DNA of 64,000 nt from Gammaproteobacteria bacterium. Lineage in GTDB: Bacteria > Pseudomonadota > Gammaproteobacteria > Nevskiales > Nevskiaceae. Under the pieces are notes generated by a model, which saw nothing but the letters and a program-made list of their open reading frames with translations, ran no database searches and was not told where the DNA came from. The translations under genes were made by a program, and so were the position numbers. Of the stretch, positions 1-64,000 are shown one piece after another. Each line of letters starts with the position of its first letter. Within the stretch, counting starts at the first letter, position 1. Location of the stretch: contig JAGWMX010000002.1 in NCBI GenBank assembly GCA_028871525.1, positions 4,940-68,939 of the forward strand. The letters run 5' to 3'.

Positions 1-265
1 CACCCCGCCGAAAGCGGCCGTCACCGACAAGCCGCGGGGTGTCGGCGCGGCCTCCAGGGGCTCCGTTGACGAGCGGATGCAGCGGCCATCGTCCTGCGTG
101 ACGCCAGCGCGAGTGAAAATCCATTATCGTGCGAGAATACCCCGCCCGGCCGCACTGATCGGCGTCGCGCAGCCATATTCGCCGCGCTCAACCGCTCACC
201 GCCGACCAGCTATGATTCGCTGATTCGCCGCAAGCGCATCACCGGCCGCCGGGCAAGCGCAAACG

Positions 266-763
266 ATGAACGCAGTCGCCTACTTTCAGACGCTGAGCCG
301 CTACCACCGCTGGGCCTACCGTCGCCTGTACGCCGTCGCCGGTCAGCTCGGCGAAGCGGACTACCGCCGGGATTGCGGGCTGTTTTTCGGCAGCATCCAC
401 GCCACGCTCAACCACCTGTTGCTGGTCGACCGATTGTGGATCGGGCGCTTGCAGGGAGAACCGTTCGAGGTGACCGGGCTGGATCAGGAACTGGTGGCCG
501 AGCGTGGTGCGCTCGAGCGTTCGATCGACGCACACTGCGCGAAGATCGAACATTTCGTCGACGGACTCGACGATGCGCGCCTGAGCGGCGCTCTGGCGTA
601 CCGCAGCACCAAGGGCCTGCCGTTCGAACAACCGTTCGTGCTGCTGCTGGGACACGTTTTCAACCACGCCACCCACCATCGCGGCCAGGTCTCGGCGGCG
701 CTGACCCGTCTGGGCCTGAAAGCGCCGGTGATGGATCTGCCGTATTACCTGCTGGAAACGTGA
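266..763 (+). CDS. DinB family protein
   Basis: 165-aa ORF with DinB-like His-containing helices (HATLNHLLLVDRLW ... HVFNHATHHRGQ). Confidence 0.75.
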   Translation: MNAVAYFQTLSRYHRWAYRRLYAVAGQLGEADYRRDCGLFFGSIHATLNHLLLVDRLWIGRLQGEPFEVTGLDQELVAERGALERSIDAHCAKIEHFVDGLDDARLSGALAYRSTKGLPFEQPFVLLLGHVFNHATHHRGQVSAALTRLGLKAPVMDLPYYLLET

Positions 764-840
764 AAGCGCCGCCTGAGCGGCTGTCCGCGCGGCCGGCCCG
801 CTCACCCATGCACGGCGCGGAACCGGGCGGCTGCCGCCGG

Positions 841-3126
841 TCAGCGACGCAGCAGTCTGGCCGCTTGATCGAGCCGGTCGCTGTAACGATCGATCGCCTC
901 GGCGGTGACCGTCGAATAACGGTCAGCCTGCGACCACAGCCGCTGCTCGATCGTCTCGCGCACCGCCGGCAGGGTTTTGACACCGTAGCCGGTATAGCGC
1001 CCGGGCGCGTAGATCAGGTGCTCGAACCAGGGCCGACCGGGCAGGCCGCCGGCATCCAGAAGCGTCTGCTCCATTCCCCGCAGCAGGTCGTCGAGCCGGG
1101 CCTTCGGCACGTCCAGACCCGCCGTCGCAGCCTCGTCGTAGGCCCGATCGTAGGCAGCGGCGCTGCGTTTGAGACGCACCAGCGCGTTGTCCAACGGCGA
1201 CAGATTCAGGTACGGCACCGCGCTTTCGCGCGCCGGCGGTCCGACCGGCCGCGTCGGATCGGTGGCCAACCGGAAAGCGTCGGCGTCGAGCAGGGTTTCC
1301 AGCGTCTGGCTCCGCCCGCGCTCGCGATCGGCCAGTTGATGCAGCTCTTTCACGTAACGGCCGATGGCCTCGGCCACCGCGGCAAAGCGCAGCGGCAGCA
1401 CGTCGGCGTCGGCCACGCGCAGCATGGTGTGGCCGGCGGTCTTGGCCAGCGTCACGCCGTAGGCGAAGTCCGGGTCGCCGAAACGCAGATAGTGGTCGAA
1501 CGAGTCGTAGCGCGAGTGGTAGATGCCGGCGTCGTCGTCCTCGCCGCCGTACTCCAGACTCAGCGTGGTGATGCCCAGATGCTGCAGGAACGAGCTGTAG
1601 TCGGAACCGGAGCCGAGCGCGGCCAGCGGCAGATCGCCGCCGGTCGCGGCGATTTTCGCCAGGCGCTTGGCCTCGTCCTTGGCCCCCTTCTCGAAGCCGT
1701 TCACCTCCAGTCTGGCGCGCAGCCGCCGGCGCACGGAAACACCCATCTCCGGATCGGTAATGCCAGCCGCCACCTGGTTGACCAGCGCCTGCAGCGCATG
1801 GCTGCCGCCGGCGTCGAGGAACCCACGCGCGTTGGTGTCGGAATTGACGTACAACACCGCGTGTTTCTTCAGCTCGGCGGCGTGCTCTTCGGTCCATTCG
1901 GTCGAACCGATCAGGCCCGGCTCCTCGGCATCCCAGCTGGCGTAGATCAGCGTGCGCTTCGGCCGCCAGCCGGTCTTGAGCAGGCCGCCGATGGCCTTGG
2001 CCTCGGCCAGCAGAGCGATGTTGCCAGCCAGCGGATCCCAGGCACCGAAGGTCCAGCCGTCATGATGGTTGCCGCGGATGACCCACTGGTCCGGATAGGT
2101 GCCGCCCTCGATCCTGGCAATCACGTCGTAGATCGGCTTCCGGCTCCAATCCGAGGCGACCGCCAGGTGCACCCTGGCCGGGCCGGCGCCGACGTGATAA
2201 GTGATCGGCAGCGCCCCGCGCCAACCCTCCGGCGCCACCGGGCCGCCGAGCGCCGCCAGCAGCGGCCGGGCGTCGGCGGCGGAGATCGGCAGCACCGGGA
2301 TCTTGAGGATGTTCTTGACCTCATTCAGCGGCAGCCGCTTGGCGTCCTTGGTGGCGCCGATGCCGGGCGTCAGCGGATCGCCCGGGTAGACTTCCATCTT
2401 CTCCACCGAACCGCGCTGCACGCCAGCGGCCGGCCGCCAACCGCCCTTCGGATAGGCGTCGCCGCGCCAGTAGCCATCGTCCTTCGGGTCGGAATAGATG
2501 ATGCAGCCGATGGCGCCGTGCTGCTGCGCCAGCTCCGGCTTCAGCCCGCGCCAGCCGCCGCCGTAGCGGGCGACGGCGATCCTGCCCTTCACGCTGACAC
2601 CGAGCCGGGCCAGCATCTTGTAGTCGTCCGGCATGCCGTAATTGACATAGACCAGCTCGCCGGTGACGTCGCCGTCGCCGCCATAGACGTTATACGGCGG
2701 CAGCGCGCCGGCGGCGGTGGAGGTGCGGTCGCCAGGGACCGGCGGTTCGCGCAGCGCAGCCTTGAACGCGGTCGGCGCAACCATCTCCAGCGTCTCGGAC
2801 TTCGGCGTCGGATACAGCACGTAGAAGGTTTCGAGATGCGCGTCCCAGCCCCAGGACTTGAACTGCGACAGCATCCATTCGGCGTTGACCTGGTCGTGCT
2901 TTGATCCGACCTGGTTCGGCGCCGAGGACATCCGCCGGAGCCAGGCGCGCAGGTCAGCCGGACTGAGCTGCGCATCGAAACGCTGCTCCAGCAGCGCTTG
3001 CCGCTGCGCAGCGGCGGCGCTGAAACCGAGCATCGGCGGCGATGGGGCATCGCCGGACGCCGCCGCCGAAACCGCTGCGGCAACGCCGAGCACGCCGGCA
3101 CCGACCGTCCACAGAACCTGACGCAT
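841..3126 (-). CDS. Secreted M28 family metallopeptidase with PA and TfR-like dimerisation domains (glutamate carboxypeptidase II-like)
   Basis: The real start is taken at the internal ATG at 3126 (MRQVLWTVGAGVLGVAAAVSAAAS signal peptide). M28 zinc-ligand contexts are present (GNHHDGWTFGAWDPLAG and SWDAEEPGLIGSTEW). The longer 878-aa ORF prefix is low-complexity. Confidence 0.8.
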   Translation of the reverse strand: MRQVLWTVGAGVLGVAAAVSAAASGDAPSPPMLGFSAAAAQRQALLEQRFDAQLSPADLRAWLRRMSSAPNQVGSKHDQVNAEWMLSQFKSWGWDAHLETFYVLYPTPKSETLEMVAPTAFKAALREPPVPGDRTSTAAGALPPYNVYGGDGDVTGELVYVNYGMPDDYKMLARLGVSVKGRIAVARYGGGWRGLKPELAQQHGAIGCIIYSDPKDDGYWRGDAYPKGGWRPAAGVQRGSVEKMEVYPGDPLTPGIGATKDAKRLPLNEVKNILKIPVLPISAADARPLLAALGGPVAPEGWRGALPITYHVGAGPARVHLAVASDWSRKPIYDVIARIEGGTYPDQWVIRGNHHDGWTFGAWDPLAGNIALLAEAKAIGGLLKTGWRPKRTLIYASWDAEEPGLIGSTEWTEEHAAELKKHAVLYVNSDTNARGFLDAGGSHALQALVNQVAAGITDPEMGVSVRRRLRARLEVNGFEKGAKDEAKRLAKIAATGGDLPLAALGSGSDYSSFLQHLGITTLSLEYGGEDDDAGIYHSRYDSFDHYLRFGDPDFAYGVTLAKTAGHTMLRVADADVLPLRFAAVAEAIGRYVKELHQLADRERGRSQTLETLLDADAFRLATDPTRPVGPPARESAVPYLNLSPLDNALVRLKRSAAAYDRAYDEAATAGLDVPKARLDDLLRGMEQTLLDAGGLPGRPWFEHLIYAPGRYTGYGVKTLPAVRETIEQRLWSQADRYSTVTAEAIDRYSDRLDQAARLLRR

Positions 3127-3234
3127 CGCAACTCCCCGTTTCGGTTTTCCGGCATGATAGCCGCGATCGCAGTCGGTGCAGAAGCGGGCCTGACCGTGGC
3201 ATGCTGGCGTCTCAGCTCCTGAACCGTCGGGATC

Positions 3235-3654
3235 ATGACTTATTTCTGGATCAAAACTTTCCATCTGGTGTTCGTCATCGCTTGGATGGCGGCAGTGTTC
3301 TATCTGCCGCGCATCCTGGTCAACATCGCCGAATGCGGCGACCAGCCCGCGGTGCGGCAACAGTTGGAGCTGATGGGTCGAAGGCTGTACCGCTTCGGCC
3401 ACACCATGTTCGGCCTGGCGTTCGCCTTCGGCCTGGTGCTGTGGCTGTACTTCCACATCGCCGGCGCCTGGCTGCACCTCAAGCTCGTGCTGGTGGCTGT
3501 GCTGCTGGCGTACTATGTCTCCGCCGGCCGGATGCTCAAGGCCAGCGCTCGCGGCCGAGTGCTGCCCAGTGGACGCTGGCTGCGCTGGTTCAACGAAATC
3601 CCGCTGCTGCTGCTGATCGCCATCGTGTACCTGGTGATCGCCAAGCCGTTCTGA
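3235..3654 (+). CDS. hemJ: Protoporphyrinogen IX oxidase HemJ (UPF0093/CopD-like membrane protein)
   Basis: 139-aa multi-TM ORF with an N-terminus typical of HemJ (WIKTFHLVFVIAWMAAVFYLPRILV). Confidence 0.7.
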   Translation: MTYFWIKTFHLVFVIAWMAAVFYLPRILVNIAECGDQPAVRQQLELMGRRLYRFGHTMFGLAFAFGLVLWLYFHIAGAWLHLKLVLVAVLLAYYVSAGRMLKASARGRVLPSGRWLRWFNEIPLLLLIAIVYLVIAKPF

Positions 3655-3790
3655 GGCACCATTGCGGCATCGATCGCGCAGCGGGCCGCACCGGCGGCGA
3701 AAACAGCGGGCAGGCCATCATTGCGACAAAGTTGCAAAAAAACCTGTAGGCGGGGGCGTGCACACAACGCCGCCGGGGAGAAAACCGAAG

Positions 3791-6235
3791 ATGAGAGCTT
3801 CCATCCGGGTTGCCAGTTTGTGCCTGCTCGGCCTGCTGTCGGCCCTGCCGTCGCCCGTGCGGGCCACCGACGCGCTCAAACGCATCGGGGACTTCACCGC
3901 CGGCATGCAGCGCATGGACGGCTTACTGCCGCTGTACTGGGACGCCGCCGGCGGCAAGCTGTACCTGGAACTGCCGCACCCCGGCGAGCAGCTGCTGTTC
4001 TTCACCACGCTGACCCAGGGGCTGGGCTCCAACGACGTGGGCCTGGACCGCGGCCAGGTCGCCGACGCCAAGCTGGTGCGCTTGGAGCGCATCGGGCCGA
4101 AGGTATTGCTGGTGCAGCCGAATCAGGCGTTTCGTGCCGACAGCGACGATCCGGACGAACGGCTGGCGACCGAGCAGTCCTTCGCCAGCTCGGTACTGTG
4201 GGGTTTCAAAGTCGTCGCCGTCAGCGGACAGCGGGTGCTGGTGGACGCCACCGGTTTTGTGGTCCGCGACGGCCACGGCGCGATCGACGCGCTGGCCAAG
4301 GCCAAGCAGGGCAAGTTCAAGCTGGACGCCTCCCGTAGCGACGTCTACCTGCCGGGCACCAAGGCGTTTCCGCGCAACAGCGAGATGGAGGCGATCCTGA
4401 CGCTGGACTACGACGACAAAAGCCAGCCGGGTGAATACGTACGCGACGTCACGCCGACCCCCACCGCGATCACCCTGCGCGAGCGCTACTCCTTCGTCGC
4501 GCTGCCGCCGCCGGGATACATGCCGCGCGTCAGCGTGCCGGGCGACGGTTATTTCGAGATCGCCTACGCCGACTACGCGGCGCCGCTCGGCGTGCCGCTG
4601 GTCAAGCACTTCATCGAGCGCCAGCGGCTGACCAAGAAGAACCCCGGCGCGGCGCTCAGCGATCCGGTCGAGCCGATCGTCTACTACCTGGACCGCGGCG
4701 CACCCGAGCCGATCCGCCAGGCGCTGCTGACCGGCGCCCGCTGGTGGAACCAGGCCTTCACCGCCGCCGGCTACCGCGACGCCTTCCGCGTCGAGCTGCT
4801 GCCGAAGGGCGTGGACCCGATGGACGCGCGCTACAACGTGATCCAGTGGGTGCACCGCGCCACCCGCGGCTGGAGCTACGGCGCGTCGATCGTCGATCCG
4901 CGCACCGGCGAGATCATCAAGGCCAACATCACGCTCGGCTCGCTGCGCGCGCGCTACGACTACCTGCTGGCCGAGGGTCTGCTGTCGCCCTACACCCGGC
5001 CCGGCCAGATCCCCGGCGCCTTGCAGCGTTTCGCCATGGCACGGCTGTCGCAACTGGCGGCCCACGAACTCGGACACACGCTGGGCCTGGCCCATAACTA
5101 CATCGCCAGCACCGAGAAGCGCGCCTCGGTGATGGATTACCCGGTGCCGCTGATCAGCCTGACCCCCGGCGGCGAGCTGGATCTTGCCAACGCCTACGCC
5201 ACCGGCATCGGCGCCTGGGACAAGGTGACCATCGACTACGGCTACCAGGACTTCCCGGCCGGCACCGACACCGCGACGGCGCTCGACAAAATCCTGACCG
5301 ACGCGCGCGCCCGCGGCCTGCACTTCATGACCGACCAGGACGCGCGCCCGGCCGGCGCCGCCGATCCGCAGGTCAACCTGTGGGACAACGGCGTCGACAT
5401 GGCTGCGGAGCTGCGCCACGTGATGAAGGTGCGCGCGGTGGCGCTGCAGCACTTCGGCGCCAATGCGATCCGCCGCGGCATGCCGTTGGCGACGATCGAA
5501 GACGCGCTGGTGCCGATCTATCTGTTTCATCGTTACCAGGTCGACGCCACCGCCAAGACTCTCGGCGGACTGGAATACGACTACGCGCTGCGCGGCGACG
5601 GCCAGCGGCCGACCACGCCGGTGTCCGCGAAACGGCAGCTCGAGGCGCTGGACGCGCTGCTGACCACGCTGGCGCCGGAGGCGCTGGCGCTGCCGCCTTC
5701 GCTGATCGCGCAGATCCCGCCGCGCCCGCCCGGCTATCCGTTCACCCGCGAGCTGTTCGCGCGCTACACCGGCCTGACGTTCGATCCGCTGACGCCGGCC
5801 GCCACCGCCGCGGACCTGACGCTGATCAACCTGCTGCAGCCCCAGCGCGACGCGCGGCTGGTCGAACAGCACGCGATGGACCCGTCGCTGCCAGGCCTGG
5901 CACAGGTCGTCGACCGGCTGATCGCCGCGACTTTCGATACCCGCGCGACCGACGGGTACCGGGCCGAGATCCTGCGCGCCGAGCAGACGCTGCTGGTGCA
6001 GCATCTGATGGATCTGGCCGCCGACGCCGACATGCCGCAGGTGCGCGCGGTGGCGGCGCTCAAGCTCGACCAGTTACGCCGCCGTGCCGCCGCGGCCAAA
6101 GGCGGCGACGAGGCCGAGCAGGCGCACCGCTTCGCGCTGGCCTCGGCCATCCGGCGTTTCGAAAAACGCCCGGCCGGCGCCAGCCCGCTGCCCAAGGCGC
6201 CGGTTACGCCGCCCGGCAGTCCGCTGGGCGATTAG
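3791..6235 (+). CDS. Secreted zinc-dependent metalloprotease (HExxH; DUF5117/DUF4953-like)
   Basis: ATG at 3791 follows GGGGAG. A signal peptide is present (MRASIRVASLCLLGLLSALPSPVRA), as is the motif HELGHTLGLAHN...SVMDY. Confidence 0.75.
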   Translation: MRASIRVASLCLLGLLSALPSPVRATDALKRIGDFTAGMQRMDGLLPLYWDAAGGKLYLELPHPGEQLLFFTTLTQGLGSNDVGLDRGQVADAKLVRLERIGPKVLLVQPNQAFRADSDDPDERLATEQSFASSVLWGFKVVAVSGQRVLVDATGFVVRDGHGAIDALAKAKQGKFKLDASRSDVYLPGTKAFPRNSEMEAILTLDYDDKSQPGEYVRDVTPTPTAITLRERYSFVALPPPGYMPRVSVPGDGYFEIAYADYAAPLGVPLVKHFIERQRLTKKNPGAALSDPVEPIVYYLDRGAPEPIRQALLTGARWWNQAFTAAGYRDAFRVELLPKGVDPMDARYNVIQWVHRATRGWSYGASIVDPRTGEIIKANITLGSLRARYDYLLAEGLLSPYTRPGQIPGALQRFAMARLSQLAAHELGHTLGLAHNYIASTEKRASVMDYPVPLISLTPGGELDLANAYATGIGAWDKVTIDYGYQDFPAGTDTATALDKILTDARARGLHFMTDQDARPAGAADPQVNLWDNGVDMAAELRHVMKVRAVALQHFGANAIRRGMPLATIEDALVPIYLFHRYQVDATAKTLGGLEYDYALRGDGQRPTTPVSAKRQLEALDALLTTLAPEALALPPSLIAQIPPRPPGYPFTRELFARYTGLTFDPLTPAATAADLTLINLLQPQRDARLVEQHAMDPSLPGLAQVVDRLIAATFDTRATDGYRAEILRAEQTLLVQHLMDLAADADMPQVRAVAALKLDQLRRRAAAAKGGDEAEQAHRFALASAIRRFEKRPAGASPLPKAPVTPPGSPLGD

Positions 6236-6268
6236 GCGGCAAAGCTTTACCTTTCTTTGGAGTGATCC

Positions 6269-9247
6269 ATGCGCATTCGCAGCTTGCTATGCGTGCTGGC
6301 CGCAGGCGGCCTGAGTTCGCTGGCGCTGGCCGCGGCGGCCGGCGTCTACGCCCGCGATCCGAACCAGCCGATCGACCGCGCTTACACCGACGCCATCGCG
6401 CGCGACACGACCGCTCCCGAGTTCAACTCGCCGCTGACCGACTACCTGCCGGCGTCGCGCACCGTACCGACGCCGCTTAAGGTGCTCGGGCATATCGCGG
6501 GCGCGCGCGACTGGCTGCCGTATTCGGCCGACGTGTATCGCTATTTCCGCGCGCTGGCCGCGGCCAGCCCCCGGGTGCGGGTGTTTTCGATCGGCAGAAC
6601 CGAGGAAGGCCGCGAGATGATCGCGGTGGCGGTGGCCGACGCCCGGTTGCTCGACGACCAGGCCGCCAACCAGGCGCGGTTGGCGCAGCTCGCCGATCCG
6701 CGGCGCATCGGCATGGACGACGCCAGGGCCGACGCGCTGGTGGCACAGACCACGCCGGTCTACTACATCACCGGCGCCATCCATTCCGACGAGACCGGCG
6801 CCCCGACCGCGCTGATGGAGCTGGCCTACCGGCTGGCGGTGGACGACGCTCCCTACATTCGCGACATCCGCGAGCACGTGATCACGCTGATCACGCCGAT
6901 CGTCGAAGTCGACGGCCGCGACCGCATGGTGGACCTCTACAACTGGCACCGCGCGCATCCCAAGGATCACTACCCGCCGCTGGAGTACTGGGGCCACTAC
7001 GTCGCCCACGACAACAACCGCGACGCGATGGCGATGACGCTGGATCTCACCCGCAACGTGGCCGACACCTACATCGGCTGGCACGCGCAGGTGCTGCACG
7101 ACCTGCACGAGTCGGTGCCGTTCTTCTACGACAACACCGTCGGCGACGGCCCGTACAACGCCTGGATCGACCCGATCCTGACCGGCGAGTGGCAGGCCCT
7201 GGGCTGGGACAACGTGCAGGAGATGACCAAGCTGGGCATGCCCGGCGTGTTCACCCACGGCGACTTCGACACCTGGAGCCCCGGCTACTTGATGTTCATC
7301 GCCGCGATGCACAACGGCATCAGCCGTCTGTACGAAACGTTCGGCAACGGCGGCGCCGACACCGAAAAACGCATCCTCACGCCGGATGAATACGCCCGCA
7401 CCTGGTACAAACCCAACCCGCCGTTGCCGGAAGTCACCTGGTCGGCGCGCGACAACAACAACTACGAGGAAACCGGCCTGCTGATCGCGCTGCACTACTT
7501 CGCCGACCACCGCGCGCTGTTCCTGAAAAACTTCTATCTGAAAGCCAAGCGCTCGATCGAAAAACCCTATCACGCCGGCCCGGCCGCCTACCTGCTGCCG
7601 GCCGACGACGTGCGCGCCGCCTCCCAGGCCGCGCTGCTGCGCGTGCTGCAGCGCCAGCACGTGGAGATCCGCCGTCTGGACGCCGCCGTGACCGTGAACC
7701 TGGCCTCGGACCAGAACCGCGACCCGGCCGCCGCACAGTCCGCCGGCCCGCCGCCCGCCGCCGACCGAACCTTCCCGGCCGGCAGCTACGTGGTGCGCAT
7801 GGACCAGCCCTACTCGCGCGTCGCCGACGCGCTGCTCGACCGCCAATACTGGTCGCCGGACGATCCGCAGCAGCATCCATACGACGACACCGGCTGGACT
7901 TTCGGCCCGCTGTTCAACGTCGAGGTGGTCCGCGTGACCGATACCAAGATCCTCGCGGCGCCGATGCACCTGGTACCGGCACCGTTGCCGTCGCCGGGCC
8001 GGGTCGAAGGAAACGGCCGATTTTGGCTGGTTGCCAACCACGCGCAACCGCAACTGATCCAGTTGCGCTACGCGCTGCCACACGCCAGCGTGCGTTCCAC
8101 CGACACCGCGTTCGATCGCCTGGGCCGACACTACCCCACCGGCAGCCTGGTGATCAGCGGCGTCGATCGCAACACGCTGGCCGCCGCCGTCGACGCCGCC
8201 GGCCTGTCGGCGCAAGCGGCACCAGTGGCTCCGCCGGTGTCCACCCACCCGGTCGGCCTGCCGCGGATCGCGCTGATGCACACCTGGCTGGATACGCAGA
8301 CCGAAGGCTGGTGGCGCATGGCGCTGGATCGCCTGCACATCCCCTACGCCTACATCAGCACCCAGGACGCGGCCCGGCAGGCCGACCTGCGCAGTCGCTA
8401 CGACGTGATCCTGTTCCCGCCGGTCGGAAACGGCGTCAGCCCGCAGACGATCGTCGACGGCCTGCCGATGTGGGGCAACCCGATGCCGTGGAAGAAAACC
8501 GCGCTGACGCCGAACCTCGGACGGATCGACTCCACCGACGACGTCCGCCCCGGCCTCGGCGCGGCGGGGCTGGCCAACCTGCGACGCTTCGTCGACGGCG
8601 GCGGCCTGCTGGTGACCAGCCAGGACACCGCGCGCCTGGCGCTCGAACGGGGGCTGGCGCCCGGCGTGTTCGTGGCCGATACGCCGAAAGTGCGGGTGGT
8701 CGGCAGCGTGCTGCAGGCACGCTTCGTCGACGGCGCCGGCCCGGTCGCCGACGGCTACGACGACACTCTGGCCGTCTACAGCGCGCACGGCATGAGCTTC
8801 ACCCTCAGCAACCTGGTCAGCGGCAGCGACGACCTACCCAACGCCGCCGACTACCGGCGGCCCACCGGCCGCGGCGGCCCCGACGCACCGGACGTACCGC
8901 AGGGCCGCCGCTACGTCCCGCCGCCGCCGCTGCCGGACGCCAAGCCCTGGCAGGCGCTGCCGCTCAACGACGAACAGGTGCGCAACAACCCCTTCGTGAT
9001 TCCGCCGGACCAACGCCCGCATACCATTCTGCGCTTCGCGCAGACCAAAGACCTGCTGGTCTCCGGCCTGCTGGCGGACGGCGATCAACTGGCCAAGCGC
9101 GCCGCCGTAGTCGACGCCCGCTACGGCAACGGCCACGTCCTGCTGTTCGCCATCGACCCGATCTGGCGCGGCGAAACCATCGGCAGCCAGGCGCTGGTCT
9201 TCAACGCGATTTTGCACCGCGATCGGCTTTCGTCGGAGCCGAAATAG
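6269..9247 (+). CDS. Large secreted M14-like zinc carboxypeptidase family protein
   Basis: 992-aa ORF with a signal peptide and an M14 HxxE context (IHSDETGAPTALMELAYRL). A GGAG sits upstream of the ATG. Confidence 0.65.
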   Translation: MRIRSLLCVLAAGGLSSLALAAAAGVYARDPNQPIDRAYTDAIARDTTAPEFNSPLTDYLPASRTVPTPLKVLGHIAGARDWLPYSADVYRYFRALAAASPRVRVFSIGRTEEGREMIAVAVADARLLDDQAANQARLAQLADPRRIGMDDARADALVAQTTPVYYITGAIHSDETGAPTALMELAYRLAVDDAPYIRDIREHVITLITPIVEVDGRDRMVDLYNWHRAHPKDHYPPLEYWGHYVAHDNNRDAMAMTLDLTRNVADTYIGWHAQVLHDLHESVPFFYDNTVGDGPYNAWIDPILTGEWQALGWDNVQEMTKLGMPGVFTHGDFDTWSPGYLMFIAAMHNGISRLYETFGNGGADTEKRILTPDEYARTWYKPNPPLPEVTWSARDNNNYEETGLLIALHYFADHRALFLKNFYLKAKRSIEKPYHAGPAAYLLPADDVRAASQAALLRVLQRQHVEIRRLDAAVTVNLASDQNRDPAAAQSAGPPPAADRTFPAGSYVVRMDQPYSRVADALLDRQYWSPDDPQQHPYDDTGWTFGPLFNVEVVRVTDTKILAAPMHLVPAPLPSPGRVEGNGRFWLVANHAQPQLIQLRYALPHASVRSTDTAFDRLGRHYPTGSLVISGVDRNTLAAAVDAAGLSAQAAPVAPPVSTHPVGLPRIALMHTWLDTQTEGWWRMALDRLHIPYAYISTQDAARQADLRSRYDVILFPPVGNGVSPQTIVDGLPMWGNPMPWKKTALTPNLGRIDSTDDVRPGLGAAGLANLRRFVDGGGLLVTSQDTARLALERGLAPGVFVADTPKVRVVGSVLQARFVDGAGPVADGYDDTLAVYSAHGMSFTLSNLVSGSDDLPNAADYRRPTGRGGPDAPDVPQGRRYVPPPPLPDAKPWQALPLNDEQVRNNPFVIPPDQRPHTILRFAQTKDLLVSGLLADGDQLAKRAAVVDARYGNGHVLLFAIDPIWRGETIGSQALVFNAILHRDRLSSEPK

Positions 9248-9308
9248 CACCGGACCGAACGCCGTTGTTGCCGAGCAAATCCACCGGGGAACCGGGGTCC
9301 GGGCCGGC

Positions 9309-9500
9309 AGCGTCACGTCGTTATGCCGTTGGTTTCTTTGTTTGGCGCTGGCGACGTTCTCCCACGAGCGCTGGGACGTGGGGCGCGTGTACGACGAGTT
9401 GAAAACGCGCCCCATCCAGCGCAGCCGCACACTGCACAGCAGAGCCCCAAACGGCGTTCGACGGGAATTCTACGGCTGGGTGTGGGTCGATTGCGCGGGG
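9309..9500 (+). mobile_element. IS4-family transposase C-terminal remnant (non-functional fragment)
   Basis: The translation ..VTSL....LATFSHERWDVGRVYDELKTRPIQRSRTLHSRAPNGVRREFYGWVWV resembles the C-terminal YREK region of IS4-type DDE transposases (LY..RW.IE..F.ELK...LRS..P..V.QE). There is no upstream DDE domain, and the conserved E appears replaced by G. Confidence 0.45.
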
Positions 9501-9726
9501 TACTGGCCTATGCAACAGCCGGCCGGCGCCCATCGACTACGCCGGCGCAGCCCTCCTTCACCGGTCACGTTCACCCGCTGCGCCCCGCTCAGCCGTGATG
9601 GGAGCCTTTTCCGCGCCGCGCAGGCTGGTACCGTACGGTCCAGGTCAAACCAATCGATCATGGTCACCAGACCGATGACCCAAATCTTATTCTCAAAAAT
9701 CGACCGGGCAAAGCTGCCGCCGCCCG

Positions 9727-12219
9727 TCATCCAATCTTGCCCCGCAAGTTATCGGCGAGTGCGGAAAGCGCATTAGCGAGCTGCCTCGCGGTTTCCGGTG
9801 GCGGCAGCGGCAGCTTTAGGCTTTGCACGCCTGTGGTCGGATCGCGCTCGATCCAGGGATGCGCTGGAGCGTTGGAATCGTTGGCGGCCCCCAGAGCGGA
9901 AATAAGCTGCGCGCCGACCTGTGCCAAGGCTTGCCACGGATCGCTACCTGTATCGCGCGGCGATGCTCCGGCCCCATCGGTCCGCGCGCTCGTCATCTCG
10001 CCAGCGCCAAGGGTTACATCCGTATTTACATCTTCCACGAATCCGGCGTCATCGGCAGTGACGCCACTCCTTATTTCCTCAGCCGGTGTCACGGCCTCGC
10101 CCTCACCCATACGCCCAGTGACGTTTTCCACGTCCTTCATGAAACGGTTGAGACGCGAACCGCCGAGCGAAATCTCGCCGCTGCCGCCGTCGAGAATTCC
10201 GGCCGATAAGGAGCGTTTGAACGCCAGCACCGACAGCATGCCTTCCTCGATGCTGCCCTTTGCGACGAAATTGATGATCTGTACCGGCCGTATCTGGTCC
10301 AGGCGATGGATGCGCGCGATGCGCTGTTCGAGGATCGCCGGGTTCCACGGCAAGTCCATGTTCACCACGGTCGAAGCATGCTGCAGATTGAGGCCGGTGC
10401 TGCCGGCATCGGTCGACAGGAACACGCGGCAGGCGGGGTCGTCACGAAACCGCTCGACCAGCGCCGGCCGTTTGTCCGACGGCACGCCGCCGTGGAAGCT
10501 GACATAGCCCAGCCGGCGCGCTTCGAGGCGGCGGATGACGATGTCGTGGGTCCGCGTCCATTGCGAAAACACCACTGCCTTAGCCGCGGGCTCGGCGAAC
10601 AATTCGTCGAATAAAGCCGCCAATTCGTCAGCCTTGACGCCATGGTCGGTTTCTCGGTCCAGCAGATAGGTGCTGTTGCACGACATGCGCATGTTCTGTA
10701 GCGCACAAGTCAGCCGCCGCTGATCCTTATCCGACAGAAACCTGGTCTTGCGCCAGCGCTGGACGATTTTCGCCACCACGTCGGCGTTTTCCTGGTGATA
10801 AAGCATCTGCATCTCGGTCATCGGCACCAGCAGGTTCTGGTCGGTCCGGCTGGGCAGTTGCCGCAACACCTCGGATTTGCGCCGGCGGATCATGATTGGC
10901 GCCAGCGTTTGGCCGATCTTCTCGAGACCCGTATAGCCGGTGACGCGCCCGGCTTCGTCCTTGATCTGATGCTCATGCAGCAGCTTCCAGGTCGGCCCCA
11001 GCCGGTGCTGATCGACGAACTGGACGATGGAAATCAGTTCTTCCAGCTTGTTTTCCAGGGGCGTCCCGGTCAGCACGATCGCATAGGCGCTGTCGATGCG
11101 TTTCAAAGCGCGCGCCGCGATGGTGTTCCAGTTTTTCACCCGTTGCGCTTCATCGACGATGACGAGTTCGGGTGCCCAGGCGGCGATCAGGTCGAGATCG
11201 GGCTTGAGTTTCTCGTAGTTGGTGATCTTGCAGAAATCATCCAGGGCATAGTCCTTCTGCCGTTGTGCTCGGCCGCCGTTGATGACGCGTGCCGCGGTTT
11301 CGCCCTGTCGTCCCGAGAAACGCATGATCTCGCTTTGCCACTGATATTTCAGCGAGGTCGGGCAGACCACCAGAACTTTCGAGACGCCGAAATGCCGCGC
11401 CAGTATTTCCGTCGCGGCAATGGCCTGTATGGTCTTGCCCAGCCCCATGTCGTCGCCGATCAGCGACCGGCCGGCCCGCACCGCGAACAGCGCGCCCTCG
11501 GCCTGATACGGATAGAGCGACACCTTCAACAACGTCAGCAACCCGGGATCGGCAGCACCGCGTGGGAACAACTGCTCGAGCTTTGAGGCCCGCCGGTCCG
11601 CATCCCGCCTACCGGCGATGAAATCGAGCGCATCATCGTATGCTCGCAACTCATGACCGCTCTTCGCCGCCACGGTCATGAACTGCTCCAATTCGCCAAA
11701 GCGCGTCTCCGCCAGTATCCCGTTGCGTTCGGTGTCGAACAAGGCCGCGGCGGCCTCCCTTACCGCCGGCGGGCAGTCCGTTCCCGCACGAAAATGCACG
11801 CTGCGCTTGCCGTCATTGCGCAAATAGATCTCTGAGAACGCAGGCCGGTAGCCGCGCGCAAACGCCGTCTTGGCGCCGCGCTTTTTCTCCAGCCGGGCGA
11901 GCGTAAATTCGATGTGCTTGCAGGTGCCCAACTCACTGGTGGCATAATCGGGGCATGAACAGAAATTGCCGCCTGGCCCCATGCCCCGGATCGCCACGCG
12001 ATAGCAGGATTTCGAAACGGGATTGCTGACCCGAAACTCGGAGAAAAACGGCTCGTTACCCAGATTCTCAAGCCCGAAGGCCTGCTCGCGGCCGAATTGG
12101 CGGCGCAAGCCTCGTTGCCAATCCAACGGCGAAAGTTCGGCGGGCGCGTGGGTGCGCGAGAGCTTAGGTTCCTTTTCCGGTTTGATCGCGGAATTCAGGT
12201 TTAGGCGCTTGGATTTCAT
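9727..12219 (-). CDS. SWIM zinc-finger + SNF2-family ATPase/helicase with an acidic low-complexity C-terminal tail
   Basis: 830 aa. SWIM motif CSCPDYATSELGTCKH. SNF2 motifs LIGDDMGLGKT, VIVDEAQRVKN and TGTPLEN. Helicase-C motifs LSTDAGSTGLNL and WNPAILEQRIARIHR. Confidence 0.85.
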   Translation of the reverse strand: MKSKRLNLNSAIKPEKEPKLSRTHAPAELSPLDWQRGLRRQFGREQAFGLENLGNEPFFSEFRVSNPVSKSCYRVAIRGMGPGGNFCSCPDYATSELGTCKHIEFTLARLEKKRGAKTAFARGYRPAFSEIYLRNDGKRSVHFRAGTDCPPAVREAAAALFDTERNGILAETRFGELEQFMTVAAKSGHELRAYDDALDFIAGRRDADRRASKLEQLFPRGAADPGLLTLLKVSLYPYQAEGALFAVRAGRSLIGDDMGLGKTIQAIAATEILARHFGVSKVLVVCPTSLKYQWQSEIMRFSGRQGETAARVINGGRAQRQKDYALDDFCKITNYEKLKPDLDLIAAWAPELVIVDEAQRVKNWNTIAARALKRIDSAYAIVLTGTPLENKLEELISIVQFVDQHRLGPTWKLLHEHQIKDEAGRVTGYTGLEKIGQTLAPIMIRRRKSEVLRQLPSRTDQNLLVPMTEMQMLYHQENADVVAKIVQRWRKTRFLSDKDQRRLTCALQNMRMSCNSTYLLDRETDHGVKADELAALFDELFAEPAAKAVVFSQWTRTHDIVIRRLEARRLGYVSFHGGVPSDKRPALVERFRDDPACRVFLSTDAGSTGLNLQHASTVVNMDLPWNPAILEQRIARIHRLDQIRPVQIINFVAKGSIEEGMLSVLAFKRSLSAGILDGGSGEISLGGSRLNRFMKDVENVTGRMGEGEAVTPAEEIRSGVTADDAGFVEDVNTDVTLGAGEMTSARTDGAGASPRDTGSDPWQALAQVGAQLISALGAANDSNAPAHPWIERDPTTGVQSLKLPLPPPETARQLANALSALADNLRGKIG

Positions 12220-12402
12220 CGAAGCCCATTCCGTTCAGCAAAAGTTTCTCGCAAGACATTCATCTGGCATCCCATGCCTTTTCCCCCGTGCTGGCGCTAC
12301 TTTCGTATTTCAAGCAACGCCGGATGACCAGTGTCCACGAAACCGATGATCGGCACATTACGGTTTTCACCAGCGTCCAATTGGTTCCGCCGCAGAGCCG
12401 GA

Positions 12403-14904
12403 CTATTCAACCATGTAACCGAGCGCCCGGTATCCCGTTCGCCGCTTTGCTGCCATGCGCGCCAGCACTGGGACCATTTCATCGACATAGTCGACGACGA
12501 CAACCTCGGTCTTCCCGTTATGCTGGCGGTGCAGACGGCCAACATATTGGGCCAGCGTGCCTTTCCAGGAGATGGGCATCGTCAGGAATAGCGTGTCGAG
12601 CCTTTGATCGTCGAAGCCCTCACCAAGATAGCGCCCCGTAGCAAGGATAAGCCGTTCCTGGCCATCGTCTACTCGGAGGGTAACCTCAGCCGCCTTGCGT
12701 TCGCCGGTAGACATCCCGCCCCGAAGGACGACAAGATTGCGCACGAAGCGCGAAAAGCGGCCTTGAAGATATTCGAGATGATCCCGGCGCTCAGTCAGCA
12801 CGACCGGTGATCGCTTCGCCTCCAGCGCTTTCAACACGTCGTCGAAGATCAGGTTATTGCGCGGCTCATCCTGGGCGATGGCCGCATAGATCGCCGGCAT
12901 AGAAGGACGGTCCGACCCCGCCAGAGGTGGCGGAAGTTGAAACTGCGTCGACCGGTGTTTGGCGCGGTGGGTAATCCCCCGTCCGACCGCATGCGCACGC
13001 GCATCAACGCGATGTCGAACAGGGCCACACTGCATAAAGATGATCGGATGGTGCCCATCTTTGCGAGCCACGGTCGCAGACAGCCCGAGCACACAGCGCG
13101 CTTTCGCCCGGCGGGCCACCAGCTCAAAACTCGCCGCCGAAAGATGATGGCACTCGTCGACAACCAGATGACCATAGTCCGCTACCATGTCGGATACTTC
13201 GCCTCGGTGCACGAGGCTCTGGATCAGCGCGACATCAATGACGCCAGTCGGCTTGCGGCGTCCGCCGCCAATGACGCCGATGTCCTTCGGATCGATATCG
13301 AGAAATGTCCTTAGCCGCTCCACCCACTGGGTGAGCAACTCGCGACGATGAACAAGAACGAGCGCATTGCGTCCGCGTTGCGCAATAAGAGCCGCGGCCA
13401 CCGCCGTCTTGCCGAAAGCGGTCGTCGCCGCGAGCACGCCATGGTCATGCGGAAGAAGGGCCTCAAACGCCTTGACCTGTGGTTCGTACAGCGTCCCCTG
13501 AAACCGTACTCGGCTCGCAAGCGGACTGCCAATCACCCTCAGATCATTCAACTCAACCTCGGCGCCCTCGGCTCGGATCAGCTCAACAACCTCGTCGAGG
13601 CAGCCGCGGGGCAGCCCCACATGACGCCGATGAAGTTCGGCACAGGAGATAATTCGCGGTTTGCCGAAGGTCGGGAAACGCATGGACTGCGCACGATAGA
13701 ACTCTGGGTTTTGGAAGGCCGCCAGGCGTATGAGCCGCGCCGTCGTTGCCGGCGGCAAATCGGTCCGATCGATATAGAGTTGGTCGGCGACCACTATCGT
13801 GATCTTGCCCGATAGGGGACTGTCAACCGGGCCCGCCCTGGGGCGCCGAGACGGAGTCATTCGCCAGGGCTCGTCCGCATCTTCATCTTCGACCGGCATG
13901 CGGACGCCCAGAATACGGCCCCGCGTCTCCGCATCGTCGACGATTTCGGCGGCGGCCCCGGCCGATAGCCGTGGCCTCGCCGCCAGAAACGCCCATTGGT
14001 CGTCGTATGGACGAAGGTCTTGGTCAATGAAGACACTGTTTCCAAGCTCGCGCGCCCGACGCTGCAAAGGCAAGGCAATCAGATTACCGAAGCCGCCGGC
14101 CGGCATGGTGTCCTGGCTCGGGAAAAAGCGATCGTATGAGGCGAAACCTATTTCGGGTCGACGCTCCATCGTCTCCGTCAGCATCGCCGCGCCAAGCTGC
14201 CGAGCGGTGCGCGCCGAAACCGACTCGGAGAAGAAAATCCACACATGCCCGCCATTGCCGGATCGAGACCGCTCAAGGGCCGCGGGCACGCCCTTGGCCT
14301 GGCAAGTCTCCAGCACGGCCAAGGCGTCAGCCGCCCAGCTCTCCTCGTCAAAATCGGCGGCCAAAAACCAGCAGGTCTCGTCAGGAAGCAGCGGATAAAC
14401 ACCCGCCACGAAATCGCCGCCAGAGCCGCGCTCACCCTCGCCGCGCAGATGCTTTTCGATGATGTCGTCGGTGACTGGGATGAAGGCTTGATGAGGGCAA
14501 GCCCCGCATTTCACCCGAGGCTTGCCGCATATCCCCTTAACCCACTCGTTGGCGCACGCGGGCGCATAGCCCGACTTGGCGGTCTTCCGGTTTTCCCACC
14601 TGACAGGGAATACGTCAGCGCGGCCTGCGAATAGGCGCCGAAACAGCGCGATCTTTTCCGCGGTGGGTGACGCGGCCATGACCCTAGGCGCATCTGCAAT
14701 GGCGGGTGGTGAATGATTTGCTGCCGCCGCCGAGGACCGGTTCACGAGACCCCTCAGCGCGGCCTCAAGCTCTCTCCGCTCCGCTTCATTTGCGGCTAAA
14801 CGAACTCGAATCTGCTCAATCTCGACCTCAAGTTCATGCGCAGTCTCGGCGCCACCGTCCAGCGCCAGTCGTTTCGACACATCTCCGCTCAGCCCGGCCT
14901 TCAT
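12403..14904 (-). CDS. Archaeo-eukaryotic primase (AEP/PrimPol-like) domain fused to an SF2 DEAD/DEAH (ResIII-type) helicase
   Basis: 833 aa with an N-terminal coiled coil. AEP motifs are FLAADFDE (DxD), SRSGNGGHVWIFF (sGxGxH), SYDRFFPSQD and GNLIALPLQ. A Cys knuckle KCGACPH is inserted. Helicase motifs are ATTAFGKT, VVDECHH and LSAT, plus a helicase-C region. From memory, RefSeq labels similar proteins as a TOTE conflict system AEP domain-containing protein; I could not verify this here. Confidence 0.8.
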   Translation of the reverse strand: MKAGLSGDVSKRLALDGGAETAHELEVEIEQIRVRLAANEAERRELEAALRGLVNRSSAAAANHSPPAIADAPRVMAASPTAEKIALFRRLFAGRADVFPVRWENRKTAKSGYAPACANEWVKGICGKPRVKCGACPHQAFIPVTDDIIEKHLRGEGERGSGGDFVAGVYPLLPDETCWFLAADFDEESWAADALAVLETCQAKGVPAALERSRSGNGGHVWIFFSESVSARTARQLGAAMLTETMERRPEIGFASYDRFFPSQDTMPAGGFGNLIALPLQRRARELGNSVFIDQDLRPYDDQWAFLAARPRLSAGAAAEIVDDAETRGRILGVRMPVEDEDADEPWRMTPSRRPRAGPVDSPLSGKITIVVADQLYIDRTDLPPATTARLIRLAAFQNPEFYRAQSMRFPTFGKPRIISCAELHRRHVGLPRGCLDEVVELIRAEGAEVELNDLRVIGSPLASRVRFQGTLYEPQVKAFEALLPHDHGVLAATTAFGKTAVAAALIAQRGRNALVLVHRRELLTQWVERLRTFLDIDPKDIGVIGGGRRKPTGVIDVALIQSLVHRGEVSDMVADYGHLVVDECHHLSAASFELVARRAKARCVLGLSATVARKDGHHPIIFMQCGPVRHRVDARAHAVGRGITHRAKHRSTQFQLPPPLAGSDRPSMPAIYAAIAQDEPRNNLIFDDVLKALEAKRSPVVLTERRDHLEYLQGRFSRFVRNLVVLRGGMSTGERKAAEVTLRVDDGQERLILATGRYLGEGFDDQRLDTLFLTMPISWKGTLAQYVGRLHRQHNGKTEVVVVDYVDEMVPVLARMAAKRRTGYRALGYMVE

Positions 14905-15039
14905 GGAGTAGGCTCTCCAGTTGGTCGCCGGCCTCGTCTCACACGAGGCACCGGCGACTTGTCACCGGATTTCCAAGCCTTGATGTTCTGCACCTTCCAT
15001 CGCAACGCTGGACAGATTTCTATAGCGGAGTGCACATAG

Positions 15040-15165
15040 GAGGCGCACCGCTGGCGAAGGTATAACGCCCGCGGTGCAGTCATTTTCGTGCGTTACGCCG
15101 ATGACATCGTGGCGGGATTTGAGCACGAATGGGAAGCCAAGCGCTTTGTGGCGGAGCTTCCAGCA
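15040..15165 (+). pseudogene. Group II intron-type reverse transcriptase fragment (RT motif 5 region only)
   Basis: The frame-1 translation RWRRYNARGAVIFVRYADDIVAGFEHEWEAKRFVAEL matches the conserved ..RWRR....G..IIVRYADDxVVGFEH..DA.RF block of bacterial group II intron RTs. An in-frame stop lies immediately upstream (15037-15039) and similarity is lost after about 15160. Confidence 0.55.
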
Positions 15166-15210
15166 TCAATTTGCCTCTCATGGTATCGATGTCTTCTGCC
15201 TTGCTACGCG

Positions 15211-15300
15211 CAATAAATACCATGAAAATACCATTGATGATGCAGATTACATTTATTATTGATTAGATTTATTTAATTTTTATAAATCAATGTGCTAAAA
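15211..15300. other. AT-rich block (20% GC by hand count) abutting the guaA stop codon
   Basis: 18 G/C in 90 nt, counted by hand, against roughly 60-73% elsewhere. It contains a weak inverted repeat attgatt/aatcaat. Confidence 0.8.
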
Positions 15301-15307
15301 AATCCGG

Positions 15308-16882
15308 TCACTCCCACTCGATCGTCGCTGGCGGTTTGCCAGTGATGTCGTAGACGACGCGAGAGATACCCGGCACTTCGTTAACGATGCGGCGGGCACA
15401 TTCGTCGAGCAGTTCATACGGCAGATGCGCCCAGCGCGCGGTCATGAAATCGATCGTCTCGACCGCGCGCAGGGCAATCACCGGCTCGTAGCGGCGGCCA
15501 TCGCCGGTAACACCGACGCTTTTGCTCGGCACATAGACCGCGAATGCCTGACTGGTGCGCTCATACCAGCCGGAGCGGCGCAATTCCTCGATGAAAATCG
15601 CGTCTGCCTGGCGCAGCGCCTCGGCAGCTTGCGCGGTGACTTCGCCGAGGATGCGCACACCAAGACCCGGCCCCGGGAACGGATGACGCGTAACCAGTTT
15701 CCGCGGCAGACCGAGTTCCACGCCGATCTCCCGTACCTCGTCCTTGAACAACTCACGCAGCGGTTCGATCAGCTTGAGCTTCATCGTCTCGGGCAGGCCG
15801 CCGACATTGTGATGGCTTTTGATTACCCGGGCCTTGCCCGTCGCCGCGCCGGCCGACTCGATGACATCCGGGTAGATCGTGCCCTGCGCGAGGAACTCAA
15901 TGTCCTTGAGTTGTTGCGCCTGTTCGTCAAACACCTCGATGAACATGCGGCCGATGATCTTGCGCTTGGCTTCCGGGTCGGTGATTCCGCTCAGCGCCTG
16001 GAAAAAGCGCGGCCCGGCGTCGACACGGATCACGCGCGCGCCGAGATGCTCGGCAAATACCCGCATCACTTGATCGCTTTCGCCGAGCCGCAGCAGACCG
16101 TGGTCGACGAACACGCAGGTGAGACGATCGCCGATCGCCGTGTGCAGCAGCGCGGCGACCACCGAGGAATCAACGCCGCCGGACAGCGCCAGCAGCACGC
16201 GGCCGGCGCCGACCTGCGCTCGCGCGCGGGCGATGGCGTCGTCGATGATGTTTGCCGGAGTCCATGCCGACCCGCAGCCGCAGAGTTCGTGCGCAAAGCG
16301 GTGATAGATGCGCGCGCCCTGCGGGGTGTGGGTGACCTCGGGGTGAAACTGCAGTCCGTAAAAGCGGCGGCCCTCGTCGGCCATGCCGGCGATCGGCACG
16401 TCGCGGGTGCTGGCGATGGTCGTGAACCCGGGCGGCAGTTCGACCACGCGGTCGCCATGGCTCATCCAGACGTCGAGCAGTCCGTGGCCGTCGGCGTTGG
16501 CGCGATCCTGGATGTCGCGCAGCAGCGCCGAGTGCCCGCGTGCGCGCACCTCTGCATAGCCAAACTCCTTGACCGCCCCCGCCTCGACGCGCCCGCCGAG
16601 TTGCATCGCCATCATCTGCATGCCGTAACAGATACCGAGTACCGGCACACCGAGCGTCCACACTGTCCGCGGCACACGCGGACTGCCATCGCGGGTCACG
16701 CTGTCCGGCCCGCCGGACAACACCACGCCGCGTGGGGCGAAGGCGACGACGGCCGCATCGTCCATATCCCACGGATGGATCTCGCAGTAGACGCCGCACT
16801 CGCGGATGCGCCGTGCGATCAGTTGAGTGTACTGCGAGCCGAAGTCGAGGATCAGGATCCGATCGGCGTGGATGTTGGCGAC
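15308..16882 (-). CDS. guaA: GMP synthase (glutamine-hydrolysing)
   Basis: C-terminus ...KPPATIEWE, GATase catalytic context GICYGMQ, and ATP-PPase motif SGGVDSSV. The first start codon in frame is the ATG at 16765 (485 aa). The conserved N-terminus [39 protein letters not shown] continues upstream in frame to about 16882 without any ATG/GTG/TTG, so the 5' boundary is unresolved. Confidence 0.9.
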
Positions 16883-16895
16883 GGCGTGCGCCGGC

Positions 16896-18485
<1,590 letters not shown>

Positions 18486-18529
18486 TCAGCACTGCGAAAA
18501 CAACCTCCGCCGCAACGACTCGAGTAGCT

Positions 18530-19927
18530 GTGATCAAACCCAGACAAGGCACTGAAGAAGAAATACTGACGGCCGAACCGCAGGTTTACGCCGTCAGCGA
18601 ATTGACCGAGTTGCTACGCGTTTTGCTGGAGGACAGCCTGCCCAACGTCCGGGTACAGGGCGAGATTTCAAATTTCTCGCGCCCCGCCTCCGGGCACTGG
18701 TATTTCACACTCAAGGACCAGCACGCGCAGATCCGCTGCGCGATGTTCCGTGGCAGCAACTACTACGTGCGCCCGCAGCCCAAAGACGGCGATCAGGTGC
18801 TGGCGCGCGGGCGTATCAGCCTGTATCCGGCGCGCGGCGAGCTGCAGTTGATCTGCGAGCACCTGGAGCCGGCTGGGGCCGGCGCCCTGCTGGCCGCCTT
18901 CGAGCGACTGAAGCAGAAACTGGCCGCCGAGGGTCTGTTCGACGAGCGGTACAAGCGGGCGTTGCCGGCGATGCCGCGCCACATCGGCCTGATCACCTCG
19001 GACAGCGGTGCAGCGGTACACGACGTCCTGACCACGCTGGCGCGACGCTGGCCGCTGGCGACGGTGACGCTGTGTCCGGTGCCGGTTCAGGGCGTCAGGG
19101 CGACGGCGGCGATCTGTCGCGCGCTGATCGAACTGCCGCAACGCGCGCCGGCCGAGCTGGTGCTGCTGGTGCGGGGCGGCGGTTCTCTGGAAGACCTGCG
19201 GGCGTTCAACGAAGAGAACGTGGCGCGTGCGATCCGCGCCTGTGCCGTCCCGGTGGTCACCGGGATCGGCCATGAAATCGACGTCACCATCGCCGATTTC
19301 GCCGCCGACCTGCGCGCCGCCACGCCGACTGCAGCCGCCGAGCGGGTCGCCCCCGACGCCGCCGAACTACGGTTGCGGCTCGACCAACTGCAAGTCCGGC
19401 TGGAAGCGCGCTCGCGCACGCACCTGACGGTGCAGACCGAACGGATACAGCGGCTGTCGATTCGCCTATCGGCTCAGCATCCGCGCCGGCGGCTGCAGTT
19501 GCGCGCCCAGCGCCTGGATGAACTCGAACTGCGGTTGCGCCGGAGCGGCCGTCGAAAAACCGCGGACTGCCGCGAACGCCTGCTTGCCGCCGCACGCCGG
19601 CTTCGAACAGCCAGCCCGGCGGCACAACTGGCGCATACCCGCCTGTCTATAGAACGTCATCAAACAATGTTGGCCACACGGCTGCACCTGCTGCTACAGC
19701 AGCAACGCGGGCGGTTGGCGCGCGCCGAAGCCTTGCTCGGCTCGCTGTCGCCTCAGGCAGTGCTAGGCCGCGGTTACGCGCTGGTGCGCGACGCCGAAGG
19801 CAGGCTGCTGCGCGGAGTCAGCGGCTTACGGCGTGGCGATGCCATCGCGGTAGAGCTGGCACACGGCGGTCTGGACGCGCGTATCGAACACGTCCGCGCC
19901 GATTCACCACCGGCGCAGAAGCCATAA
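18530..19927 (+). CDS. xseA: Exodeoxyribonuclease VII large subunit
   Basis: GTG start. OB-fold N-terminus VRVQGEISNFSRPASGHWYFTLKDQHAQIRCAMFR, a long coiled-coil C-terminal half, and divergent from guaB. Confidence 0.85.
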   Translation: MIKPRQGTEEEILTAEPQVYAVSELTELLRVLLEDSLPNVRVQGEISNFSRPASGHWYFTLKDQHAQIRCAMFRGSNYYVRPQPKDGDQVLARGRISLYPARGELQLICEHLEPAGAGALLAAFERLKQKLAAEGLFDERYKRALPAMPRHIGLITSDSGAAVHDVLTTLARRWPLATVTLCPVPVQGVRATAAICRALIELPQRAPAELVLLVRGGGSLEDLRAFNEENVARAIRACAVPVVTGIGHEIDVTIADFAADLRAATPTAAAERVAPDAAELRLRLDQLQVRLEARSRTHLTVQTERIQRLSIRLSAQHPRRRLQLRAQRLDELELRLRRSGRRKTADCRERLLAAARRLRTASPAAQLAHTRLSIERHQTMLATRLHLLLQQQRGRLARAEALLGSLSPQAVLGRGYALVRDAEGRLLRGVSGLRRGDAIAVELAHGGLDARIEHVRADSPPAQKP

Positions 19928-19996
19928 GACGGTCACTGGCTGCTCACCACTCCTGGCTCGGTGTGCGATTTGTAAGGCCGCTCGCGACGCTACGAT

Positions 19997-20011
19997 CCCC
20001 GCTTCGCGGGG
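19997..20011. terminator. GC hairpin between convergent xseA and ilvA (possible bidirectional terminator)
   Basis: ccccgc-ttc-gcgggg perfect 6-bp stem in the 106-nt convergent intergenic region; no clear T-tract. Confidence 0.3.
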
Positions 20012-20033
20012 CCCCTCCACGCTGCTCGGGGCT

Positions 20034-21284
20034 TTATTCGAACTCGCCGTGGCCGGCGTGGACGCGCCGGACGACGAAGTCGGCGGCTTGCAGGGCGGCG
20101 ATGATCTGTTCAGTATGTGCCTGATCCTGTGCCTCCAGCAGCATCTCCAACGTCGCGCTCTTGGCATGCCGGCCGGCCGCCAGTCGTTCATGGTGGACCT
20201 GCACGATGTTGCCGCCGGCATCGCCGACGCAACCCGCAACCCGCGCCAGGAAACCCGGTGAATCCTCGATCTCGATCGACAGGCTGACCAGCCGCGACTC
20301 GTTGACCAGTTGCCGCAGCAGCACACTGGCCAGAAGCCGTGGGTCGATGTTGCCGCCGCAAACGATCAGCCCGACGTGACGGCCGGCGAATTTGGCGGGA
20401 TCGGCCAGCAACGCCGCCAGACCCGCCGCGCCGGCGCCCTCGGCCACCACCTTCTCGACGTTGGCCAACAGCGCCACCGCACGCTCGATATGCGATTCCT
20501 CGACCCGCAGCAACTCGTGGGCGTGAGCGCGGATGATCGGCAGCGTCAGCTTGCCGACGCCCTTGACCGCGATGCCCTCGGCGATGGTCGGCCCGCCGCG
20601 CACCAGAGCGGGATCGCCGCGGATCGCGGCATAAGCCGAGCAGTAGCCGGCGGACTCGACGCCGACGATACGTATATCCGGCCGCAGGTCGTGAGCCGCC
20701 ACCGCATTGCCGGCGAACAAACCCCCGCCGCCGATCGGGATCACCAGCGTATCGATCTGCGGCGCATCTGCCAGCATCTCCAACGCGATCGTACCCGCGC
20801 CCGCCATCACCAACGGATCATCGTAGGGATGCACCAGGGTCATACCGCGAACTTCGATCAGTTCGCGCGCCGCGAATTCGAAGCATTCGTCGAGGCTATC
20901 GCCGTGCAGAATCACCTCGCCGCCCAGTTCACGGGTGTTCTTGACCTTGGTGAACGGCGTGTTTCTCGGCATCACGATGGCGCTCTTGATGCCCAGGCGC
21001 GTGGCGTGATGCGCCACCGCCTGCGCGTGGTTGCCGGCGGAGACCGCCGCGACGCCGGCCGCGCGCTCGGCTTGGCTCAAATGCACCAGCTTGTTGACTG
21101 CGCCGCGCTCCTTGAACGCCGCGGTGAACTGAAAGTTCTCGAACTTGAGCCAAACCTCGGTGCCGGTGATCTTCGACAGCACCTGCGAAGGCGCACACGG
21201 CGTGCGTAGCACCTGACCGGCGATGGTGCGCGCGGCGGCGCGCACCTCTTCGGCGCCGATGGCGAAACCGGCAGCGTCATTCAT
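20034..21284 (-). CDS. ilvA: Threonine ammonia-lyase (short form with one ACT-like regulatory domain)
   Basis: 416 aa with the PLP lysine context FKFENFQFTAAFKERGA and a C-terminal ACT-like region. Confidence 0.8.
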   Translation of the reverse strand: MNDAAGFAIGAEEVRAAARTIAGQVLRTPCAPSQVLSKITGTEVWLKFENFQFTAAFKERGAVNKLVHLSQAERAAGVAAVSAGNHAQAVAHHATRLGIKSAIVMPRNTPFTKVKNTRELGGEVILHGDSLDECFEFAARELIEVRGMTLVHPYDDPLVMAGAGTIALEMLADAPQIDTLVIPIGGGGLFAGNAVAAHDLRPDIRIVGVESAGYCSAYAAIRGDPALVRGGPTIAEGIAVKGVGKLTLPIIRAHAHELLRVEESHIERAVALLANVEKVVAEGAGAAGLAALLADPAKFAGRHVGLIVCGGNIDPRLLASVLLRQLVNESRLVSLSIEIEDSPGFLARVAGCVGDAGGNIVQVHHERLAAGRHAKSATLEMLLEAQDQAHTEQIIAALQAADFVVRRVHAGHGEFE

Positions 21285-21789
21285 CGCGCGGCCCGCGATA
21301 GACGACTTTCGACACCCGTCCGCGTTCGAACGTCACCGTGGTGCTCCGTGCACGCCCGTTGTGAAACACCCAACGCTTCGGATGCCGGGGATCGCCGCTG
21401 ACCTGATCGGGCGTCTGGCGCAGCACCCGCTCGACCTGATCCGGCGTCATGCCGACGACCACCCGATCTTCCATCAGGCCCTTGCGGATCGCCGCCTCAC
21501 GCGCCTTGCGGGCGCGATAATCGATCAGCCAGCGGCGATCGGCGTCATCGCGCGCCGCCTTGGTCTTCGCCGTGTTGCGATCCCAAGCCTCGGCCATGCC
21601 CTTTTCCGCCGGCCCCGCCGGCACCGTCTGCAGCGGCGGCAGCTGCGCTGGCCGCGCCTGCGACGAACAGGGACGATCGCTGTATAGTTCGTGGCCATCC
21701 TGCTGGCAGTGATAAACTGCGGACTGCGCCGGGAAACTGGCCAGCAGGAACGTCAGCGTTGGAAATAATCGACTGGCCGACCCGCACAT
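21277..21789 (-). CDS. DUF4124-like secreted protein
   Basis: 170 aa with a signal peptide then VYHCQQDGHELYSDRPC, typical of the DUF4124 N-terminus. It overlaps the ilvA start by 8 nt. Confidence 0.55.
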   Translation of the reverse strand: MCGSASRLFPTLTFLLASFPAQSAVYHCQQDGHELYSDRPCSSQARPAQLPPLQTVPAGPAEKGMAEAWDRNTAKTKAARDDADRRWLIDYRARKAREAAIRKGLMEDRVVVGMTPDQVERVLRQTPDQVSGDPRHPKRWVFHNGRARSTTVTFERGRVSKVVYRGPRDE

Positions 21790-22062
21790 ACTTTTATCAC
21801 CTTGACGAAAAGCCCTGACAGTCTAACTCGAACACGTTGCCAACACCTGCAGGGCGGTGATAATTGGTCAATTCATTCAAAGGGTTCGTTCAAAACTGCA
21901 GGCGGCGCCTTGCGCGCGGACGGTCATCTCCGGGTCACGCGCAGCCACGGTGACGGTGCCGACGGCAGAGCGGACCACGCGTCGATCAATGAGCCGCGCA
22001 ACGATCTCAGCAGCGGCGCGGAACACGCAATCGAGCGACATCGGCGCTGCGAGTGGCATTGC

Positions 22063-23202
22063 TCACGCAAGCGTTTTTTCGTAGACGCGATAAGTCTTGT
22101 AGGGAAGCCCGCCCAGCGACTCGTTGATACGCCGCATCGGCAGATTGTCTTCCAGAATCCAGGACAGTTCGACCTGGCGGATGCCGCGCTTTTTCGCGGT
22201 CTTGCGCATCGCGTCGATGATCAGGAACGGCGCCAGACTGCCGACGAGACCGCCGGCGAGGCTGCGCTTGACGCCCATCAGCGGCACGCGCGCGGTTCTG
22301 GTACCGCGAACCTTGAGCCGCCACAGCAGTTTAATCCAATTGAACGGCAGCAACCTGCCGTTCAGATCGGCGATGGCCTCGTTGAGATTCGGCAGCGTGA
22401 TGCCGAAACCCACCGGTTCGCCCCGCATTTCGACGATCGCCACCAGTTCCGGATCCAGCAGCGGTTTCATCGATTTGGCCATGTGGCTGACCTCGGCGTC
22501 GGTCAGCGGCACAAAACCCCAGTTGCCGGCCCAGGCGTCATTGAACACGGAAGTGATCGCGACGATCTCTTCGTTGTAGCGGCGCAGGTCGAGGTGACGG
22601 ACCGTCAACTCGGGGGGGCGGGGCCGGTCGATTAGCGTGCGCGCCGACAGCGGCAGATCGTGATCCATGTCGTAAAGATAGGCGATCACGTCCTTGGCCT
22701 TGGCGTAGCCTTGCGCCTCCACGCGCGGACCGACGTAAGCTTTGTCGTGCCCCATCAGCAACATCGGCGGCGAACCGAAACCGTCGATCAGCAAGCCGGT
22801 CTCTTCGTTGATCGACAGGTTGAACGGCCCCAACACACGGCGACGGCCGCGCTGCCTGAGCCACTGCTCCGCAGCCGACAACAACGCGGCAAAAACACTC
22901 GAATCATCCTCCGCCGCAATCAATCCGAAATGTCCGTCGGCCGGGTTCCGGGCCAGCCGGTCGATCTGGGCGCTGATGCGACCGACATCGCGACCGTCGC
23001 GACAGGCCAGCCAGAACTGCACTTCGGCATGGTGAAAAAAAGGATTCTTCCTGGGCGAAAAAGCTTCCCGGCGCTCCAGCACCAGCGGTGGCACATAGTG
23101 CGGATCGTCCGCGTGCAGGCGCATCGGCAACTTGATGAAACGATCCATCTCGGCGCGCGTACGCACCGGCACGATGTCTATGGCCGCGGATTCAGCAGTC
23201 AC
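22063..23202 (-). CDS. Large GNAT-fold N-acyltransferase-like protein (candidate bacterial ceramide synthase-like enzyme)
   Basis: 379 aa. The N-terminus IVPVRTRAEMDRFIKLPMRLHADDPHYVPPLVLERREAFSPRKNPFFHHAEVQFWLA..GRISAQID is typical of a widespread family of about 380-aa GNAT-like proteins. It is the last gene of the co-directional lipid operon. Confidence 0.6.
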   Translation of the reverse strand: MTAESAAIDIVPVRTRAEMDRFIKLPMRLHADDPHYVPPLVLERREAFSPRKNPFFHHAEVQFWLACRDGRDVGRISAQIDRLARNPADGHFGLIAAEDDSSVFAALLSAAEQWLRQRGRRRVLGPFNLSINEETGLLIDGFGSPPMLLMGHDKAYVGPRVEAQGYAKAKDVIAYLYDMDHDLPLSARTLIDRPRPPELTVRHLDLRRYNEEIVAITSVFNDAWAGNWGFVPLTDAEVSHMAKSMKPLLDPELVAIVEMRGEPVGFGITLPNLNEAIADLNGRLLPFNWIKLLWRLKVRGTRTARVPLMGVKRSLAGGLVGSLAPFLIIDAMRKTAKKRGIRQVELSWILEDNLPMRRINESLGGLPYKTYRVYEKTLA

Positions 23203-23553
23203 TTGGCTCTGCTCTCCATATCACGCCGGGAACCGGCAGCGGCAGAACGCCGCCCAGCCCGCATCGTTGCTCCAATCCCATCCCCATCCAAAATCGGCAC
23301 GCATGGCTGGCAGTGAACCGTTGCCGGCTCACACCGGCCAGCATCCGGCGGGAACGACCGTGATCCCCACTGCCCACCGACCGGCGTCGCCTCACGGACA
23401 GCCGAGCCGGAGCGATACGTCACATTGGCAATGTGGTTTCCGGGCCAGCTTGTCCGGAATTTTCCGTCGCCGCTGCGCGCCGCGACGCGGCACGTATTTG
23501 CGGCTCGCCGAGCCGACATCGCCCCCATCCTGATGTTGCCGCCAACGGGCGTT

Positions 23554-24774
23554 TTAACCTGCCGCCACGGCACGCATTTGCGGCCACACCAGACCAAGCT
23601 CACCGCCGATACGCGCGAACGCCTCGATCGCCCTGTCGATCTGCTCGGCGCTGTGCGCCGCGCTGACGCTGGCGCGCAGCAGCGGGTGGTTTGACGGCGT
23701 TGCCGGCGGCAACGCCAGATTCACATATATGCCGCTGTCCAGCAACGCATTCCAGAAACTCACCGCGACCTCGCGCGATTCCAACGCCACTGCGACCACC
23801 GGACTGACGTTCGGCCCGACGTCGAAGCCCAACCGGCTCAGTCCGTCATAAAGACGTTTCGCATTGGCGCCGACCCGGGCACGTAACCCGGTGTCCACGG
23901 CCAGGCGCGACAGCGCACAGCGGGTTGAGGCGATCACCGCCGGCGGCAGCGAGGCCGTGAACATGTAAGGCCGGCACACCAGACGCAGCAAGTCGAAATC
24001 GTCGACGTTGGAGACGCAGAAACCGCCGACACTGCCGAGACTCTTGGAGAACGTGCCGACGACGAAATCGACCTGGTCCTCGACACCGACGGCTTCGGCC
24101 AGACCGCGGCCGCGCTCGCCGAGCACGCCCATCGAATGCGCCTCATCGATCATCAAATCAGCACCGTACTGGCGCGCGACGGCGGCGATCTCCTGCAGCG
24201 GCGCAACATCGCCACGCATCGAGTAAATGCCTTCGACCACCACCAGCTTGCCACCCCGCCGTCCTTCCAAGCGCCGCAGGCGCTTGCGCAGATCCTCCGG
24301 ACTGTTGTGTCGAAAACGGATCACCTCCGCCTGGCCCAGACGCGCACCATCGTAAATGCTGGCGTGGCTGTCGGCGTCCAGAATCAGATGGTCGCCGCGA
24401 CCGACCAGCGTCGACAGCATGCCCAGATTGGCCTGATAGCCGGTGCTGAACACCATCGCGTGCCGTCGACCGAAAAACGCGGCCAGATCGGCTTCAAGGG
24501 AGCGGTGATCGGCATAATTGCCGTTGGCCACGCGCGAGCCGGTGGTGCCGGTACCATGGTGCAGCGCCGCCTGCCGCGAAGCCTCGATACATTCGGCATC
24601 AAAGGTCAGGCCAAGATAGTTGTTGGTTCCGAGCAGGATGGTCGGACGGCCATCCAGAACCCCCTCGGTGGCCGACAGGATCTCGTCGAACGTGACCGCG
24701 AACGGGTTGCGTCCGGTCGCCGCCAGTGCTTTGAGCTGCGGCTTCACCGACGCAAATTTATCCAGCAGACTCAT
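23554..24774 (-). CDS. Alpha-oxoamine synthase family PLP enzyme (serine palmitoyltransferase / 8-amino-7-oxononanoate synthase-like)
   Basis: 406 aa with the PLP-Lys context GTFSKSLGSVGGF. Its start overlaps the ACP stop (ATGA). Confidence 0.8.
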   Translation of the reverse strand: MSLLDKFASVKPQLKALAATGRNPFAVTFDEILSATEGVLDGRPTILLGTNNYLGLTFDAECIEASRQAALHHGTGTTGSRVANGNYADHRSLEADLAAFFGRRHAMVFSTGYQANLGMLSTLVGRGDHLILDADSHASIYDGARLGQAEVIRFRHNSPEDLRKRLRRLEGRRGGKLVVVEGIYSMRGDVAPLQEIAAVARQYGADLMIDEAHSMGVLGERGRGLAEAVGVEDQVDFVVGTFSKSLGSVGGFCVSNVDDFDLLRLVCRPYMFTASLPPAVIASTRCALSRLAVDTGLRARVGANAKRLYDGLSRLGFDVGPNVSPVVAVALESREVAVSFWNALLDSGIYVNLALPPATPSNHPLLRASVSAAHSAEQIDRAIEAFARIGGELGLVWPQMRAVAAG

Positions 24775-25031
24775 GTCCGCGCCTCCTGCTGAGTCAGCGC
24801 CGCGACCGTGGCCACCAGATCGTCAACCGTTTCGACTTCGGCGATCCGCTCCAACGGCATCGAAATATCGAATTCCTCTTCCAGCGCAAGAATGAAATTC
24901 ATCACCGCCAGCGAATCGATCTCCAGATCACGCACGATATGCGTGTCACCGTTGATTTCGATCGAGCGCGAAGAAGCGGCGGCCAGGCCACTGACGATAC
25001 GAGCGCGAATATGTTCCAACTGATTCGACAT
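24771..25031 (-). CDS. Acyl carrier protein
   Basis: 86 aa with the phosphopantetheine attachment motif LEIDSLAVMNF (DSL). Confidence 0.8.
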   Translation of the reverse strand: MSNQLEHIRARIVSGLAAASSRSIEINGDTHIVRDLEIDSLAVMNFILALEEEFDISMPLERIAEVETVDDLVATVAALTQQEART

Positions 25032-25155
25032 GGGTATCCATAATATTCAGAAGAGATAAAAGCGACTACTCGGACATCCCTGGCGGTTGAAAGAGGGTTA
25101 AAAAACCGAGCCAGGATGCAAAAGATACCGGTTTGTCACGCACTTGTCACAAGAA

Positions 25156-26136
25156 TCAGCACGTTGGCGCGGGCGGCAGCCAGCCCGCCTTGCGGTACCA
25201 GGCCACCGCATCGGCGAAACCGGAATCCAGATCGTAGCGCGCCTGCCAACCCGCCGGTGTTATCCGCTCGGCTTCGGACACCGTCCAGTCGGGATGGCGC
25301 AGCTCACGGAGTTTCTGCGAAGTCAGCATATTGATTTTCCCGAACCGGCACGCGGCGTCGCCCGCCGCAGCGATACCTTTGAGCACAGCCGCCGGCAACC
25401 GCACCAGCTTTGGCGCCGGGTTGCCAACCGCGCGTGCAGCGGCCAGCAGGATCTCGCGCCAGGAATAGCCCTGCGCACTCGCGTCCGCGATAGCGGCCAC
25501 GATGCCGCTGGGCGAAGTCCCGGCCAGCGTCGCGATCGCCCGCGCCAGGTCGCCAACGTGAATCGCCGCCGCGCGCGCCGACGCCGGCGCCGGGATCGGA
25601 ACGACGCGGTGACGCGCAAGCTGAAAAAACACCAATGTCTCGCGATCGCCCGGACCATACACCGCCGGCGGCCGCAGCACCGTGACCTGGGGCCCGAGCA
25701 TCGCCAGCGCCTGATCTTCGCCGGCACGTTTGCTGGCGGCGTAGTCGGAAAGCCGCGGCTGTCGCGCGGCGAGGCTGGATATCAGCAGGAAATGTGCATG
25801 CGCGGCGTGTTCGCGCACGGCGGCGGCCAACGCGCCGGTACCGTCACGGTTGGCCGCGAAAAAGAGCGCGCGCGACGGCGCCTTGATCAACCCCGCCAGA
25901 TGAATCACCACCTGCGCGCCGTCGACCAGCCGCGACAGTGCGGCGCGATCGCCGAGATCGCCCGGCACCATTTCGAGGCGCAGCTCCTGCCAGCGGGGAT
26001 CGGCAGGTTCGCTGCGCACCAGCGCACGCACGCGATAGCCGGCTTCGAGCAGCGCAGCGACGACGTGGCGGCCGATAAAGCCGGTGGCTCCGGTGACCGC
26101 CGCCAATGGTTTCGCGTCAGACCGAGACAGCGACAT
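25156..26136 (-). CDS. NAD-dependent epimerase/dehydratase family (extended SDR) reductase
   Basis: Start taken at the ATG at 26136 (MSLSRSDAKPLAAVTGATGFIGRHVV, Rossmann GxxGxxG). It overlaps the FAAL stop by 20 nt. Confidence 0.75.
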   Translation of the reverse strand: MSLSRSDAKPLAAVTGATGFIGRHVVAALLEAGYRVRALVRSEPADPRWQELRLEMVPGDLGDRAALSRLVDGAQVVIHLAGLIKAPSRALFFAANRDGTGALAAAVREHAAHAHFLLISSLAARQPRLSDYAASKRAGEDQALAMLGPQVTVLRPPAVYGPGDRETLVFFQLARHRVVPIPAPASARAAAIHVGDLARAIATLAGTSPSGIVAAIADASAQGYSWREILLAAARAVGNPAPKLVRLPAAVLKGIAAAGDAACRFGKINMLTSQKLRELRHPDWTVSEAERITPAGWQARYDLDSGFADAVAWYRKAGWLPPAPTC

Positions 26137-27859
26137 CACAATCGTCGAACGCGCCCCGGAGATAGAGCTGTTTGGCCTTGGAACGGCTGAGTTTGCCGGA
26201 GGAGGTCTGCGGCAAGGTTCGCGGCGGTACCGGAACCACGCGCGCGACGACACCATGACGGGAACGCAGCACGCCGCCCACCGCCTCCCGCAGTGCCTCG
26301 CGCGCGCCCGGATCGCTGCTGCGGCATTCGAACAGCACTACGACTTCGTCGGCCGAGTGACCCTCGACCGAGAACGCCGCGATACCCCCTCTGCGCAGTG
26401 CCTCGATCTCCGTTTCGGCAGTCCATTCAAGATCCTGCGGCCAGATATTGCGACCGTTGAGCATGATCAGATCTTTTGCGCGCCCGGTGATGACGATCTC
26501 GCCATCGTGCAGATAACCAAGATCGCCGGTATTCAACCAGCCGTCGGACGACAGCACCCGCGCGGTCTCTTCCGGTTCGCCAAAATATTCCCGCATCAGG
26601 CTCGGGCCACGAACATGCAGCACGCCGACTCGACGCTCCGGCAGCGCCCGGCCGCTGTCGTCGCGCACTTCCACCTCGTGGCTCGGGAGAATTGGGCCGC
26701 AGTGCACGAATTCGCGGACGCGGCCGGTGGCGCCGTCTTCCGGCGGGTAAGCGACATGCTCCCGCTCGAGCCGCTCGGTGTCGACACGATCAATCCGCAG
26801 ACCGGCGTCGAGCGGCGCGAATGCCAGCGCCAGCGAGGCTTCCGCCATGCCATAGCTTGCGACGAAAGCGGTACGCCGGAAACCGCAGGCAGCGAAAGTT
26901 TCCGAGAATTGCTTCAGCAGATGCGGCCGGATCATGTCGCCGCCTATGCCTGCAACCCGCCAGCTCGACAGATCCAGCCCCGGCGGCAGGCCGCGCTCGG
27001 CCCGGCGCACGCACAGCTCGTAGCCGAACGACGGACTGTAGGCCAGCGTCGCGCGGTTGCGCGAAATCAGCTCCAACCACAGCAGCGGCCAGCGGGCGAA
27101 ATCGCGCGCGGGCAGAAGATCCACAGACATCTGACGGGTGATCGGCGTCAACAGGAAACCGACCAGACCCATGTCGTGGTACATCGGCAGCCAGCTCAGG
27201 CAGCGATCGTCGGCTCCCGCGCGCAGTCCGTTAGTGATGATGTTGCCGGTATTGGCAATCACCGCACGATGGGTCACCGCGATGGCCCGCGGGAAGCGGG
27301 TGCTGCCGGAGGAAAACTGCAGGTATGCCAACCGGTCGGCGGCCGGCTCCGGCAACGCCGTCGGCACCTTCGGCGCCTGCGGCAGATGCGCCGGCACACC
27401 GACGAAGACGAGTTTCAGACCGGCGCATGCCTCCTGCACCCACGCGTCCAGTGACGCCGGCCCCAGCACGGCGGCTGCGTCGGCTGCCAGAACCATGCGC
27501 TGCAGATGCTCCAGGTAGTGCTTGCGTCCGCCCAAGGCAGCGGGTAGCGGCAACGGCGCCGGCACCAAACCGGCGTACTGGCAGGCGAAGAATGCGCGCG
27601 CAAAGTCGCCGTCCGTTTCGGCCACCAGGCCAACCCGTTGTCCGGGAGTCAAGCCCGCGGCCAACAGACGCTGCGCCCAATTCCGCGCCTGATCGCGCAA
27701 CTGGCGGTAGCTCACCGCTTCCACCAGCTCGCCGCGGCCGGAATAGAAATTGAGCCCGGTGCGCCCCAGGGCGGCAAAATCGAGCGCCTGCGTCAACGTG
27801 GTGAACCGCGGAGTCACGTCGGCTCTAATCCCGCTGCAGGTGGGCGTAATTTGGGTCAT
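26117..27859 (-). CDS. Fatty acyl-AMP ligase / acyl-ACP synthetase-like adenylating enzyme
   Basis: 580 aa with AMP-binding signatures (YLQFSSGSTRFPRAIAVTH, NTGDLGYL), FAAL-like. Confidence 0.8.
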   Translation of the reverse strand: MTQITPTCSGIRADVTPRFTTLTQALDFAALGRTGLNFYSGRGELVEAVSYRQLRDQARNWAQRLLAAGLTPGQRVGLVAETDGDFARAFFACQYAGLVPAPLPLPAALGGRKHYLEHLQRMVLAADAAAVLGPASLDAWVQEACAGLKLVFVGVPAHLPQAPKVPTALPEPAADRLAYLQFSSGSTRFPRAIAVTHRAVIANTGNIITNGLRAGADDRCLSWLPMYHDMGLVGFLLTPITRQMSVDLLPARDFARWPLLWLELISRNRATLAYSPSFGYELCVRRAERGLPPGLDLSSWRVAGIGGDMIRPHLLKQFSETFAACGFRRTAFVASYGMAEASLALAFAPLDAGLRIDRVDTERLEREHVAYPPEDGATGRVREFVHCGPILPSHEVEVRDDSGRALPERRVGVLHVRGPSLMREYFGEPEETARVLSSDGWLNTGDLGYLHDGEIVITGRAKDLIMLNGRNIWPQDLEWTAETEIEALRRGGIAAFSVEGHSADEVVVLFECRSSDPGAREALREAVGGVLRSRHGVVARVVPVPPRTLPQTSSGKLSRSKAKQLYLRGAFDDCDVAVSV

Positions 27860-28571
27860 CTAACCTTTCTCTTTGCAAATTTGTGTTAGAACCCACGCCG
27901 AAACAGACTGATTCCCTGACCAATTCCCAACGCCGCCTCTTGTAATGATACCACTTTGAACGGCGCTGACTGCTGATGTTGGACGGCCGCAACCTGTTCG
28001 TGCACCACGGCCGGCGCGCGGGCGGGCGGGCGCGATCGCAGCGGAGACAAGCAGCGAGACCGCCGGCAGATCTGCTGAAGTGCCCGCCGCCGGCTGATTT
28101 CGGGCTGTGGCGCCAATGCGCGCCGTAACCTGCCGGTCGCGCACTTGTCCACCACTTCGCATTACGCCTGCGGTGCCGTTTCGCCTGCGCGCCGTAGATC
28201 GCGATCTTCATGCCTTGGCCCCAGCCCTGGTCTCACAGCCCGAAACGCCCTGGAACTGTGCACATCCACCATGTGCACACGCAACCGATCGGTGTCCGGC
28301 CACGTGCGTCGAGATGCTAAGCATAAAACGACTCGACCGCCGCCGACAGCGCCGGCGGGATCAGCCGCTGAAACATATGGATATCGGTTCAGCCCCCTGG
28401 CCCAGGCAATGCGGCGTTTGACCATGCGTCAGGCAAATAAATCCAGCGCTTGCATGGCGTATGCGCCGAGGCCCGGCACCTCGTCATGACAAGCCCGGCG
28501 CCGGTCGTCGATAATGCGCGCCCGCCGCGTTCCCCGCGCGCACCCATCCGTTCTTCCCAATCGGCACCGCG

Positions 28572-30236
28572 ATGAGCCAATACGTTTACACCATGAACCG
28601 GGTCGGCAAGACCGTCCCGCCGAGGAAGGAGATTCTTCGCGACATCTCCCTGTCTTTCTTTCCCGGCGCCAAGATCGGCGTGCTGGGTTACAACGGCGCC
28701 GGCAAGTCGACGCTGCTGCGCATCATGGGCGGCATCGACCAGGATTATCACGGCGAGGCGCGGCCGCAGCCCGGCATCAAGATAGGTTACCTGCCGCAGG
28801 AGCCGCAGCTCGATCCGACCAAGAACGTGCGCGGTAACGTTGAGGAAGCGTTGGCCGAAATCAAAGCGGTCCAGGCCGAGCTGGAACAAGTGTACGCCGC
28901 CTACGCCGAGCCCGATGCCGACTTCGACAAGCTGTCGGCGAAACAGCAGGCGCTGGAGGCGAAGATCGCTGCCGCCGATGCGCACAACCTCGAGGTGATG
29001 CTCGACAAGGCGGCCGAAGCCTTGAGCCTGCCGTCCTGGGATGCGCGGATCGAGCAGCTGTCCGGCGGCGAGCGCCGGCGGGTGGCGCTGTGCCGGCTGC
29101 TGCTGTCCAAGCCGGACATGCTGCTGCTCGACGAGCCGACCAACCATCTCGACGCCGAGTCGGTGGCCTGGCTGGAAAAGTATCTGCACGATTTTCCCGG
29201 CACCGTCGTCGCCGTCACCCACGACCGCTACTTCCTCGACAACGTCGCCGGCTGGATCCTGGAGCTGGACCGCGGCCACGGCATCCCCTGGCCGGGCAAC
29301 TACTCGTCCTGGCTGGAGCAGAAGGAAAAGCGCCTCGAGCAGGAGCAGAAATCCGAGGACGCGCACATCCGGGCGATGAAGGAAGAGCTGGAGTGGGTGC
29401 GCAAGAACCCCAAGGGCCGGCAGGCCAAATCCAAGGCGCGCGTCAAGGCCTACGAGGCGCTGGCCAGCCAGGAATTCCAGAAGCGCGCCGAAACCCGGGA
29501 ACTGTATATCCCGCCCGGTCCGCGGCTCGGCGAACTGGTGATCGAGGCCGACGACCTCAAGAAAGGCTACGGCGGCCGTTTGCTGTACGACAATCTGAGC
29601 TTCCGCGTGCCGCGCGGCGCCATCGTCGGCATCATCGGCGCCAACGGCCGCGGCAAAACCACATTGTTCCGCATGCTGATCGGCGACGAGAAACCGGACG
29701 GCGGCACATTGCGGATCGGCGACACAGTGAAGTTCGCCTATGTCGACCAGAGCCGCGACGCGCTGGACGGCGGCAAGACCGTGTGGCAGGAGATCAGCGG
29801 CGGTCTGGACATCATCCGCGCCGGCAGCTTCGAGATGCCCAGCCGCGCTTATCTCGGCCGCTTCAATTTCAAGGGCGAGACCCAGCAGAAACGCATCAGG
29901 GATCTGTCCGGCGGCGAGCGCAATCGCGTGCACCTGGCCAAGCTGTTGCTCGGCGGCGGCAACGTGCTGCTGCTCGACGAGCCGACCAACGATCTGGACA
30001 TCGAAACCTTGCGCGCGCTGGAAGAAGCGCTGCTGGACTTCGCCGGCTGTGCGCTGGTGATTTCGCACGATCGCTGGTTCCTGGACCGCATCGCCACTCA
30101 CATCCTGGCGTTCGAGGACTCGGGCGAAATCGTCTTCCACGAGGGCAACTATCAGGAGTACGAGGAGGATTTCCGGCGCCGCACCGGCGGCGAGCCCGGC
30201 GTCAACCGGCGCGCACGGCACAAGAAACTGGCCTGA
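28572..30236 (+). CDS. ettA: Energy-dependent translational throttle ABC-F ATPase
   Basis: 554 aa with N-terminus MSQYVYTMNRVGKTVPP, two Walker A sites (GYNGAGKST, GANGRGKTT) and two LSGGE signatures. Confidence 0.9.
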   Translation: MSQYVYTMNRVGKTVPPRKEILRDISLSFFPGAKIGVLGYNGAGKSTLLRIMGGIDQDYHGEARPQPGIKIGYLPQEPQLDPTKNVRGNVEEALAEIKAVQAELEQVYAAYAEPDADFDKLSAKQQALEAKIAAADAHNLEVMLDKAAEALSLPSWDARIEQLSGGERRRVALCRLLLSKPDMLLLDEPTNHLDAESVAWLEKYLHDFPGTVVAVTHDRYFLDNVAGWILELDRGHGIPWPGNYSSWLEQKEKRLEQEQKSEDAHIRAMKEELEWVRKNPKGRQAKSKARVKAYEALASQEFQKRAETRELYIPPGPRLGELVIEADDLKKGYGGRLLYDNLSFRVPRGAIVGIIGANGRGKTTLFRMLIGDEKPDGGTLRIGDTVKFAYVDQSRDALDGGKTVWQEISGGLDIIRAGSFEMPSRAYLGRFNFKGETQQKRIRDLSGGERNRVHLAKLLLGGGNVLLLDEPTNDLDIETLRALEEALLDFAGCALVISHDRWFLDRIATHILAFEDSGEIVFHEGNYQEYEEDFRRRTGGEPGVNRRARHKKLA

Positions 30237-30603
30237 TGTGCGCGCGTCACCGGGCGGCACGGGTGAACCACGCCGGTCCTCCCGACTGCCCGCGTCTGGC
30301 CGGCCCGAGCGGGCTGCGCTTTCTGAACGACGGCGCTACCGACGATCCGCTCGACGTGCCGCTGGCGGCTTTGGTGGCACGGCATCCGTGCCCTGGATTC
30401 GGCGGCGGTAATGCCGTGCTGATGCTCGGCCAGGTGCTGTAGCCGACGCCATCGACGTGCTGTCGGCGGTGGCGCTGCCGAGCCCGCGGGCGACGCGCAC
30501 GGCGGCCGGCCTCGCCCCGGCCTGCGGCCGGGCCAGATAGCGGCCGCGGCGCCGCTGGCTTAGGGTGTGCGTTGAACCGATCACCACGTAGGAGACGCCG
30601 CCG

Positions 30604-32262
30604 ATGGCCGCACCACAGACCCATAACGTCGCGCAACTGCTGGTCGCCTGCATCGAGGCCGAGGGCGTCGAGTACGTCTTCGGTATTCCCGGCGAGGAGA
30701 ACGTACATCTGGTCGATGCACTGCTCGACTCCGGCATCCGTTTCATCCTGACGCGCCACGAACAAGGCGCGTCGTTCATGGCCGACATCTACGGCAAGCT
30801 CAGCGGCCGCGCCGGGGTGTGTCTCGCCACACTCGGTCCCGGCGCCATCAATCTCTGTCTCGGCACCGCCGACGCGCAGCTCGACAGCCATCCGCTGGTG
30901 GCGCTGGTCGCCCAGGCCGGTCTCGACCGCAGCTTCAAGGAATCGCACCAGGTGGTGGATCTGGAAGCGTTGTTCCGGCCGATCACCAAGTGGGTAGGCA
31001 CGGTATCGGTGCCCGAGGCTGTCGCCGAAATTACGCGCAAGGCGTTCAAGCTGGCGCAGAGCGAGCGCCCCGGCGCCACCGCGGTGGTGCTGCCCGAGGA
31101 CATCGCGGTGGCGCCGGTCGACGACCGGCCGCTGGCGATCAATCAGCCGCACGATACCGATCCTTCACCAGGGCAGATCAAGCGCGCGGCGGCGCTGCTG
31201 GGCCGGTGCAAATATCCGATAGTGCTGGCTGGACCCGGCGTGGCGCGCGACAGCGCGAGCGGCGCGCTGCGCCGGTTTGCCGAAGCGCTGGATCTGCCGG
31301 TGGCCACCACCTTCGCCGGCAAAGGATGCTTCCCCGACGACCACGCCAACGCCTTGGGAACGGTCGGCTTCATGCAGCACGACTACGTCAATTTCGGCTT
31401 CGACGCCGCGGACCTCGTGATCGCCGTCGGCTACGACCTGATCGAGTACGCGCCGACGCGCTGGAATCCTCGCGCCGATAAAACCATCATTCACATCCAC
31501 CGCACGCCGGCGGAAGTCGACGCCAACTACCAGCTCGCGGTCGGCATCCAGGGTGGCATCGCCGCCAGTCTGGATGCACTGGCGGCGGCTGCGCCGCGTT
31601 GTCCAACCGCCGACCGCAACGCCATCGAGCGCGCCAAGCACCTGCTGCGCAACGAACTCGTGCGCGGCGCCGGTGACGGCGCCTTTCCACTGAAACCGCA
31701 GCGCATCGTCGCCGACATCCGCGCGGCGATGGGCCGCGAAGACATCGTGCTGTGCGACACCGGCGCGCTGAAGATGTGGATGGCGCGGCTGTACCCGTGC
31801 TACGCGCCGAACACCTGCCTGATCTCCAACGGCCTGGCGACGATGGGCTTCAGCCTGCCCGGCGCGCTCGGCGCCAAGCTTGCCGCGCCACAACGCCGGG
31901 TGCTGGCGACGATGGGCGATGGCAGCTTTCTGATGAACTCGCAGGAACTGGAGACGGCGATGCGCGAGAAAATCGCTTTCGTGGTGCTGATCTGGACCGA
32001 CGGCGAGTACGGCCTGATCCACTGGAAGCAGCAGCTGGAGACCGGCCGCCCGGCCCACATCGCTTTCACCAACCCTGATTTCATCTCGCAGGCTGAGAGT
32101 TACGGCTGCCGCGGCGTCCGCATCACCGCCGCCGGCCAGTTGCTGCCGGCGCTGCGCGAAGCGCTGGCGCTGGACACCGTCACCATCATCGACTGCCCGG
32201 TGGATTACCGTGAAAACGCCAGCCTCACCGAGCGCCTCGGCAAGTTGACTGCGGCGCTGTAA
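30604..32262 (+). CDS. Acetolactate synthase-like thiamine-diphosphate enzyme (AlsS type)
   Basis: 552 aa. N-terminal TPP pyrimidine-binding domain VEYVFGIPGEENVHLVDAL...TRHEQGASFMAD, and C-terminal GDGSFLMNSQELET. Confidence 0.8.
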   Translation: MAAPQTHNVAQLLVACIEAEGVEYVFGIPGEENVHLVDALLDSGIRFILTRHEQGASFMADIYGKLSGRAGVCLATLGPGAINLCLGTADAQLDSHPLVALVAQAGLDRSFKESHQVVDLEALFRPITKWVGTVSVPEAVAEITRKAFKLAQSERPGATAVVLPEDIAVAPVDDRPLAINQPHDTDPSPGQIKRAAALLGRCKYPIVLAGPGVARDSASGALRRFAEALDLPVATTFAGKGCFPDDHANALGTVGFMQHDYVNFGFDAADLVIAVGYDLIEYAPTRWNPRADKTIIHIHRTPAEVDANYQLAVGIQGGIAASLDALAAAAPRCPTADRNAIERAKHLLRNELVRGAGDGAFPLKPQRIVADIRAAMGREDIVLCDTGALKMWMARLYPCYAPNTCLISNGLATMGFSLPGALGAKLAAPQRRVLATMGDGSFLMNSQELETAMREKIAFVVLIWTDGEYGLIHWKQQLETGRPAHIAFTNPDFISQAESYGCRGVRITAAGQLLPALREALALDTVTIIDCPVDYRENASLTERLGKLTAAL

Positions 32263-32504
32263 CGCCGCCCGCCGTCACGGCCAACCCCCGGCGGCGGATT
32301 TGACTGAGCGCCCTGCCACGGCCTCGTGGCAATCGCCGGGATCGCTATCGCAGTCGTCAAATTAGGTGAAAATACCCACAAAGACATGAGTTAAATCATC
32401 TACAACCGGGCGCAGACAAGCCCGGCGGCGCCGCGCACAATCGACGCCAAGGAATCGATTCGCCGCAGCCGTGGTGTCACGACCGGCGATTCGGGGAGAG
32501 CGAA

Positions 32505-34304
32505 ATGAATTCGACTCGAGGCGGGAGGCACCGGGGGGTGCCGGAAGCCCGCCAGGCGAGCCACCGATGGCTGGCGCTACTGCTGTTTTCCCTGTGCTCG
32601 TCGGCACTCGCGGCCGGCGCCGATGACTGGCCGCTGACCGGCGCGTGGCGTCCGGGGCAACCCGGCGACACGCCGGCGCAGGTGCTGGCCGAAGCGGCGC
32701 ACGGCCAGCTGCAGCCGTTCGACCCGGCGCAACTGCATCAGTTCGTCCGCAATCCCTACGGCGCCTGGTTGGTGCTGTGGCCGCAGGCGCCGGGGCTGTC
32801 CGGCGCGCGGGTGTTGAGCATTCCGTCGCCGCCGCTCGGCCGGGTGGTGCTGTACGGCGCCGACGGCCCAGTGGCCTCGGCCGACATCACCGACGCGCAA
32901 TCCGCATCTGTCGGCTTCGGCTGCCTGGCGCTCGAGATCCCCGCGCACTGGTCAGCCGCGGCGCCGCTGCTGGTCAGGTTCGAACCGGCCACCACGATCA
33001 ACGTGCCGGTGGCGTTCCGTCTGCAAAGCCTGCAGGTCTTCAAACGCATGGATCTATTGTGGACGCTGACCGCCAGCGCCGGCTTCGGCGTGATGCTGGC
33101 GATGGCGCTGATGGCGCTGTGCTTCGGCTTGATGCTGCGCGACGTCACCTTCGGCTGGTACGCCGGCTACGTGACGACCTACGCACTGATCCAGGCCATA
33201 CAGACCGGTTTTCTGTTCCATCCGCTGCAATGGGGCATGACACCGGAAACGGCGCTGCGCATAGGCGTCATGGCGACCGCGATTTCGGTGGCGTGCGCGG
33301 TGATGTTCATGCTCCGCTTCTGTGCGCTGGAACGACACGCGCCGCGGATGCGGATACTGCTGCTGGCGTTGACCGTCACCCTGCTGGCGTTGACCGCACT
33401 GCGGTTCAGCGATCAGCCGGAACTGCGGCAGGTGGCGCAGAATACGCTCAACCCGTTGATCGCCGTCGGTGCCGGCATGGCGCTGCTGGGCGCGTTCATC
33501 GCGCTGCTGCACGGCTCGCGATCGGCGGTCTTCTTCCTGCTCGGCTGGTTTCCGCTGTTGACGCTGACGGCGCTCAGCAGCGCCCAGGTGTCCGGCGTTC
33601 TGCCCGGTTTGATCTGGCTCAACGCCGCGATGCTGCCGGCCGGCGCACTGGAAGCGATCGTGTTGTCGCTGGGGCTGGCCGACCGCGCGCTGACCATACG
33701 CCGCGAGCACGCCGTGGCCCGCGCGCTGGCGGATCGCGATCCGCTGACCGGAATTCTCAACCGGCGCGCCTGGATCGAGATGGCGCAGGCCCGCATCGAC
33801 CGTACCGGATCTCGGCCGCAGACGCTGCTGTTCATCGACCTGGACCGCTTCAAGACGCTCAACGACGTCATGGGTCATGCCGCCGGCGACCGCGCCCTGA
33901 ATGCAATTGCCGAGGCCATTTCCACCGAGCTGCGACCGGACGATCTGGTCGCCCGCCTCGGCGGCGATGAGTTCGCGGCGCTGCTGAACAACACCGATGG
34001 CGAAAAAGCCCTGCGCGTCGCTGAGCGCCTGCGCAACCGCGTGGACCGCCTGGAAATTCCTGTCGATCCGTCCGGGCAGCGCCTGAGCTTGAGCGTCGGC
34101 CTGGCGCAACTGCATGCCGGCGAAAGTCTCGGCGTCCTGATCGAACGCGCCGATGCGGCGATGTATGCGGCCAAGGCGCGAGGGGGGAACCGCTGTATGG
34201 ATCGACCCGACGCCTTGTCGGGACGGATCCTGCTGCGCCAGCGGAAGCCGGCCGGCGCTTTGACCGCCGCGACCGAGCCACCTGCAGGGGATCGCCTCCG
34301 CTAG
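32505..34304 (+). CDS. 7TM-DISM sensor diguanylate cyclase (GGDEF)
   Basis: 599 aa with a signal peptide, periplasmic domain, 7 TM helices and a C-terminal GGDEF domain (RLGGDEFAALL). Confidence 0.8.
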   Translation: MNSTRGGRHRGVPEARQASHRWLALLLFSLCSSALAAGADDWPLTGAWRPGQPGDTPAQVLAEAAHGQLQPFDPAQLHQFVRNPYGAWLVLWPQAPGLSGARVLSIPSPPLGRVVLYGADGPVASADITDAQSASVGFGCLALEIPAHWSAAAPLLVRFEPATTINVPVAFRLQSLQVFKRMDLLWTLTASAGFGVMLAMALMALCFGLMLRDVTFGWYAGYVTTYALIQAIQTGFLFHPLQWGMTPETALRIGVMATAISVACAVMFMLRFCALERHAPRMRILLLALTVTLLALTALRFSDQPELRQVAQNTLNPLIAVGAGMALLGAFIALLHGSRSAVFFLLGWFPLLTLTALSSAQVSGVLPGLIWLNAAMLPAGALEAIVLSLGLADRALTIRREHAVARALADRDPLTGILNRRAWIEMAQARIDRTGSRPQTLLFIDLDRFKTLNDVMGHAAGDRALNAIAEAISTELRPDDLVARLGGDEFAALLNNTDGEKALRVAERLRNRVDRLEIPVDPSGQRLSLSVGLAQLHAGESLGVLIERADAAMYAAKARGGNRCMDRPDALSGRILLRQRKPAGALTAATEPPAGDRLR

Positions 34305-34413
34305 CGAGCCGATCCCGCCGCACGCCGGCGTGCCGCCTTGCACCGAGGTCGCCGGTAACGTCCGCGGCCGGACATTGGCGCCGCAGCCCGCCGGGCCGCT
34401 ACCATGCCGGGCC

Positions 34414-35862
34414 ATGATCGACGTCTTCACAGCCCACCGCGGGCCGATTCTGCTCGCCTTCGGTCTATATCTGCTGATCTGTCTGGTGCTCGGCTTCGTC
34501 GCCTGGGCGCGTACCCGCAGCCTCGGCGATTACATCCTCGGCGGCCGCTCGCTGAATCCGTGGGTTACCGCGCTGTCGGCACAGGCCACCGACATGAGCG
34601 GCTGGCTGCTGATGGGCTTGCCGGGGCTGGCCTACGCCGCCGGCATCGCTTCCGGCTGGATGGCCCTGGGTCTGGCCATCGGCACTTACCTCAACTGGCG
34701 TTATGTCGCCGCGCCGCTGCGCGAAGCCACGCAAAAGCTCGACGACGCACTGACCCTGCCCGACTACTTTGAACGCCGTTTCCCGGCGCGTACGCCGACG
34801 CTGCGGCTGCTGACCGCCGCTTTTATTCTGATCTTTTTCACGTTCTACTCCGCTTCCGGGTTCGTCGCCGCCGGCAAGCTGTTTCAGGTACTGTTCGCTC
34901 TGCCGTACCGCGAGGCGGTGCTGGCCGGCAGTCTGGCGATGCTGGCTTATACCTTCTTCGGCGGGTTTTTGGCCGTGAGTTGGTCGGACGTCCTACAAGG
35001 CAGCTTGATGTTCGTCGCACTGGTGATCGTGGCGTTGGTCGGCATCGCCCACGCCGGCGGCCCGGCGGGAATGATGGCGACGCTGGCCGGTCGCCACGCC
35101 GACCTGCTGGATCCGTTCTCGGTTGCGGCGGGCGCGGCCGGCACCGTCGGCGTGGTCTCGCTTCTGGCCTGGGGTTTGGGCTATCCCGGTCAGCCGCACA
35201 TCCTGGCGCGCTTCATGGCGATCCGCTCCGCCAGCGAGATGCGCGCGGCACGGCGTATCGCGATGATCTGGGTGGTGAGCGTGCTGGTGGCGGCGATCGT
35301 GGTCGGCCTGGCCGGTGCCGTCAACCTGACCACGCCGCTGGTGGGCGGCGACCGCGAAAAAGTGTTTATGTTCCTGGCCGTGCGCGACTTCCCGGCCTTC
35401 ATCGCCGGTGTCTGTCTGGCGGCGATCCTGGCGGCGATCATGAGCACCGCCTCGGCGCAATTGCTGGTGGCCGGCAGCGCGGCGGCGCAGGATTTCTACC
35501 GCGGCCTGCTGCGGCCTGGCGCCGGCCGGAGGGAACTGCTGTGGACCGGACGGCTGGCGGTACTGGCGATCGCCGCGCTGGCCATCGTGCTGGCCCTGTC
35601 CTCGCATCAGAACGTGCTGAACCTGGTGGCCTGGGCCTGGGCCGGCTTCGGTGCGGCGTTCGGCCCGGCCATCGTCGCCTCCTTGTACTGGCCGCGGACC
35701 ACGCGCGCCGGCGTGCTGGCGGCGATCGTCGCCGGCGGCGCCACCGTGATCGTCTGGCATTATCTCGACGACCGCTGGCTACACTGGGGACTGTACGCGA
35801 TGGTGCCCGGCGTGCTGCTGGGCACCGCCGCAATCCTGATCGGCAGCCGGAAGACGGCGTGA
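34414..35862 (+). CDS. putP: Sodium/proline symporter
   Basis: Start taken at the ATG at 34414. SSF family signature LGGRSLNPWVTALSAQATDMSGWLLMGLPGLAY. Confidence 0.85.
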   Translation: MIDVFTAHRGPILLAFGLYLLICLVLGFVAWARTRSLGDYILGGRSLNPWVTALSAQATDMSGWLLMGLPGLAYAAGIASGWMALGLAIGTYLNWRYVAAPLREATQKLDDALTLPDYFERRFPARTPTLRLLTAAFILIFFTFYSASGFVAAGKLFQVLFALPYREAVLAGSLAMLAYTFFGGFLAVSWSDVLQGSLMFVALVIVALVGIAHAGGPAGMMATLAGRHADLLDPFSVAAGAAGTVGVVSLLAWGLGYPGQPHILARFMAIRSASEMRAARRIAMIWVVSVLVAAIVVGLAGAVNLTTPLVGGDREKVFMFLAVRDFPAFIAGVCLAAILAAIMSTASAQLLVAGSAAAQDFYRGLLRPGAGRRELLWTGRLAVLAIAALAIVLALSSHQNVLNLVAWAWAGFGAAFGPAIVASLYWPRTTRAGVLAAIVAGGATVIVWHYLDDRWLHWGLYAMVPGVLLGTAAILIGSRKTA

Positions 35863-36902
35863 CATCCCTGTCCGGCCATCCGCCGCGCACGCAGCGGCAG
35901 TGGTTCGCCTGGCTTGCCGAGCACGCTGCGGACCGCCCGCTCGATGTCTACGGCCAGGGCGCCGAGGTGCAGGCATTCGAGGCCGAGGTCGCCGCGCTGC
36001 TGGGCAAGCCGGCGGCGGTGTTTGTGCCCAAGGGCGTCATCGCGCAGCAGGCGGCGCTGCGCGTCTGGTGCGACCGACGCCGCGTCGCCGCGGTCGCCGT
36101 GCATCCGCGCTGCCATCTGGTCGAAGACGAGGATCTCGCGCTGCAGCACCTGCACCGGCTGCGACTGCTGCCGGTCGGCGCAGGCGATCAGCCGTTTTCC
36201 GCAGCCGATCTGGACGCGGTGCACGAAGCGCTCGGCGCCGTCGCCGTGGAACTGCCGTTGCGTCGCGCCGGCTTCAAGCTGTCGAACTGGAACCAACTGC
36301 AGGCGATCAGCGCCTGGGCGCGCGGCCGCGCCCTGCCGCTGCATTTCGACGGCGCCCGGCTGTGGGAATCCCAACCCCATTACGGCCGGCCGCTGGCTGA
36401 GATCGCCGCGCTCGCCGATTCGTTGTACGTGTCGTTCTACAAGGGTCTCGGCGGACTCGGCGGCGGCGCGCTGGCCGGAGCGGAAACGTTCATCGCCGCG
36501 GTCCGGCCGTGGCTGACGCGCCACGGTGCGTATCCGTATGCCATCGCGCCGTACGTGGTCGCCGCCGGCGCCGGCCTCACCCGCCACCTGCCGAAAATGT
36601 CCGGCTACGTCGCGCGGGCGCGGCGCCTGGCGACGGCCATCGGACGCATCGAAGGCCTGCGGGTGATCCCCGATCCGCCGCACACCAACGGTTTCCAGGT
36701 CCGGTTTCCTGCGGCCACGACCCTGCTCGAGCCGCGGCTGCGCGAAGTCGAGAGCCGGACCGGCGTGCAACTGTTTCCGTGGCTGCGACCGGCGGCGGAC
36801 GGCTGCTTCGGCGAGGTGCAGATCGGCGAGGCCGCCGAGACGCTCGGCGACGACCAGGTTCTCGCCGCGCTGCGCCGGCTTGTCGCACCACCGCCGGCAT
36901 GA
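35859..36902 (+). CDS. Threonine aldolase family / beta-eliminating lyase-like PLP enzyme
   Basis: GTG at 35859 overlaps the putP stop (GTGA). DVYGQGAEVQAFEAEVAALLGKPAAVFVPKGVIAQQAAL and SFYKGLGG resemble low-specificity threonine aldolases. The 5' part of the 640-aa ORF is an out-of-frame overlap of putP. Confidence 0.6.
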   Translation: MTSLSGHPPRTQRQWFAWLAEHAADRPLDVYGQGAEVQAFEAEVAALLGKPAAVFVPKGVIAQQAALRVWCDRRRVAAVAVHPRCHLVEDEDLALQHLHRLRLLPVGAGDQPFSAADLDAVHEALGAVAVELPLRRAGFKLSNWNQLQAISAWARGRALPLHFDGARLWESQPHYGRPLAEIAALADSLYVSFYKGLGGLGGGALAGAETFIAAVRPWLTRHGAYPYAIAPYVVAAGAGLTRHLPKMSGYVARARRLATAIGRIEGLRVIPDPPHTNGFQVRFPAATTLLEPRLREVESRTGVQLFPWLRPAADGCFGEVQIGEAAETLGDDQVLAALRRLVAPPPA

Positions 36903-37028
36903 GACTTTCTGCATCGACCTCAAAGCCATGCGGCGATGCGTATACGCGGTCGCCGCCGCGGCGGGTGCACGGAAGTGGCGCGCTGCGACGCGCGCCGCCT
37001 AGCCTTTCAAATACAAGAGGCACTCCTG

Positions 37029-37817
37029 ATGATCGCGGAAAGCGATGACCACAACGACGACCTGGCTTATCGCTGGCGCAATGGCGCCCTGCAGCCGATC
37101 GCCTACCCGCAGCGGACGGCGCTGGACGCGCTGCTCGGCATCGAGCGGCAGAAGCAGGCGCTGCTGCAGAACACCGCGCAGTTTGTCACCGGCCGGCCGG
37201 CCAATCACGCGCTTCTGACCGGCGCCCGCGGCACCGGCAAATCCTCGCTGGTCAAGGCCATGCTGACCACCTTCGGCGATCGCGGCTTGCGATTGGTGGA
37301 GGTCCATCCGCACGATCTGGTGGATCTGCCGGAGATCGTCGCCCCACTTCGAACCAGGCCGGAGCGCTTTTTGCTGTACGTGGACGATTTCTCGGTCGCC
37401 GCCGCTGATCCGGCGCTGGTCGCGCTGAAAACCGCCCTCGATGGGGGAATCGAAGAGCCGCCGAGCAACGTGTTGATCTGCGCCACCGGCAATCGTCGAC
37501 ACCTGGTCCCCGAATATCAGCGGGAAAACGACGAATACCGGATGGTCGACGGCGAACTGCATCCGGGGGAATCCGCCGAGGAAAAGGTCTCACTGTCCGA
37601 GCGCTTCGGTCTGTGGCTGTCGTTTCCGCCGTTCGACCAGCAGCAATACCTCGAGGCGGTGCGCTTGCACCTTCGGATTTTGGGCGCGACGCGTTGGGAT
37701 CAGGCGACGCAGCAGGCGGCACTGCGCTGGGCCCTCGGACGCGGTTCGCGCTCCGGCCGGGTCGCGATGCAGTTCGCCCGAGATTACGCCGGACGCCAGG
37801 CGTCAGAAAAAGGCTGA
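37029..37817 (+). CDS. DUF815-type AAA ATPase
   Basis: Start taken at the ATG at 37029. Walker A LTGARGTGKSSLVKA and the overall DUF815 layout. Confidence 0.7.
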   Translation: MIAESDDHNDDLAYRWRNGALQPIAYPQRTALDALLGIERQKQALLQNTAQFVTGRPANHALLTGARGTGKSSLVKAMLTTFGDRGLRLVEVHPHDLVDLPEIVAPLRTRPERFLLYVDDFSVAAADPALVALKTALDGGIEEPPSNVLICATGNRRHLVPEYQRENDEYRMVDGELHPGESAEEKVSLSERFGLWLSFPPFDQQQYLEAVRLHLRILGATRWDQATQQAALRWALGRGSRSGRVAMQFARDYAGRQASEKG

Positions 37818-38774
37818 TCAGCGCCGGTTGATCGGATAGCGGCCGAGATCGCCTCGAAACGGCTGCGTCAACAGTCGATCCAGCCGCAGCTCGCCGGGAT
37901 CGCGGAACTGCTCGATGCCGATCGTCATGCCGGTATGACTGGCGATCGGCTGCGGCCGATAGGTGCCGAACAGTCGGTCCCAGAACGAGAAATTAAAACC
38001 GTAATTGCTGTTGGTCTCGTTGGGCAGGATCGAGTGATGCACCCGGTGCATGTCCGGCGTGACGATCGCTAGCCGCAGCAATCGATCCAAACCTCGGGGC
38101 ATGCGCACGTTGCCGTGATTGAACAATGAGGTCGCGTTCAATATCACCTCGAACAGAAACACCACGGCCGGAGACGGACCGATGGCGGCGATCGCCGTGA
38201 ATTTGACGGCCATCGACAGCAGCAATTCCAGCGGGTGGAAACGCACCCCGGTGGTGGTATCGAAATCCAGGTCGGTATGGTGCATCCGGTGCAGCCGCCA
38301 GAGCACGGGTGCGGCGTGCATGAATACGTGCTGCAGGTAGATGGTCAGATCCAGCAGCACAAAGCCGATCAGCCCCCGCAGCCACGCCGGCAGCCCCAGC
38401 ATCAGCGCCAAAAGCCCCCAGCCCTGCATTCGAACCCCGGCGGCAAACAGCACCGCCGAAATCGGAAACACCGCGGCGATCAAGCCGCTGCCGATCGCAA
38501 CCACCGCCAGATTGCCCGGCCACCGCCGCCAGCGCGTGGCCGCGCGCAGCCGTCGCGGCGCACGCGCCTCCCACACGGCCATCACTGCGAGCACGCCGGC
38601 AAAAGCAGCCAGGCGCCAGATGGCCGGTCCGCCGGCCAGCGCCCCCAGCCTGTGAGCAACGCGTCCGATCATCAACCCGAGTATAGCGCCGGCCGGCCTT
38701 CGAATTACCGTTCCGATCGACCCGGCACGATCGGCAAGCCACCCCATGATTGTTCCGGCTCCGGCTTCGAACAT
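37818..38774 (-). CDS. Fatty acid hydroxylase / sterol desaturase family membrane protein
   Basis: His boxes HVFMH, HRMHH and HRVHH. The start is uncertain (ATG at 38774 or 38747, both behind GGAG-like sites). Its stop abuts the DUF815 stop (TGATCA). Confidence 0.7.
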   Translation of the reverse strand: MFEAGAGTIMGWLADRAGSIGTVIRRPAGAILGLMIGRVAHRLGALAGGPAIWRLAAFAGVLAVMAVWEARAPRRLRAATRWRRWPGNLAVVAIGSGLIAAVFPISAVLFAAGVRMQGWGLLALMLGLPAWLRGLIGFVLLDLTIYLQHVFMHAAPVLWRLHRMHHTDLDFDTTTGVRFHPLELLLSMAVKFTAIAAIGPSPAVVFLFEVILNATSLFNHGNVRMPRGLDRLLRLAIVTPDMHRVHHSILPNETNSNYGFNFSFWDRLFGTYRPQPIASHTGMTIGIEQFRDPGELRLDRLLTQPFRGDLGRYPINRR

Positions 38775-38960
38775 CCGCTGTACCGCTCCCGGGGAGTGAC
38801 CGACTCCTGTCGCGTTGCACCCGCCGCCGGGGATCGCGCTGCGTTCGAGGATCACGCCGTTGGCGATCAGCCGGTCGTCGTTCTCGGTAGCGAGCCACGC
38901 ACTGCGCCTGCACCTGGTCGCGATTGGATCCGAGAGCACCGCTCAATCTAAACTGACTCG

Positions 38961-39362
38961 ATGAATCGCCGTCCCGGCCTGCTGCTCGCTGTGGCCGCCG
39001 TGCTGTTACAGACGGGGCAGCCGCTGTTCGCGACGATGGCGCCGGCGACGGCCCGACCGGGAACGCTGTCGAGTCAGCGCTGCCACGGAACCGCCGCAGC
39101 GCCATACGCCGCGCAACGCCCGATCGCCGACCGGGTCGAAGCGGTGCAACCGGCGGCCCTGCACTTGGGCGGCAGCCACGCCGACGGTTGCTGCTGCCAG
39201 GGCCCGTGGAACTGCGGCGGACCCTGCGGGCTGTTGGCCCTGGGTGCTGGATCGCCGGTGCTCGCCGTGCCAGACCCGGCGCACATCTGGCCGCTGCCGA
39301 CAAGCGCTCGACCGGCGGCCGCCCACCTGCAGGAACTGCTCAAACCACCGATCGACTCCTAA
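38961..39362 (+). CDS. copL: CopL-like Cys/His-containing copper-responsive regulatory protein
   Basis: 133 aa with a signal-like N-terminus, a Cys cluster (HADGCCCQGPWNCGGPCG) and a C-terminal ...HLQELLKPPIDS resembling the ..LIRPPIG end of Xanthomonas CopL. It lies directly upstream of the copA remnant. Confidence 0.5.
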   Translation: MNRRPGLLLAVAAVLLQTGQPLFATMAPATARPGTLSSQRCHGTAAAPYAAQRPIADRVEAVQPAALHLGGSHADGCCCQGPWNCGGPCGLLALGAGSPVLAVPDPAHIWPLPTSARPAAAHLQELLKPPIDS

Positions 39363-39382
39363 AAACGCCTGCTCGATCCCCG

Positions 39383-39735
39383 ACACCGAGGTGCTGCTGC
39401 ACTTAACCGGCAACATGGACCGCTACAACTTCGCCTTCAACGGCCTGACCTACGACCAGAGCCAGCCGGTGCGTTTGCCTTACCGCCAGCGCATCTGGGT
39501 GACCCTGGTCCACGACACCATGATGGAACACCCGATCCACCTGCACGGCATGTTCAACGAGCTGGACACCACCGCCGATCACCGGCGGCGGCCGCTCAAG
39601 CACACGGTCAGCGTCAAGCCCGGCGAAAAGCTGCACTACTACCTGACCGCCGGCGAGCGCGGCCGCTGGGCCTATCACTGCCACCTGCTCTACCACATGG
39701 AAGCGGGGATGTTCACCACCGCGGAGGTGGCGTGA
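39383..39735 (+). pseudogene. copA: Multicopper oxidase CopA, C-terminal domain only (5'-truncated)
   Basis: PDTEVLLHLTGNMDRYNFAFNG...MMEHPIHLHG...RWAYHCHLLYHMEAGM corresponds to about the last 115 aa of a roughly 600-aa CopA. The Tat signal and domains 1-2 are absent. Confidence 0.7.
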
Positions 39736-40022
39736 TGGCTACCATGAACCGGAAACTCGCCATCGCGGCGTTTGCCGCAACGCTGCCGCTGACCGCGCTG
39801 GCCCAGCAGCAAGCGACCCGACTGCCGCGCCACGGCCTCGGTGCCGGTCTGTCGGATATCGATTCGGGCTTGCGCCTGCGCAATGAGATGCGCCGGCAGT
39901 TCGCGCCCTACATCGGTGTCACGTATGAGAAAAAATACGGGCAGGCCGCCACGTTCGCGCGCGCCGAGGGCGCTGCGGTGGAGGACTTACGCTTTGTCGC
40001 CGGCATTCGGGTATGGTGGTAA
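39732..40022 (+). pseudogene. copB: Copper resistance protein CopB, internally deleted (signal peptide + C-terminal ~60 aa)
   Basis: The signal peptide MNRKLAIAAFAATLPLTALA is joined to SGLRLRNEMRRQFAPYIGVTYEKKYGQAATFARAEG...GIRVWW, the conserved CopB C-terminus. The product is 96 aa against the usual 300-400 aa. Confidence 0.55.
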
Positions 40023-40037
40023 CTGGGAGAATCACCA

Positions 40038-40655
40038 ATGAAAACGATCAAAACACTGTTGGTGCTGCTGATCATCGCGGTCGTGGGCCTGGGCGTGTAC
40101 GTATACTCCGGCGCTTACAACATCGGCGCCGACGTGCCGCATACTCCCCTTGTCTACTGGCTGATGAGCACGCTACGCGAGCGCTCCATCGAGGTTCACG
40201 CGCAGGGTATTTACGTGCCCGCCGACCTCGGCGATCCAAAAGTCGTCCTCAAAGGAGCCGGGCAATACGCAGCGATGTGTACCGGCTGTCATCTCGCTCC
40301 GGGCATGAAAGACTCGGAAATTCGGCCCGGCCTGTACCCGAAACCGCCGAACCTGTCCAAGGTGCAGGTCGATCCGCGGGAAGCATTCTGGGTGATCAAG
40401 CACGGCATCAAGATGAGCGCCATGCCGGCCTGGGGTAAGACCCACGACGACGCCACGATCTGGAGCATGGTCGCCTTTCTGCAAAAATTGCCGACCCTGA
40501 CCCCAGAACAATACAAGGCGATGGTTGCGGCAGCGCCACCGGATCAGGAAATGGAATCGATGCACGGCGGACACGGGCACACCGGCGCTGCAGACGAAGA
40601 CGCGATCCACCCCGTACCCTCCTCCACAGCCCCGGCACCATCGACTTCGAGTTGA
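40038..40655 (+). CDS. Membrane-anchored c-type cytochrome (CopM-like) with a His/Met-rich tail
   Basis: 205 aa with an N-terminal TM helix, heme motif CTGCH with distal Met (KMSAMPAW), and tail MESMHGGHGHTGAADEDAIH. Confidence 0.7.
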   Translation: MKTIKTLLVLLIIAVVGLGVYVYSGAYNIGADVPHTPLVYWLMSTLRERSIEVHAQGIYVPADLGDPKVVLKGAGQYAAMCTGCHLAPGMKDSEIRPGLYPKPPNLSKVQVDPREAFWVIKHGIKMSAMPAWGKTHDDATIWSMVAFLQKLPTLTPEQYKAMVAAAPPDQEMESMHGGHGHTGAADEDAIHPVPSSTAPAPSTSS

Positions 40656-40660
40656 CCGGA

Positions 40661-41731
40661 ATGCTCACGCTGCCAGCGCCGCAAAGCGCGCGCAGCGGCG
40701 TGTTCGCGGCGCTGGCCGCCGCGCTGCTGTTCGGCGCCAGCACACCGCTGGCTAAAGCACTATTAGGCGATACATCTCCGCTGCTGCTCGCCGGCCTGCT
40801 GTACCTCGGCAGCGGAGTCGGCCTGACACTGGCGCGTCTAGTCCGCGACCGCGGCTGGCGCGGCACTGCTCTCGACCGGCGCGACGCACCCTGGCTGGCT
40901 GCAGCGATCGGTTTCGGCGGCGTGCTGGGGCCGGTATTGCTGATGTTTGGCCTGTTGTACACGTCGGCGGCTTCCGCCTCGCTGCTGCTGAACTTGGAAG
41001 CGGTATTCACCGCGGCGATCGCGTGGTGTGTGTTCCGCGAGAATGCCGGAGCCCGCATCGTGCTCGGCATGGGCGCCATCGTCGCCGGTGCGGCGCTGCT
41101 GTCCTGGCCGACGGCAGGCGGTTCTACTCGCGGCGATGCGCTGGGAGCGCTCGCCATAGCCGGGGCCTGCCTGTGTTGGGCACTCGACAACAATCTGACG
41201 CGCAAAGTGTCAGGCGGCGATGCGTTGTTCATCGCCGGCGCCAAAGGCCTGGTCGCCGGCTCCATCAACACAGGGCTGGCGCTGGTTCTGGCCGCATCTT
41301 TGCCGGCGGCACCGGCACTCGGCGCCGCGTTGCTGGTGGGACTATTCGGCTACGGCGTGAGCCTGGCGCTGTTCGTGCTGGCGCTGCGCCGCCTCGGCGC
41401 AGCGCGCACCGGCGCCTACTTTTCCACCGCGCCGTTCATCGGTGCGGCGCTGGCCATCCTCGTCCTGCATGAATCAACGCCACCGTCGTTCTGGTGGGCC
41501 GGTGGATTGATGGCGCTCGGTGTCTGGCTGCACCTGACCGAACGCCACGTGCACCAACACACGCACGAGCCGCTGACGCACACGCACTCTCATGTGCACG
41601 ACGAACATCACCGGCACGCGCACCCGGACGGCTGGGACGGACGCGAACCGCACAGTCACGAACACACCCATGAGGCTGTGACGCACGCCCACCGCCACTA
41701 TCCGGACATCCACCACCGACATGCGCATTGA
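40661..41731 (+). CDS. EamA/DMT family transporter with an extremely His-rich C-terminal tail
   Basis: About 10 TM helices with an EamA-like repeat layout. The last 66 residues contain 24 His by hand count. An alternative TTG start at 40652 overlaps the cytochrome c stop. Confidence 0.75.
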   Translation: MLTLPAPQSARSGVFAALAAALLFGASTPLAKALLGDTSPLLLAGLLYLGSGVGLTLARLVRDRGWRGTALDRRDAPWLAAAIGFGGVLGPVLLMFGLLYTSAASASLLLNLEAVFTAAIAWCVFRENAGARIVLGMGAIVAGAALLSWPTAGGSTRGDALGALAIAGACLCWALDNNLTRKVSGGDALFIAGAKGLVAGSINTGLALVLAASLPAAPALGAALLVGLFGYGVSLALFVLALRRLGAARTGAYFSTAPFIGAALAILVLHESTPPSFWWAGGLMALGVWLHLTERHVHQHTHEPLTHTHSHVHDEHHRHAHPDGWDGREPHSHEHTHEAVTHAHRHYPDIHHRHAH

Positions 41732-41752
41732 CGACAATCCGGAGGACCGCAC

Positions 41753-42349
41753 GTGATGCTACTGCAAGCCTTGGGTCACGCCCTGTACACCGCCGCGGCG
41801 ATGGGCTGGGAAATTCTGTGGGGGCTGATTCTCGGCTTCCTGATGTCGGCGGTGGTCGACGTGCTGGTCTCCAAGGCCGAGCTGCAGAAGCTGCTGCCGG
41901 ACGCCTCGCCGCGTTCCATCGTGCGCGCCAGCCTGCTCGGCGCAGCCTCCTCGTCCTGCTCCTACGCCGCGGTCGCGATCGCCCGCTCGATCTTCTGCAA
42001 GGGCGGTGATTTCACTGCGGCGATGGCGTTCCAGTTCGCCTCCACCAACCTGGTGATCGAGCTGGGCATCCTGCTGGTGGTGCTGATGGGCTGGAGTTTC
42101 GGCGCGGCCGAGTTCATCGGCGGCCCGCTGATGATCGCGCTGCTGGCGCTGATGTTCCGCCTGCTGCTGCGCCCGCGGATGGTCGCAGCGGCGCGGGCGC
42201 AGGCCGAAAAGAACCTCGCCGGCAAAATGGAAGGCCACGCCGGCATGGCGACGATGGCCAAGCAAGGTCGCTGGCGGGACCGTCTGGGTTCTGGCGAGGG
42301 ATGGACGGCGATCAGCCATTACTTCGCGATGAACTGGTCGATGCTGTGG
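41753..42349 (+). pseudogene. Predicted permease (UPF0718/ArsP-like), 3'-truncated by IS66 insertion
   Basis: The membrane protein has a CSYAAVAIARS motif. Similarity-like sequence ends at ...SHYFAMNWSMLW (about 42349), exactly where an IS66-type terminus (GTAA...) begins. The final 13 codons read into the IS. Confidence 0.55.
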
Positions 42350-43399
42350 AGTAACTGCTCACCCGGTTTCGGCGTAGAGCTGACCGGATAGGGCCATTTG
42401 GATAGCGACGAGAGGGTTGTAGCCTTGGTTGGCCATGGTCTGCAGATAGCTGGAGATGCGGCAGTAGGCCTGGGCGAACTCGGCCTTGCGCAAGCAGCCG
42501 GAGACCTTCTGCTTGACCTTGCTCATGCGCAGATCTCGCTCGGCGCGGTTGTTGGTGAAGGGGACGTTGGCGTCTGTGGCGAACAGCAGCACGGCGGTCT
42601 CGTGCTCCCTCAGACGCTGCCAGAGATTATGGGCATCGGATTTGGCGACCGGGCCGCGTGTGCCGTTCTGCTTTGCCGGGATGGGTGGCAGCTCCCGCTC
42701 GCCGCGGGTGAGGATGTTGCGGCAGCGTTTCTGCAAGGCGCCGTACTCGCGCGGGGTGAGCCGTTTGCGCTGGCGCTTGGAGACTTTGGCGCAGGTCTGC
42801 TGCAGGAGCCGCTTCATGTTGCCGGCCCAGGCGTAGCCGTTCGCCTCGAGGATAAAGGTCAGCTCGCGCAACAGGTGTGCGCCACAGAGCCCATGGCGGC
42901 AGTGCTCATAGGACAGGCAGGAGGCCCAGCAGTCGTGGACGATCACCCCTCCGTAGCGGGGGATGATGCCGATGGCGGCCATCGCCTCGAGGCCGCGCTT
43001 CTCATGCACGAACTTCAGGGTGATGTCCCCTGCCGAGCAGACGTGGAGCCAATGATTGCGCTTGTCGACGCGGATCGAGGTCTCATCGACATGCATCGCC
43101 GGCTGGGTGAGGATCCGATCGATCGCCAGTCTCTCCCGGCGGGCCAGCGCCAGGTGCAGCTGCAGCACGTACTTCAAGATCGTGGCCTCGGAGATCGCCA
43201 GGCCCACCAGGGTCTGGATCGAGTGCTGCACGCGCTTCAGGGCGATCATCTGGGCAAGCAGCAGGTTCAGCGCGTACGCCTTGATGCCCGAGCCGTACTG
43301 CAGGGGTCCGGAGAAGGTCGCGGGGAAAGGAGTGTCAGAAATTCTGTGTGAGCCATACGATGTCCTGATAAGGACAAAGGAGCACGTATGGCGACGCAA
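42350..43399 (-). mobile_element. IS66 family element remnant: right end plus 5'-truncated transposase (TnpC)
   Basis: The translation has the IS66 DDE core (AMHVDETSIRVD, WLHVC, HDCWASC, CGAHLLREL, TNNRAERDLR). About 170 N-terminal aa and the tnpA/tnpB ORFs are missing. The terminus gtaactgctcaccc lies immediately after the stop codon. Confidence 0.8.
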
Positions 43400-43500
43400 G
43401 TGGAGAAGCCGTCGATTGACGGCGAGCTGTTGGACCGGCTGTTGGCCGGGCGCGATCCCAAGACCGTTCTTGAATCCGAGGGTCTGATCGGCGATCTGAA
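43388..43500 (+). mobile_element. IS256 family transposase N-terminal fragment
   Basis: IDGELLDRLLAGRDPKTVLESEGLIGDLKR matches the conserved N-terminal helix region of IS256-type transposases. Similarity is lost afterwards, and it abuts the truncated 5' end of the IS66 transposase. Confidence 0.45.
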
Positions 43501-43627
43501 GAGAGATTACGCTTCGCTAATCGGCCCTACGATCCTCAGGCGAGATTGGCCGGGCCGCGAGTATTATGGGTGCGGCGATACGGATTCATAAACCATTCCG
43601 ACGCAAACTTCTTGCGAGGCACATGCC

Positions 43628-43966
43628 ATGAGCGACATTCATCCTCCCGGCGAAGGGATCCAGCCTTCCGCCGAGCCGTCCACACCCTTTGGACAGAACA
43701 TCAAGCGGGGCAGCACGTGGATGCGGCTGCTGTTCATGATCGTCTTCTCGCTGCTGTACCAGATGGCCGAGTTCGTGGTCGGCGTCGTGATCATCCTGCA
43801 GTTCTTCTGGGTGCTCTTCACGGGCAGGAAGAATCCGGCCTTGGTCGAGTTCGGCCAATCGCTGTCGACGTACGCGTATCAGGTGCTGCGCTATTTGACC
43901 TTCAACATCGAGCAACGGCCGTTCCCGTTTGATCTACGCTGGCCTATCGGTCCGCCGACGCCTTGA
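43628..43966 (+). CDS. Small two-TM membrane protein (DUF4389-like)
   Basis: 112 aa. The layout WMRLLFMIVFSLLYQMAEFVVGVVIILQFFWVLFTG...RPFPF recalls DUF4389. Assigned from memory only. Confidence 0.45.
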   Translation: MSDIHPPGEGIQPSAEPSTPFGQNIKRGSTWMRLLFMIVFSLLYQMAEFVVGVVIILQFFWVLFTGRKNPALVEFGQSLSTYAYQVLRYLTFNIEQRPFPFDLRWPIGPPTP

Positions 43967-44095
43967 GTACACGCAGGGTTGGCAAAATCGTACGTGGACG
44001 TGATGAAGATCGCGTTACCGTCGTCCTGAGGGTTGCTGCTCGCACCAGCTTAACCAGCGCGCCGGAGCGACAGTGGCCTGGTATTGACGTATTAG

Positions 44096-44154
44096 CCGCC
44101 CTCATTTTCGGCGATGGCTTTTCCTCAACAACAGGAGTTTCCTGGCCGCCGCGA
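44096..44154 (+). repeat. 59-bp direct repeat, copy A
   Basis: 53/59 identical, ungapped, to 45314-45372 by hand alignment. Confidence 0.85.
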
Positions 44155-44334
44155 TGGGCCTCACGGTGACCCCCCGGTAATCGGACTGACTCACCGATCG
44201 ATTTCCGCATGACGCCACGCAGGTATTCGGCCGGCACCGGCTCCAGCCTCGCGCCCAAACACGATCTTCCGCGCTCGCGCAGGCCTGCACTTCGGCCGGC
44301 GACGGTGGCCATCCTGTGCGAAACTTGAGCCCGC

Positions 44335-45306
44335 ATGCTCCCCAACCTCGGCGATATCGAAGAAGCGGCGCGGGCCGTCTATTCGGTCATGCCGCCCACC
44401 CCGCAATATTGCTGGCCCTTGCTGTGCCAGCGGGTGGAGACGGAGGTCTGGGTCAAGCACGAAAACCATACTCCGATGGGCGCTTTCAAGCTTCGCGGCG
44501 GGCTGGTCTATTTCGATGACCTGACCCGGCGCAACCGGGTCGACGGAGTGATCACCGCCACACGTGGAAACCACGGGCAGTCGGTCGGGTTCGCTGCAAA
44601 GCGTTATGGGCTGCCGGCCAAAATCGTGGTTCCGTTCGGCAACAGCGCGGCAAAGAACGCCGCCATGCGGGCGCTCGGCGTGGAACTGATCGAGCACGGG
44701 GACGATTTCCAGGCGGCGCGCGAATTCGCCGTGGCGCTGGCCCGGGACGAGTCGCTGCACATGGTGCCGGCCTTCGATCCCCGCCTCGTCGCCGGCGTGG
44801 CCACCTACAGCCTGGAGTTGCTGAGGGCCGTCCCGGACCTGTCGACGGTTTACGTTCCGATCGGGCTCGGCTCCGGCATCTGCGGCATGGTCGCCGCGCG
44901 CGATGCGCTTGGTCGCAATACGCAGATCGTCGGTGTCGTGTCGGCCCATGCCCGCGCCTATGCCGCCTCCTTCACCGAGAAGCGGGCGGTCGACGCACCG
45001 GTATCCACGGCTCTCGCTGACGGCATGGCCTGCCGCACCCCGGAACCCGCGGCGCTGGAGGTGATCCGGCGCGGGGTCGATCGAATCGTGGAGGTCACCG
45101 ATGGTGAAGTGGCGCGGGCGATCCGCCTCATTTTCGAATGCACCCGCAACGTCGCCGAGGGCGCGGGTGCCGCGGCGCTGGCGGCGGTCCTGCAGGAAAA
45201 GAACCGGCTGAAAGGCCGTAAGGTCGGCATCGTCCTCTCGGGGGGAAATATCGACAGCAACGCCCTGGCGCAGATTCTTGCCGAGCCCGTCTCGGATGAA
45301 CACTGA
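44335..45306 (+). CDS. Threonine/serine dehydratase family PLP enzyme (no ACT domain)
   Basis: 323 aa with the PLP-Lys context VKHENHTPMGAFKLRGG and glycine loop PIGLGSGICG. Confidence 0.8.
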   Translation: MLPNLGDIEEAARAVYSVMPPTPQYCWPLLCQRVETEVWVKHENHTPMGAFKLRGGLVYFDDLTRRNRVDGVITATRGNHGQSVGFAAKRYGLPAKIVVPFGNSAAKNAAMRALGVELIEHGDDFQAAREFAVALARDESLHMVPAFDPRLVAGVATYSLELLRAVPDLSTVYVPIGLGSGICGMVAARDALGRNTQIVGVVSAHARAYAASFTEKRAVDAPVSTALADGMACRTPEPAALEVIRRGVDRIVEVTDGEVARAIRLIFECTRNVAEGAGAAALAAVLQEKNRLKGRKVGIVLSGGNIDSNALAQILAEPVSDEH

Positions 45307-45313
45307 GCGCCGG

Positions 45314-45372
45314 CCGCTCTCATTTTCGGCGACGGCTTTTCCCCAACAACCGGAGTTTCCGGGCTGCCGCGA
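45314..45372 (+). repeat. 59-bp direct repeat, copy B
   Basis: 53/59 identical to 44096-44154. It starts 8 nt after the dehydratase stop codon, in the same reading frame. Confidence 0.85.
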
Positions 45373-45475
45373 AATTCCAGCGCCCGCACACATGAAACAA
45401 GGCGCCTGGTTCTTCGGGGAACCTCACAGCGAAAGACCGTGACAGATTCGGTGAACCCGAGCGACATCCTGCCGG

Positions 45476-45503
45476 GCACCTCATCGCGGCCGCGATGAGG
45501 TGC
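45476..45503. terminator. 28-nt perfect palindrome between convergent genes (possible bidirectional terminator)
   Basis: gcacctcatcgcggccgcgatgaggtgc is self-complementary over its full length. It overlaps the last codons and stop of the YXWGXW gene. Confidence 0.35.
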
Positions 45504-46464
45504 GGACGGCGTGCGGTTCCGGTTTGAGACGGGGCTGCGGCCGGGCATGGGGCGAAGGCCGCGCACGCACCTGATTCCGCTCCGGCTGCCGCGCGACGGC
45601 CGGATACGGCGCGCGCGGCGGCGGCGTCTGCCGGCGGTCGAAGCCCCGGTCAAAACCATGATCAAGCGGCTGCGCCCGCGGCTTGGCGCGGGGTCGCGGC
45701 GCGTCCGGACGCGGCGGCGGGTTCTGACGCGTCACGGGCGGTGCCTGCCTGAGCCGCAGGTTGCCGTTGCCGCGTTCGCCCGGCGCGCCGGCGCGCGGCA
45801 TGGCCAGTATTCGCGGCCGGCCGTGGCTGACTCCGGCGAACTGCGCGCGATCGCCGCGGGCCTGCTCGAAGTGGCGGAGCTGTGCCGGCGTCGGCCGCCA
45901 GTGCCGCTCGCGCTCGACGATGCGTTCGGATTCGCCCGGCCGTGCGCGCAATCCGCCGGGACCACCGTTATAGCTGATGTGGCCGGCGAAAGCCCGGCGC
46001 GTCACGGCGCGCTCGTAGACGTAGTGCACGATCGTCACATTGACGTTGTTGACGGCACGGTTGTAGTAAAAATGCGGGCCGTTCCAGTAGCCGCCGTCGT
46101 AGCGGTAACCGCTATAGCCGTAACCGTAGTCGACGCCGCCATAGAAACCAACCTGCGGCGCCCAGTAGCCCGGATGCCAGAGATAAACGCCGTCGGCCCA
46201 GGCCCAATAGCCGGGCGTCCACAGCAACCCCGGCTGCGGCGCCAACACCCAGGTGCCGGGCACCCAGTAATAGTCACCGGCATCGGCATCCCAGCCCCAG
46301 TAACCCGGGATCCACAGATAGTCCGGTCCGGGGACGGGCGGCTGCGAATAGAGCGGCAGCGGCGGCGGCGCGATGCGCACCGCTACCAACACGTCGGCCG
46401 ACGCCGCCGACTCGGCGCTCAGCGCTGCGATCGTCAACAGCAACACGCACAGGGCTTTGCTCAT
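45481..46464 (-). CDS. Secreted YXWGXW repeat-containing protein with a basic Pro/Arg-rich tail
   Basis: Signal peptide MSKALCVLLLTIAALSAESAASA. Repeats YLWIPGYWGW, YYWVPGTWV, LWTPGYWAW and YLWHPGYWA. Confidence 0.7.
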   Translation of the reverse strand: MSKALCVLLLTIAALSAESAASADVLVAVRIAPPPLPLYSQPPVPGPDYLWIPGYWGWDADAGDYYWVPGTWVLAPQPGLLWTPGYWAWADGVYLWHPGYWAPQVGFYGGVDYGYGYSGYRYDGGYWNGPHFYYNRAVNNVNVTIVHYVYERAVTRRAFAGHISYNGGPGGLRARPGESERIVERERHWRPTPAQLRHFEQARGDRAQFAGVSHGRPRILAMPRAGAPGERGNGNLRLRQAPPVTRQNPPPRPDAPRPRAKPRAQPLDHGFDRGFDRRQTPPPRAPYPAVARQPERNQVRARPSPHARPQPRLKPEPHAVRTSSRPR

Positions 46465-46699
46465 CGACGCACCCTCCTCGAAAATCTGTCACCAAGACCC
46501 ACGATGGGCATGCGCGCACGGTAAACCGGCGGCGATGAACGTTCGCTGAGTGGATCGTTCAGGCTTGGTTCAGACACGCGGCGCGGGCGGCACCATCGCC
46601 CGCTGGAAGACGCGGCCGTGCACGCACGCTTGCACGCAACCGGTCAACGTGCGAAACAATCCAGTTCGAAACCTGCCAGCGGATCATCGGGAGATCATC

Positions 46700-47422
46700 G
46701 TGTCGGAAAAAACCGGAAAGACAGCAGTCGTGATGGGCGTCGGTCCCGCGCTCGGCTTGGCGGTGGCGCGGCGCTTCGCGCGCGAAGGCTTCGCCGTAGC
46801 GCTGATGGCGCGTTCACCGCAACATCTGCAGCCGTGCCGGGCCGCGATCGAAACCGAAGGCGGCCGCGTGCTGGCGCTGCCGGTGGATGCGACCGATCCG
46901 GCGGCGGTCCGGCACGGCTTCGAACAAGTGCGCGACACGTTCGGTCCGGCTGCGATTTTCGTCTACAACGCCGGCGCCTACGAGCCCGGCGGGATTCTCG
47001 AGATCACGCCGGACCAATTCGAACGCTGCTGGAAAGCCAATTGCTTCGGCGGTTTTCTCGGCGTCCAGCAGGCCCTGGCCGATATGTCGCCGCGAAAGAC
47101 AGGCACCGTCATTCTGGCCGGGGCCACGGCGTCATTGCGCGGGTCGGCCGGCTTCGCCAATCTCGCGGTCGGCAAGTTCGGCCTGCGGGCACTGGCACAG
47201 TCGATGGCGCGGGAATTCGGTCCGCAGGGAATTCACGTGGCGCACGTGATCATCGACGGGCAGATCGACACGCCCAGGCTCAGGAGCCGGCAGCCGGAGC
47301 GTTCACCCGAGACCACCCTGGCGCCGGACGCCATCGCCGAGGTCTACTGGCAGCTGCATATGCAATCGCCTCGTGCCTGGACTCTCGAACTGGATCTGCG
47401 GCCGGCGCCGGAGCGGTTCTAG
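46700..47422 (+). CDS. SDR family NAD(P)-dependent oxidoreductase
   Basis: GTG at 46700 follows GGGAGA. Rossmann TAVVMGVGPALGLAVARRFAREG. The longer ORF prefix is not SDR-like. Confidence 0.75.
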   Translation: MSEKTGKTAVVMGVGPALGLAVARRFAREGFAVALMARSPQHLQPCRAAIETEGGRVLALPVDATDPAAVRHGFEQVRDTFGPAAIFVYNAGAYEPGGILEITPDQFERCWKANCFGGFLGVQQALADMSPRKTGTVILAGATASLRGSAGFANLAVGKFGLRALAQSMAREFGPQGIHVAHVIIDGQIDTPRLRSRQPERSPETTLAPDAIAEVYWQLHMQSPRAWTLELDLRPAPERF

Positions 47423-47507
47423 GGCCTTTGTCTAGGGCCTGTCCAGAGCCTGCCCAGGGCCTGCTGCGGAACCCACGACGAACCGGGCGTTTCCGCCGCG
47501 CATCGGG

Positions 47508-49625
47508 TTATCGTGCCATGCCGAACGCCTTGAGGATAAACGCGTAGACGTCCACGGTTTCGTCGATCTGCTTGGCGGTCGGTTTGCCCTGGCCGTGTCC
47601 GGCGCGGGTCTCGATGCGGATCAGGATCGGTTTTCCGCGCCGGTCGGCATGCTGCATCGCCGCGGTGAACTTGAAGCTGTGCGCCGGAAACACGCGGTCG
47701 TCGTGATCGCCGGTGATCACCAGCGTCGCCGGGTAGCCGACGCCGGTGCGCACGTTCTGGTACGGCGAATAGGCCAGCATGGCCTTGAACTCAGCCTCGT
47801 TTTGCACCGAGCCGTAATCGGATTCCCAACCTTTACCGACGGTGAAATCGGCGAAGCGCAGCATATCGAGCACCCCGACCTGCGGCACCGCCGCGGCGAA
47901 CAACTCCGGGTGTTGCTCTTCGGTGGCCGCCACCAGCAGACCGCCGTTGGAGGCGCCACGGATCGCCAGCCGCTGCGGATTGGTCCATTTCTGCGCGATC
48001 AGGTATTTGGCCGCCCAGGCGAAGTCGTCGAACACGTTCTGTTTGTGCAGCTTCATGCCGGCCTCGTGCCAGGCGCGCCCGTACTCGCCGCCGCCGCGGA
48101 GGTTGGCCACGGCAAAGACACCGCCCATCGCCAGCCAGCCGGCCACCGCCGGCGAAAAGTCCGGCAGGATCGGAATGTTGAAGCCGCCGTAACCGTAGAG
48201 GATGGTCGGGTTATCGCCGTCGAGCTTGACCCCCTTGTGCGCGGTGATGACCATCGGCACCCGCGTGCCGTCCTTGCTCCGGTAGAACACCTGGCGGGTT
48301 TCGTAGTCGGCCGGATCGAACCCCGAGAGTTCCGGCGTGCGCCACAGCGTGCTCTTGCCGCTGGCCAGATCCAAGCGGTAAATCGACGGCGGTGTCGTGT
48401 AGCTGCTGAAGCTGTAGAAGGTCACCGGGTCGTCGAAACGTCCGGCGAAACCGCTGACGGTGCCGATCCCCGGCAACCGGACCTCGCCCAGCGCCTTGCC
48501 GTCCGGCGCAAAACGCGCCACGGCACTGTGCGCGTCGCGCATGTATCGGACCACGATCTGGCCGCCGACCATGTGCGCCGATTCGATGGTGTCGCCGTTC
48601 TCCGGCACCACCGTGCGCCAGTGCGCCGGTACCGGGTTATCGGTATCCACCGCGATCACGCGGTAGCGCGGCGCGTCCTTGTCGGTGACGAAATACAACT
48701 GGCTGCCGACATTGCCGATGAAACTGTAGGCGGCGTCCGGCTCAGCCATCAGCGGTACGACCTGCGGCTGCGCCGCGCCGAGATCCTCGTACAGCACGGT
48801 GTTGCGCACGTCGGTGCCGTGTTCGGCCTCAATCAACAGATAGCGGCCGTCGTCGGTCACCTGGGCGCCGACGTACCAGTCCGGCGCGTCGGTGCGGCCA
48901 TAGATCACCCGATCTGCGCTCTGCGGCTGGCCGAGCGGGTGGAAATAGATCTTCTGGTACTGATTCGCCGCCTTCAGTACGTTGCCGCCCGGCGGCGCCG
49001 CGTAACCGGAATAGAAGAACCCCGAAGCGTCCTTGTTCCAGGTGGCGCCGGCGAACTTGATCCAGCGCAGCGTGTCCGGCAGATCCTTGCCGGTGGCCAC
49101 GTCGCGCACGCGCCAGATCTCCCAGTCCGAACCGCCATCAGACAGACCATAGGCCATCAGCCGGCCATCTTCTGAAAACGCCGCGTCCTTCAGCGCCACG
49201 GTGCCGTCCGGCGACAGCCGGTTGGGATCCAGCAGCACGCGCCAGCCGGCGTCAGGGGAACCCGTGCCGACATACAACACCGATTGGTTCTGCAGACCGT
49301 TGTTCTTGGTGACGCTCCAGAACCGTCCATGGCGTTGCGGCGGGCTCCAGCGCGGATAGTTCCAGATGCGCGTCAGTCGTTGACGAATCGCCGCGCGGCC
49401 GGGGACGGCCTCGAGATACGCACGGGTGAGGCGGTTTTCGGCCCGAATCCAGCGCCCGACTTGCGGCGAGTCGATGTTTTCCATCCAGCGGTACGGATCG
49501 GGCACGCGCACGCCGAAAAAGTCGTCGACGTGATCGCCGCGACCGGCGCTCGGATATTCGAGTCCGGCCGCGGCGGCAACATTGGTCAGCACGGTCATCG
49601 ACAGCACGGCGAACAGGCGGAACAT
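47508..49625 (-). CDS. Prolyl oligopeptidase family serine peptidase (S9A)
   Basis: 705 aa with a signal peptide, the N-terminal DPYRWMEN motif, a beta-propeller, and the catalytic GASNGGLL context. Confidence 0.85.
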   Translation of the reverse strand: MFRLFAVLSMTVLTNVAAAAGLEYPSAGRGDHVDDFFGVRVPDPYRWMENIDSPQVGRWIRAENRLTRAYLEAVPGRAAIRQRLTRIWNYPRWSPPQRHGRFWSVTKNNGLQNQSVLYVGTGSPDAGWRVLLDPNRLSPDGTVALKDAAFSEDGRLMAYGLSDGGSDWEIWRVRDVATGKDLPDTLRWIKFAGATWNKDASGFFYSGYAAPPGGNVLKAANQYQKIYFHPLGQPQSADRVIYGRTDAPDWYVGAQVTDDGRYLLIEAEHGTDVRNTVLYEDLGAAQPQVVPLMAEPDAAYSFIGNVGSQLYFVTDKDAPRYRVIAVDTDNPVPAHWRTVVPENGDTIESAHMVGGQIVVRYMRDAHSAVARFAPDGKALGEVRLPGIGTVSGFAGRFDDPVTFYSFSSYTTPPSIYRLDLASGKSTLWRTPELSGFDPADYETRQVFYRSKDGTRVPMVITAHKGVKLDGDNPTILYGYGGFNIPILPDFSPAVAGWLAMGGVFAVANLRGGGEYGRAWHEAGMKLHKQNVFDDFAWAAKYLIAQKWTNPQRLAIRGASNGGLLVAATEEQHPELFAAAVPQVGVLDMLRFADFTVGKGWESDYGSVQNEAEFKAMLAYSPYQNVRTGVGYPATLVITGDHDDRVFPAHSFKFTAAMQHADRRGKPILIRIETRAGHGQGKPTAKQIDETVDVYAFILKAFGMAR

Positions 49626-49694
49626 GACGGCATCCTTTGATCGTTTGACACCAAGATAGAACCTGCCGCTGCGGTGGGCTCGTGTCCGGCTGAC

Positions 49695-50801
49695 TTACGC
49701 CAGCGGCGGATAATCGGTATAACCGCGAGCACCGCCACCGTAGAAAGTGCCGGGATCCGGCGGGTTCAGCGCTGCGTTTTCGCGCAAGCGGCGCGGCAGA
49801 TCCGGGTTGGCAATGAACGGCCGGCCGAAGACCACCGCGTCGGCGTAACCGCTACCGATCGCCGCGACCGCCAGTTCGCGGGTATAGCCGTTGTTGACCA
49901 GCCAGGCCCCCGAAAAACACCGGCGCAGCGCCGCATAGTCGAACGGGATGTCGCGGGCGCCGCCGGTATCGCCCTCGATGACATGCACGTAAGCGATCTT
50001 CAGCGCATCGAGGCGTTCGACCGCGCGCCGGAACAGCGCCGCCGGATCGGAATCCCGCATGTCGTTGAACGACGACACCGGCGCCAGACGCACGCCGACC
50101 CGCCCGGACCCGACCTCGGCGGCCACGGCCTGCATCACCTCGAACAGCAGGCGGCTACGGTTGTCGATGCTGCCGCCGTAGCCGTCGTCGCGCTGGTTGC
50201 TGCCGTCGCGTAGGAACTGATCCAGCAGATAGCCGTTGGCGGCGTGCACTTCGACCCCGTCGAAGCCGGCGATGCGGGCGTTGGCCGCTGCCCGCCGATA
50301 GACCTCGACCACGCCGGGGATCTCGTCGGTGCGCAGCGCGCGCGGTTCGGAAACGTCGACATAGCCGCTGGCGACGTAGGTCTTGGTGCGGGCGCGGATT
50401 GGCGACGGCGCCACCGGCGCCTGCCCATTCGGCTGCAGGCTGACGTGGCTGATGCGGCCGACGTGCCACAGCTGCAGCAGGATTTTGCCTCCGGCTCGGT
50501 GAACCGCCTCGGTGATGCGCTTCCAGCCGTCGACCTGCGCGGCGCTGTGGATACCCGGCGTCGCCAGATAGCCCTGGCCCTCGGGGCAGACCTGTGTGGC
50601 TTCGGCGATGATCAAACCGGCGCTGGCGCGCTGCGCATAGTACTCGGCCATCAGCGGTGTCGGCACGTTGCCGGGGAGTGCGGCACGACTGCGCGTCAGC
50701 GGTGCCATCAGCACGCGGCTGGACAGCTCCAGCGCACCCGCGCGCAGCGGTTTGAACAAGACCTCGACCGAATCAGCAGCAGCAGCAGCACGACCGTCCA
50801 T
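49695..50801 (-). CDS. Old Yellow Enzyme family alkene reductase (NemA-like NADH:flavin oxidoreductase)
   Basis: 368 aa with PLTRSRA, QLWHVGR and HAANGYLLDQFL motifs. Confidence 0.85.
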   Translation of the reverse strand: MDGRAAAAADSVEVLFKPLRAGALELSSRVLMAPLTRSRAALPGNVPTPLMAEYYAQRASAGLIIAEATQVCPEGQGYLATPGIHSAAQVDGWKRITEAVHRAGGKILLQLWHVGRISHVSLQPNGQAPVAPSPIRARTKTYVASGYVDVSEPRALRTDEIPGVVEVYRRAAANARIAGFDGVEVHAANGYLLDQFLRDGSNQRDDGYGGSIDNRSRLLFEVMQAVAAEVGSGRVGVRLAPVSSFNDMRDSDPAALFRRAVERLDALKIAYVHVIEGDTGGARDIPFDYAALRRCFSGAWLVNNGYTRELAVAAIGSGYADAVVFGRPFIANPDLPRRLRENAALNPPDPGTFYGGGARGYTDYPPLA

Positions 50802-50929
50802 CTTTTCTCCTGGGCATCAAGCGGTGGAATGCGCAGTTCTTGGGGCACTACCGGCGCGGTTCAAGAGCCACCGCACGGCCTGGCGCGCAACGGCGCTAGA
50901 CTGTGCCGATCTCGAACCATCACGGGCCG

Positions 50930-52132
50930 ATGTCCGAAGACACTCGTTTCGAGACGCTGGCGGTTCACGCCGGTCGTCGGGTCGATTCCCACACGGGCGC
51001 GGTGGCGCCGGGCATCGCGCTGTCCTCAGTGTACTCGCCGGACGCCGGTTCGGACTACAACTATTCTCGGGTCGATAACCCCAATCGACGCCGGCTCGAG
51101 GCCTGCCTGGCGCAATTGGAAGGCGGCACGGCCTGCGCCTGCTTCGCATCGGGAGTCGCCGCGGCCAGCGCGGTGCTGCATGCGCTGGCGCCGGGCGATC
51201 GCGTCTTGGTCACCGAGGACGTCTATTACGGCAACCGGCTGCTGCTGACGCGCGAGCTGGCGCGCTGGGGGCTGGAAGTGGTGTTCGTCGACACCACCGA
51301 CATCACCGCAGTCAAAGCCGCCTGTACGCCGCGCACGCGGCTGATCTGGGCCGAGACGCCGTCGAACCCGATGCTGCGGATCAGCGACATCGCGGCATTG
51401 GCCCAACTGGCTCACTCGCGCGATATGCGGCTGGCGGTGGACAACACGTTTGCCACGCCGGTGCTGCAGCGGCCGCTGGCGTCGGACGCCGACCTGGTGG
51501 TGCATTCAGCGACCAAGTACTTCGGCGGCCACAGCGATGTCCTCGGCGGCGCGGTGATCGCACGCGATGACGACAAATTCTTTCACCGCGTGCGTTCGCA
51601 CCAGATTACCTGCGGTGCGGTGCCGTCGCCGTTCGACTGCTGGCTGCTGCACCGCTCAATCGCCACCTTGCCGCTGCGGGTCCGCGCACAGTGCGCCAAC
51701 GCGCATGCGGTGGCCGAACATCTGGCGCGGCATCCGGCGGTGGCCGAGGTCCGCTACCCGGGGCTGCCGCAGCACCCGCAGCATGCACTGGCGATGCGGC
51801 AGATGCGCGCCGGCGGCGCCGTGGTCAGCTTCAGGCCGCACGGCGGCCGCGGCGCAGCGGAGGCGGCCGTCGCCGCCGCCCGGCTGTTCACCCGCGCCAC
51901 CAGCCTCGGCAGCGTCGAGAGCCTGATCGAACGGCGCGCGACCGCCGAAGGGCCCGACAGCGCCACGCCGCCCGACCTGATCCGGCTGTCGATCGGCGTC
52001 GAACACGCCGAAGACCTGATCGCCGATCTTGATTACGCGCTGGGTGAGGGCACACGCTTTTGGCGTGACTCAATGTCACGCCCGGCGGACCCGAACGCCC
52101 GGCCAAGGATGGCCGGGCCGGGCTCAGAATGA
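50930..52132 (+). CDS. Cys/Met metabolism PLP enzyme (cystathionine gamma-synthase / beta-lyase family)
   Basis: Start taken at the ATG at 50930 ([15 protein letters not shown]). PLP-Lys context [15 protein letters not shown]. Confidence 0.8.
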
Positions 52133-52266
52133 ACCACTGACCTCGCGCCAAGGATGGCGGCCACGGGAGCAACATCCAACGATCCACGCTTCGGTCCCGC
52201 CTCTCGACATTCAGGTCCGATTCACGCCGCGGTGCTAGAGTGGGCCGAGAATCGTGGAGACTGTCG

Positions 52267-52602
52267 ATGAAGAGGATTCTGCTGATTCTGTGCGCTGCCC
52301 TGCTGCCGCTGGCGGCGACGGCCCATACCCGGGTGTTCGTCGGCATCAACAGCGGCGGCTACGCAGCCCCCGGCTACTACGGTTACGGCGGCTACCATGG
52401 CCCGCAGTTCGGCTTCGCCGTCCACAGTCGCCACTTCGGCTTCGGCTATTCCGGTCTGCTGCCGGGCTACTACTACGCGCCGCCGCCGGCTTATTACTAC
52501 GCGCCACCGCCGGTGGTTGTGGTCGAGCCGCCGCCGGTCGTGATCTATCGCGATCGCGACTGCTACTGGCGCGACGGCGTGCAGTACTGCTACGAAAACT
52601 GA
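52267..52602 (+). CDS. Small secreted Gly/Tyr/Pro-rich protein
   Basis: Signal peptide MKRILLILCAALLPLAATA. YYAPPPAYYYAPPP repeats and a C-terminal Cys pair (DCYWRDGVQYCYEN). No family recognised. Confidence 0.45.
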   Translation: MKRILLILCAALLPLAATAHTRVFVGINSGGYAAPGYYGYGGYHGPQFGFAVHSRHFGFGYSGLLPGYYYAPPPAYYYAPPPVVVVEPPPVVIYRDRDCYWRDGVQYCYEN

Positions 52603-52751
52603 AACTGCCGCCGATTCTGAATAGGGCTGCAGCGTGCCCGCGGTGCTTCCCCTTGCGGGCAACGCCGGTCTCTGCCGATTCCACGATCGCGGCAGCAACC
52701 GCCCGCCGCGGCGGGCTCAAGTCATCAAACAGCCGCTGACCAGTCCGACGC

Positions 52752-53516
52752 TCAGTCGCGGAACGACGAATCAAGGCGGTCGAGTTTGCGCAGCATCGCG
52801 GGCCACACCACCGCGCCGCCGAGACCGCGCGTGACCTGCTGCGCCTGAGCCTGAATACCCTTGAGGACCGGCTCGGCGATCGGAACCAGCTCGCCGCCGG
52901 CCGCTGCGTGCACCTGGATACGGCAGGCGGCGATCAGGGTGTACGTGGCCAGAAAGCTGTCCGCAACCGTCGCGCCTACGGTCAGCAGACCATGATTGCG
53001 CAAGATCAGAAAAGTCTTGTCGCCGAGGTCGCGCACCAGACGCGGCTTTTCATCCTCGTTGAGCGCCACACCCTCGTAGTCGTGGTAGCCGAGCGAAGCC
53101 AGCGCGAACAGTGACTGCTGCGAGATCGGCAACAGTCCGCCCTGCTGCGCCGACACCGCGACCCCGTGCGGCTCGTGCACGTGCAGCACGCACTGTGCGT
53201 CCTCGCGGGCGGCGTGGATCGCGCTGTGGATCATGAAGCCCGCCGGATTGACCGGGTACGGCGAGTCCATCACCTTGCGCCCCGCCAGATCGACCTTGAC
53301 CAGATTGCTGGCGGTGATCTCCTCGAACAGCATGCCGAAGGGATTGATCAGGAAGTGATGCTCCGGGCCGGGAATACGCGCGGAGATGTGGGTAAATATC
53401 AGGTCATCCCAGCGATACAGCGCGACCAGCCGGTACGCGGCGGCCAGGTCCACGCGCAGCGCCCATTCCTCCTTCGACACGCGATCGCGCAGCGGGGCAT
53501 TTTTAGCGTCGTTCAT
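52752..53516 (-). CDS. Class II aldolase/adducin family protein
   Basis: Conserved THISARIPG, HSAIHAAR and HVHEPHGVAVS. Start taken at the ATG at 53516 (254 aa); an upstream ATG at 53585 is also possible. Confidence 0.75.
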   Translation of the reverse strand: MNDAKNAPLRDRVSKEEWALRVDLAAAYRLVALYRWDDLIFTHISARIPGPEHHFLINPFGMLFEEITASNLVKVDLAGRKVMDSPYPVNPAGFMIHSAIHAAREDAQCVLHVHEPHGVAVSAQQGGLLPISQQSLFALASLGYHDYEGVALNEDEKPRLVRDLGDKTFLILRNHGLLTVGATVADSFLATYTLIAACRIQVHAAAGGELVPIAEPVLKGIQAQAQQVTRGLGGAVVWPAMLRKLDRLDSSFRD

Positions 53517-53635
53517 GGTCTTTCCGGCCGGCGTGGATTCGTCTCCATTGTGCCTGACGCCCTTGCTTGTTTCAGTGTCGGCCATCCTTGGTGCGATTGC
53601 AGAGCTTCGATCCGGCCCCGGCTCGCGTTAGGCTT

Positions 53636-55147
53636 ATGTCCGTGGACCATTCTTTCGCCGAAGCGCCGGTGCACGACGCGGTGACCGCGATCATCGAGCA
53701 CGACGGTCAGGTGCTGCTGCTGCGCCGCTGCGAAAACCTGCTCGCCTTCGCCGGCCATTACGCCTTCCCCGGCGGCAAGATCGATCCCGGCGACGCCGCG
53801 CTGGCGCCGCCGGGGTTCGAATCTCCGCGGCCGCAGGCGCTGGGAGCGCTGGCGCGCGAATTGCGCGAGGAACTGGGCCTGGATCTGTTCGCGCCGGGGG
53901 CCGGGATCCGGATCGAGCATCTGACGGAAGTCGGCTTTGCGCTGACCCCGCCGCTGGCGCCGCGGCGTTATGCGGTCCGTTTCTTCCGCCTGCGGCTGCG
54001 CAGCCGTCCACGGCTGTCAATCGACACGCGGGAGCACGATGCTTTCGCCTGGGCCGCGCCGGGGCAATGGCTCGAACGTTACGCCACCGGCACGCTGCTG
54101 CTGGCGCCGCCGACATTGATGGCCCTGCGCGACCTGAACGAAAACCCGGAAACGCCAACGCTGTCGCGCCTGGCACAATTCGGCGGGGACGGAACCTGGA
54201 ACGACCCCGACGGACCGGCTCGCGACACGGTGTCCGGAACGGTGGGTGCGGGAGCGGGCCGCGGACCCCGACCCACGCCCTCCTCCGGCGCGAGCCCTCC
54301 GCCCCCTCCCGCACCCACCTCGCTGCGCTCGGGCACCGTGTCGGGGCCGATCCCGGAACACGAACCGCTGGCCGGGCTGCGGGTGCTGTTCGTGCGCTCC
54401 AACACGCTGCCGCCGGCTGCGCACACCAATTGCTTCCTGGTCGGAGACGAAGGCCGGCCGCGCTTGCTGATCGACCCGTCTCCGGCCGACGAATACGAAT
54501 ACCGGCGCCTGCGGCGCCAGGCGGCCGGGCGTTTCGATGCCGTCTTCCTCACCCATCACCACCCCGACCACCACGAGCGCGCCGACGCCCTGGCGCGCCA
54601 ATGTGCGGTGCCGATCCTGTGCAGCGCCGACACGCACGCGCGCATTCGCGCCCGCTGGCCGGGTTTTTTCGATCGCATCGACGTGCGCGAGGTCGCCGAC
54701 GGCCAGGCCGTGACCTGCTGGCTCGGCCGCGCGGTGCACGCGCTGGCGGTGCCGGGCCACGACGCCGGGCAGCTCGCGCTGCTGCCCGAAGACCGGGCCT
54801 GGTGCATCGTCGGCGATCTGATCCAGGGGATCGGCACGGTGGTGATCGCCCCGCCCGAAGGCGACATGGGGATCTATTTCGCGACGCTGGAACGTGTCAT
54901 CGCCCTGGATCCGGCGGTGATCCTGCCCAGCCACGGCCAGGCGCTGGGCGGCACCTATTATCTGCGCGCCGCGCTGAAACACCGCCGCGTGCGCGAAGAG
55001 CAGATACTCCGTCTGTATCGTGCCGGCGCCGACGAGAACCGCATGCTGGTGGAGATTTACGCCGGCACCCCGGCGGCCCTGCTGCCGCTGGCGCGAGTGA
55101 ACATCCGCAGCCACCTCGACAAACTCGCTGCCGAAGGGCGTCTTTGA
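53636..55147 (+). CDS. NUDIX hydrolase domain fused to an MBL-fold metallo-hydrolase domain
   Basis: Start taken at the ATG at 53636. Nudix-box-like GGKIDPGD...ARELREELGL, a Gly/Pro-rich linker, and the MBL motif FLTHHHPDHH. Confidence 0.7.
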   Translation: MSVDHSFAEAPVHDAVTAIIEHDGQVLLLRRCENLLAFAGHYAFPGGKIDPGDAALAPPGFESPRPQALGALARELREELGLDLFAPGAGIRIEHLTEVGFALTPPLAPRRYAVRFFRLRLRSRPRLSIDTREHDAFAWAAPGQWLERYATGTLLLAPPTLMALRDLNENPETPTLSRLAQFGGDGTWNDPDGPARDTVSGTVGAGAGRGPRPTPSSGASPPPPPAPTSLRSGTVSGPIPEHEPLAGLRVLFVRSNTLPPAAHTNCFLVGDEGRPRLLIDPSPADEYEYRRLRRQAAGRFDAVFLTHHHPDHHERADALARQCAVPILCSADTHARIRARWPGFFDRIDVREVADGQAVTCWLGRAVHALAVPGHDAGQLALLPEDRAWCIVGDLIQGIGTVVIAPPEGDMGIYFATLERVIALDPAVILPSHGQALGGTYYLRAALKHRRVREEQILRLYRAGADENRMLVEIYAGTPAALLPLARVNIRSHLDKLAAEGRL

Positions 55148-55259
55148 TCCGGCGTTCTGCACCGTCTGTCTGCGGTTCAGCCTTCATTCAGAATCGCAGC
55201 ATGATACTGCGCCCGGGCAAAGTTTTGTTAACGCCAGCGGGCGTTCGGAGGAAACCAGA

Positions 55260-56177
55260 ATGTTCAAACGCAACCTGCCATGGATCGGCGGCGCTGCGGT
55301 CACGATGCTGGGGATCGGTCTGGCCGCTTGCTCGGGCTCGTCTTCGTCAGGCCAGATGCAGTTGGCGGTGGCCGACGCGCCGGTCGACGGCGCCACCGCG
55401 GTGGTGGTCGAGTTCACCGGCGTGGAATTGCTGCCGAACAACGGCAGCCCGGTCGAGCTCGACTTCGCTCAGCCGAAGATGATCGACCTGATCAAGGACA
55501 GCGGCACCGCCTCGGCAGTGCTGTTCGACCAACGGCTTGCTGACGGCGCCTATACCCAGGTCCGGCTCAAGGTCCTCGCCGACGGCGATCCGTCGCACTC
55601 CTTCATCACATTGTCGGACGGCACGACTCATGGCCTGCAGATTCCCAGCGGCGCGCAGACCGGACTGAAGCTGGTCTCCGGCTTCAACGTGCCACCCTCG
55701 GGCGTGGTCGATTACACCATCGACTTCGATCTGCGCAAGGCGATCACCTGTCCCAACGGCCAGAGCGCGTGTTTCCTGAAACCGGCACTGCGGCTGGTCC
55801 GCGACGATAGCGTCGGCAACATCGCCGGCACGGTCGACTCCAGCCTGGTGCCGACCGGCTGCGCGCCGGGCGTCTATCTGTATACCGGCGACGTCACCGC
55901 GCCGGAGGACTACAACAGCACCGCGCCGTCCACGGATACGAATCAGCCGATCGCGTCCAAGGTACCGCTGGCCAACAGTGCCGGCACCGGTTACGACTAT
56001 CAGTTCACGTTCCTGCCGCCGGGCAGCTATACCGCCGCGTTCACCTGCCAGGCGGCCAGCGACAACCCGGATCAGAACGACTCCCTGACCTTCAACCCGG
56101 TCGAAAGCGGCATCGGCGTCACCGCCGGGCAGACGACCACGGTGAACTTCCCGGCGTCGACTTCCACAGCACCCTGA
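55260..56177 (+). CDS. DUF4382-like lipoprotein
   Basis: Lipobox LAACS. MQLAVADAPVDGATAVVVEFTGVEL is typical of the DUF4382 N-terminus. GGAGG lies upstream. Confidence 0.6.
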   Translation: MFKRNLPWIGGAAVTMLGIGLAACSGSSSSGQMQLAVADAPVDGATAVVVEFTGVELLPNNGSPVELDFAQPKMIDLIKDSGTASAVLFDQRLADGAYTQVRLKVLADGDPSHSFITLSDGTTHGLQIPSGAQTGLKLVSGFNVPPSGVVDYTIDFDLRKAITCPNGQSACFLKPALRLVRDDSVGNIAGTVDSSLVPTGCAPGVYLYTGDVTAPEDYNSTAPSTDTNQPIASKVPLANSAGTGYDYQFTFLPPGSYTAAFTCQAASDNPDQNDSLTFNPVESGIGVTAGQTTTVNFPASTSTAP

Positions 56178-56253
56178 CGCGGGGCAAGCCTGCCGACAGC
56201 CGCGGAAGAACACACTGCGGCTGTCGGTTGGTGCATCAGACTCACCAGACCCA

Positions 56254-56784
56254 CTACCTGGCGGCGGCCGGGCCATCCAACGCCAGCTGGTAGCGCAGCT
56301 CGCGTGCTGGCCGTCCCCACACGGCGCAGTCCTTGCTCTCGGTGAGGACGAAACCGAGCGCGGTGTAGACCGCCAGCGCACGCTCCAACCCCTCCACAGT
56401 CCATAGGAACACCGAGGAAAAGCCGGCGTGCCGGCAGTAATCGACCACCGCCTCGACCAGCCAGCGACCCAGACCGAGGCCGCGCACCGAGGCGTCGGCG
56501 TATAGCAACCGAAGCTGTGCAGTGTTGTCGGGACATTCGCAGATAAACACTGAGCCGACCACGCGGCTGGCTCGCTTGGCCAACCACACGCGGGAGCGGC
56601 GCGGGTCGGCATCGAGAATGAATCCGGCGGCGATCTGTGCGCAATAGCCCTCGTGCACCGCGTTAAAACCGTAGTCACGAGCATTGCCGACGCCGTGGAT
56701 GCGGATCAGCTCACCAAGGTCGCCCGGCTCGAAGGCGTGAGCGACCGTGATGCTGGCTTCGCGCAGCCTGTCCGTTAGGTCCAT
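56254..56784 (-). CDS. GNAT family N-acetyltransferase
   Basis: Start taken at the ATG at 56784, behind GGAGAC. Acetyl-CoA binding context VRGLGLGRWLVEAVVDYCRHAGF. Confidence 0.7.
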   Translation of the reverse strand: MDLTDRLREASITVAHAFEPGDLGELIRIHGVGNARDYGFNAVHEGYCAQIAAGFILDADPRRSRVWLAKRASRVVGSVFICECPDNTAQLRLLYADASVRGLGLGRWLVEAVVDYCRHAGFSSVFLWTVEGLERALAVYTALGFVLTESKDCAVWGRPARELRYQLALDGPAAAR

Positions 56785-56942
56785 CGGTTGGTCTCCATGA
56801 CTATCGTCATCGCGAGCGCGCACAGCGCGCGTGGCGATCTCGACATCGGAGCCGCCGCCACAGCTTCGATCAATGTCGGGGGCGGCGTCGCGAGGTTGCT
56901 TCGGCCTTCGGCTTCGCAATGACGTTCCTCGCAATGACGTTT

Positions 56943-58499
56943 TCATCCGAGCGCCGCATCGACCGCGGCCAACAGCCGGCCGTCGGCGACCATCGCCGCC
57001 ACCGCGTCGATGTAAGGCTTGAGATAACAGTCCCGCTCGACGAACGGCACCTCGCCGCGGATCAACTCGTAGGCCGCCTGCGTCCCCTGCCCGAGACAGG
57101 CCTCGCCCGTCAGCGCGCCACGGCGGAAATCCACGCCCTGGGCGGCGGCCAGCAGCTCAATGGCAAGGATGACGGCGACGTTGTCGACGATCTGTCGCAG
57201 CTTCAACCCCGCGGTGACGCCCATGCTGACGTGGTCCTCGACATTGGCCGAGGTCGGGATCGTGTCGACGCTGGCCGGGTGCGCCAGCACCTTGTTCTCG
57301 CTGGCCAGCGCCGCGGCGGTGTACTGGGTGATCATGAAGCCGGAGTTGAGTCCGCCGTCGCGGGTTAAAAACGCCGGCAGCACGTGGGTGTTGGAGGCTT
57401 CGTCGGTCAGACGCATGATGCGGCGTTCGGAGATGTTGCCGAGCTCGGCCGCCGCCAGGCCCAGGTAGTCCATGGCGATGGCCAGCGGCTCGCCGTGAAA
57501 GTTGCCGCCCGAGATCACTTCGATCTCCTCGCCTTCGAGAAAGATCAACGGATTGTCGGTCACCGCGTTCAGCTCCAGCTCGAACAGCCAGCGCGAATAG
57601 GCGATGGCGTCGCGCACGGCGCCGTGCACCTGCGGAATGCAGCGCAGCGTGTACGCATCCTGCACGTAGGCGGAATCGTTGGCCGGGCGCGCGAAATCAC
57701 TGCCTTCGAGCAACGCGCGCAGGTAGGCCGCACAGTCGGCCTGGCGCGGCAGCGGGCGCAGCGCGTGGATGCGTGCGTCGAACGCCGCCGTGGTGCCATG
57801 CAGCGCCTCCAGGCTCAGCGCGCCGGCGATGTCGGCGATCTGCGACAGCGCCTCGGCGCGCAGCGTCTCCAGCACGCCGAGCGCGGCCATCACCGCGGTG
57901 CCGTTGGTCAGCGCCAGGCCCTCCTTGGCGGCGAGCACCACCGGCGCCAGCCCGGCGGCGGCCAGCGCCTGCGCGCCGGGCAATACCTGTCCGCGGTATT
58001 CCGCCTCGCCCTGGCCGATCAGCGGCAGACTCATGTGCGCCAGCGGCGCCAGGTCGCCGGAGGCGCCCAGCGAACCCTTTTGCGGGATCACCGGGTGCAC
58101 GCCACGCTCCAGCATCGCCAGCAGCAGCTCCAGCGTCGTCCGGCGCAGGCCGGAATAGCCGCTGGCCAGCGTGTTGGCGCGGATCAGCATGATCGCGCGC
58201 GTGGTCGGCACATCGAACGGCGCACCGACTCCGACCGCGTGGCTCAAGAGGATGTTTTTCTGCAGTTGCTCGACCGCCTCCGGGGCGATCACGCGGTCCT
58301 TGAAGGCGCCGAACCCGGTGGTGATGCCGTAGGCCACGCGGCCTTCGGCCAGCAGCCGCTGCACCGCCGTGGCCGATGCGTCGACCCGCGCCGCAGCGTC
58401 CAGCGACAGCGCCAGGCGCAGCGCACCCGGCGCTGCGAAAGCCACCTCGCGCACCTGCGCGAAACTCAGGTGCCGACCGTCGAGAATCACTTCATTCAC
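56943..58499 (-). CDS. hutH: Histidine ammonia-lyase
   Basis: GTG start at 58499 overlaps the hutI stop. MIO-forming ASGDLAPL and N-terminus VAYGITTGFGAF are present. The 861-aa ORF upstream part is an out-of-frame overlap of hutI. Confidence 0.9.
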   Translation of the reverse strand: MNEVILDGRHLSFAQVREVAFAAPGALRLALSLDAAARVDASATAVQRLLAEGRVAYGITTGFGAFKDRVIAPEAVEQLQKNILLSHAVGVGAPFDVPTTRAIMLIRANTLASGYSGLRRTTLELLLAMLERGVHPVIPQKGSLGASGDLAPLAHMSLPLIGQGEAEYRGQVLPGAQALAAAGLAPVVLAAKEGLALTNGTAVMAALGVLETLRAEALSQIADIAGALSLEALHGTTAAFDARIHALRPLPRQADCAAYLRALLEGSDFARPANDSAYVQDAYTLRCIPQVHGAVRDAIAYSRWLFELELNAVTDNPLIFLEGEEIEVISGGNFHGEPLAIAMDYLGLAAAELGNISERRIMRLTDEASNTHVLPAFLTRDGGLNSGFMITQYTAAALASENKVLAHPASVDTIPTSANVEDHVSMGVTAGLKLRQIVDNVAVILAIELLAAAQGVDFRRGALTGEACLGQGTQAAYELIRGEVPFVERDCYLKPYIDAVAAMVADGRLLAAVDAALG

Positions 58500-59749
58500 A
58501 CCAGTCTCCCGTTCTTGACGACGGCCGCTACCGGATTGCCGCCGAAGCTGTAGGCCAGCTCCCGCCAGTCCCGGCAGTCCAGCAGCAGCAGATCCGCCTG
58601 CTTGCCGACCTCGACCGAACCCACCTCGGCGCCCAGACCCAGGACATGGGCGGCGTTGACGGTCGCCGCATTCAGCGCCTCGGCGGGTCTGAGCTTCTGG
58701 TAGCGGCAGGCGATGGCCATCGCCAGCGGCAGCGACGGACACGGCGCCGACCCCGGATTGCAGTCGGTGCACAGCGCCAGCAACCCGCCCGCGTCGACCA
58801 GCGCGCGGGCGTTCGCGTAGCGCTGGCCGAGATGGAAACTGGCCGCCGGCATCACCACCCCTACCGTCGACGAGCGTGCCAGCCGCTGCAGCGACTCCGG
58901 CGTACTGGCCTCGAGATGATCGACCGAGACCGCTGCCAGATCCAGCGCCGCGTCGAGGCCGCCGAGCGCTTCGAACTGATCGACGTGCGCGCGCACCGGC
59001 AGACCCAGGGCACGCGCCGCGGCCAGCAGGCGGCGGCTCTGCGCGACGTCGAACGTGCCGCGCTCGCAGAACACGTCGCAGGCCAGCGGCACGCCGCGCG
59101 CGGCAAAGCGCGAGCGGGCGTGCCACTGCCGCGCCGCCGGCAGCAACTTGTCGATGACGTGATCCACGTAATCGCCCGCACGTCCGGCATACTCCGGCGG
59201 CACCACATGCGCCGCCAGCAGTGTCGGCACCAGGTCCAGCGGCAGCGCGGCATCCAGTCGCTCGATCGCCGCCAGCATCCGCAGTTCGGTTTCCAGATCC
59301 AGTCCGTAACCGCTCTTGATTTCGACGGCGGTGGTGCCCAGACGCAACATCTGCCGCAGGCGCGGCGTGGACTCGTCCACCAGCCGGTCGAGACCGGCGG
59401 CGCGGGTGGCCGCCACCGTCACCAGGATGCCGCCGCCGCTGGCCGCGATCTGCTGGTAGCTCTCTCCGGCAAGCCGTCGCTCGAATTCCCCGATCCGGCT
59501 GCCGGCGTACACCACGTGGGTGTGGCAATCCACCAGGCCCGGCAGCAGCGCGCGGCCGGCGGCATCCAGCCGTTCGGCCGCCGGATGGCGAGCAGCCAGT
59601 TCGCGGGTAGACCCGATCTCGCGGATCCGGCCGGCGGCCACCGCCACCGCCGCGTCCTCGATCACCCGCAGCGCGCCGAGCGCGGCGCCGCGCAGCGGTC
59701 CGCCGGTGCCGGTGACCAGCCGCGCGCGCTCGATGACCAGCGCCGTCAT
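58496..59749 (-). CDS. hutI: Imidazolonepropionase
   Basis: Start taken at the ATG at 59749. Metal-binding PGLVDCHTHVVYAG. Amidohydrolase fold. Confidence 0.9.
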   Translation of the reverse strand: MTALVIERARLVTGTGGPLRGAALGALRVIEDAAVAVAAGRIREIGSTRELAARHPAAERLDAAGRALLPGLVDCHTHVVYAGSRIGEFERRLAGESYQQIAASGGGILVTVAATRAAGLDRLVDESTPRLRQMLRLGTTAVEIKSGYGLDLETELRMLAAIERLDAALPLDLVPTLLAAHVVPPEYAGRAGDYVDHVIDKLLPAARQWHARSRFAARGVPLACDVFCERGTFDVAQSRRLLAAARALGLPVRAHVDQFEALGGLDAALDLAAVSVDHLEASTPESLQRLARSSTVGVVMPAASFHLGQRYANARALVDAGGLLALCTDCNPGSAPCPSLPLAMAIACRYQKLRPAEALNAATVNAAHVLGLGAEVGSVEVGKQADLLLLDCRDWRELAYSFGGNPVAAVVKNGRLV

Positions 59750-59786
59750 CGCCAGACCGTGCCAGCCGTCGCGACGGACGCGTCGT

Positions 59787-61436
59787 TCATCGCGACATCG
59801 GGATCTTGACCCTCCGACCGCGCGCGCAGTCGATGGCCTCCGGATAGCCGGCATCGGCGTGGCGTGCGACGCCGAGGCCGGGGTCCGCCGTGAGCACCCG
59901 TTCCAGACGGCGTGTAGCTTCGGGCGTTCCGTCGGCCACGATCACCTGCCCGGCGTGAATCGAGTAGCCGATGCCGACGCCGCCGCCGTGATGGATGGAA
60001 ACCCAGGAGGCGCCGGCTGCGGTATTGACCAGCGCGTTGAGCAGCGGCCAGTCGGCGATCGCGTCCGAACCGTCGCGCATGCCTTCCGTCTCGCGGTTGG
60101 GGCTGGCCACCGAGCCGGCGTCCAGGTGGTCGCGGCCGATCACGATCGGCGCCTGCAGCTCGCCGCTGGCCACCATCTCGTTGAACCGGAGACCGGCCCT
60201 GGCGCGCTCGCCGTAGCCCAGCCAGCAGATGCGCGCCGGCAGACCCTGGAAGCGCACGCGCTCGCGTGCCATTTTCAGCCAGCGCTGCAGGTGCGCATCC
60301 TCGGGGAACAGTTCGGCCACCGCCGCGTCGGTCCGGTGGATATCCTGCGGGTCTCCGGACAGCGCCACCCAGCGGAACGGCCCCTTGCCCTCGCAGAACA
60401 GCGGCCGGACATAGGCCGGCACGAAACCAGGATAGGCGAAGGCGTCCTCGACGCCCGCGTCCAGCGCGCGCTGGCGCAAGTTGTTGCCGTAGTCGAAGAC
60501 CACCGCCCCGCGCTTTTGCCATTCGAGCAATACGCGCACGTGCGTGGCGATCGAGGCCAGCACCCGGCGCTGATAATCCCCGGCGTCGCGCTCGCGCAGC
60601 GCATCGGCCTGCGGCAGCGTGAGACCGGCCGGAATGTAGCCGCGCAGCGGATCGTGCGCCGAGGTCTGGTCGGTGGCCACGTCCGGCACCACGCCGCGCT
60701 CGAGCATCGCCGGCAGCACCTCGGCGGCGTTGCCGCATAGCGCGATCGAGCGCGGCTGGCCGGCCTCCTGCGCGGCGTGCGCCCAGCTCAGCGCCTGGTC
60801 GAGATTCTCCGCCAGGCAGTCCACCTGCTCGAGCTTCAGCCGCCGCTGGATACGCCAGGGATCGACCTCGACGAACAGGCCCACGCCGTCGTTGAGCGTC
60901 ACCGCCAACGGCTGCGCGCCGCCCATCTCGCCCAGGCCGGCCGTGACCACCAGCCGTCCCTTGAGCGAACCCCAGCCGTGCTTGCGCGCCAGCGCACCGA
61001 AGGTCTCGTAGGTGCCCTGCAGAATGCCCTGCGTGCCGATGTAGATCCAGGATCCGGCGGTCATCTGCCCGAACATCGTCAGACCGGCCGCTTCCCAGCG
61101 GTCGAAGTTCTCCTGCGTGGCCCAGTGCGGCACCAGGTTGGCGTTGGCGATCAGCACCCGCGGCGCATCGGCATGCGTTTTAAACACCGCCACCGGCTTG
61201 CCGGACGCCACCAGCAACGTCTCGTCCGCTTCGAGTTTTTTCAGCGATTCGAGAATCGCCTCGAAACAGTCCCAGTTGCGCGCCGCCTTGCCGCGGCCGC
61301 CGTAGACGATCAGGTTGTCCGGATCGAACGCCACCTCTGGATCGAGGTTGTTCTGGATCATCCGGTAGGCCGCCTCGATCTGCCAGTTGCGGCAGGTCAG
61401 CCGCGTGCCGCGCGGCGCACGGATCTGATGCTTCAT
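59787..61436 (-). CDS. hutU: Urocanate hydratase
   Basis: 549 aa with N-terminus [32 protein letters not shown], highly conserved. Confidence 0.92.
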
Positions 61437-61546
61437 CGCTTTCCTCCACGCGCCGACTGGCGGCGCGGCGAATTCGTTTCACCCAAACAGGATTTTTACG
61501 GCACTATCGATTTTCATTTGAACCCATTCCCTCGATAAATTCGATT

Positions 61547-62506
61547 TCATGCAGCTTGCGCCAGCGCCGCCAGGTAATGCCAGAGGGCGACGGCGACCAG
61601 CCGCGCGGTGCGGCCGTCCACGTCGAAAGCGGGGTTGGTCTCGGAAAATTCGATGATGCGGGTGCGCGGCTCGGCGCCGGCGGTACGCGCCAGCCAGCAG
61701 AACTCCGCGGCGCGCAGACCGGAAGGATTGACCGCCGATACGCCGGGTGCGTCGGCAGCGCTTACCGCGTCGAGATCGAAACCCCAGAACAGCGCCGCGG
61801 CCTGCGCCGGCGGTCCACCGAGCAGAGCGCGCAGGCTCGCCGCCAGGCCGCGCCCGCGCAGTTCGCCGAGACTGACGAGATTGGCGCCGAGACCGCGCAG
61901 TTCGCTCTCGTAGCCGGCGGCGTTGGCAAACGGCTGCCAGCCGAGCACGGTGTAGCGGCGCGGATCCAGATGTCCGCCTTCGACCAGTTGCCGGTACGGC
62001 GTACCGCTGTTGCACGGCGTATCGGTGCGGAAATCGAAGTGCGCATCGACGTTGATCGCGGCGACCGGCGGGCTCGCGCCGGCCAGCGCCGAAGCATCGG
62101 GAAACGACACGTCGTTGCCGCCACCGAGTATGACGACGCGCTTGCCGACCGCCAGCAGCGCGGCCACGATCTCGCGCTGGCGCATGTGACTTTCCTCCAG
62201 CGTCGGCGCCGGCCTCAAGTCGCCGAGGTCGCAGAGCTTGAGGTTGTCGATGCGATTGGGCGTCAACCGGTAGAACCAGCGCCGCACTTCGGCCGGCGCG
62301 CGCGCGGCGCCGACGCGGCCGCGGTTGCGCGCCACGCCTTCGTCCACCGGATAGCCGAGCAGCACGACGTCGGCAGCAGCCAGCGCCTGCGGTCCGCGCC
62401 CCACCCGTTCGCCCAGGCGCGGATCGCGCGGATCCTCGCGGCGATAAAACAGCTCTTCGGCAGCCGCCTGCAGGTATCGGGCGGCCGGATCGTCCGGCGT
62501 CGGCAT
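61547..62506 (-). CDS. hutG: Arginase-family formimidoylglutamase
   Basis: Ureohydrolase metal motifs (GGGNDVS, NVDAHFD, GFDLDAV). The function is assigned from its position upstream of hutU. Confidence 0.7.
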   Translation of the reverse strand: MPTPDDPAARYLQAAAEELFYRREDPRDPRLGERVGRGPQALAAADVVLLGYPVDEGVARNRGRVGAARAPAEVRRWFYRLTPNRIDNLKLCDLGDLRPAPTLEESHMRQREIVAALLAVGKRVVILGGGNDVSFPDASALAGASPPVAAINVDAHFDFRTDTPCNSGTPYRQLVEGGHLDPRRYTVLGWQPFANAAGYESELRGLGANLVSLGELRGRGLAASLRALLGGPPAQAAALFWGFDLDAVSAADAPGVSAVNPSGLRAAEFCWLARTAGAEPRTRIIEFSETNPAFDVDGRTARLVAVALWHYLAALAQAA

Positions 62507-62528
62507 CGGCGCAGTATAAGCTGGCGCC

Positions 62529-63236
62529 TCAGCGCTTCGACGCCAGCTTCATCTCCAGCGTCGGCCCGTCATCCCGCTTCTGCAGCGCCTTGACCGGCAT
62601 CCAGTCGAGCGCCGGCGCCGCCCAGAAGCGCACCACCTTGTGCGGGTTGTCGATGCGCTCGACGATCACCGTGTCGAAGCTGCCGAACGGCACCGTCACC
62701 CGGTCGCGACCGGTGATGCGAAAGACGTCGGTCTGGATGTTGTGGTCGTCGACCAGCACGAATTCGCCATCGTCGGCAACCGGAGCAGCCTGCGCCTGCG
62801 CGATCGCCCACAGCCGCACCGCCTGCTGCAGCGACAACGGATCCACAGCGCCCTTGGGCAGCGCCCGCGGGCCATTGCGACCGCCGCTGACGACGTCGTT
62901 GTTCCAGTCGAAGCGTAGCGTGTAGTTTTTGCCGGCGCCGGACGAGACCATCTGCCGCGGCACGATATGGCCGGCGCGCACGCAGAACCACGCGCGCTGC
63001 TGCGGCGAGCCGTAGAAGATGGACACCAGCGCGCCCGGGTGGGTCAACGAGTCGTAGGTATAGCAGTCCGGACCGGACGGGTCGGGCGCGAGCCGGAATT
63101 CCGTCTGGCCGACGCCGACACCGCCCCAGGAGACGTCGTAGAACAGATCGAGCTGCGGCAGCTTGGGTTCGTCGGCATGCGCCAGCGCTGCCGCCGACAG
63201 CAGCACCAGCAACGCACCCGCGGTGGTTTTTTTCAT
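62529..63236 (-). CDS. DUF3108-like secreted protein
   Basis: Signal peptide present. It is ATGA-coupled to the purN stop, and I recall the purN-DUF3108 synteny from Xanthomonadaceae. Confidence 0.6.
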   Translation of the reverse strand: MKKTTAGALLVLLSAAALAHADEPKLPQLDLFYDVSWGGVGVGQTEFRLAPDPSGPDCYTYDSLTHPGALVSIFYGSPQQRAWFCVRAGHIVPRQMVSSGAGKNYTLRFDWNNDVVSGGRNGPRALPKGAVDPLSLQQAVRLWAIAQAQAAPVADDGEFVLVDDHNIQTDVFRITGRDRVTVPFGSFDTVIVERIDNPHKVVRFWAAPALDWMPVKALQKRDDGPTLEMKLASKR

Positions 63237-63922
63237 CGGAACTCCGGCTCCAGGTCACTCAGCGTCAGCGGCGCCGTCAGCACACGGCCGCGGAACACGG
63301 CGCGTCCGCCGTCCTGCCACAGCTCGCCGCGCGCCCACCAGCTAGCCGCCTGCGGATAGATCTTCAATTCCACCTGTTCCAGCACCTTTTGCGCAAGTCT
63401 GTCTTCGTCATCGTCCGCGGCCACGCTTAAGGCGCCCTGAATCACCCGTGGTCCGCCGTCCACGGCGGCGGTGACGAAGTGCACCGTGGCGCCATGGCGC
63501 CGGCTGCCGGCGGCCAGTGCGCGACGATGCGTATGCAGGCCGGGATGATCCGGCAGCAGCGACGGATGAATGTTCAGCATCCGGCCGTGCCAGGCGGCGA
63601 CGAAGCCCGGCGTCAGCACGCGCATGAAGCCGGCCAGCAGCAGGCCCTGCGCGCCGTGTGCGCGCAACACCGCATCCATTGCGGCGTCGAAAGCGTCGCG
63701 ACCGGGGTAACGGCGGTGATCCAGAGCCACGGTCGGCACCGCATCGCCGCCGCACCGCTCCAGCGCCGCCGCCTTCGGGTCACTGCTGAGCACCAGCGCC
63801 GGCCGGGCGGCGATGCGGCCGTCGGCCATCGCCGCCAGCAACGCCTGCGCGTTGCAGCCGCGGCCGGAAACCAACACCGCCAGCCGCCGCGGCGCGGATC
63901 GTCGCAATGCCGCCGCATTCAA
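63233..63922 (-). CDS. purN: Phosphoribosylglycinamide formyltransferase
   Basis: Motifs LAVLVSGRGCNAQAL and NIHPSLLP. A TTG start at 63922 overlaps the purM stop; the exact start is uncertain. Confidence 0.85.
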   Translation of the reverse strand: MNAAALRRSAPRRLAVLVSGRGCNAQALLAAMADGRIAARPALVLSSDPKAAALERCGGDAVPTVALDHRRYPGRDAFDAAMDAVLRAHGAQGLLLAGFMRVLTPGFVAAWHGRMLNIHPSLLPDHPGLHTHRRALAAGSRRHGATVHFVTAAVDGGPRVIQGALSVAADDDEDRLAQKVLEQVELKIYPQAASWWARGELWQDGGRAVFRGRVLTAPLTLSDLEPEFR

Positions 63923-64000
63923 GCGTAAACGACGCCGGATTCGGCACCCGCTGCGGCGGCCACGATCTCGCCGAGACGCCAGGCGCGCTCGCCCTGGGTC
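63919..64000 (-). CDS. purM: Phosphoribosylformylglycinamidine cyclo-ligase, C-terminal end (partial, runs off the window)
   Basis: The reverse frame reads ..TQGERAWRLGEIVAAAAGAESGVVYA* and ends at the TGA at 63919-63921, upstream of purN. Only 26 codons are visible. Confidence 0.5.
   Translation of the reverse strand, partial: TQGERAWRLGEIVAAAAGAESGVVYA

Follow-up and report, generated by a model that had tools for sequence, protein, structure and literature searches.

[quoted passage not shown] Small mobile elements classically use AEP-helicase fusions as replicases, and other bacterial Prim-Pols function in repair (AgaPP, PMC11724360). A Prim-Pol with an adjacent helicase on a Thermus ICE is dispensable for replication of the element and lowers the uptake of foreign or environmental DNA (PMC7693054), while E. 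coli PrimPol-RT takes part in both the oxidative-damage response and defence (PMC12439943). Here, we analysed a locus within a 64,000-nucleotide stretch of DNA (the window) in which a gene for an AEP-helicase fusion (gene 1) is followed by a gene for a SWIM-SNF2 ATPase (gene 2) (Table 1). PADLOC, NCBIfam and the searchable literature assigned the locus to no characterised system, in agreement with the first-pass annotation of this DNA, which had proposed the two genes as a candidate conflict system.

Layout and origin of the guaA-linked segment

The ORF listing and translation gave two intact minus-strand genes, encoding 833 and 830 amino acids and separated by a gap of 183 nucleotides, that together fill a low-GC segment between guaA (minus strand) and an M14 peptidase gene (6269..9247, plus strand). 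GC content is 0.57-0.63 across about 9.5-15.5 kb compared with 0.67-0.71 in the flanks, as expected from the earlier description of two large co-directional genes in a lower-GC insertion. Annotation of the interval between guaA and the peptidase gene revealed no integrase, relaxase, partition gene, methyltransferase or nuclease, agreeing with the proposal that it is not a replication or mobility module. No replicon genes were present at the window locus, neither a CRISPR-like array nor cas genes were found in its neighbourhood within the window, and the neighbouring genes in the window are peptidases, guaA, guaB, xseA and metabolic genes. A search for plasmids carrying near-identical DNA found none.

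The listed ORF of guaA begins downstream of the true start; the full product has 535 amino acids and matches a GuaA of equal length from a gammaproteobacterial MAG at 100% identity, with Nevskia and Fontimonas as the closest named organisms by GuaA. Exact-sequence look-ups gave no record for the window's AEP-helicase or for the matching GuaA. By contrast, the AEP-helicase and SNF2 proteins are 85-93% identical to copies from alphaproteobacteria or soil metagenomes, whose own GuaA proteins are only 52-57% identical to that of the host. Combined with the GC dip, this discrepancy indicates a foreign origin of the two genes. Directly upstream of gene 1, tblastn detected the final 45 codons of a gene for the AbiEii toxin, with 76% identity to residues 300-344 of AbiEii in locus L004 (E 1.6e-14). 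AbiE is intact in L004-L006 and L089, and the remnant marks a deleted AbiEi/AbiEii cassette. A conserved stretch of about 100 nucleotides upstream of gene 1, recurring 3' of SNF2 in L094 and L161, was considered as a recombination or regulatory site and proved to be the abiEii 3' end. Together with a weak reverse-transcriptase-like fragment, which is separated from the guaA stop codon by an AT-rich stretch, the abiEii remnant accounts for the mobile-element debris that the first-pass annotation had reported.

The interval between the genes contains no terminator. A terminator-like hairpin is located only 3' of SNF2, and nucleotide homology with related loci stops there. A promoter scan returned no sigma-70-like site, which is an uninformative result. 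No second copy of the guaA 3' end (attR) above chance was found in the window, a generic repeat search of the locus yielded short chance matches only, and Rfam, tRNA and tandem-repeat scans were empty.

Table 1. Features of the locus, with window positions, strand and supporting evidence.
Feature	Position	Strand	Evidence
Terminator-like hairpin and T-run directly after the SNF2 stop codon	9705..9726	-	sequence
SWIM-SNF2 ATPase gene (gene 2), 830 aa, without nuclease domain	9727..12219	-	ORF, Pfam SNF2-rel_dom and Helicase_C
Acidic low-complexity C-terminal tail with conserved terminal segment	9730..10149	-	translation; few conserved columns (L814, L818)
SNF2 ATPase core, aa 229-690: GLGKT, DEAQ, helicase C lobe	10150..11535	-	translation, Pfam, closest structure
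SWIM zinc finger, aa 81-105; C87, C89, C100, H102	11905..11979	-	sub-threshold Pfam SWIM; invariant ligand residues in alignment A5
AEP-helicase gene (gene 1), 833 aa: coiled coil, Cys-rich segment, CAPP-like Prim-Pol (AEP-TOTE), linker domain, XPB-like SF2 helicase	12403..14904	-	ORF, Pfam, invariant motifs, AF2, Foldseek
XPB-like SF2 helicase, aa 471-830; GKT 498-500, DECH 583-586, SAT 609-611, QxxGR 786-790	12415..13494	-	ResIII, DEAD, Helicase_C; phmmer; Foldseek
AEP/Prim-Pol catalytic domain, aa 83-315; DxD 184/186, S213..H220, D258	13960..14658	-	PF22548, PADLOC PrimPol, Foldseek, invariant residues
N-terminal coiled coil, aa 19-62	14719..14850	-	single long AF2 helix; weak leucine-zipper Pfam match; heptad-like region in most homologues
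abiEii toxin gene remnant (last 45 codons), directly upstream of gene 1	14907..15041	-	tblastn, DNA alignment
Possible reverse-transcriptase fragment (..FVRYADDIV..)	15040..15213	+	six-frame translation; RVT_1 sub-threshold, E 0.09
guaA (GMP synthase), anchor gene; 3' end is an insertion hotspot	15308..16765	-	Pfam; guaA upstream of same island genes in many loci

Domain architecture of the two proteins

The match of the gene 1 Prim-Pol domain to PF22548 (AEP-TOTE) extends from position 1 to 224 of the 230-position profile, at 323 bits (cut-off 27) and an E-value of 1.4e-96, and the PADLOC PrimPol model PDLC01465 was matched as well (E 9e-89). In the helicase part, Pfam placed ResIII/DEAD at residues 471-614 and, weakly, Helicase_C at 695-793; the motifs read AATTAFGKT, VDECHH and SAT, with RKD standing where XPB has its RED motif. 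All catalytic motifs of gene 1 are intact, and an alignment of 31 sequences spanning 35-82% identity revealed invariant columns at D184, D186, S213, H220, D258, G498-K499-T500, D583-E584-x-H586, A610-T611 and Q786..G789-R790. Comparison of the helicase with XPBII (6p4f) by phmmer gave an E-value of 1.6e-19, and the top 30 Foldseek matches were all XPB chains, from TFIIH XPB and archaeal XPB (E down to 2e-20), with RadD and UvsW also among the structural relatives of gene 1. The AF2 model of the protein had a pLDDT of 87.5 and a pTM of 0.80. That the nearest structures (XPB and PrimPol-type enzymes) are repair or replication proteins counts against the explanation favoured below.

For gene 2, Pfam reported only SNF2-rel_dom (residues 253-516, E 3e-43), Helicase_C (534-640) and a SWIM match that fell short of the threshold (E 0.16; 12 bits, with 19.6 required), yet the C87-x-C89...C100-x-H102 pattern is invariant among homologues of 34-91% identity, and the SWIM finger assignment is based on this conservation. 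Among solved structures, the Sulfolobus Rad54-like SNF2 protein 1z63 is the nearest (E 1e-43), and Pfam matched nothing in the tail after about residue 690. These results uphold the domain composition first read from the DNA: a coiled coil, an AEP domain and a complete SF2 helicase with intact motifs in gene 1, and a SWIM finger, an SNF2 ATPase and an acidic tail in gene 2.

Genomic distribution, pairing and competing explanations

The AEP-helicase family comprises more than 3,270 clusters (50% identity, E<1e-30) in many phyla; with thousands of clusters, the fusion is among the more abundant catalogued cargo genes of mobile DNA. Among 5,426 complete E. coli genomes, up to 1,730 (as many as a third) contain a match to a homologue and 684 (about 13%) contain a full-length one, defined by a coverage of at least 80%; the carriers include O157:H7. 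Neither a full-length match in phages nor a full-length PHROG family was found, and 2.9 million viral contigs contained about 35 full-length copies. Copies were seen as a Tn3 passenger, in a P4-like island (the E. coli homologue WP_000233452.1) and in a plasmid region beside HigBA and HipBA, and an IS-bounded composite carries a relative together with Fic. Neighbouring genes include AbiEii, PIN/DUF3368, Fic, Schlafen-AlbA_2, Uma2, DUF559 and Cas_GSU0053, and are mostly toxin-antitoxin, Abi and mobile-element genes rather than repair operons. In some relatives, PLDc_2, DUF559/REase_MTES_1575 or PNP_UDP_1 domains are fused to the AEP-helicase itself, while in relatives of 70-80% identity the downstream partner is an HD or a Fic protein. 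No neighbour was conserved in common among about 70 more distant loci. Conserved-neighbour clusters around 80 AEP-helicase loci were also considered as partners, and the biggest of them proved to be C-terminal extensions of the AEP-helicase. Pseudogenisation is frequent, distribution patchy and turnover fast in these families.

Taken together, the AEP-helicase acts like a self-contained cargo gene of mobile elements and of defence-type islands, not like a phage or replicon gene. By association, its genomic behaviour is like that of a conflict or defence gene. Experiments on either the AEP-helicase or the SWIM-SNF2 family were not found in the searchable literature, so the defence role is assigned by association. 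The proposal of a conflict gene pair therefore stood in part: the foreign DNA, the intact proteins and the conflict-like behaviour of the family support it, whereas one conserved two-gene system does not emerge.

Given an obligate two-gene defence system, in which both AEP-helicase and SWIM-SNF2 are required, the co-directional arrangement with a terminator-like hairpin only past SNF2 would be readily explained. So would the observation that every relative of at least 83% identity with downstream DNA keeps the two genes together, in at least four different flanking contexts and also at sites away from guaA (L001 and L252). Distant lineages of both families are also juxtaposed again (L045, L070, L083-L085, L169 and L177). 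In L169, for instance, an AEP-helicase of 51% identity is followed after 39 nucleotides by an SNF2 of 80% identity. How far SNF2 is enriched close to distant AEP-helicases was gauged against a rough expectation rather than a formal control. However, most AEP-helicase loci lack SNF2, which lies downstream only in the window's own clade (at least 83% identity) and is replaced by HD or Fic in relatives of 78-80% identity. Sufficient upstream sequence was available for 73 close SNF2 loci, of which 59 had no AEP-helicase at all, nine had one directly upstream and three had only remnants beside an intact SNF2. Moreover, VapBC is interposed between the two genes in L159, and either gene has decayed without decay of the other (L089, L168 and L008). 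Conserved adjacency of the two families in other genomes, the lack of which the first-pass annotation had named first among the grounds for refuting its proposal, was not seen. The pair hypothesis in its strict form therefore fails, and we regard an obligate pair as decidedly unlikely. In 15 loci, guaA was found directly upstream of SNF2, some with VapBC or a GNAT toxin in between. SNF2 is the constant gene, or backbone, of these guaA-linked islets, and the AEP-helicase is one interchangeable insert alongside VapBC, the GNAT toxin and AbiE. The repeated juxtaposition of distant members of both families makes facultative cooperation plausible, and in the window's lineage the two genes travel together and probably cooperate.

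Two further explanations concern the AEP-helicase as an enzyme of replication or repair. In the former, the Prim-Pol-helicase would prime complementary-strand or element replication after transfer, like a plasmid primase, and the chromosomal copy would be the leftover of an integrated element. This would fit the matches in 162 plasmid records, of which 91 are conjugative plasmids, the clade of 73-76% identity residing on rhizobial and roseobacter plasmids, and the classical replicase role of AEP-plus-helicase fusions (PMC11724360). It would also fit one copy located beside ParB and DUF932 and near a methyltransferase-helicase and a toprim gene, and another that follows traA and traG; the conjugative plasmids, and the copies next to transfer or leading-region-type genes, could mean a function of the element itself, and they count against the explanation favoured below. 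However, the gene 1 helicase is an XPB-like SF2 enzyme rather than an SF3 or DnaB-type replicative hexamer and is accompanied by neither a phage nor a replicon module. Copies also occur as a Tn3 passenger, in an IS composite and at chromosomal hotspots that lack a replicon, oriT or integrase, relatives carry nuclease and PNP fusions, and the family is essentially missing from phage genomes. Given also that the Thermus ICE Prim-Pol was not needed for element replication and instead cut foreign DNA uptake (PMC7693054), we consider this explanation quite improbable. The least probable of those weighed, and very unlikely in our judgement, is horizontally spread cargo for DNA-damage tolerance or repair, in which the Prim-Pol would act in repriming or end-joining beside an XPB-like opening motor while SNF2 would clear stalled complexes. 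The closest structures, XPB (nucleotide-excision repair/TFIIH), RadD and UvsW, are in line with it, as are the repair roles of other bacterial Prim-Pols (AgaPP, PMC11724360), the oxidative-damage role of E. coli PrimPol-RT (PMC12439943) and an imuB/dnaE2 cluster about 5 kb from the Labrys copy, but the patchy distribution, quick turnover, many pseudogenes and mainly toxin-antitoxin, Abi and mobile-element neighbours argue against it, and PLD, REase-like, PNP and Fic partners suit attack better than repair.

We therefore favour, at somewhat better than even confidence in the explanation as a whole, that the low-GC segment of 6 kb represents what is left of an accretion islet, acquired horizontally at the 3' end of guaA by a Nevskiales-like host from an alphaproteobacterial donor lineage, that it carries AEP-helicase and SNF2 as two separable modules rather than an obligate pair, with module 1 as conflict-type cargo, and that the locus is not a canonical TOTE system. 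Starting from the observed architecture, intact catalytic residues, distribution and neighbourhoods, we infer a mechanism for module 1, a single polypeptide of coiled coil, CAPP-like Prim-Pol and XPB-like SF2 translocase. The protein would oligomerise via its coiled coil, its motor would load on and open invading or replicating duplex or forked DNA, and the Prim-Pol would use the exposed strand to make primers or short stretches of DNA. Replication of the invader might thereby be derailed, or the DNA might be passed to an effector, which in other lineages could be a PLD or REase-like nuclease in cis or another effector fused or encoded adjacent. Since neither a nuclease nor any other evident killing domain is present in the window version, the effector step is not accounted for. 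Module 2 would be a nuclease-free SWIM-SNF2 translocase of double-stranded DNA, and is usually found without module 1.

A bolder reading, which we hold to be unlikely, takes the AEP-helicase as the core of a new nuclease-independent immunity, in which the XPB-like motor opens foreign DNA and the Prim-Pol writes on it. The SWIM-SNF2 would serve as a facultative second motor, and small integrase-less islets that target the guaA 3' end and deliver both genes would be acceptors for swappable defence cassettes. If the AEP-helicase is a defence protein, its mechanism would be polymerase-driven and linked to neither reverse transcriptase nor CRISPR, and the E. coli copy offers a direct route to testing it. 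For annotation, the locus cautions that adjacent large ATPase genes need not be one system.

Comparison with known systems

Gene 1 resembles TOTE systems in its full-length PF22548 match, and its homologues carry the RefSeq label 'TOTE conflict system archaeo-eukaryotic primase domain-containing protein', as the first-pass annotation had stated; a literature search on PF22548 or AEP-TOTE found no papers. However, the TPR-cold-shock/OB and TATA-binding-protein genes of TOTE systems are absent from the window, and in about 80 related loci the same-strand ORFs next to the gene included no TPR, CSD or TBP families, indicating that this is not a canonical TOTE system. As for the effector component, relatives have PLD, REase-like or PNP domains or HD/Fic neighbours, and the window copy has none unless SNF2 takes this role.

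The closest solved AEP structure is CAPP (PDB 7NQD/7NQF), found by Foldseek with a TM of 0.80, an rmsd of about 3.5 Å and 20-23% identity. It shares the fold and catalytic residues, phmmer gave an E-value of 1e-6, and the PADLOC model matched by gene 1 is that of 'PrimPol, CAS-associated'. By contrast, the window has no cas genes or CRISPR-like array, gene 1 fuses the domain to an XPB-like helicase, and the NCBIfam CRISPR PrimPol model NF040561 scored 72.8 bits against a cut-off of 200. XPB/Rad25 (TFIIH XPB; archaeal XPB-Bax1) is the best match in both sequence and fold to residues ~450-830 of gene 1, with an identical motif order, including the segment after motif III, and the same two-lobe fold. 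Gene 1 differs from it in the RKD motif, the fused polymerase and the lack of a Bax1-type nuclease partner, and NCBIfam XPB models scored far below their cut-offs (NF045503, 54 bits against 610; TIGR00603, 19.7 against 328.7).

Gene 2 has its SNF2 ATPase core in common with defence SNF2 helicases (Hma HmaA, DISARM DrmD, Zorya ZorD, Dpd DpdE and IetH). However, gene 2 lacks the nuclease domain carried by HmaA and ZorD, has none of the partner genes of DISARM, Zorya, Dpd or Hma nearby and possesses a SWIM finger instead, and NCBIfam scores were far under the cut-offs (DrmD 145 against 610, ZorD 109 against 1500, DpdE 116 against 500). Like hmaA in Halomonas, gene 2 sits at a site that receives other defence-type cassettes (PMC11232893). 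Finally, Thermus ICETh2 Ppol-Hel and AgaPP with its PriCT-DUF3987 helicase are likewise modules of mobile DNA in which a Prim-Pol is joined by a helicase. In those cases, the two activities reside in separate proteins of other AEP and helicase families, with an SF3-type or other helicase (PMC11724360), whereas gene 1 unites the Prim-Pol and an XPB-like SF2 motor in one polypeptide.

Organization of the islet and the encoded proteins

Two co-directional genes separated by 183 nt lie in a lower-GC segment (the islet) between guaA and an M14 peptidase gene, with a GC content of 0.57-0.63 across ~9.5-15.5 kb versus 0.67-0.71 in both flanks, and ORF positions and GC profile agree with the layout proposed in the first-pass annotation. 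Gene 1 encodes a coiled coil, a Prim-Pol (AEP) domain and an XPB-like SF2 helicase (AEP-helicase), and gene 2 a SWIM-SNF2 ATPase (SNF2). Past guaB, housekeeping genes (xseA, threonine dehydratase, aminotransferase and others) continue, and tRNA, CRISPR-like array and Rfam scans gave no match near the locus. Beside the islet, positions 841-9247 encode three large predicted peptidases in series (M28/PA/TFR_dimer, DUF5117 plus DUF4953 Met-zincin, and M14), overlain by long antisense ORFs typical for high-GC DNA.

Features of the islet and its surroundings, in window coordinates
Feature	Coordinates	Strand	Description
gene 1 (AEP-helicase)	14904..12403	minus	ORF, 833 aa
gene 2 (SNF2)	12219..9727	minus	ORF, 830 aa
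guaA	16765..15308	minus	upstream of gene 1, directly adjoining the pair
guaB	18476..16896	minus	upstream of guaA
M14 peptidase gene	6269..9247	plus	convergent with the pair
abiEii remnant	14907-15041	minus	last 45 codons; 76% identity to residues 300-344 of AbiEii at comparison locus L004, E 1.6e-14
possible reverse-transcriptase fragment	15040-15213	plus	short ORF, ..FVRYADDIV.., sub-threshold RVT_1, E 0.09

Pfam assigned residues 83-315 of gene 1 to AEP-TOTE (PF22548, E 1.4e-96), residues 471-614 to ResIII and DEAD and, weakly, residues 695-793 to Helicase_C. Alignment of the window protein with 30 homologues of 35-82% identity left D184, D186, S213, H220 and D258 invariant in the AEP domain, and G498-K499-T500, D583-E584-x-H586, A610-T611 and Q786..G789-R790 in the helicase. 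An AlphaFold2 model built from this 31-sequence alignment was confident (mean pLDDT 87.5, pTM 0.80) and comprised a single long N-terminal helix (residues 19-62), the AEP fold, a linker domain and two RecA-like lobes. The earlier description of a coiled coil and an AEP/Prim-Pol domain fused to an SF2 helicase, with intact catalytic motifs, is thus confirmed. The top-ranked PDB structures in Foldseek were, for the C-terminal half, XPB of TFIIH and archaeal XPB/XPBII (E down to 2e-20) and, for the AEP domain, CRISPR-associated Prim-Pol (CAPP, 7nqd/7nqf; TM 0.80, rmsd ~3.5 Å), in concordance with a PDB sequence search. Gene 1 reads RKD in the segment following motif III where XPB carries its RED motif, and the curated NCBIfam models score it at only 54 bits for XPB (cut-off 610) and 73 bits for CRISPR Prim-Pol (cut-off 200). 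A Cys-rich stretch at residues 117-138 (C117, C126, C133, C136, H138; window ~14491-14556), which carries no family annotation and in which C117 and C133 are nearly invariant family-wide, may form a zinc knuckle preceding the AEP core.

Gene 2 matched SNF2-rel_dom at residues 253-516 (E 3e-43) together with Helicase_C, its nearest solved relative being a Sulfolobus Rad54-like SNF2 protein. Although its SWIM finger fell under the Pfam threshold (E 0.16), C87, C89, C100 and H102 are conserved without exception in homologues as low as 34% identity; no nuclease domain was found, and the acidic tail matches no family, so that the initial description of this protein was accurate. Its scores fall far short of the cut-offs of the DrmD, ZorD, DpdE and similar models.

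Foreign origin and the guaA site

The window GuaA ORF is 100% identical to the 535-aa GuaA of a gammaproteobacterial MAG, with Nevskia, Stenotrophobium and Fontimonas as the nearest named relatives (78-84%). By contrast, both islet genes have their closest relatives (85-93%) in alphaproteobacterial genomes and in metagenomes from soil (Xanthobacteraceae, Beijerinckiaceae, Methylocystis), and there are loci carrying guaA and SNF2 in which GuaA is merely 52-57% identical to that of the window while SNF2 is 81-90% identical. Because the islet genes are closer to their alphaproteobacterial copies than GuaA is, sequence comparison indicates horizontal acquisition of the segment across classes, with insertion at the same site, the guaA 3' end. 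Over all guaA-SNF2 loci compared with the window (L004 and L088-L169), SNF2 identity runs higher (77-100%, median 85%) than that of GuaA (52-100%, median 72%), and the two are poorly correlated (r 0.36), indicating that the SNF2 islet moves among distantly related hosts and keeps landing after guaA.

At the DNA level, the pair aligns with L092, L089 and L004 from window position 15035 to 9716. The first 130 nt of this stretch, directly upstream of the AEP-helicase start, consist of the abiEii remnant, which is also present after SNF2 in L094 (4685-4765) and L161 (5269-5369). Given that the order guaA-AbiEi-AbiEii-pair is found in L004-L006 and L089, the 45-codon remnant indicates that the window islet derived from such an arrangement via deletion. 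The adjacent ..FVRYADDIV.. ORF may be a fragment of a group II intron or retron reverse transcriptase, and the mobile-element debris noted earlier can be traced to these two features. A very AT-rich stretch (~15215-15300) separates this ORF from the guaA stop; at the other edge, a terminator-like hairpin marks the limit of homology, no more than ~15 nt from the SNF2 stop.

The guaA 3' end occurs just once in the window. Elsewhere, extra copies lie beyond SNF2 in L136 (5878-5960, 8537-8770) and L124 (2764-3150), and truncated copies before SNF2 in L134 (816-920) and L146 (229-795); these duplicates resemble direct repeats of att type and suggest tandem accretion at the guaA site. Neither an integrase nor a recombinase able to use the repeats was found near those loci, where ordinary SDR and GST genes follow downstream. 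According to published work, genomic islands including GIsul2 and Tn5801-like elements use guaA as an attachment site (PMC9376610, PMC4844618). For the closest named relative (L254, a Nevskia sp. MAG), the contig stops ~100 nt after guaA, which would fit a variable or repeated region there.

Variable partnership of AEP-helicase and SNF2

Among AEP-helicase relatives of at least 83% identity with downstream DNA, SNF2 adjoins the gene in all, across several different flanks. The flanks hold a terminase remnant and HipBA in L252 and guaA with AbiEi and AbiEii in L004-L006 and L089, and the pair is also present on MAG contigs L007 and L008. In Methylocystis echinoides (L001, 5734-8682) it sits beside an IetAS-like AAA ATPase-S8 protease pair and a separate Prim-Pol/HTH gene, a defence-island-like setting. 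At 78-80% identity, the downstream gene encodes an HD protein (L003) or a Fic protein (L253); in the latter, AEP-helicase and Fic lie between inverted IS copies (54-13145) in a composite-transposon-like arrangement. No conserved neighbour was found in ~70 more distant loci from many phyla. Pfam families of adjacent same-strand ORFs in related loci were mixed, with AbiEii in four loci, and further included AAA_14/DUF4143, DUF3368, Fic, Schlafen-AlbA_2, Uma2, DUF559, Cas_GSU0053, integrase and Mu transposase.

From the SNF2 side, 83 loci (79-90% identity) were surveyed and the 73 with at least 300 nt of upstream DNA were counted. AEP-helicase is directly upstream in nine (two of them interrupted), reduced to remnants in three, otherwise arranged in two and absent from 59. 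In 15 loci (L088, L090, L099, L109, L110, L112, L118, L122, L134, L136, L139, L146, L149, L154, L158), SNF2 follows the guaA 3' end after 42-2029 nt without an intervening AEP-helicase; these loci have no integrase, and the genes beyond are those of ordinary metabolism. Where an upstream cassette is present, it is VapBC (PIN plus RHH, in several guaA-SNF2 gaps) or a GNAT toxin (L094), so that the guaA-linked SNF2 locus looks like an integrase-less islet accepting swappable cassettes; in L159, a VapBC pair even sits between AEP-helicase and SNF2. Either gene can decay, as L089 and L168 have an interrupted AEP-helicase and L008 an interrupted SNF2. The counts from both sides therefore leave a strict two-gene system unsupported, contrary to the original proposal of one conserved system, and we judge an obligate pair unlikely. 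Rather, SNF2 is the constant backbone of guaA-linked islets and AEP-helicase one of several interchangeable inserts.

A looser link between the two families is nevertheless plausible, since remote members again occur as neighbours. A 51%-identical AEP-helicase lies 39 nt upstream of an 80%-identical SNF2 in L169, and 39%-identical SNF2 genes lie on the same strand 111 nt upstream (L045) or 328 nt downstream (L177) of AEP-helicase. Others are convergent (L070, L084), divergent (L083) or 2.5 kb off (L085), and a SWIM finger of the same type recurs in those of L045, L084 and L085. Bacterial genomes typically hold an estimated ~1-3 SNF2 genes per 4-5 Mb, so that well below one such neighbour is expected in the ~650 kb of flanks examined, a rough expectation with no formal control.

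Family distribution, predicted role and comparison with TOTE

The AEP-helicase family comprises more than 3,270 clusters at 50% identity (E<1e-30), with at least 600 matched stretches in species-representative genomes and matches in 162 plasmid records (98 full length, 91 on conjugative plasmids). Full-length AEP-helicase was found in no phage genome, no PHROG family matches it whole, and just ~35 of 2.9 million viral contigs do. On an E. albertii plasmid (L173, 8274-14211), the gene rides as a passenger in a Tn3-family transposon, between its resolvase and transposase; on an Acinetobacter plasmid, it adjoins a HigB toxin-antitoxin pair, followed further downstream by an AAA ATPase and a HipA pair. 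A 47%-identical E. coli copy (L172, NZ_OQ420472.1 178904-181264) stands alone in an int-alpA-yfjI-Gp2 (P4-like) island beside ycdU; the record is a plasmid by label and chromosomal by appearance. Of 5,426 complete E. coli genomes, up to 1,730 contain a match to this gene (684 at ≥80% coverage). It occurs commonly in O157:H7 and O26 strains, and IS3-family (IS1203-like) insertions interrupt some strains' copies. Longer homologues carry C-terminal PLDc_2 or DUF559/REase_MTES_1575 additions, or N-terminal PNP_UDP_1, GNAT or FMN-reductase-like ones.

Two plasmid copies of 72-76% identity bear on an alternative role: one follows ParB and DUF932 near a methyltransferase-helicase and toprim gene (L170, Rhizobium), and the other immediately follows traA and traG and has a TniQ gene on its upstream side (L171, S. 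meliloti). By context, these could indicate a role in transfer or establishment. Nevertheless, the family-wide pattern is that of an autonomous, accessory mobile-DNA gene whose effectors vary, rather than of a replication gene, and a general function in element establishment or replication seems improbable; repair or damage tolerance is more doubtful still. We somewhat favour a predicted action on foreign or replicating DNA. The coiled coil would mediate oligomerisation, the XPB-like motor would load onto and open such DNA, and the Prim-Pol would then synthesise along the exposed strand, so that invader replication is derailed or the DNA is passed to an effector. The effector would be a nuclease in cis in many relatives; the window lineage perhaps has none, or uses the SNF2 translocase as a second motor.

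The analysis establishes the domain architecture and its intact active sites, a horizontal origin, autonomous behaviour with variable partners, and neighbourhoods of conflict type, and the literature searched reported no experiment on the family. The proposal of an uncharacterised conflict system thus holds for its foreign locus and conflict-type setting, whereas its specific gene-pair claim is weakened. AEP-helicase is a good candidate polymerase-based defence gene and one that can be tested directly.

The expected RefSeq label was recovered, PGAP naming the E. coli homologue 'TOTE conflict system archaeo-eukaryotic primase domain-containing protein'. TOTE is expanded as TPR, OB, TBP, Effector (Aravind et al. 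2022, as cited in PMC12458937). TPR, cold-shock and TBP families were absent by Pfam from adjacent same-strand ORFs of AEP-helicase loci. With the TPR-OB and TBP partners missing from the window and the scanned related loci, the AEP domain is the only TOTE feature found, and the window locus, judged by gene content, is not a canonical TOTE system. What is known already is the catalogued AEP domain family, and the SNF2 pairing is lineage-specific.

Follow-up and report, generated by a model that had tools for sequence, protein, structure and literature searches.

Dihydroceramide synthesis in Caulobacter crescentus depends on five genes, aasR (CC_1165), cerR (CC_1164), acpR (CC_1163), spt (CC_1162) and cerS, also named bcerS (CC_1154 or ccna_01212), all of which have been found to be needed (PMC9386255, PMC11324152). 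AcpR is acylated by AasR, and the acyl-AcpR formed is the preferred substrate of Spt (PMC9386255). Spt and bCerS have been located in the cytoplasm and CerR in the periplasm (PMC11087976); published accounts disagree on whether N-acylation or 3-keto reduction comes first, a question that sequence data cannot decide. A clustered five-gene locus is also known in E. coli, with spt in 3195 of 5426 complete genomes; in strains of the B, BL21 and UTI89 type it comprises yghO, the fatty acyl-AMP ligase (FAAL) gene ECD_02851, the epimerase gene ECD_02852, the acyl carrier protein (ACP) gene ECD_02853, spt (ECD_02854) and lptG2/lptF2. Altogether, the five-gene set has been reported from alpha-, beta- and gammaproteobacteria (PMC9386255, PMC11324152, PMC11334938).

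The window, that is, the whole stretch of 64,000 nucleotides analysed here, very probably encodes a five-enzyme pathway of the Caulobacter/Rhodobacteria type for the (dihydro)ceramide backbone. All five ORFs have been found intact on the minus strand between 22063 and 27859, in the order given by the initial annotation: FAAL, extended SDR, ACP, alpha-oxoamine synthase and, behind a spacer, a 379-aa acyltransferase. The aasR-like FAAL (acyl-ACP synthetase) gene (26117..27859, 580 aa) overlaps the cerR-like gene for an extended SDR of the NDUFA9/epimerase type (25156..26136, 326 aa) by the reported 20 nt, the SDR ATG lying at 26136 and the FAAL stop at 26117. The ORF lister had placed the SDR start at 26256; the Rossmann motif begins 14 residues past the ATG at 26136, which gives the 326 aa. 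An AT-richer spacer of 124 nt (25032..25155) leads to the acpR-like gene (24771..25031, 86 aa), on whose stop codon the ATG of spt (23554..24774, 406 aa) is superimposed, so that the ATGA overlap is real as well. A non-coding spacer of 351 nt (23203..23553) separates spt from the acyltransferase gene, which has a GTG start (bcerS/cerS/yghO-like, 22063..23202). Upstream, the cluster is bounded by a divergent non-coding region of 712 nt (27860..28571), in which internal ORFs had no Pfam match and tblastx against related loci gave no credible relic; beyond it lies a plus-strand gene for an ABC-F (EttA-like) ATPase (28572-30236) with two ABC_tran domains and one ABC_tran_Xtn domain.

The description of these genes as a five-gene operon holds for their shared direction; it does not extend to tight packing throughout or to a single operon, because the 124-nt and 351-nt spacers interrupt the cluster. 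The former may carry a promoter for acpR-spt, a pair described as an operon in Rhodobacteria (PMC9386255), and contains a promoter-like sigma-70 hexamer pair (minus strand, 25150-25122) that matches the consensus, and only the consensus, at 9 of 12 positions. The latter probably holds an internal promoter. It gave no Rfam match at E<=1, has a fold z-score of -0.57, and contains no recognisable element and no remnant of the genes that separate spt and bcerS in relatives. The corresponding spacers of the closest metagenomic contigs are similarly short (235 nt in L104, ~205 nt in L107), and no conserved motif has been found among the three. Two or three transcription units are probable, namely aasR-cerR, acpR-spt and bcerS.

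Judged by its sequence, the oxoamine synthase is an Spt, as the NCBI genome annotation pipeline (PGAP) already names it. The protein passes the NCBIfam equivalog NF047599 with 663.8 bits (cut-off 500) and stays below the cut-offs of the rival models BioF (327 bits, cut-off 426) and Kbl (316 bits, cut-off 460), while ALA synthase and CqsA-type models reach 232 and 207 bits. Its best solved relative is the SPT of Sphingomonas wittichii (PDB 2x8u, 468 bits), followed at a distance by the best Kbl (248 bits) and BioF (~175 bits) structures, and the GTFSKS lysine, DEAHS, HASIYDG and the LLR arginine are aligned with those of 2x8u. The phylogenetic placement proposed earlier as a check has been carried out by a maximum-likelihood tree that took in Kbl and BioF of E. 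coli, BioF and HemA of Caulobacter, and the BioF of the same genome; the Spt clade stands apart from BioF, Kbl and HemA with support of 100/100. Within it, the window protein is sister to a same-genus relative (100/99), and the Spt proteins of Nevskiaceae and Caulobacteraceae form one clade (99/98), with the E. coli Spt in a different sub-clade; the identities amount to 66-68% with Caulobacter Spt and 53% with E. coli Spt.

The three proteins encoded upstream of spt have family assignments too. The FAAL, with its AMP-binding domain, scores 818 bits against NF006624, 'fatty acyl-AMP ligase' (cut-off 600), and finds its best solved relative in the 'Fatty Acyl-Adenylate Ligase' 3pbk (487 bits). 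Identity amounts to 44% with the FAAL encoded at the E. coli spt locus and 72% with that of L104; in Caulobacter henricii and Caulobacter sp. ErkDOM-C, the gene that precedes cerR-acpR-spt encodes a protein with 60% identity to the window FAAL. The SDR (PF01370, Epimerase), a predicted 3-keto reductase of the sphingoid backbone, contains the GATGFIG and YAASK motifs and has NDUFA9-like proteins as its best PDB relatives. It shares 38% identity with the E. coli SDR, and its best match in Caulobacter sp. ErkDOM-C lies directly ahead of acp-spt (51%, 273 bits), the runner-up reaching only 29%. No N-terminal signal peptide is visible in its sequence, and the periplasmic location of Caulobacter CerR is therefore not confirmed for the window SDR. 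The ACP (PF00550) carries the DSL phosphopantetheine serine and lies below every cut-off of the housekeeping AcpP equivalogs (~45 bits vs 70), with identities of 31% to the E. coli locus ACP, 55-58% to the spt-adjacent ACP of Caulobacter and 71% to that of L104.

The 379-aa protein had no sequence match in Pfam, NCBIfam or PDB. Its label as a GNAT-fold protein has nonetheless turned out to be right, because the AlphaFold2 model (pLDDT 95.4, pTM 0.92) adopts a tandem GNAT fold, for which Foldseek has returned the tandem GNATs 2wpw, 5kf1, 7q3a and MshD 1ozp as top matches (E ~1e-16). The suspected relation to Caulobacter bCerS is borne out as well: aligned along its entire length, the protein shares 44% identity (E 8e-112) with E. 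coli YghO, a listed homologue of CC_1154 (PMC9386255). The Caulobacter gene directly after lptF2-lptG2, ~6.8 kb downstream of spt, encodes a protein with 55-59% identity to it, and this location agrees with the one published for CC_1154 (PMC11324152). By homology the window protein belongs to the bCerS/CerS (CC_1154, YghO) family and is a putative ceramide synthase; its gene is single copy in the genome, and the family also includes a fusion of a fatty-acid hydroxylase to bCerS (P0148).

Each gene has a counterpart in Caulobacter and in E. coli, as expected from the earlier claim that all five activities of Caulobacter ceramide synthesis are combined here. By analogy with the characterised Caulobacter orthologues, the FAAL-type AasR would adenylate a free fatty acid and load it onto the dedicated ACP (AcpR), and the PLP enzyme Spt would join acyl-AcpR and L-serine to 3-ketodihydrosphingosine. 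The tandem-GNAT bCerS/CerS would then N-acylate the amine, and the NDUFA9-like SDR (CerR) would reduce the 3-keto group to give dihydroceramide.

The host is a small-genome freshwater or soil-type gammaproteobacterium; the earlier guess of a Xanthomonadales-type genome came close, the actual placement being Nevskiaceae (Nevskiales). The metagenome-type assembly (92% complete, 146 contigs) amounts to 2.7 Mb, whereas most genomes of the family reach 3.4-5.9 Mb. In the 41 related genomes compared, the GNAT protein and Spt are present or missing together: 8 genomes have both, always on the same contig, and 33 have neither. A same-genus genome (87% complete) is without both spt and bcerS, and the locus is therefore dispensable in this genus. 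In relatives, other genes intervene between spt and bcerS; apart from lptF2, orthologues of these have not been found in the genome, and neither a ceramide kinase nor a CDP-alcohol transferase nor a glycosyltransferase of the locus type has turned up in this fragmented assembly. Given this absence, the final product may be ceramide itself, either plain or with slight modification. An LptF-like gene at the edge of another contig (G000:C79:3-923) shares 56% and 64% identity with the LptF2 of L104 and L107, where lptF2 comes after bcerS, and suggests that a dedicated Lpt-type export route has been retained, although lptG2 is not in the assembly.

Regarding other explanations, the cluster might produce a different alpha-amino-ketone lipid, such as a capnine of the sulfonolipid type or a base that is 1-deoxy or derived from glycine/alanine. 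Other amino acids do serve as substrates of alpha-oxoamine synthases with a similar fold, a cysteate-C-fatty acyltransferase (28eh, 196 bits) is among the PDB matches of Spt, and the head-group genes typical of sphingolipid loci are missing from the genome. Such a product is nevertheless highly improbable in view of the close grouping with Caulobacter Spt, the equivalog cut-off passed, the LLR arginine and other S. wittichii SPT motifs kept, and four partner genes that are all orthologous to ceramide-pathway genes. The same lack of the relatives' kinase, CDP-alcohol transferase and glycosyltransferase genes, together with the small genome and the same-genus genome devoid of the locus, could be read as decay, with an unexpressed or useless remnant nearing deletion after head-group gene loss. 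This is very unlikely, as all five ORFs are full length compared with their homologues, without stops or frameshifts and with intact catalytic motifs; moreover, the core arrangement is kept in L104 and L107, the bcerS-DUF4124-ilvA junction in L106, and an lptF2 orthologue in the genome itself. A chimeric join in assembly or binning that dropped intervening genes would be conceivable for 146 metagenomic contigs and a spt-bcerS gap of 4-10.6 kb in relatives, but is extremely improbable: L104, an independent contig, shows FAAL, SDR, ACP, Spt, a short spacer and GNAT in the same order, and L107, likewise from another sample, the Spt-spacer-GNAT junction, a recurrence that makes an artefact unlikely. 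The downstream junction of the window is found again in the third contig, and the GC content is even over the region.

Close parallels are the sphingolipid loci of other Nevskiaceae (for instance Hydrocarboniphaga sp., G024/L013/L089; same-genus G002/L087), whose five core genes are orthologous (55-75%) and have the same order and strand, with DUF4124-ilvA also downstream of bcerS in Hydrocarboniphaga; their spt-bcerS gap contains a kinase, CDP-alcohol transferase, GT4, metallophosphoesterase and LptF2/G2, whereas the window has none there. Caulobacter aasR-cerR-acpR-spt match the window in order and orientation (49-68% identity in the named Caulobacter genomes). As had been pointed out, the genes of Caulobacter do not form one uninterrupted block, since ~6.8 kb with a DAGK-type kinase, CDP-alcohol transferase, metallophosphoesterase, lptF2 and lptG2 part spt from cerS, compared with 351 nt in the window, whose host is a gammaproteobacterium with lptF2 elsewhere in the genome. 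The E. coli locus, also gammaproteobacterial, resembles the window in its five clustered genes, FAAL-SDR-ACP-spt order and overlapping or abutting junctions, but yghO is divergent and precedes the FAAL gene, and the place behind spt is taken by lptG2/lptF2, where the window has the acyltransferase on the same strand. The forecast of an unrecognised sphingolipid is upheld as to the ceramide cluster and overstated as to 'unrecognised', because the five-gene set has been published for three proteobacterial classes; our literature search found no paper tying Nevskiales to sphingolipids. Slightly new are the Nevskiaceae host, the fully contiguous, co-directional layout recurring in two close metagenomic contigs, the head-group genes not found, and the lptF2-like gene located at the edge of a different contig. 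Ceramide synthesis in eukaryotes (SPT, KDSR, CerS/Lag1) follows the same overall chemistry, from serine and an acyl thioester via a 3-keto base to an N-acylated, reduced ceramide. The window Spt and the SPT subunits of eukaryotes are homologues, whereas the NDUFA9-like reductase and the soluble tandem-GNAT synthase are unrelated in fold to KDSR and to Lag1-type membrane CerS, respectively, and the acyl donor of Spt in the bacterial pathway is a dedicated acyl-ACP (PMC9386255). Compared with these systems, the cluster is a tidy further example of a known pathway rather than a new kind of system.

The cluster, proposed in the initial annotation as a co-directional set of five minus-strand genes at 22063-27859, has been recovered with the gene order and overlaps described there, and an ORF scan combined with domain searches has found all five genes intact. 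On this strand a FAAL gene (26117-27859, 580 aa), which scores 818 bits on NF006624 (cut-off 600), is followed by an extended SDR (25156-26136, 326 aa), an ACP with PF00550 and a DSL site (24771-25031, 86 aa), an alpha-oxoamine synthase matching NF047599 (spt, 23554-24774, 406 aa), and a GNAT-like ORF with a GTG start (22063-23202, 379 aa). The SDR start at ATG 26136 is credible, since it puts the beginning of the Rossmann motif at residue 14 and yields the 20-nt overlap with the FAAL stop; the ATGA overlap between the ACP and Spt genes is likewise real, as read directly from the sequence. The tight packing is broken twice, by a 124-nt spacer 5' of the ACP gene (25032-25155), in which a promoter-like match precedes that gene, and by a 351-nt spacer 5' of the GNAT gene (23203-23553). 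Upstream of the cluster lies a divergent ABC-F ATPase gene (28572-30236), and domain searches have identified a DUF4124 gene and a threonine ammonia-lyase gene downstream on the cluster's strand. For the 712 nt between the FAAL and ABC-F genes, the idea of a gene relic has been dismissed, as tblastx yielded just scattered short, low-scoring matches.

The first question attached to the proposed ceramide pathway, whether the oxoamine synthase falls with Spt or with BioF and Kbl, has been settled in favour of Spt by both score and phylogeny. On the NCBIfam Spt equivalog NF047599 (cut-off 500) the protein reaches 663.8 bits, compared with 678 for the reference Spt of Caulobacter and 600 for that of E. 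coli, and it remains below the cut-off of the NCBIfam models for BioF (327, cut-off 426), Kbl (316, 460), ALAS (232, 339), and the CqsA-type enzymes (207, 428). The closest solved structure is the SPT of Sphingomonas wittichii (2x8u, 468 bits), with which the PLP lysine and the active-site motifs GTFSKS, DEAHS, DSHASIYDG, and PPATP..LLR align. In a maximum-likelihood tree built from all paralogues of E. coli, one Caulobacter genome, Hydrocarboniphaga, and the window's own genome, labelled by NCBIfam, the Spt clade has been obtained with 100/100 support on a stem of length 2.2, and BioF, Kbl, and HemA of all four sources lie outside. Within the clade the window protein is sister to the Spt of a same-genus genome (100/99), and the Nevskiaceae Spt sequences join those of Caulobacteraceae (99/98) and stay apart from those of E. 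coli and Immundisolibacter. Judged by these sequence comparisons, the oxoamine synthase is a serine palmitoyltransferase of the Rhodobacteria type.

The GNAT-like ORF has given no sequence match in Pfam, NCBIfam, or PDB, and yet it belongs to a very large family, with >7,900 matches in 90% clusters and 1,203 50%-identity clusters at E<=1e-30. An AlphaFold2 model based on a 51-sequence alignment (pLDDT 95.4) has shown a tandem GNAT, and Foldseek has related it to the tandem-GNAT enzymes 2wpw, 5kf1, 7q3a, and MshD 1ozp at E ~1e-16. The protein is 44% identical to E. coli YghO (E 8e-112), and its residues 3-378 are 55-59% identical to the products of Caulobacter spp. genes that follow lptF2-lptG2, a comparison made with congeners of C. 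crescentus CB15/NA1000 and with the published gene order. The published map assigns CC_1156 to LptF2, CC_1155 to LptG2, and CC_1154 to the N-acyltransferase (PMC11324152). Because the gene order around the Caulobacter homologue matches this CC_1156-CC_1154 arrangement, we have assigned the protein as a cerS/bcerS orthologue and thus to the bCerS/CerS (CC_1154, YghO) family, in agreement with the relationship to bCerS suggested earlier; by orthology it would N-acylate a long-chain base. Natural fusions occur in this family, as in P0148 (630 aa), a database protein that joins a fatty-acid hydroxylase (PF04116) to the bCerS domain, and another member, P0128 (784 aa), carries an additional N-terminal GNAT domain. 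Many NCBI records of the family bear the name 'dATP pyrophosphohydrolase', for which no support has been found in the fold, the context, or the literature searched for it together with ceramide, and bCerS/YghO homologues therefore seem to have been misnamed by propagation of an erroneous annotation. For the window's own protein, the database entry P0002 (361 aa) begins 18 residues downstream of the GTG codon, which is the start favoured by homologue alignments.

The remaining three genes have been assigned by the same combination of homology and neighbourhood. The best solved relative of the FAAL is PDB entry 3pbk ('Fatty Acyl-Adenylate Ligase'), and the protein shares 60% identity with the one encoded upstream of cerR in both Caulobacter henricii and Caulobacter sp. 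ErkDOM-C, which places it as a putative acyl-AcpR synthetase of the AasR type, orthologous to CC_1165; in Caulobacter, AasR has been shown to acylate AcpR selectively (PMC9386255). The SDR carries GxxGxxG and YxxxK motifs, has NDUFA9-like proteins as its top PDB matches, and finds its best genome-wide match in Caulobacter sp. ErkDOM-C in the gene adjoining acp-spt (273 bits, 51%; runner-up 74 bits), so that we assign it as a CerR-type (CC_1164) extended SDR of the NDUFA9/epimerase type. Caulobacter CerR is described as periplasmic and peripheral to the inner membrane (PMC11087976); the window SDR has its Rossmann motif from residue 14 on and no visible N-terminal signal peptide. The ACP scores ~45 bits against an AcpP cut-off of ~70 (NCBIfam) and is by this score distinct from the housekeeping AcpP; its gene lies immediately upstream of spt, and its 55-58% identity to the Caulobacter ACP beside spt argues for an AcpR-type protein dedicated to sphingolipids. 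By orthology, AasR would load a fatty acid on AcpR, Spt would condense acyl-AcpR with serine, the tandem-GNAT enzyme would N-acylate the Spt product, and the SDR would reduce the 3-keto group, with a (dihydro)ceramide as the predicted product. The order of N-acylation and reduction is debated (PMC11087976; PMC11324152).

The distribution of the locus is patchy. Spt and the GNAT protein occur together in 8 of 41 related genomes and are both missing from the other 33; in the eight genomes that have them, the two genes always share one contig and lie within 11 kb. Among 25 genomes of Nevskiaceae, eight carry a ceramide locus. Together with the grouping of the Nevskiaceae Spt with Caulobacteraceae, this patchiness fits a movement of the locus as a whole and hints at its horizontal transfer. 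The other sampled Nevskiaceae differ from the window in that spt and bcerS are separated by 4-10.6 kb instead of 351 nt, the interval being occupied by a lipid kinase, LptF2/LptG2, a CDP-alcohol transferase, a GT4 glycosyltransferase, and a metallophosphoesterase. That the direct adjacency in the window is an assembly artefact is nevertheless unlikely, because two close metagenomic contigs show the same layout, L104 with FAAL-SDR-ACP-spt, a 235-nt spacer, bcerS, lptF2, and lptG2, and L107 with spt, a ~205-nt spacer, bcerS, and lptF2, and because a third contig, L106 (GNAT 78% identical), reproduces the downstream junction bcerS-DUF4124-ilvA exactly as in the window. A regulatory RNA or a gene relic in the 351-nt spacer has been rejected on a series of null results, as the spacer has no Rfam match, folds no better than shuffled sequence (z -0.57), has neither nucleotide nor translated similarity to the relatives' intervening genes, and shares no conserved motif with the L104 and L107 spacers when aligned with them. 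A terminator-like hairpin with a T-run lies within it at 23438-23459 on the plus strand, opposite to the cluster, and no convincing plus-strand gene ending there has been found.

The loci of the relatives have further features of their own. In the closest full-length relative (L104:9208-14502), the genes after bcerS are lptF2, lptG2, and those for a CDP-alcohol phosphatidyltransferase, an inositol-1-phosphate synthase, and a MobA-like NTP transferase, a set that points to a head group of the inositol-phosphoceramide type in a proteobacterium. A Nevskiaceae genome of another genus (G020; L091 3283-12364) has a locus of a second type, in which bcerS lies upstream and after it come a 653-aa AMP-binding::PP-binding fusion, a further FAAL, an ACP, and spt; no SDR match has been found within the fetched stretch. 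Its Spt has just 51% identity to that of the window and clusters with the Spt of a Burkholderiales MAG (100/100), although its bCerS is 67% identical, which suggests that the locus is mosaic or was separately acquired. In another relative (G014; L088:2127-3887), the FAAL gene is immediately preceded on its strand by a 586-aa ORF whose C-terminal part is an ABC ATPase region, a possible counterpart of CC_1166, the putative flippase of Caulobacter; the window cluster has no such neighbour.

Regarding head-group modification and export, no orthologue of the relatives' head-group genes has been found in the window's genome, an incomplete assembly of 2.7 Mb in 146 contigs that is 92% complete. Besides the housekeeping lptF-lptG pair, which adjoins pepA on contig C107, the genome holds a third LptF-family gene outside the window on the minus strand of contig C79 (C79:3-923, that is L094:3-923), where it is cut by the contig end. 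Compared with the LptF2 encoded after bcerS, it shows 56% identity in L104 and 64% in L107, and by this match an export component has probably been retained, unlinked from the ceramide cluster. Its neighbours are an ABC-2 transporter pair and a MurA/AroA-family gene, and the presumed lptG2 partner is not in the assembly. A joint loss of the kinase and the LptF2G2 transporter, which had been considered, is overturned by the C79 gene, and the absence of head-group genes from the incomplete assembly alone stands. One may tentatively picture a minimised system, in which the five backbone genes form one co-directional cassette with no head-group enzymes and LptF2(G2) unlinked, and in which the end product would be a neutral, unmodified (dihydro)ceramide, a possibility that we consider rather doubtful. 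In the cpgB-minus state of Caulobacter, ceramide is made in neutral form only and the dedicated transporter is no longer needed (bioRxiv 10.64898/2026.04.12.717747); if the minimised system were real, it would be a natural counterpart of this state, and its five genes would be ready for use as a module in heterologous ceramide production.

The five genes correspond to a pathway defined experimentally, with the names aasR, epi (cerR), acpR, spt, and aca (cerS/bcerS), which has been reported across alpha-, beta-, and gammaproteobacteria (PMC9386255), and family assignments, Spt tree, and matches to the Caulobacter and E. coli loci together support the ceramide/sphingolipid reading of the initial annotation. 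No sphingolipid report for Nevskiaceae has been found in the searched literature, and the cluster extends the known pathway to this family; its compact single-strand version would be a convenient minimal cassette for tests of the pathway in laboratory E. coli K-12, among them tests of whether acylation or reduction comes first, which is disputed. In E. coli BL21, yghO (ECD_02850) to spt (ECD_02854) are given as a clustered set (PMC9386255), and a distant DNA search has found spt, annotated 'spt: serine palmitoyltransferase', in 3195 of 5426 complete E. coli genomes. The annotated locus, located between glcC and yghS/yghT, comprises a divergent yghO, FAAL, epimerase (SDR), ACP, spt, lptG2, and lptF2, with identities to the window of 44% for the GNAT protein (YghO), 44% for FAAL, 38% for SDR, 31% for ACP, and 53% for Spt. 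A scan of species-representative genomes with the GNAT protein has returned 80 named loci, many from Caulobacter, and Spt has been found within the fetched flanks of many of them. At the Caulobacter loci Spt is 61-67% identical and lies ~6.8 kb upstream of the GNAT homologue on the same strand. Caulobacter henricii and Caulobacter sp. ErkDOM-C resemble the window in carrying ACP (55-58%), SDR (49%), and FAAL (60%) upstream of spt in the same order, whereas Caulobacter differs in the interval from spt to the GNAT gene, which holds genes for a DAGK-type kinase, a CDP-alcohol transferase, a metallophosphoesterase, and an LptF/LptG pair. The cluster reveals no new enzyme or mechanism and is a fully co-directional five-gene version of the known pathway.
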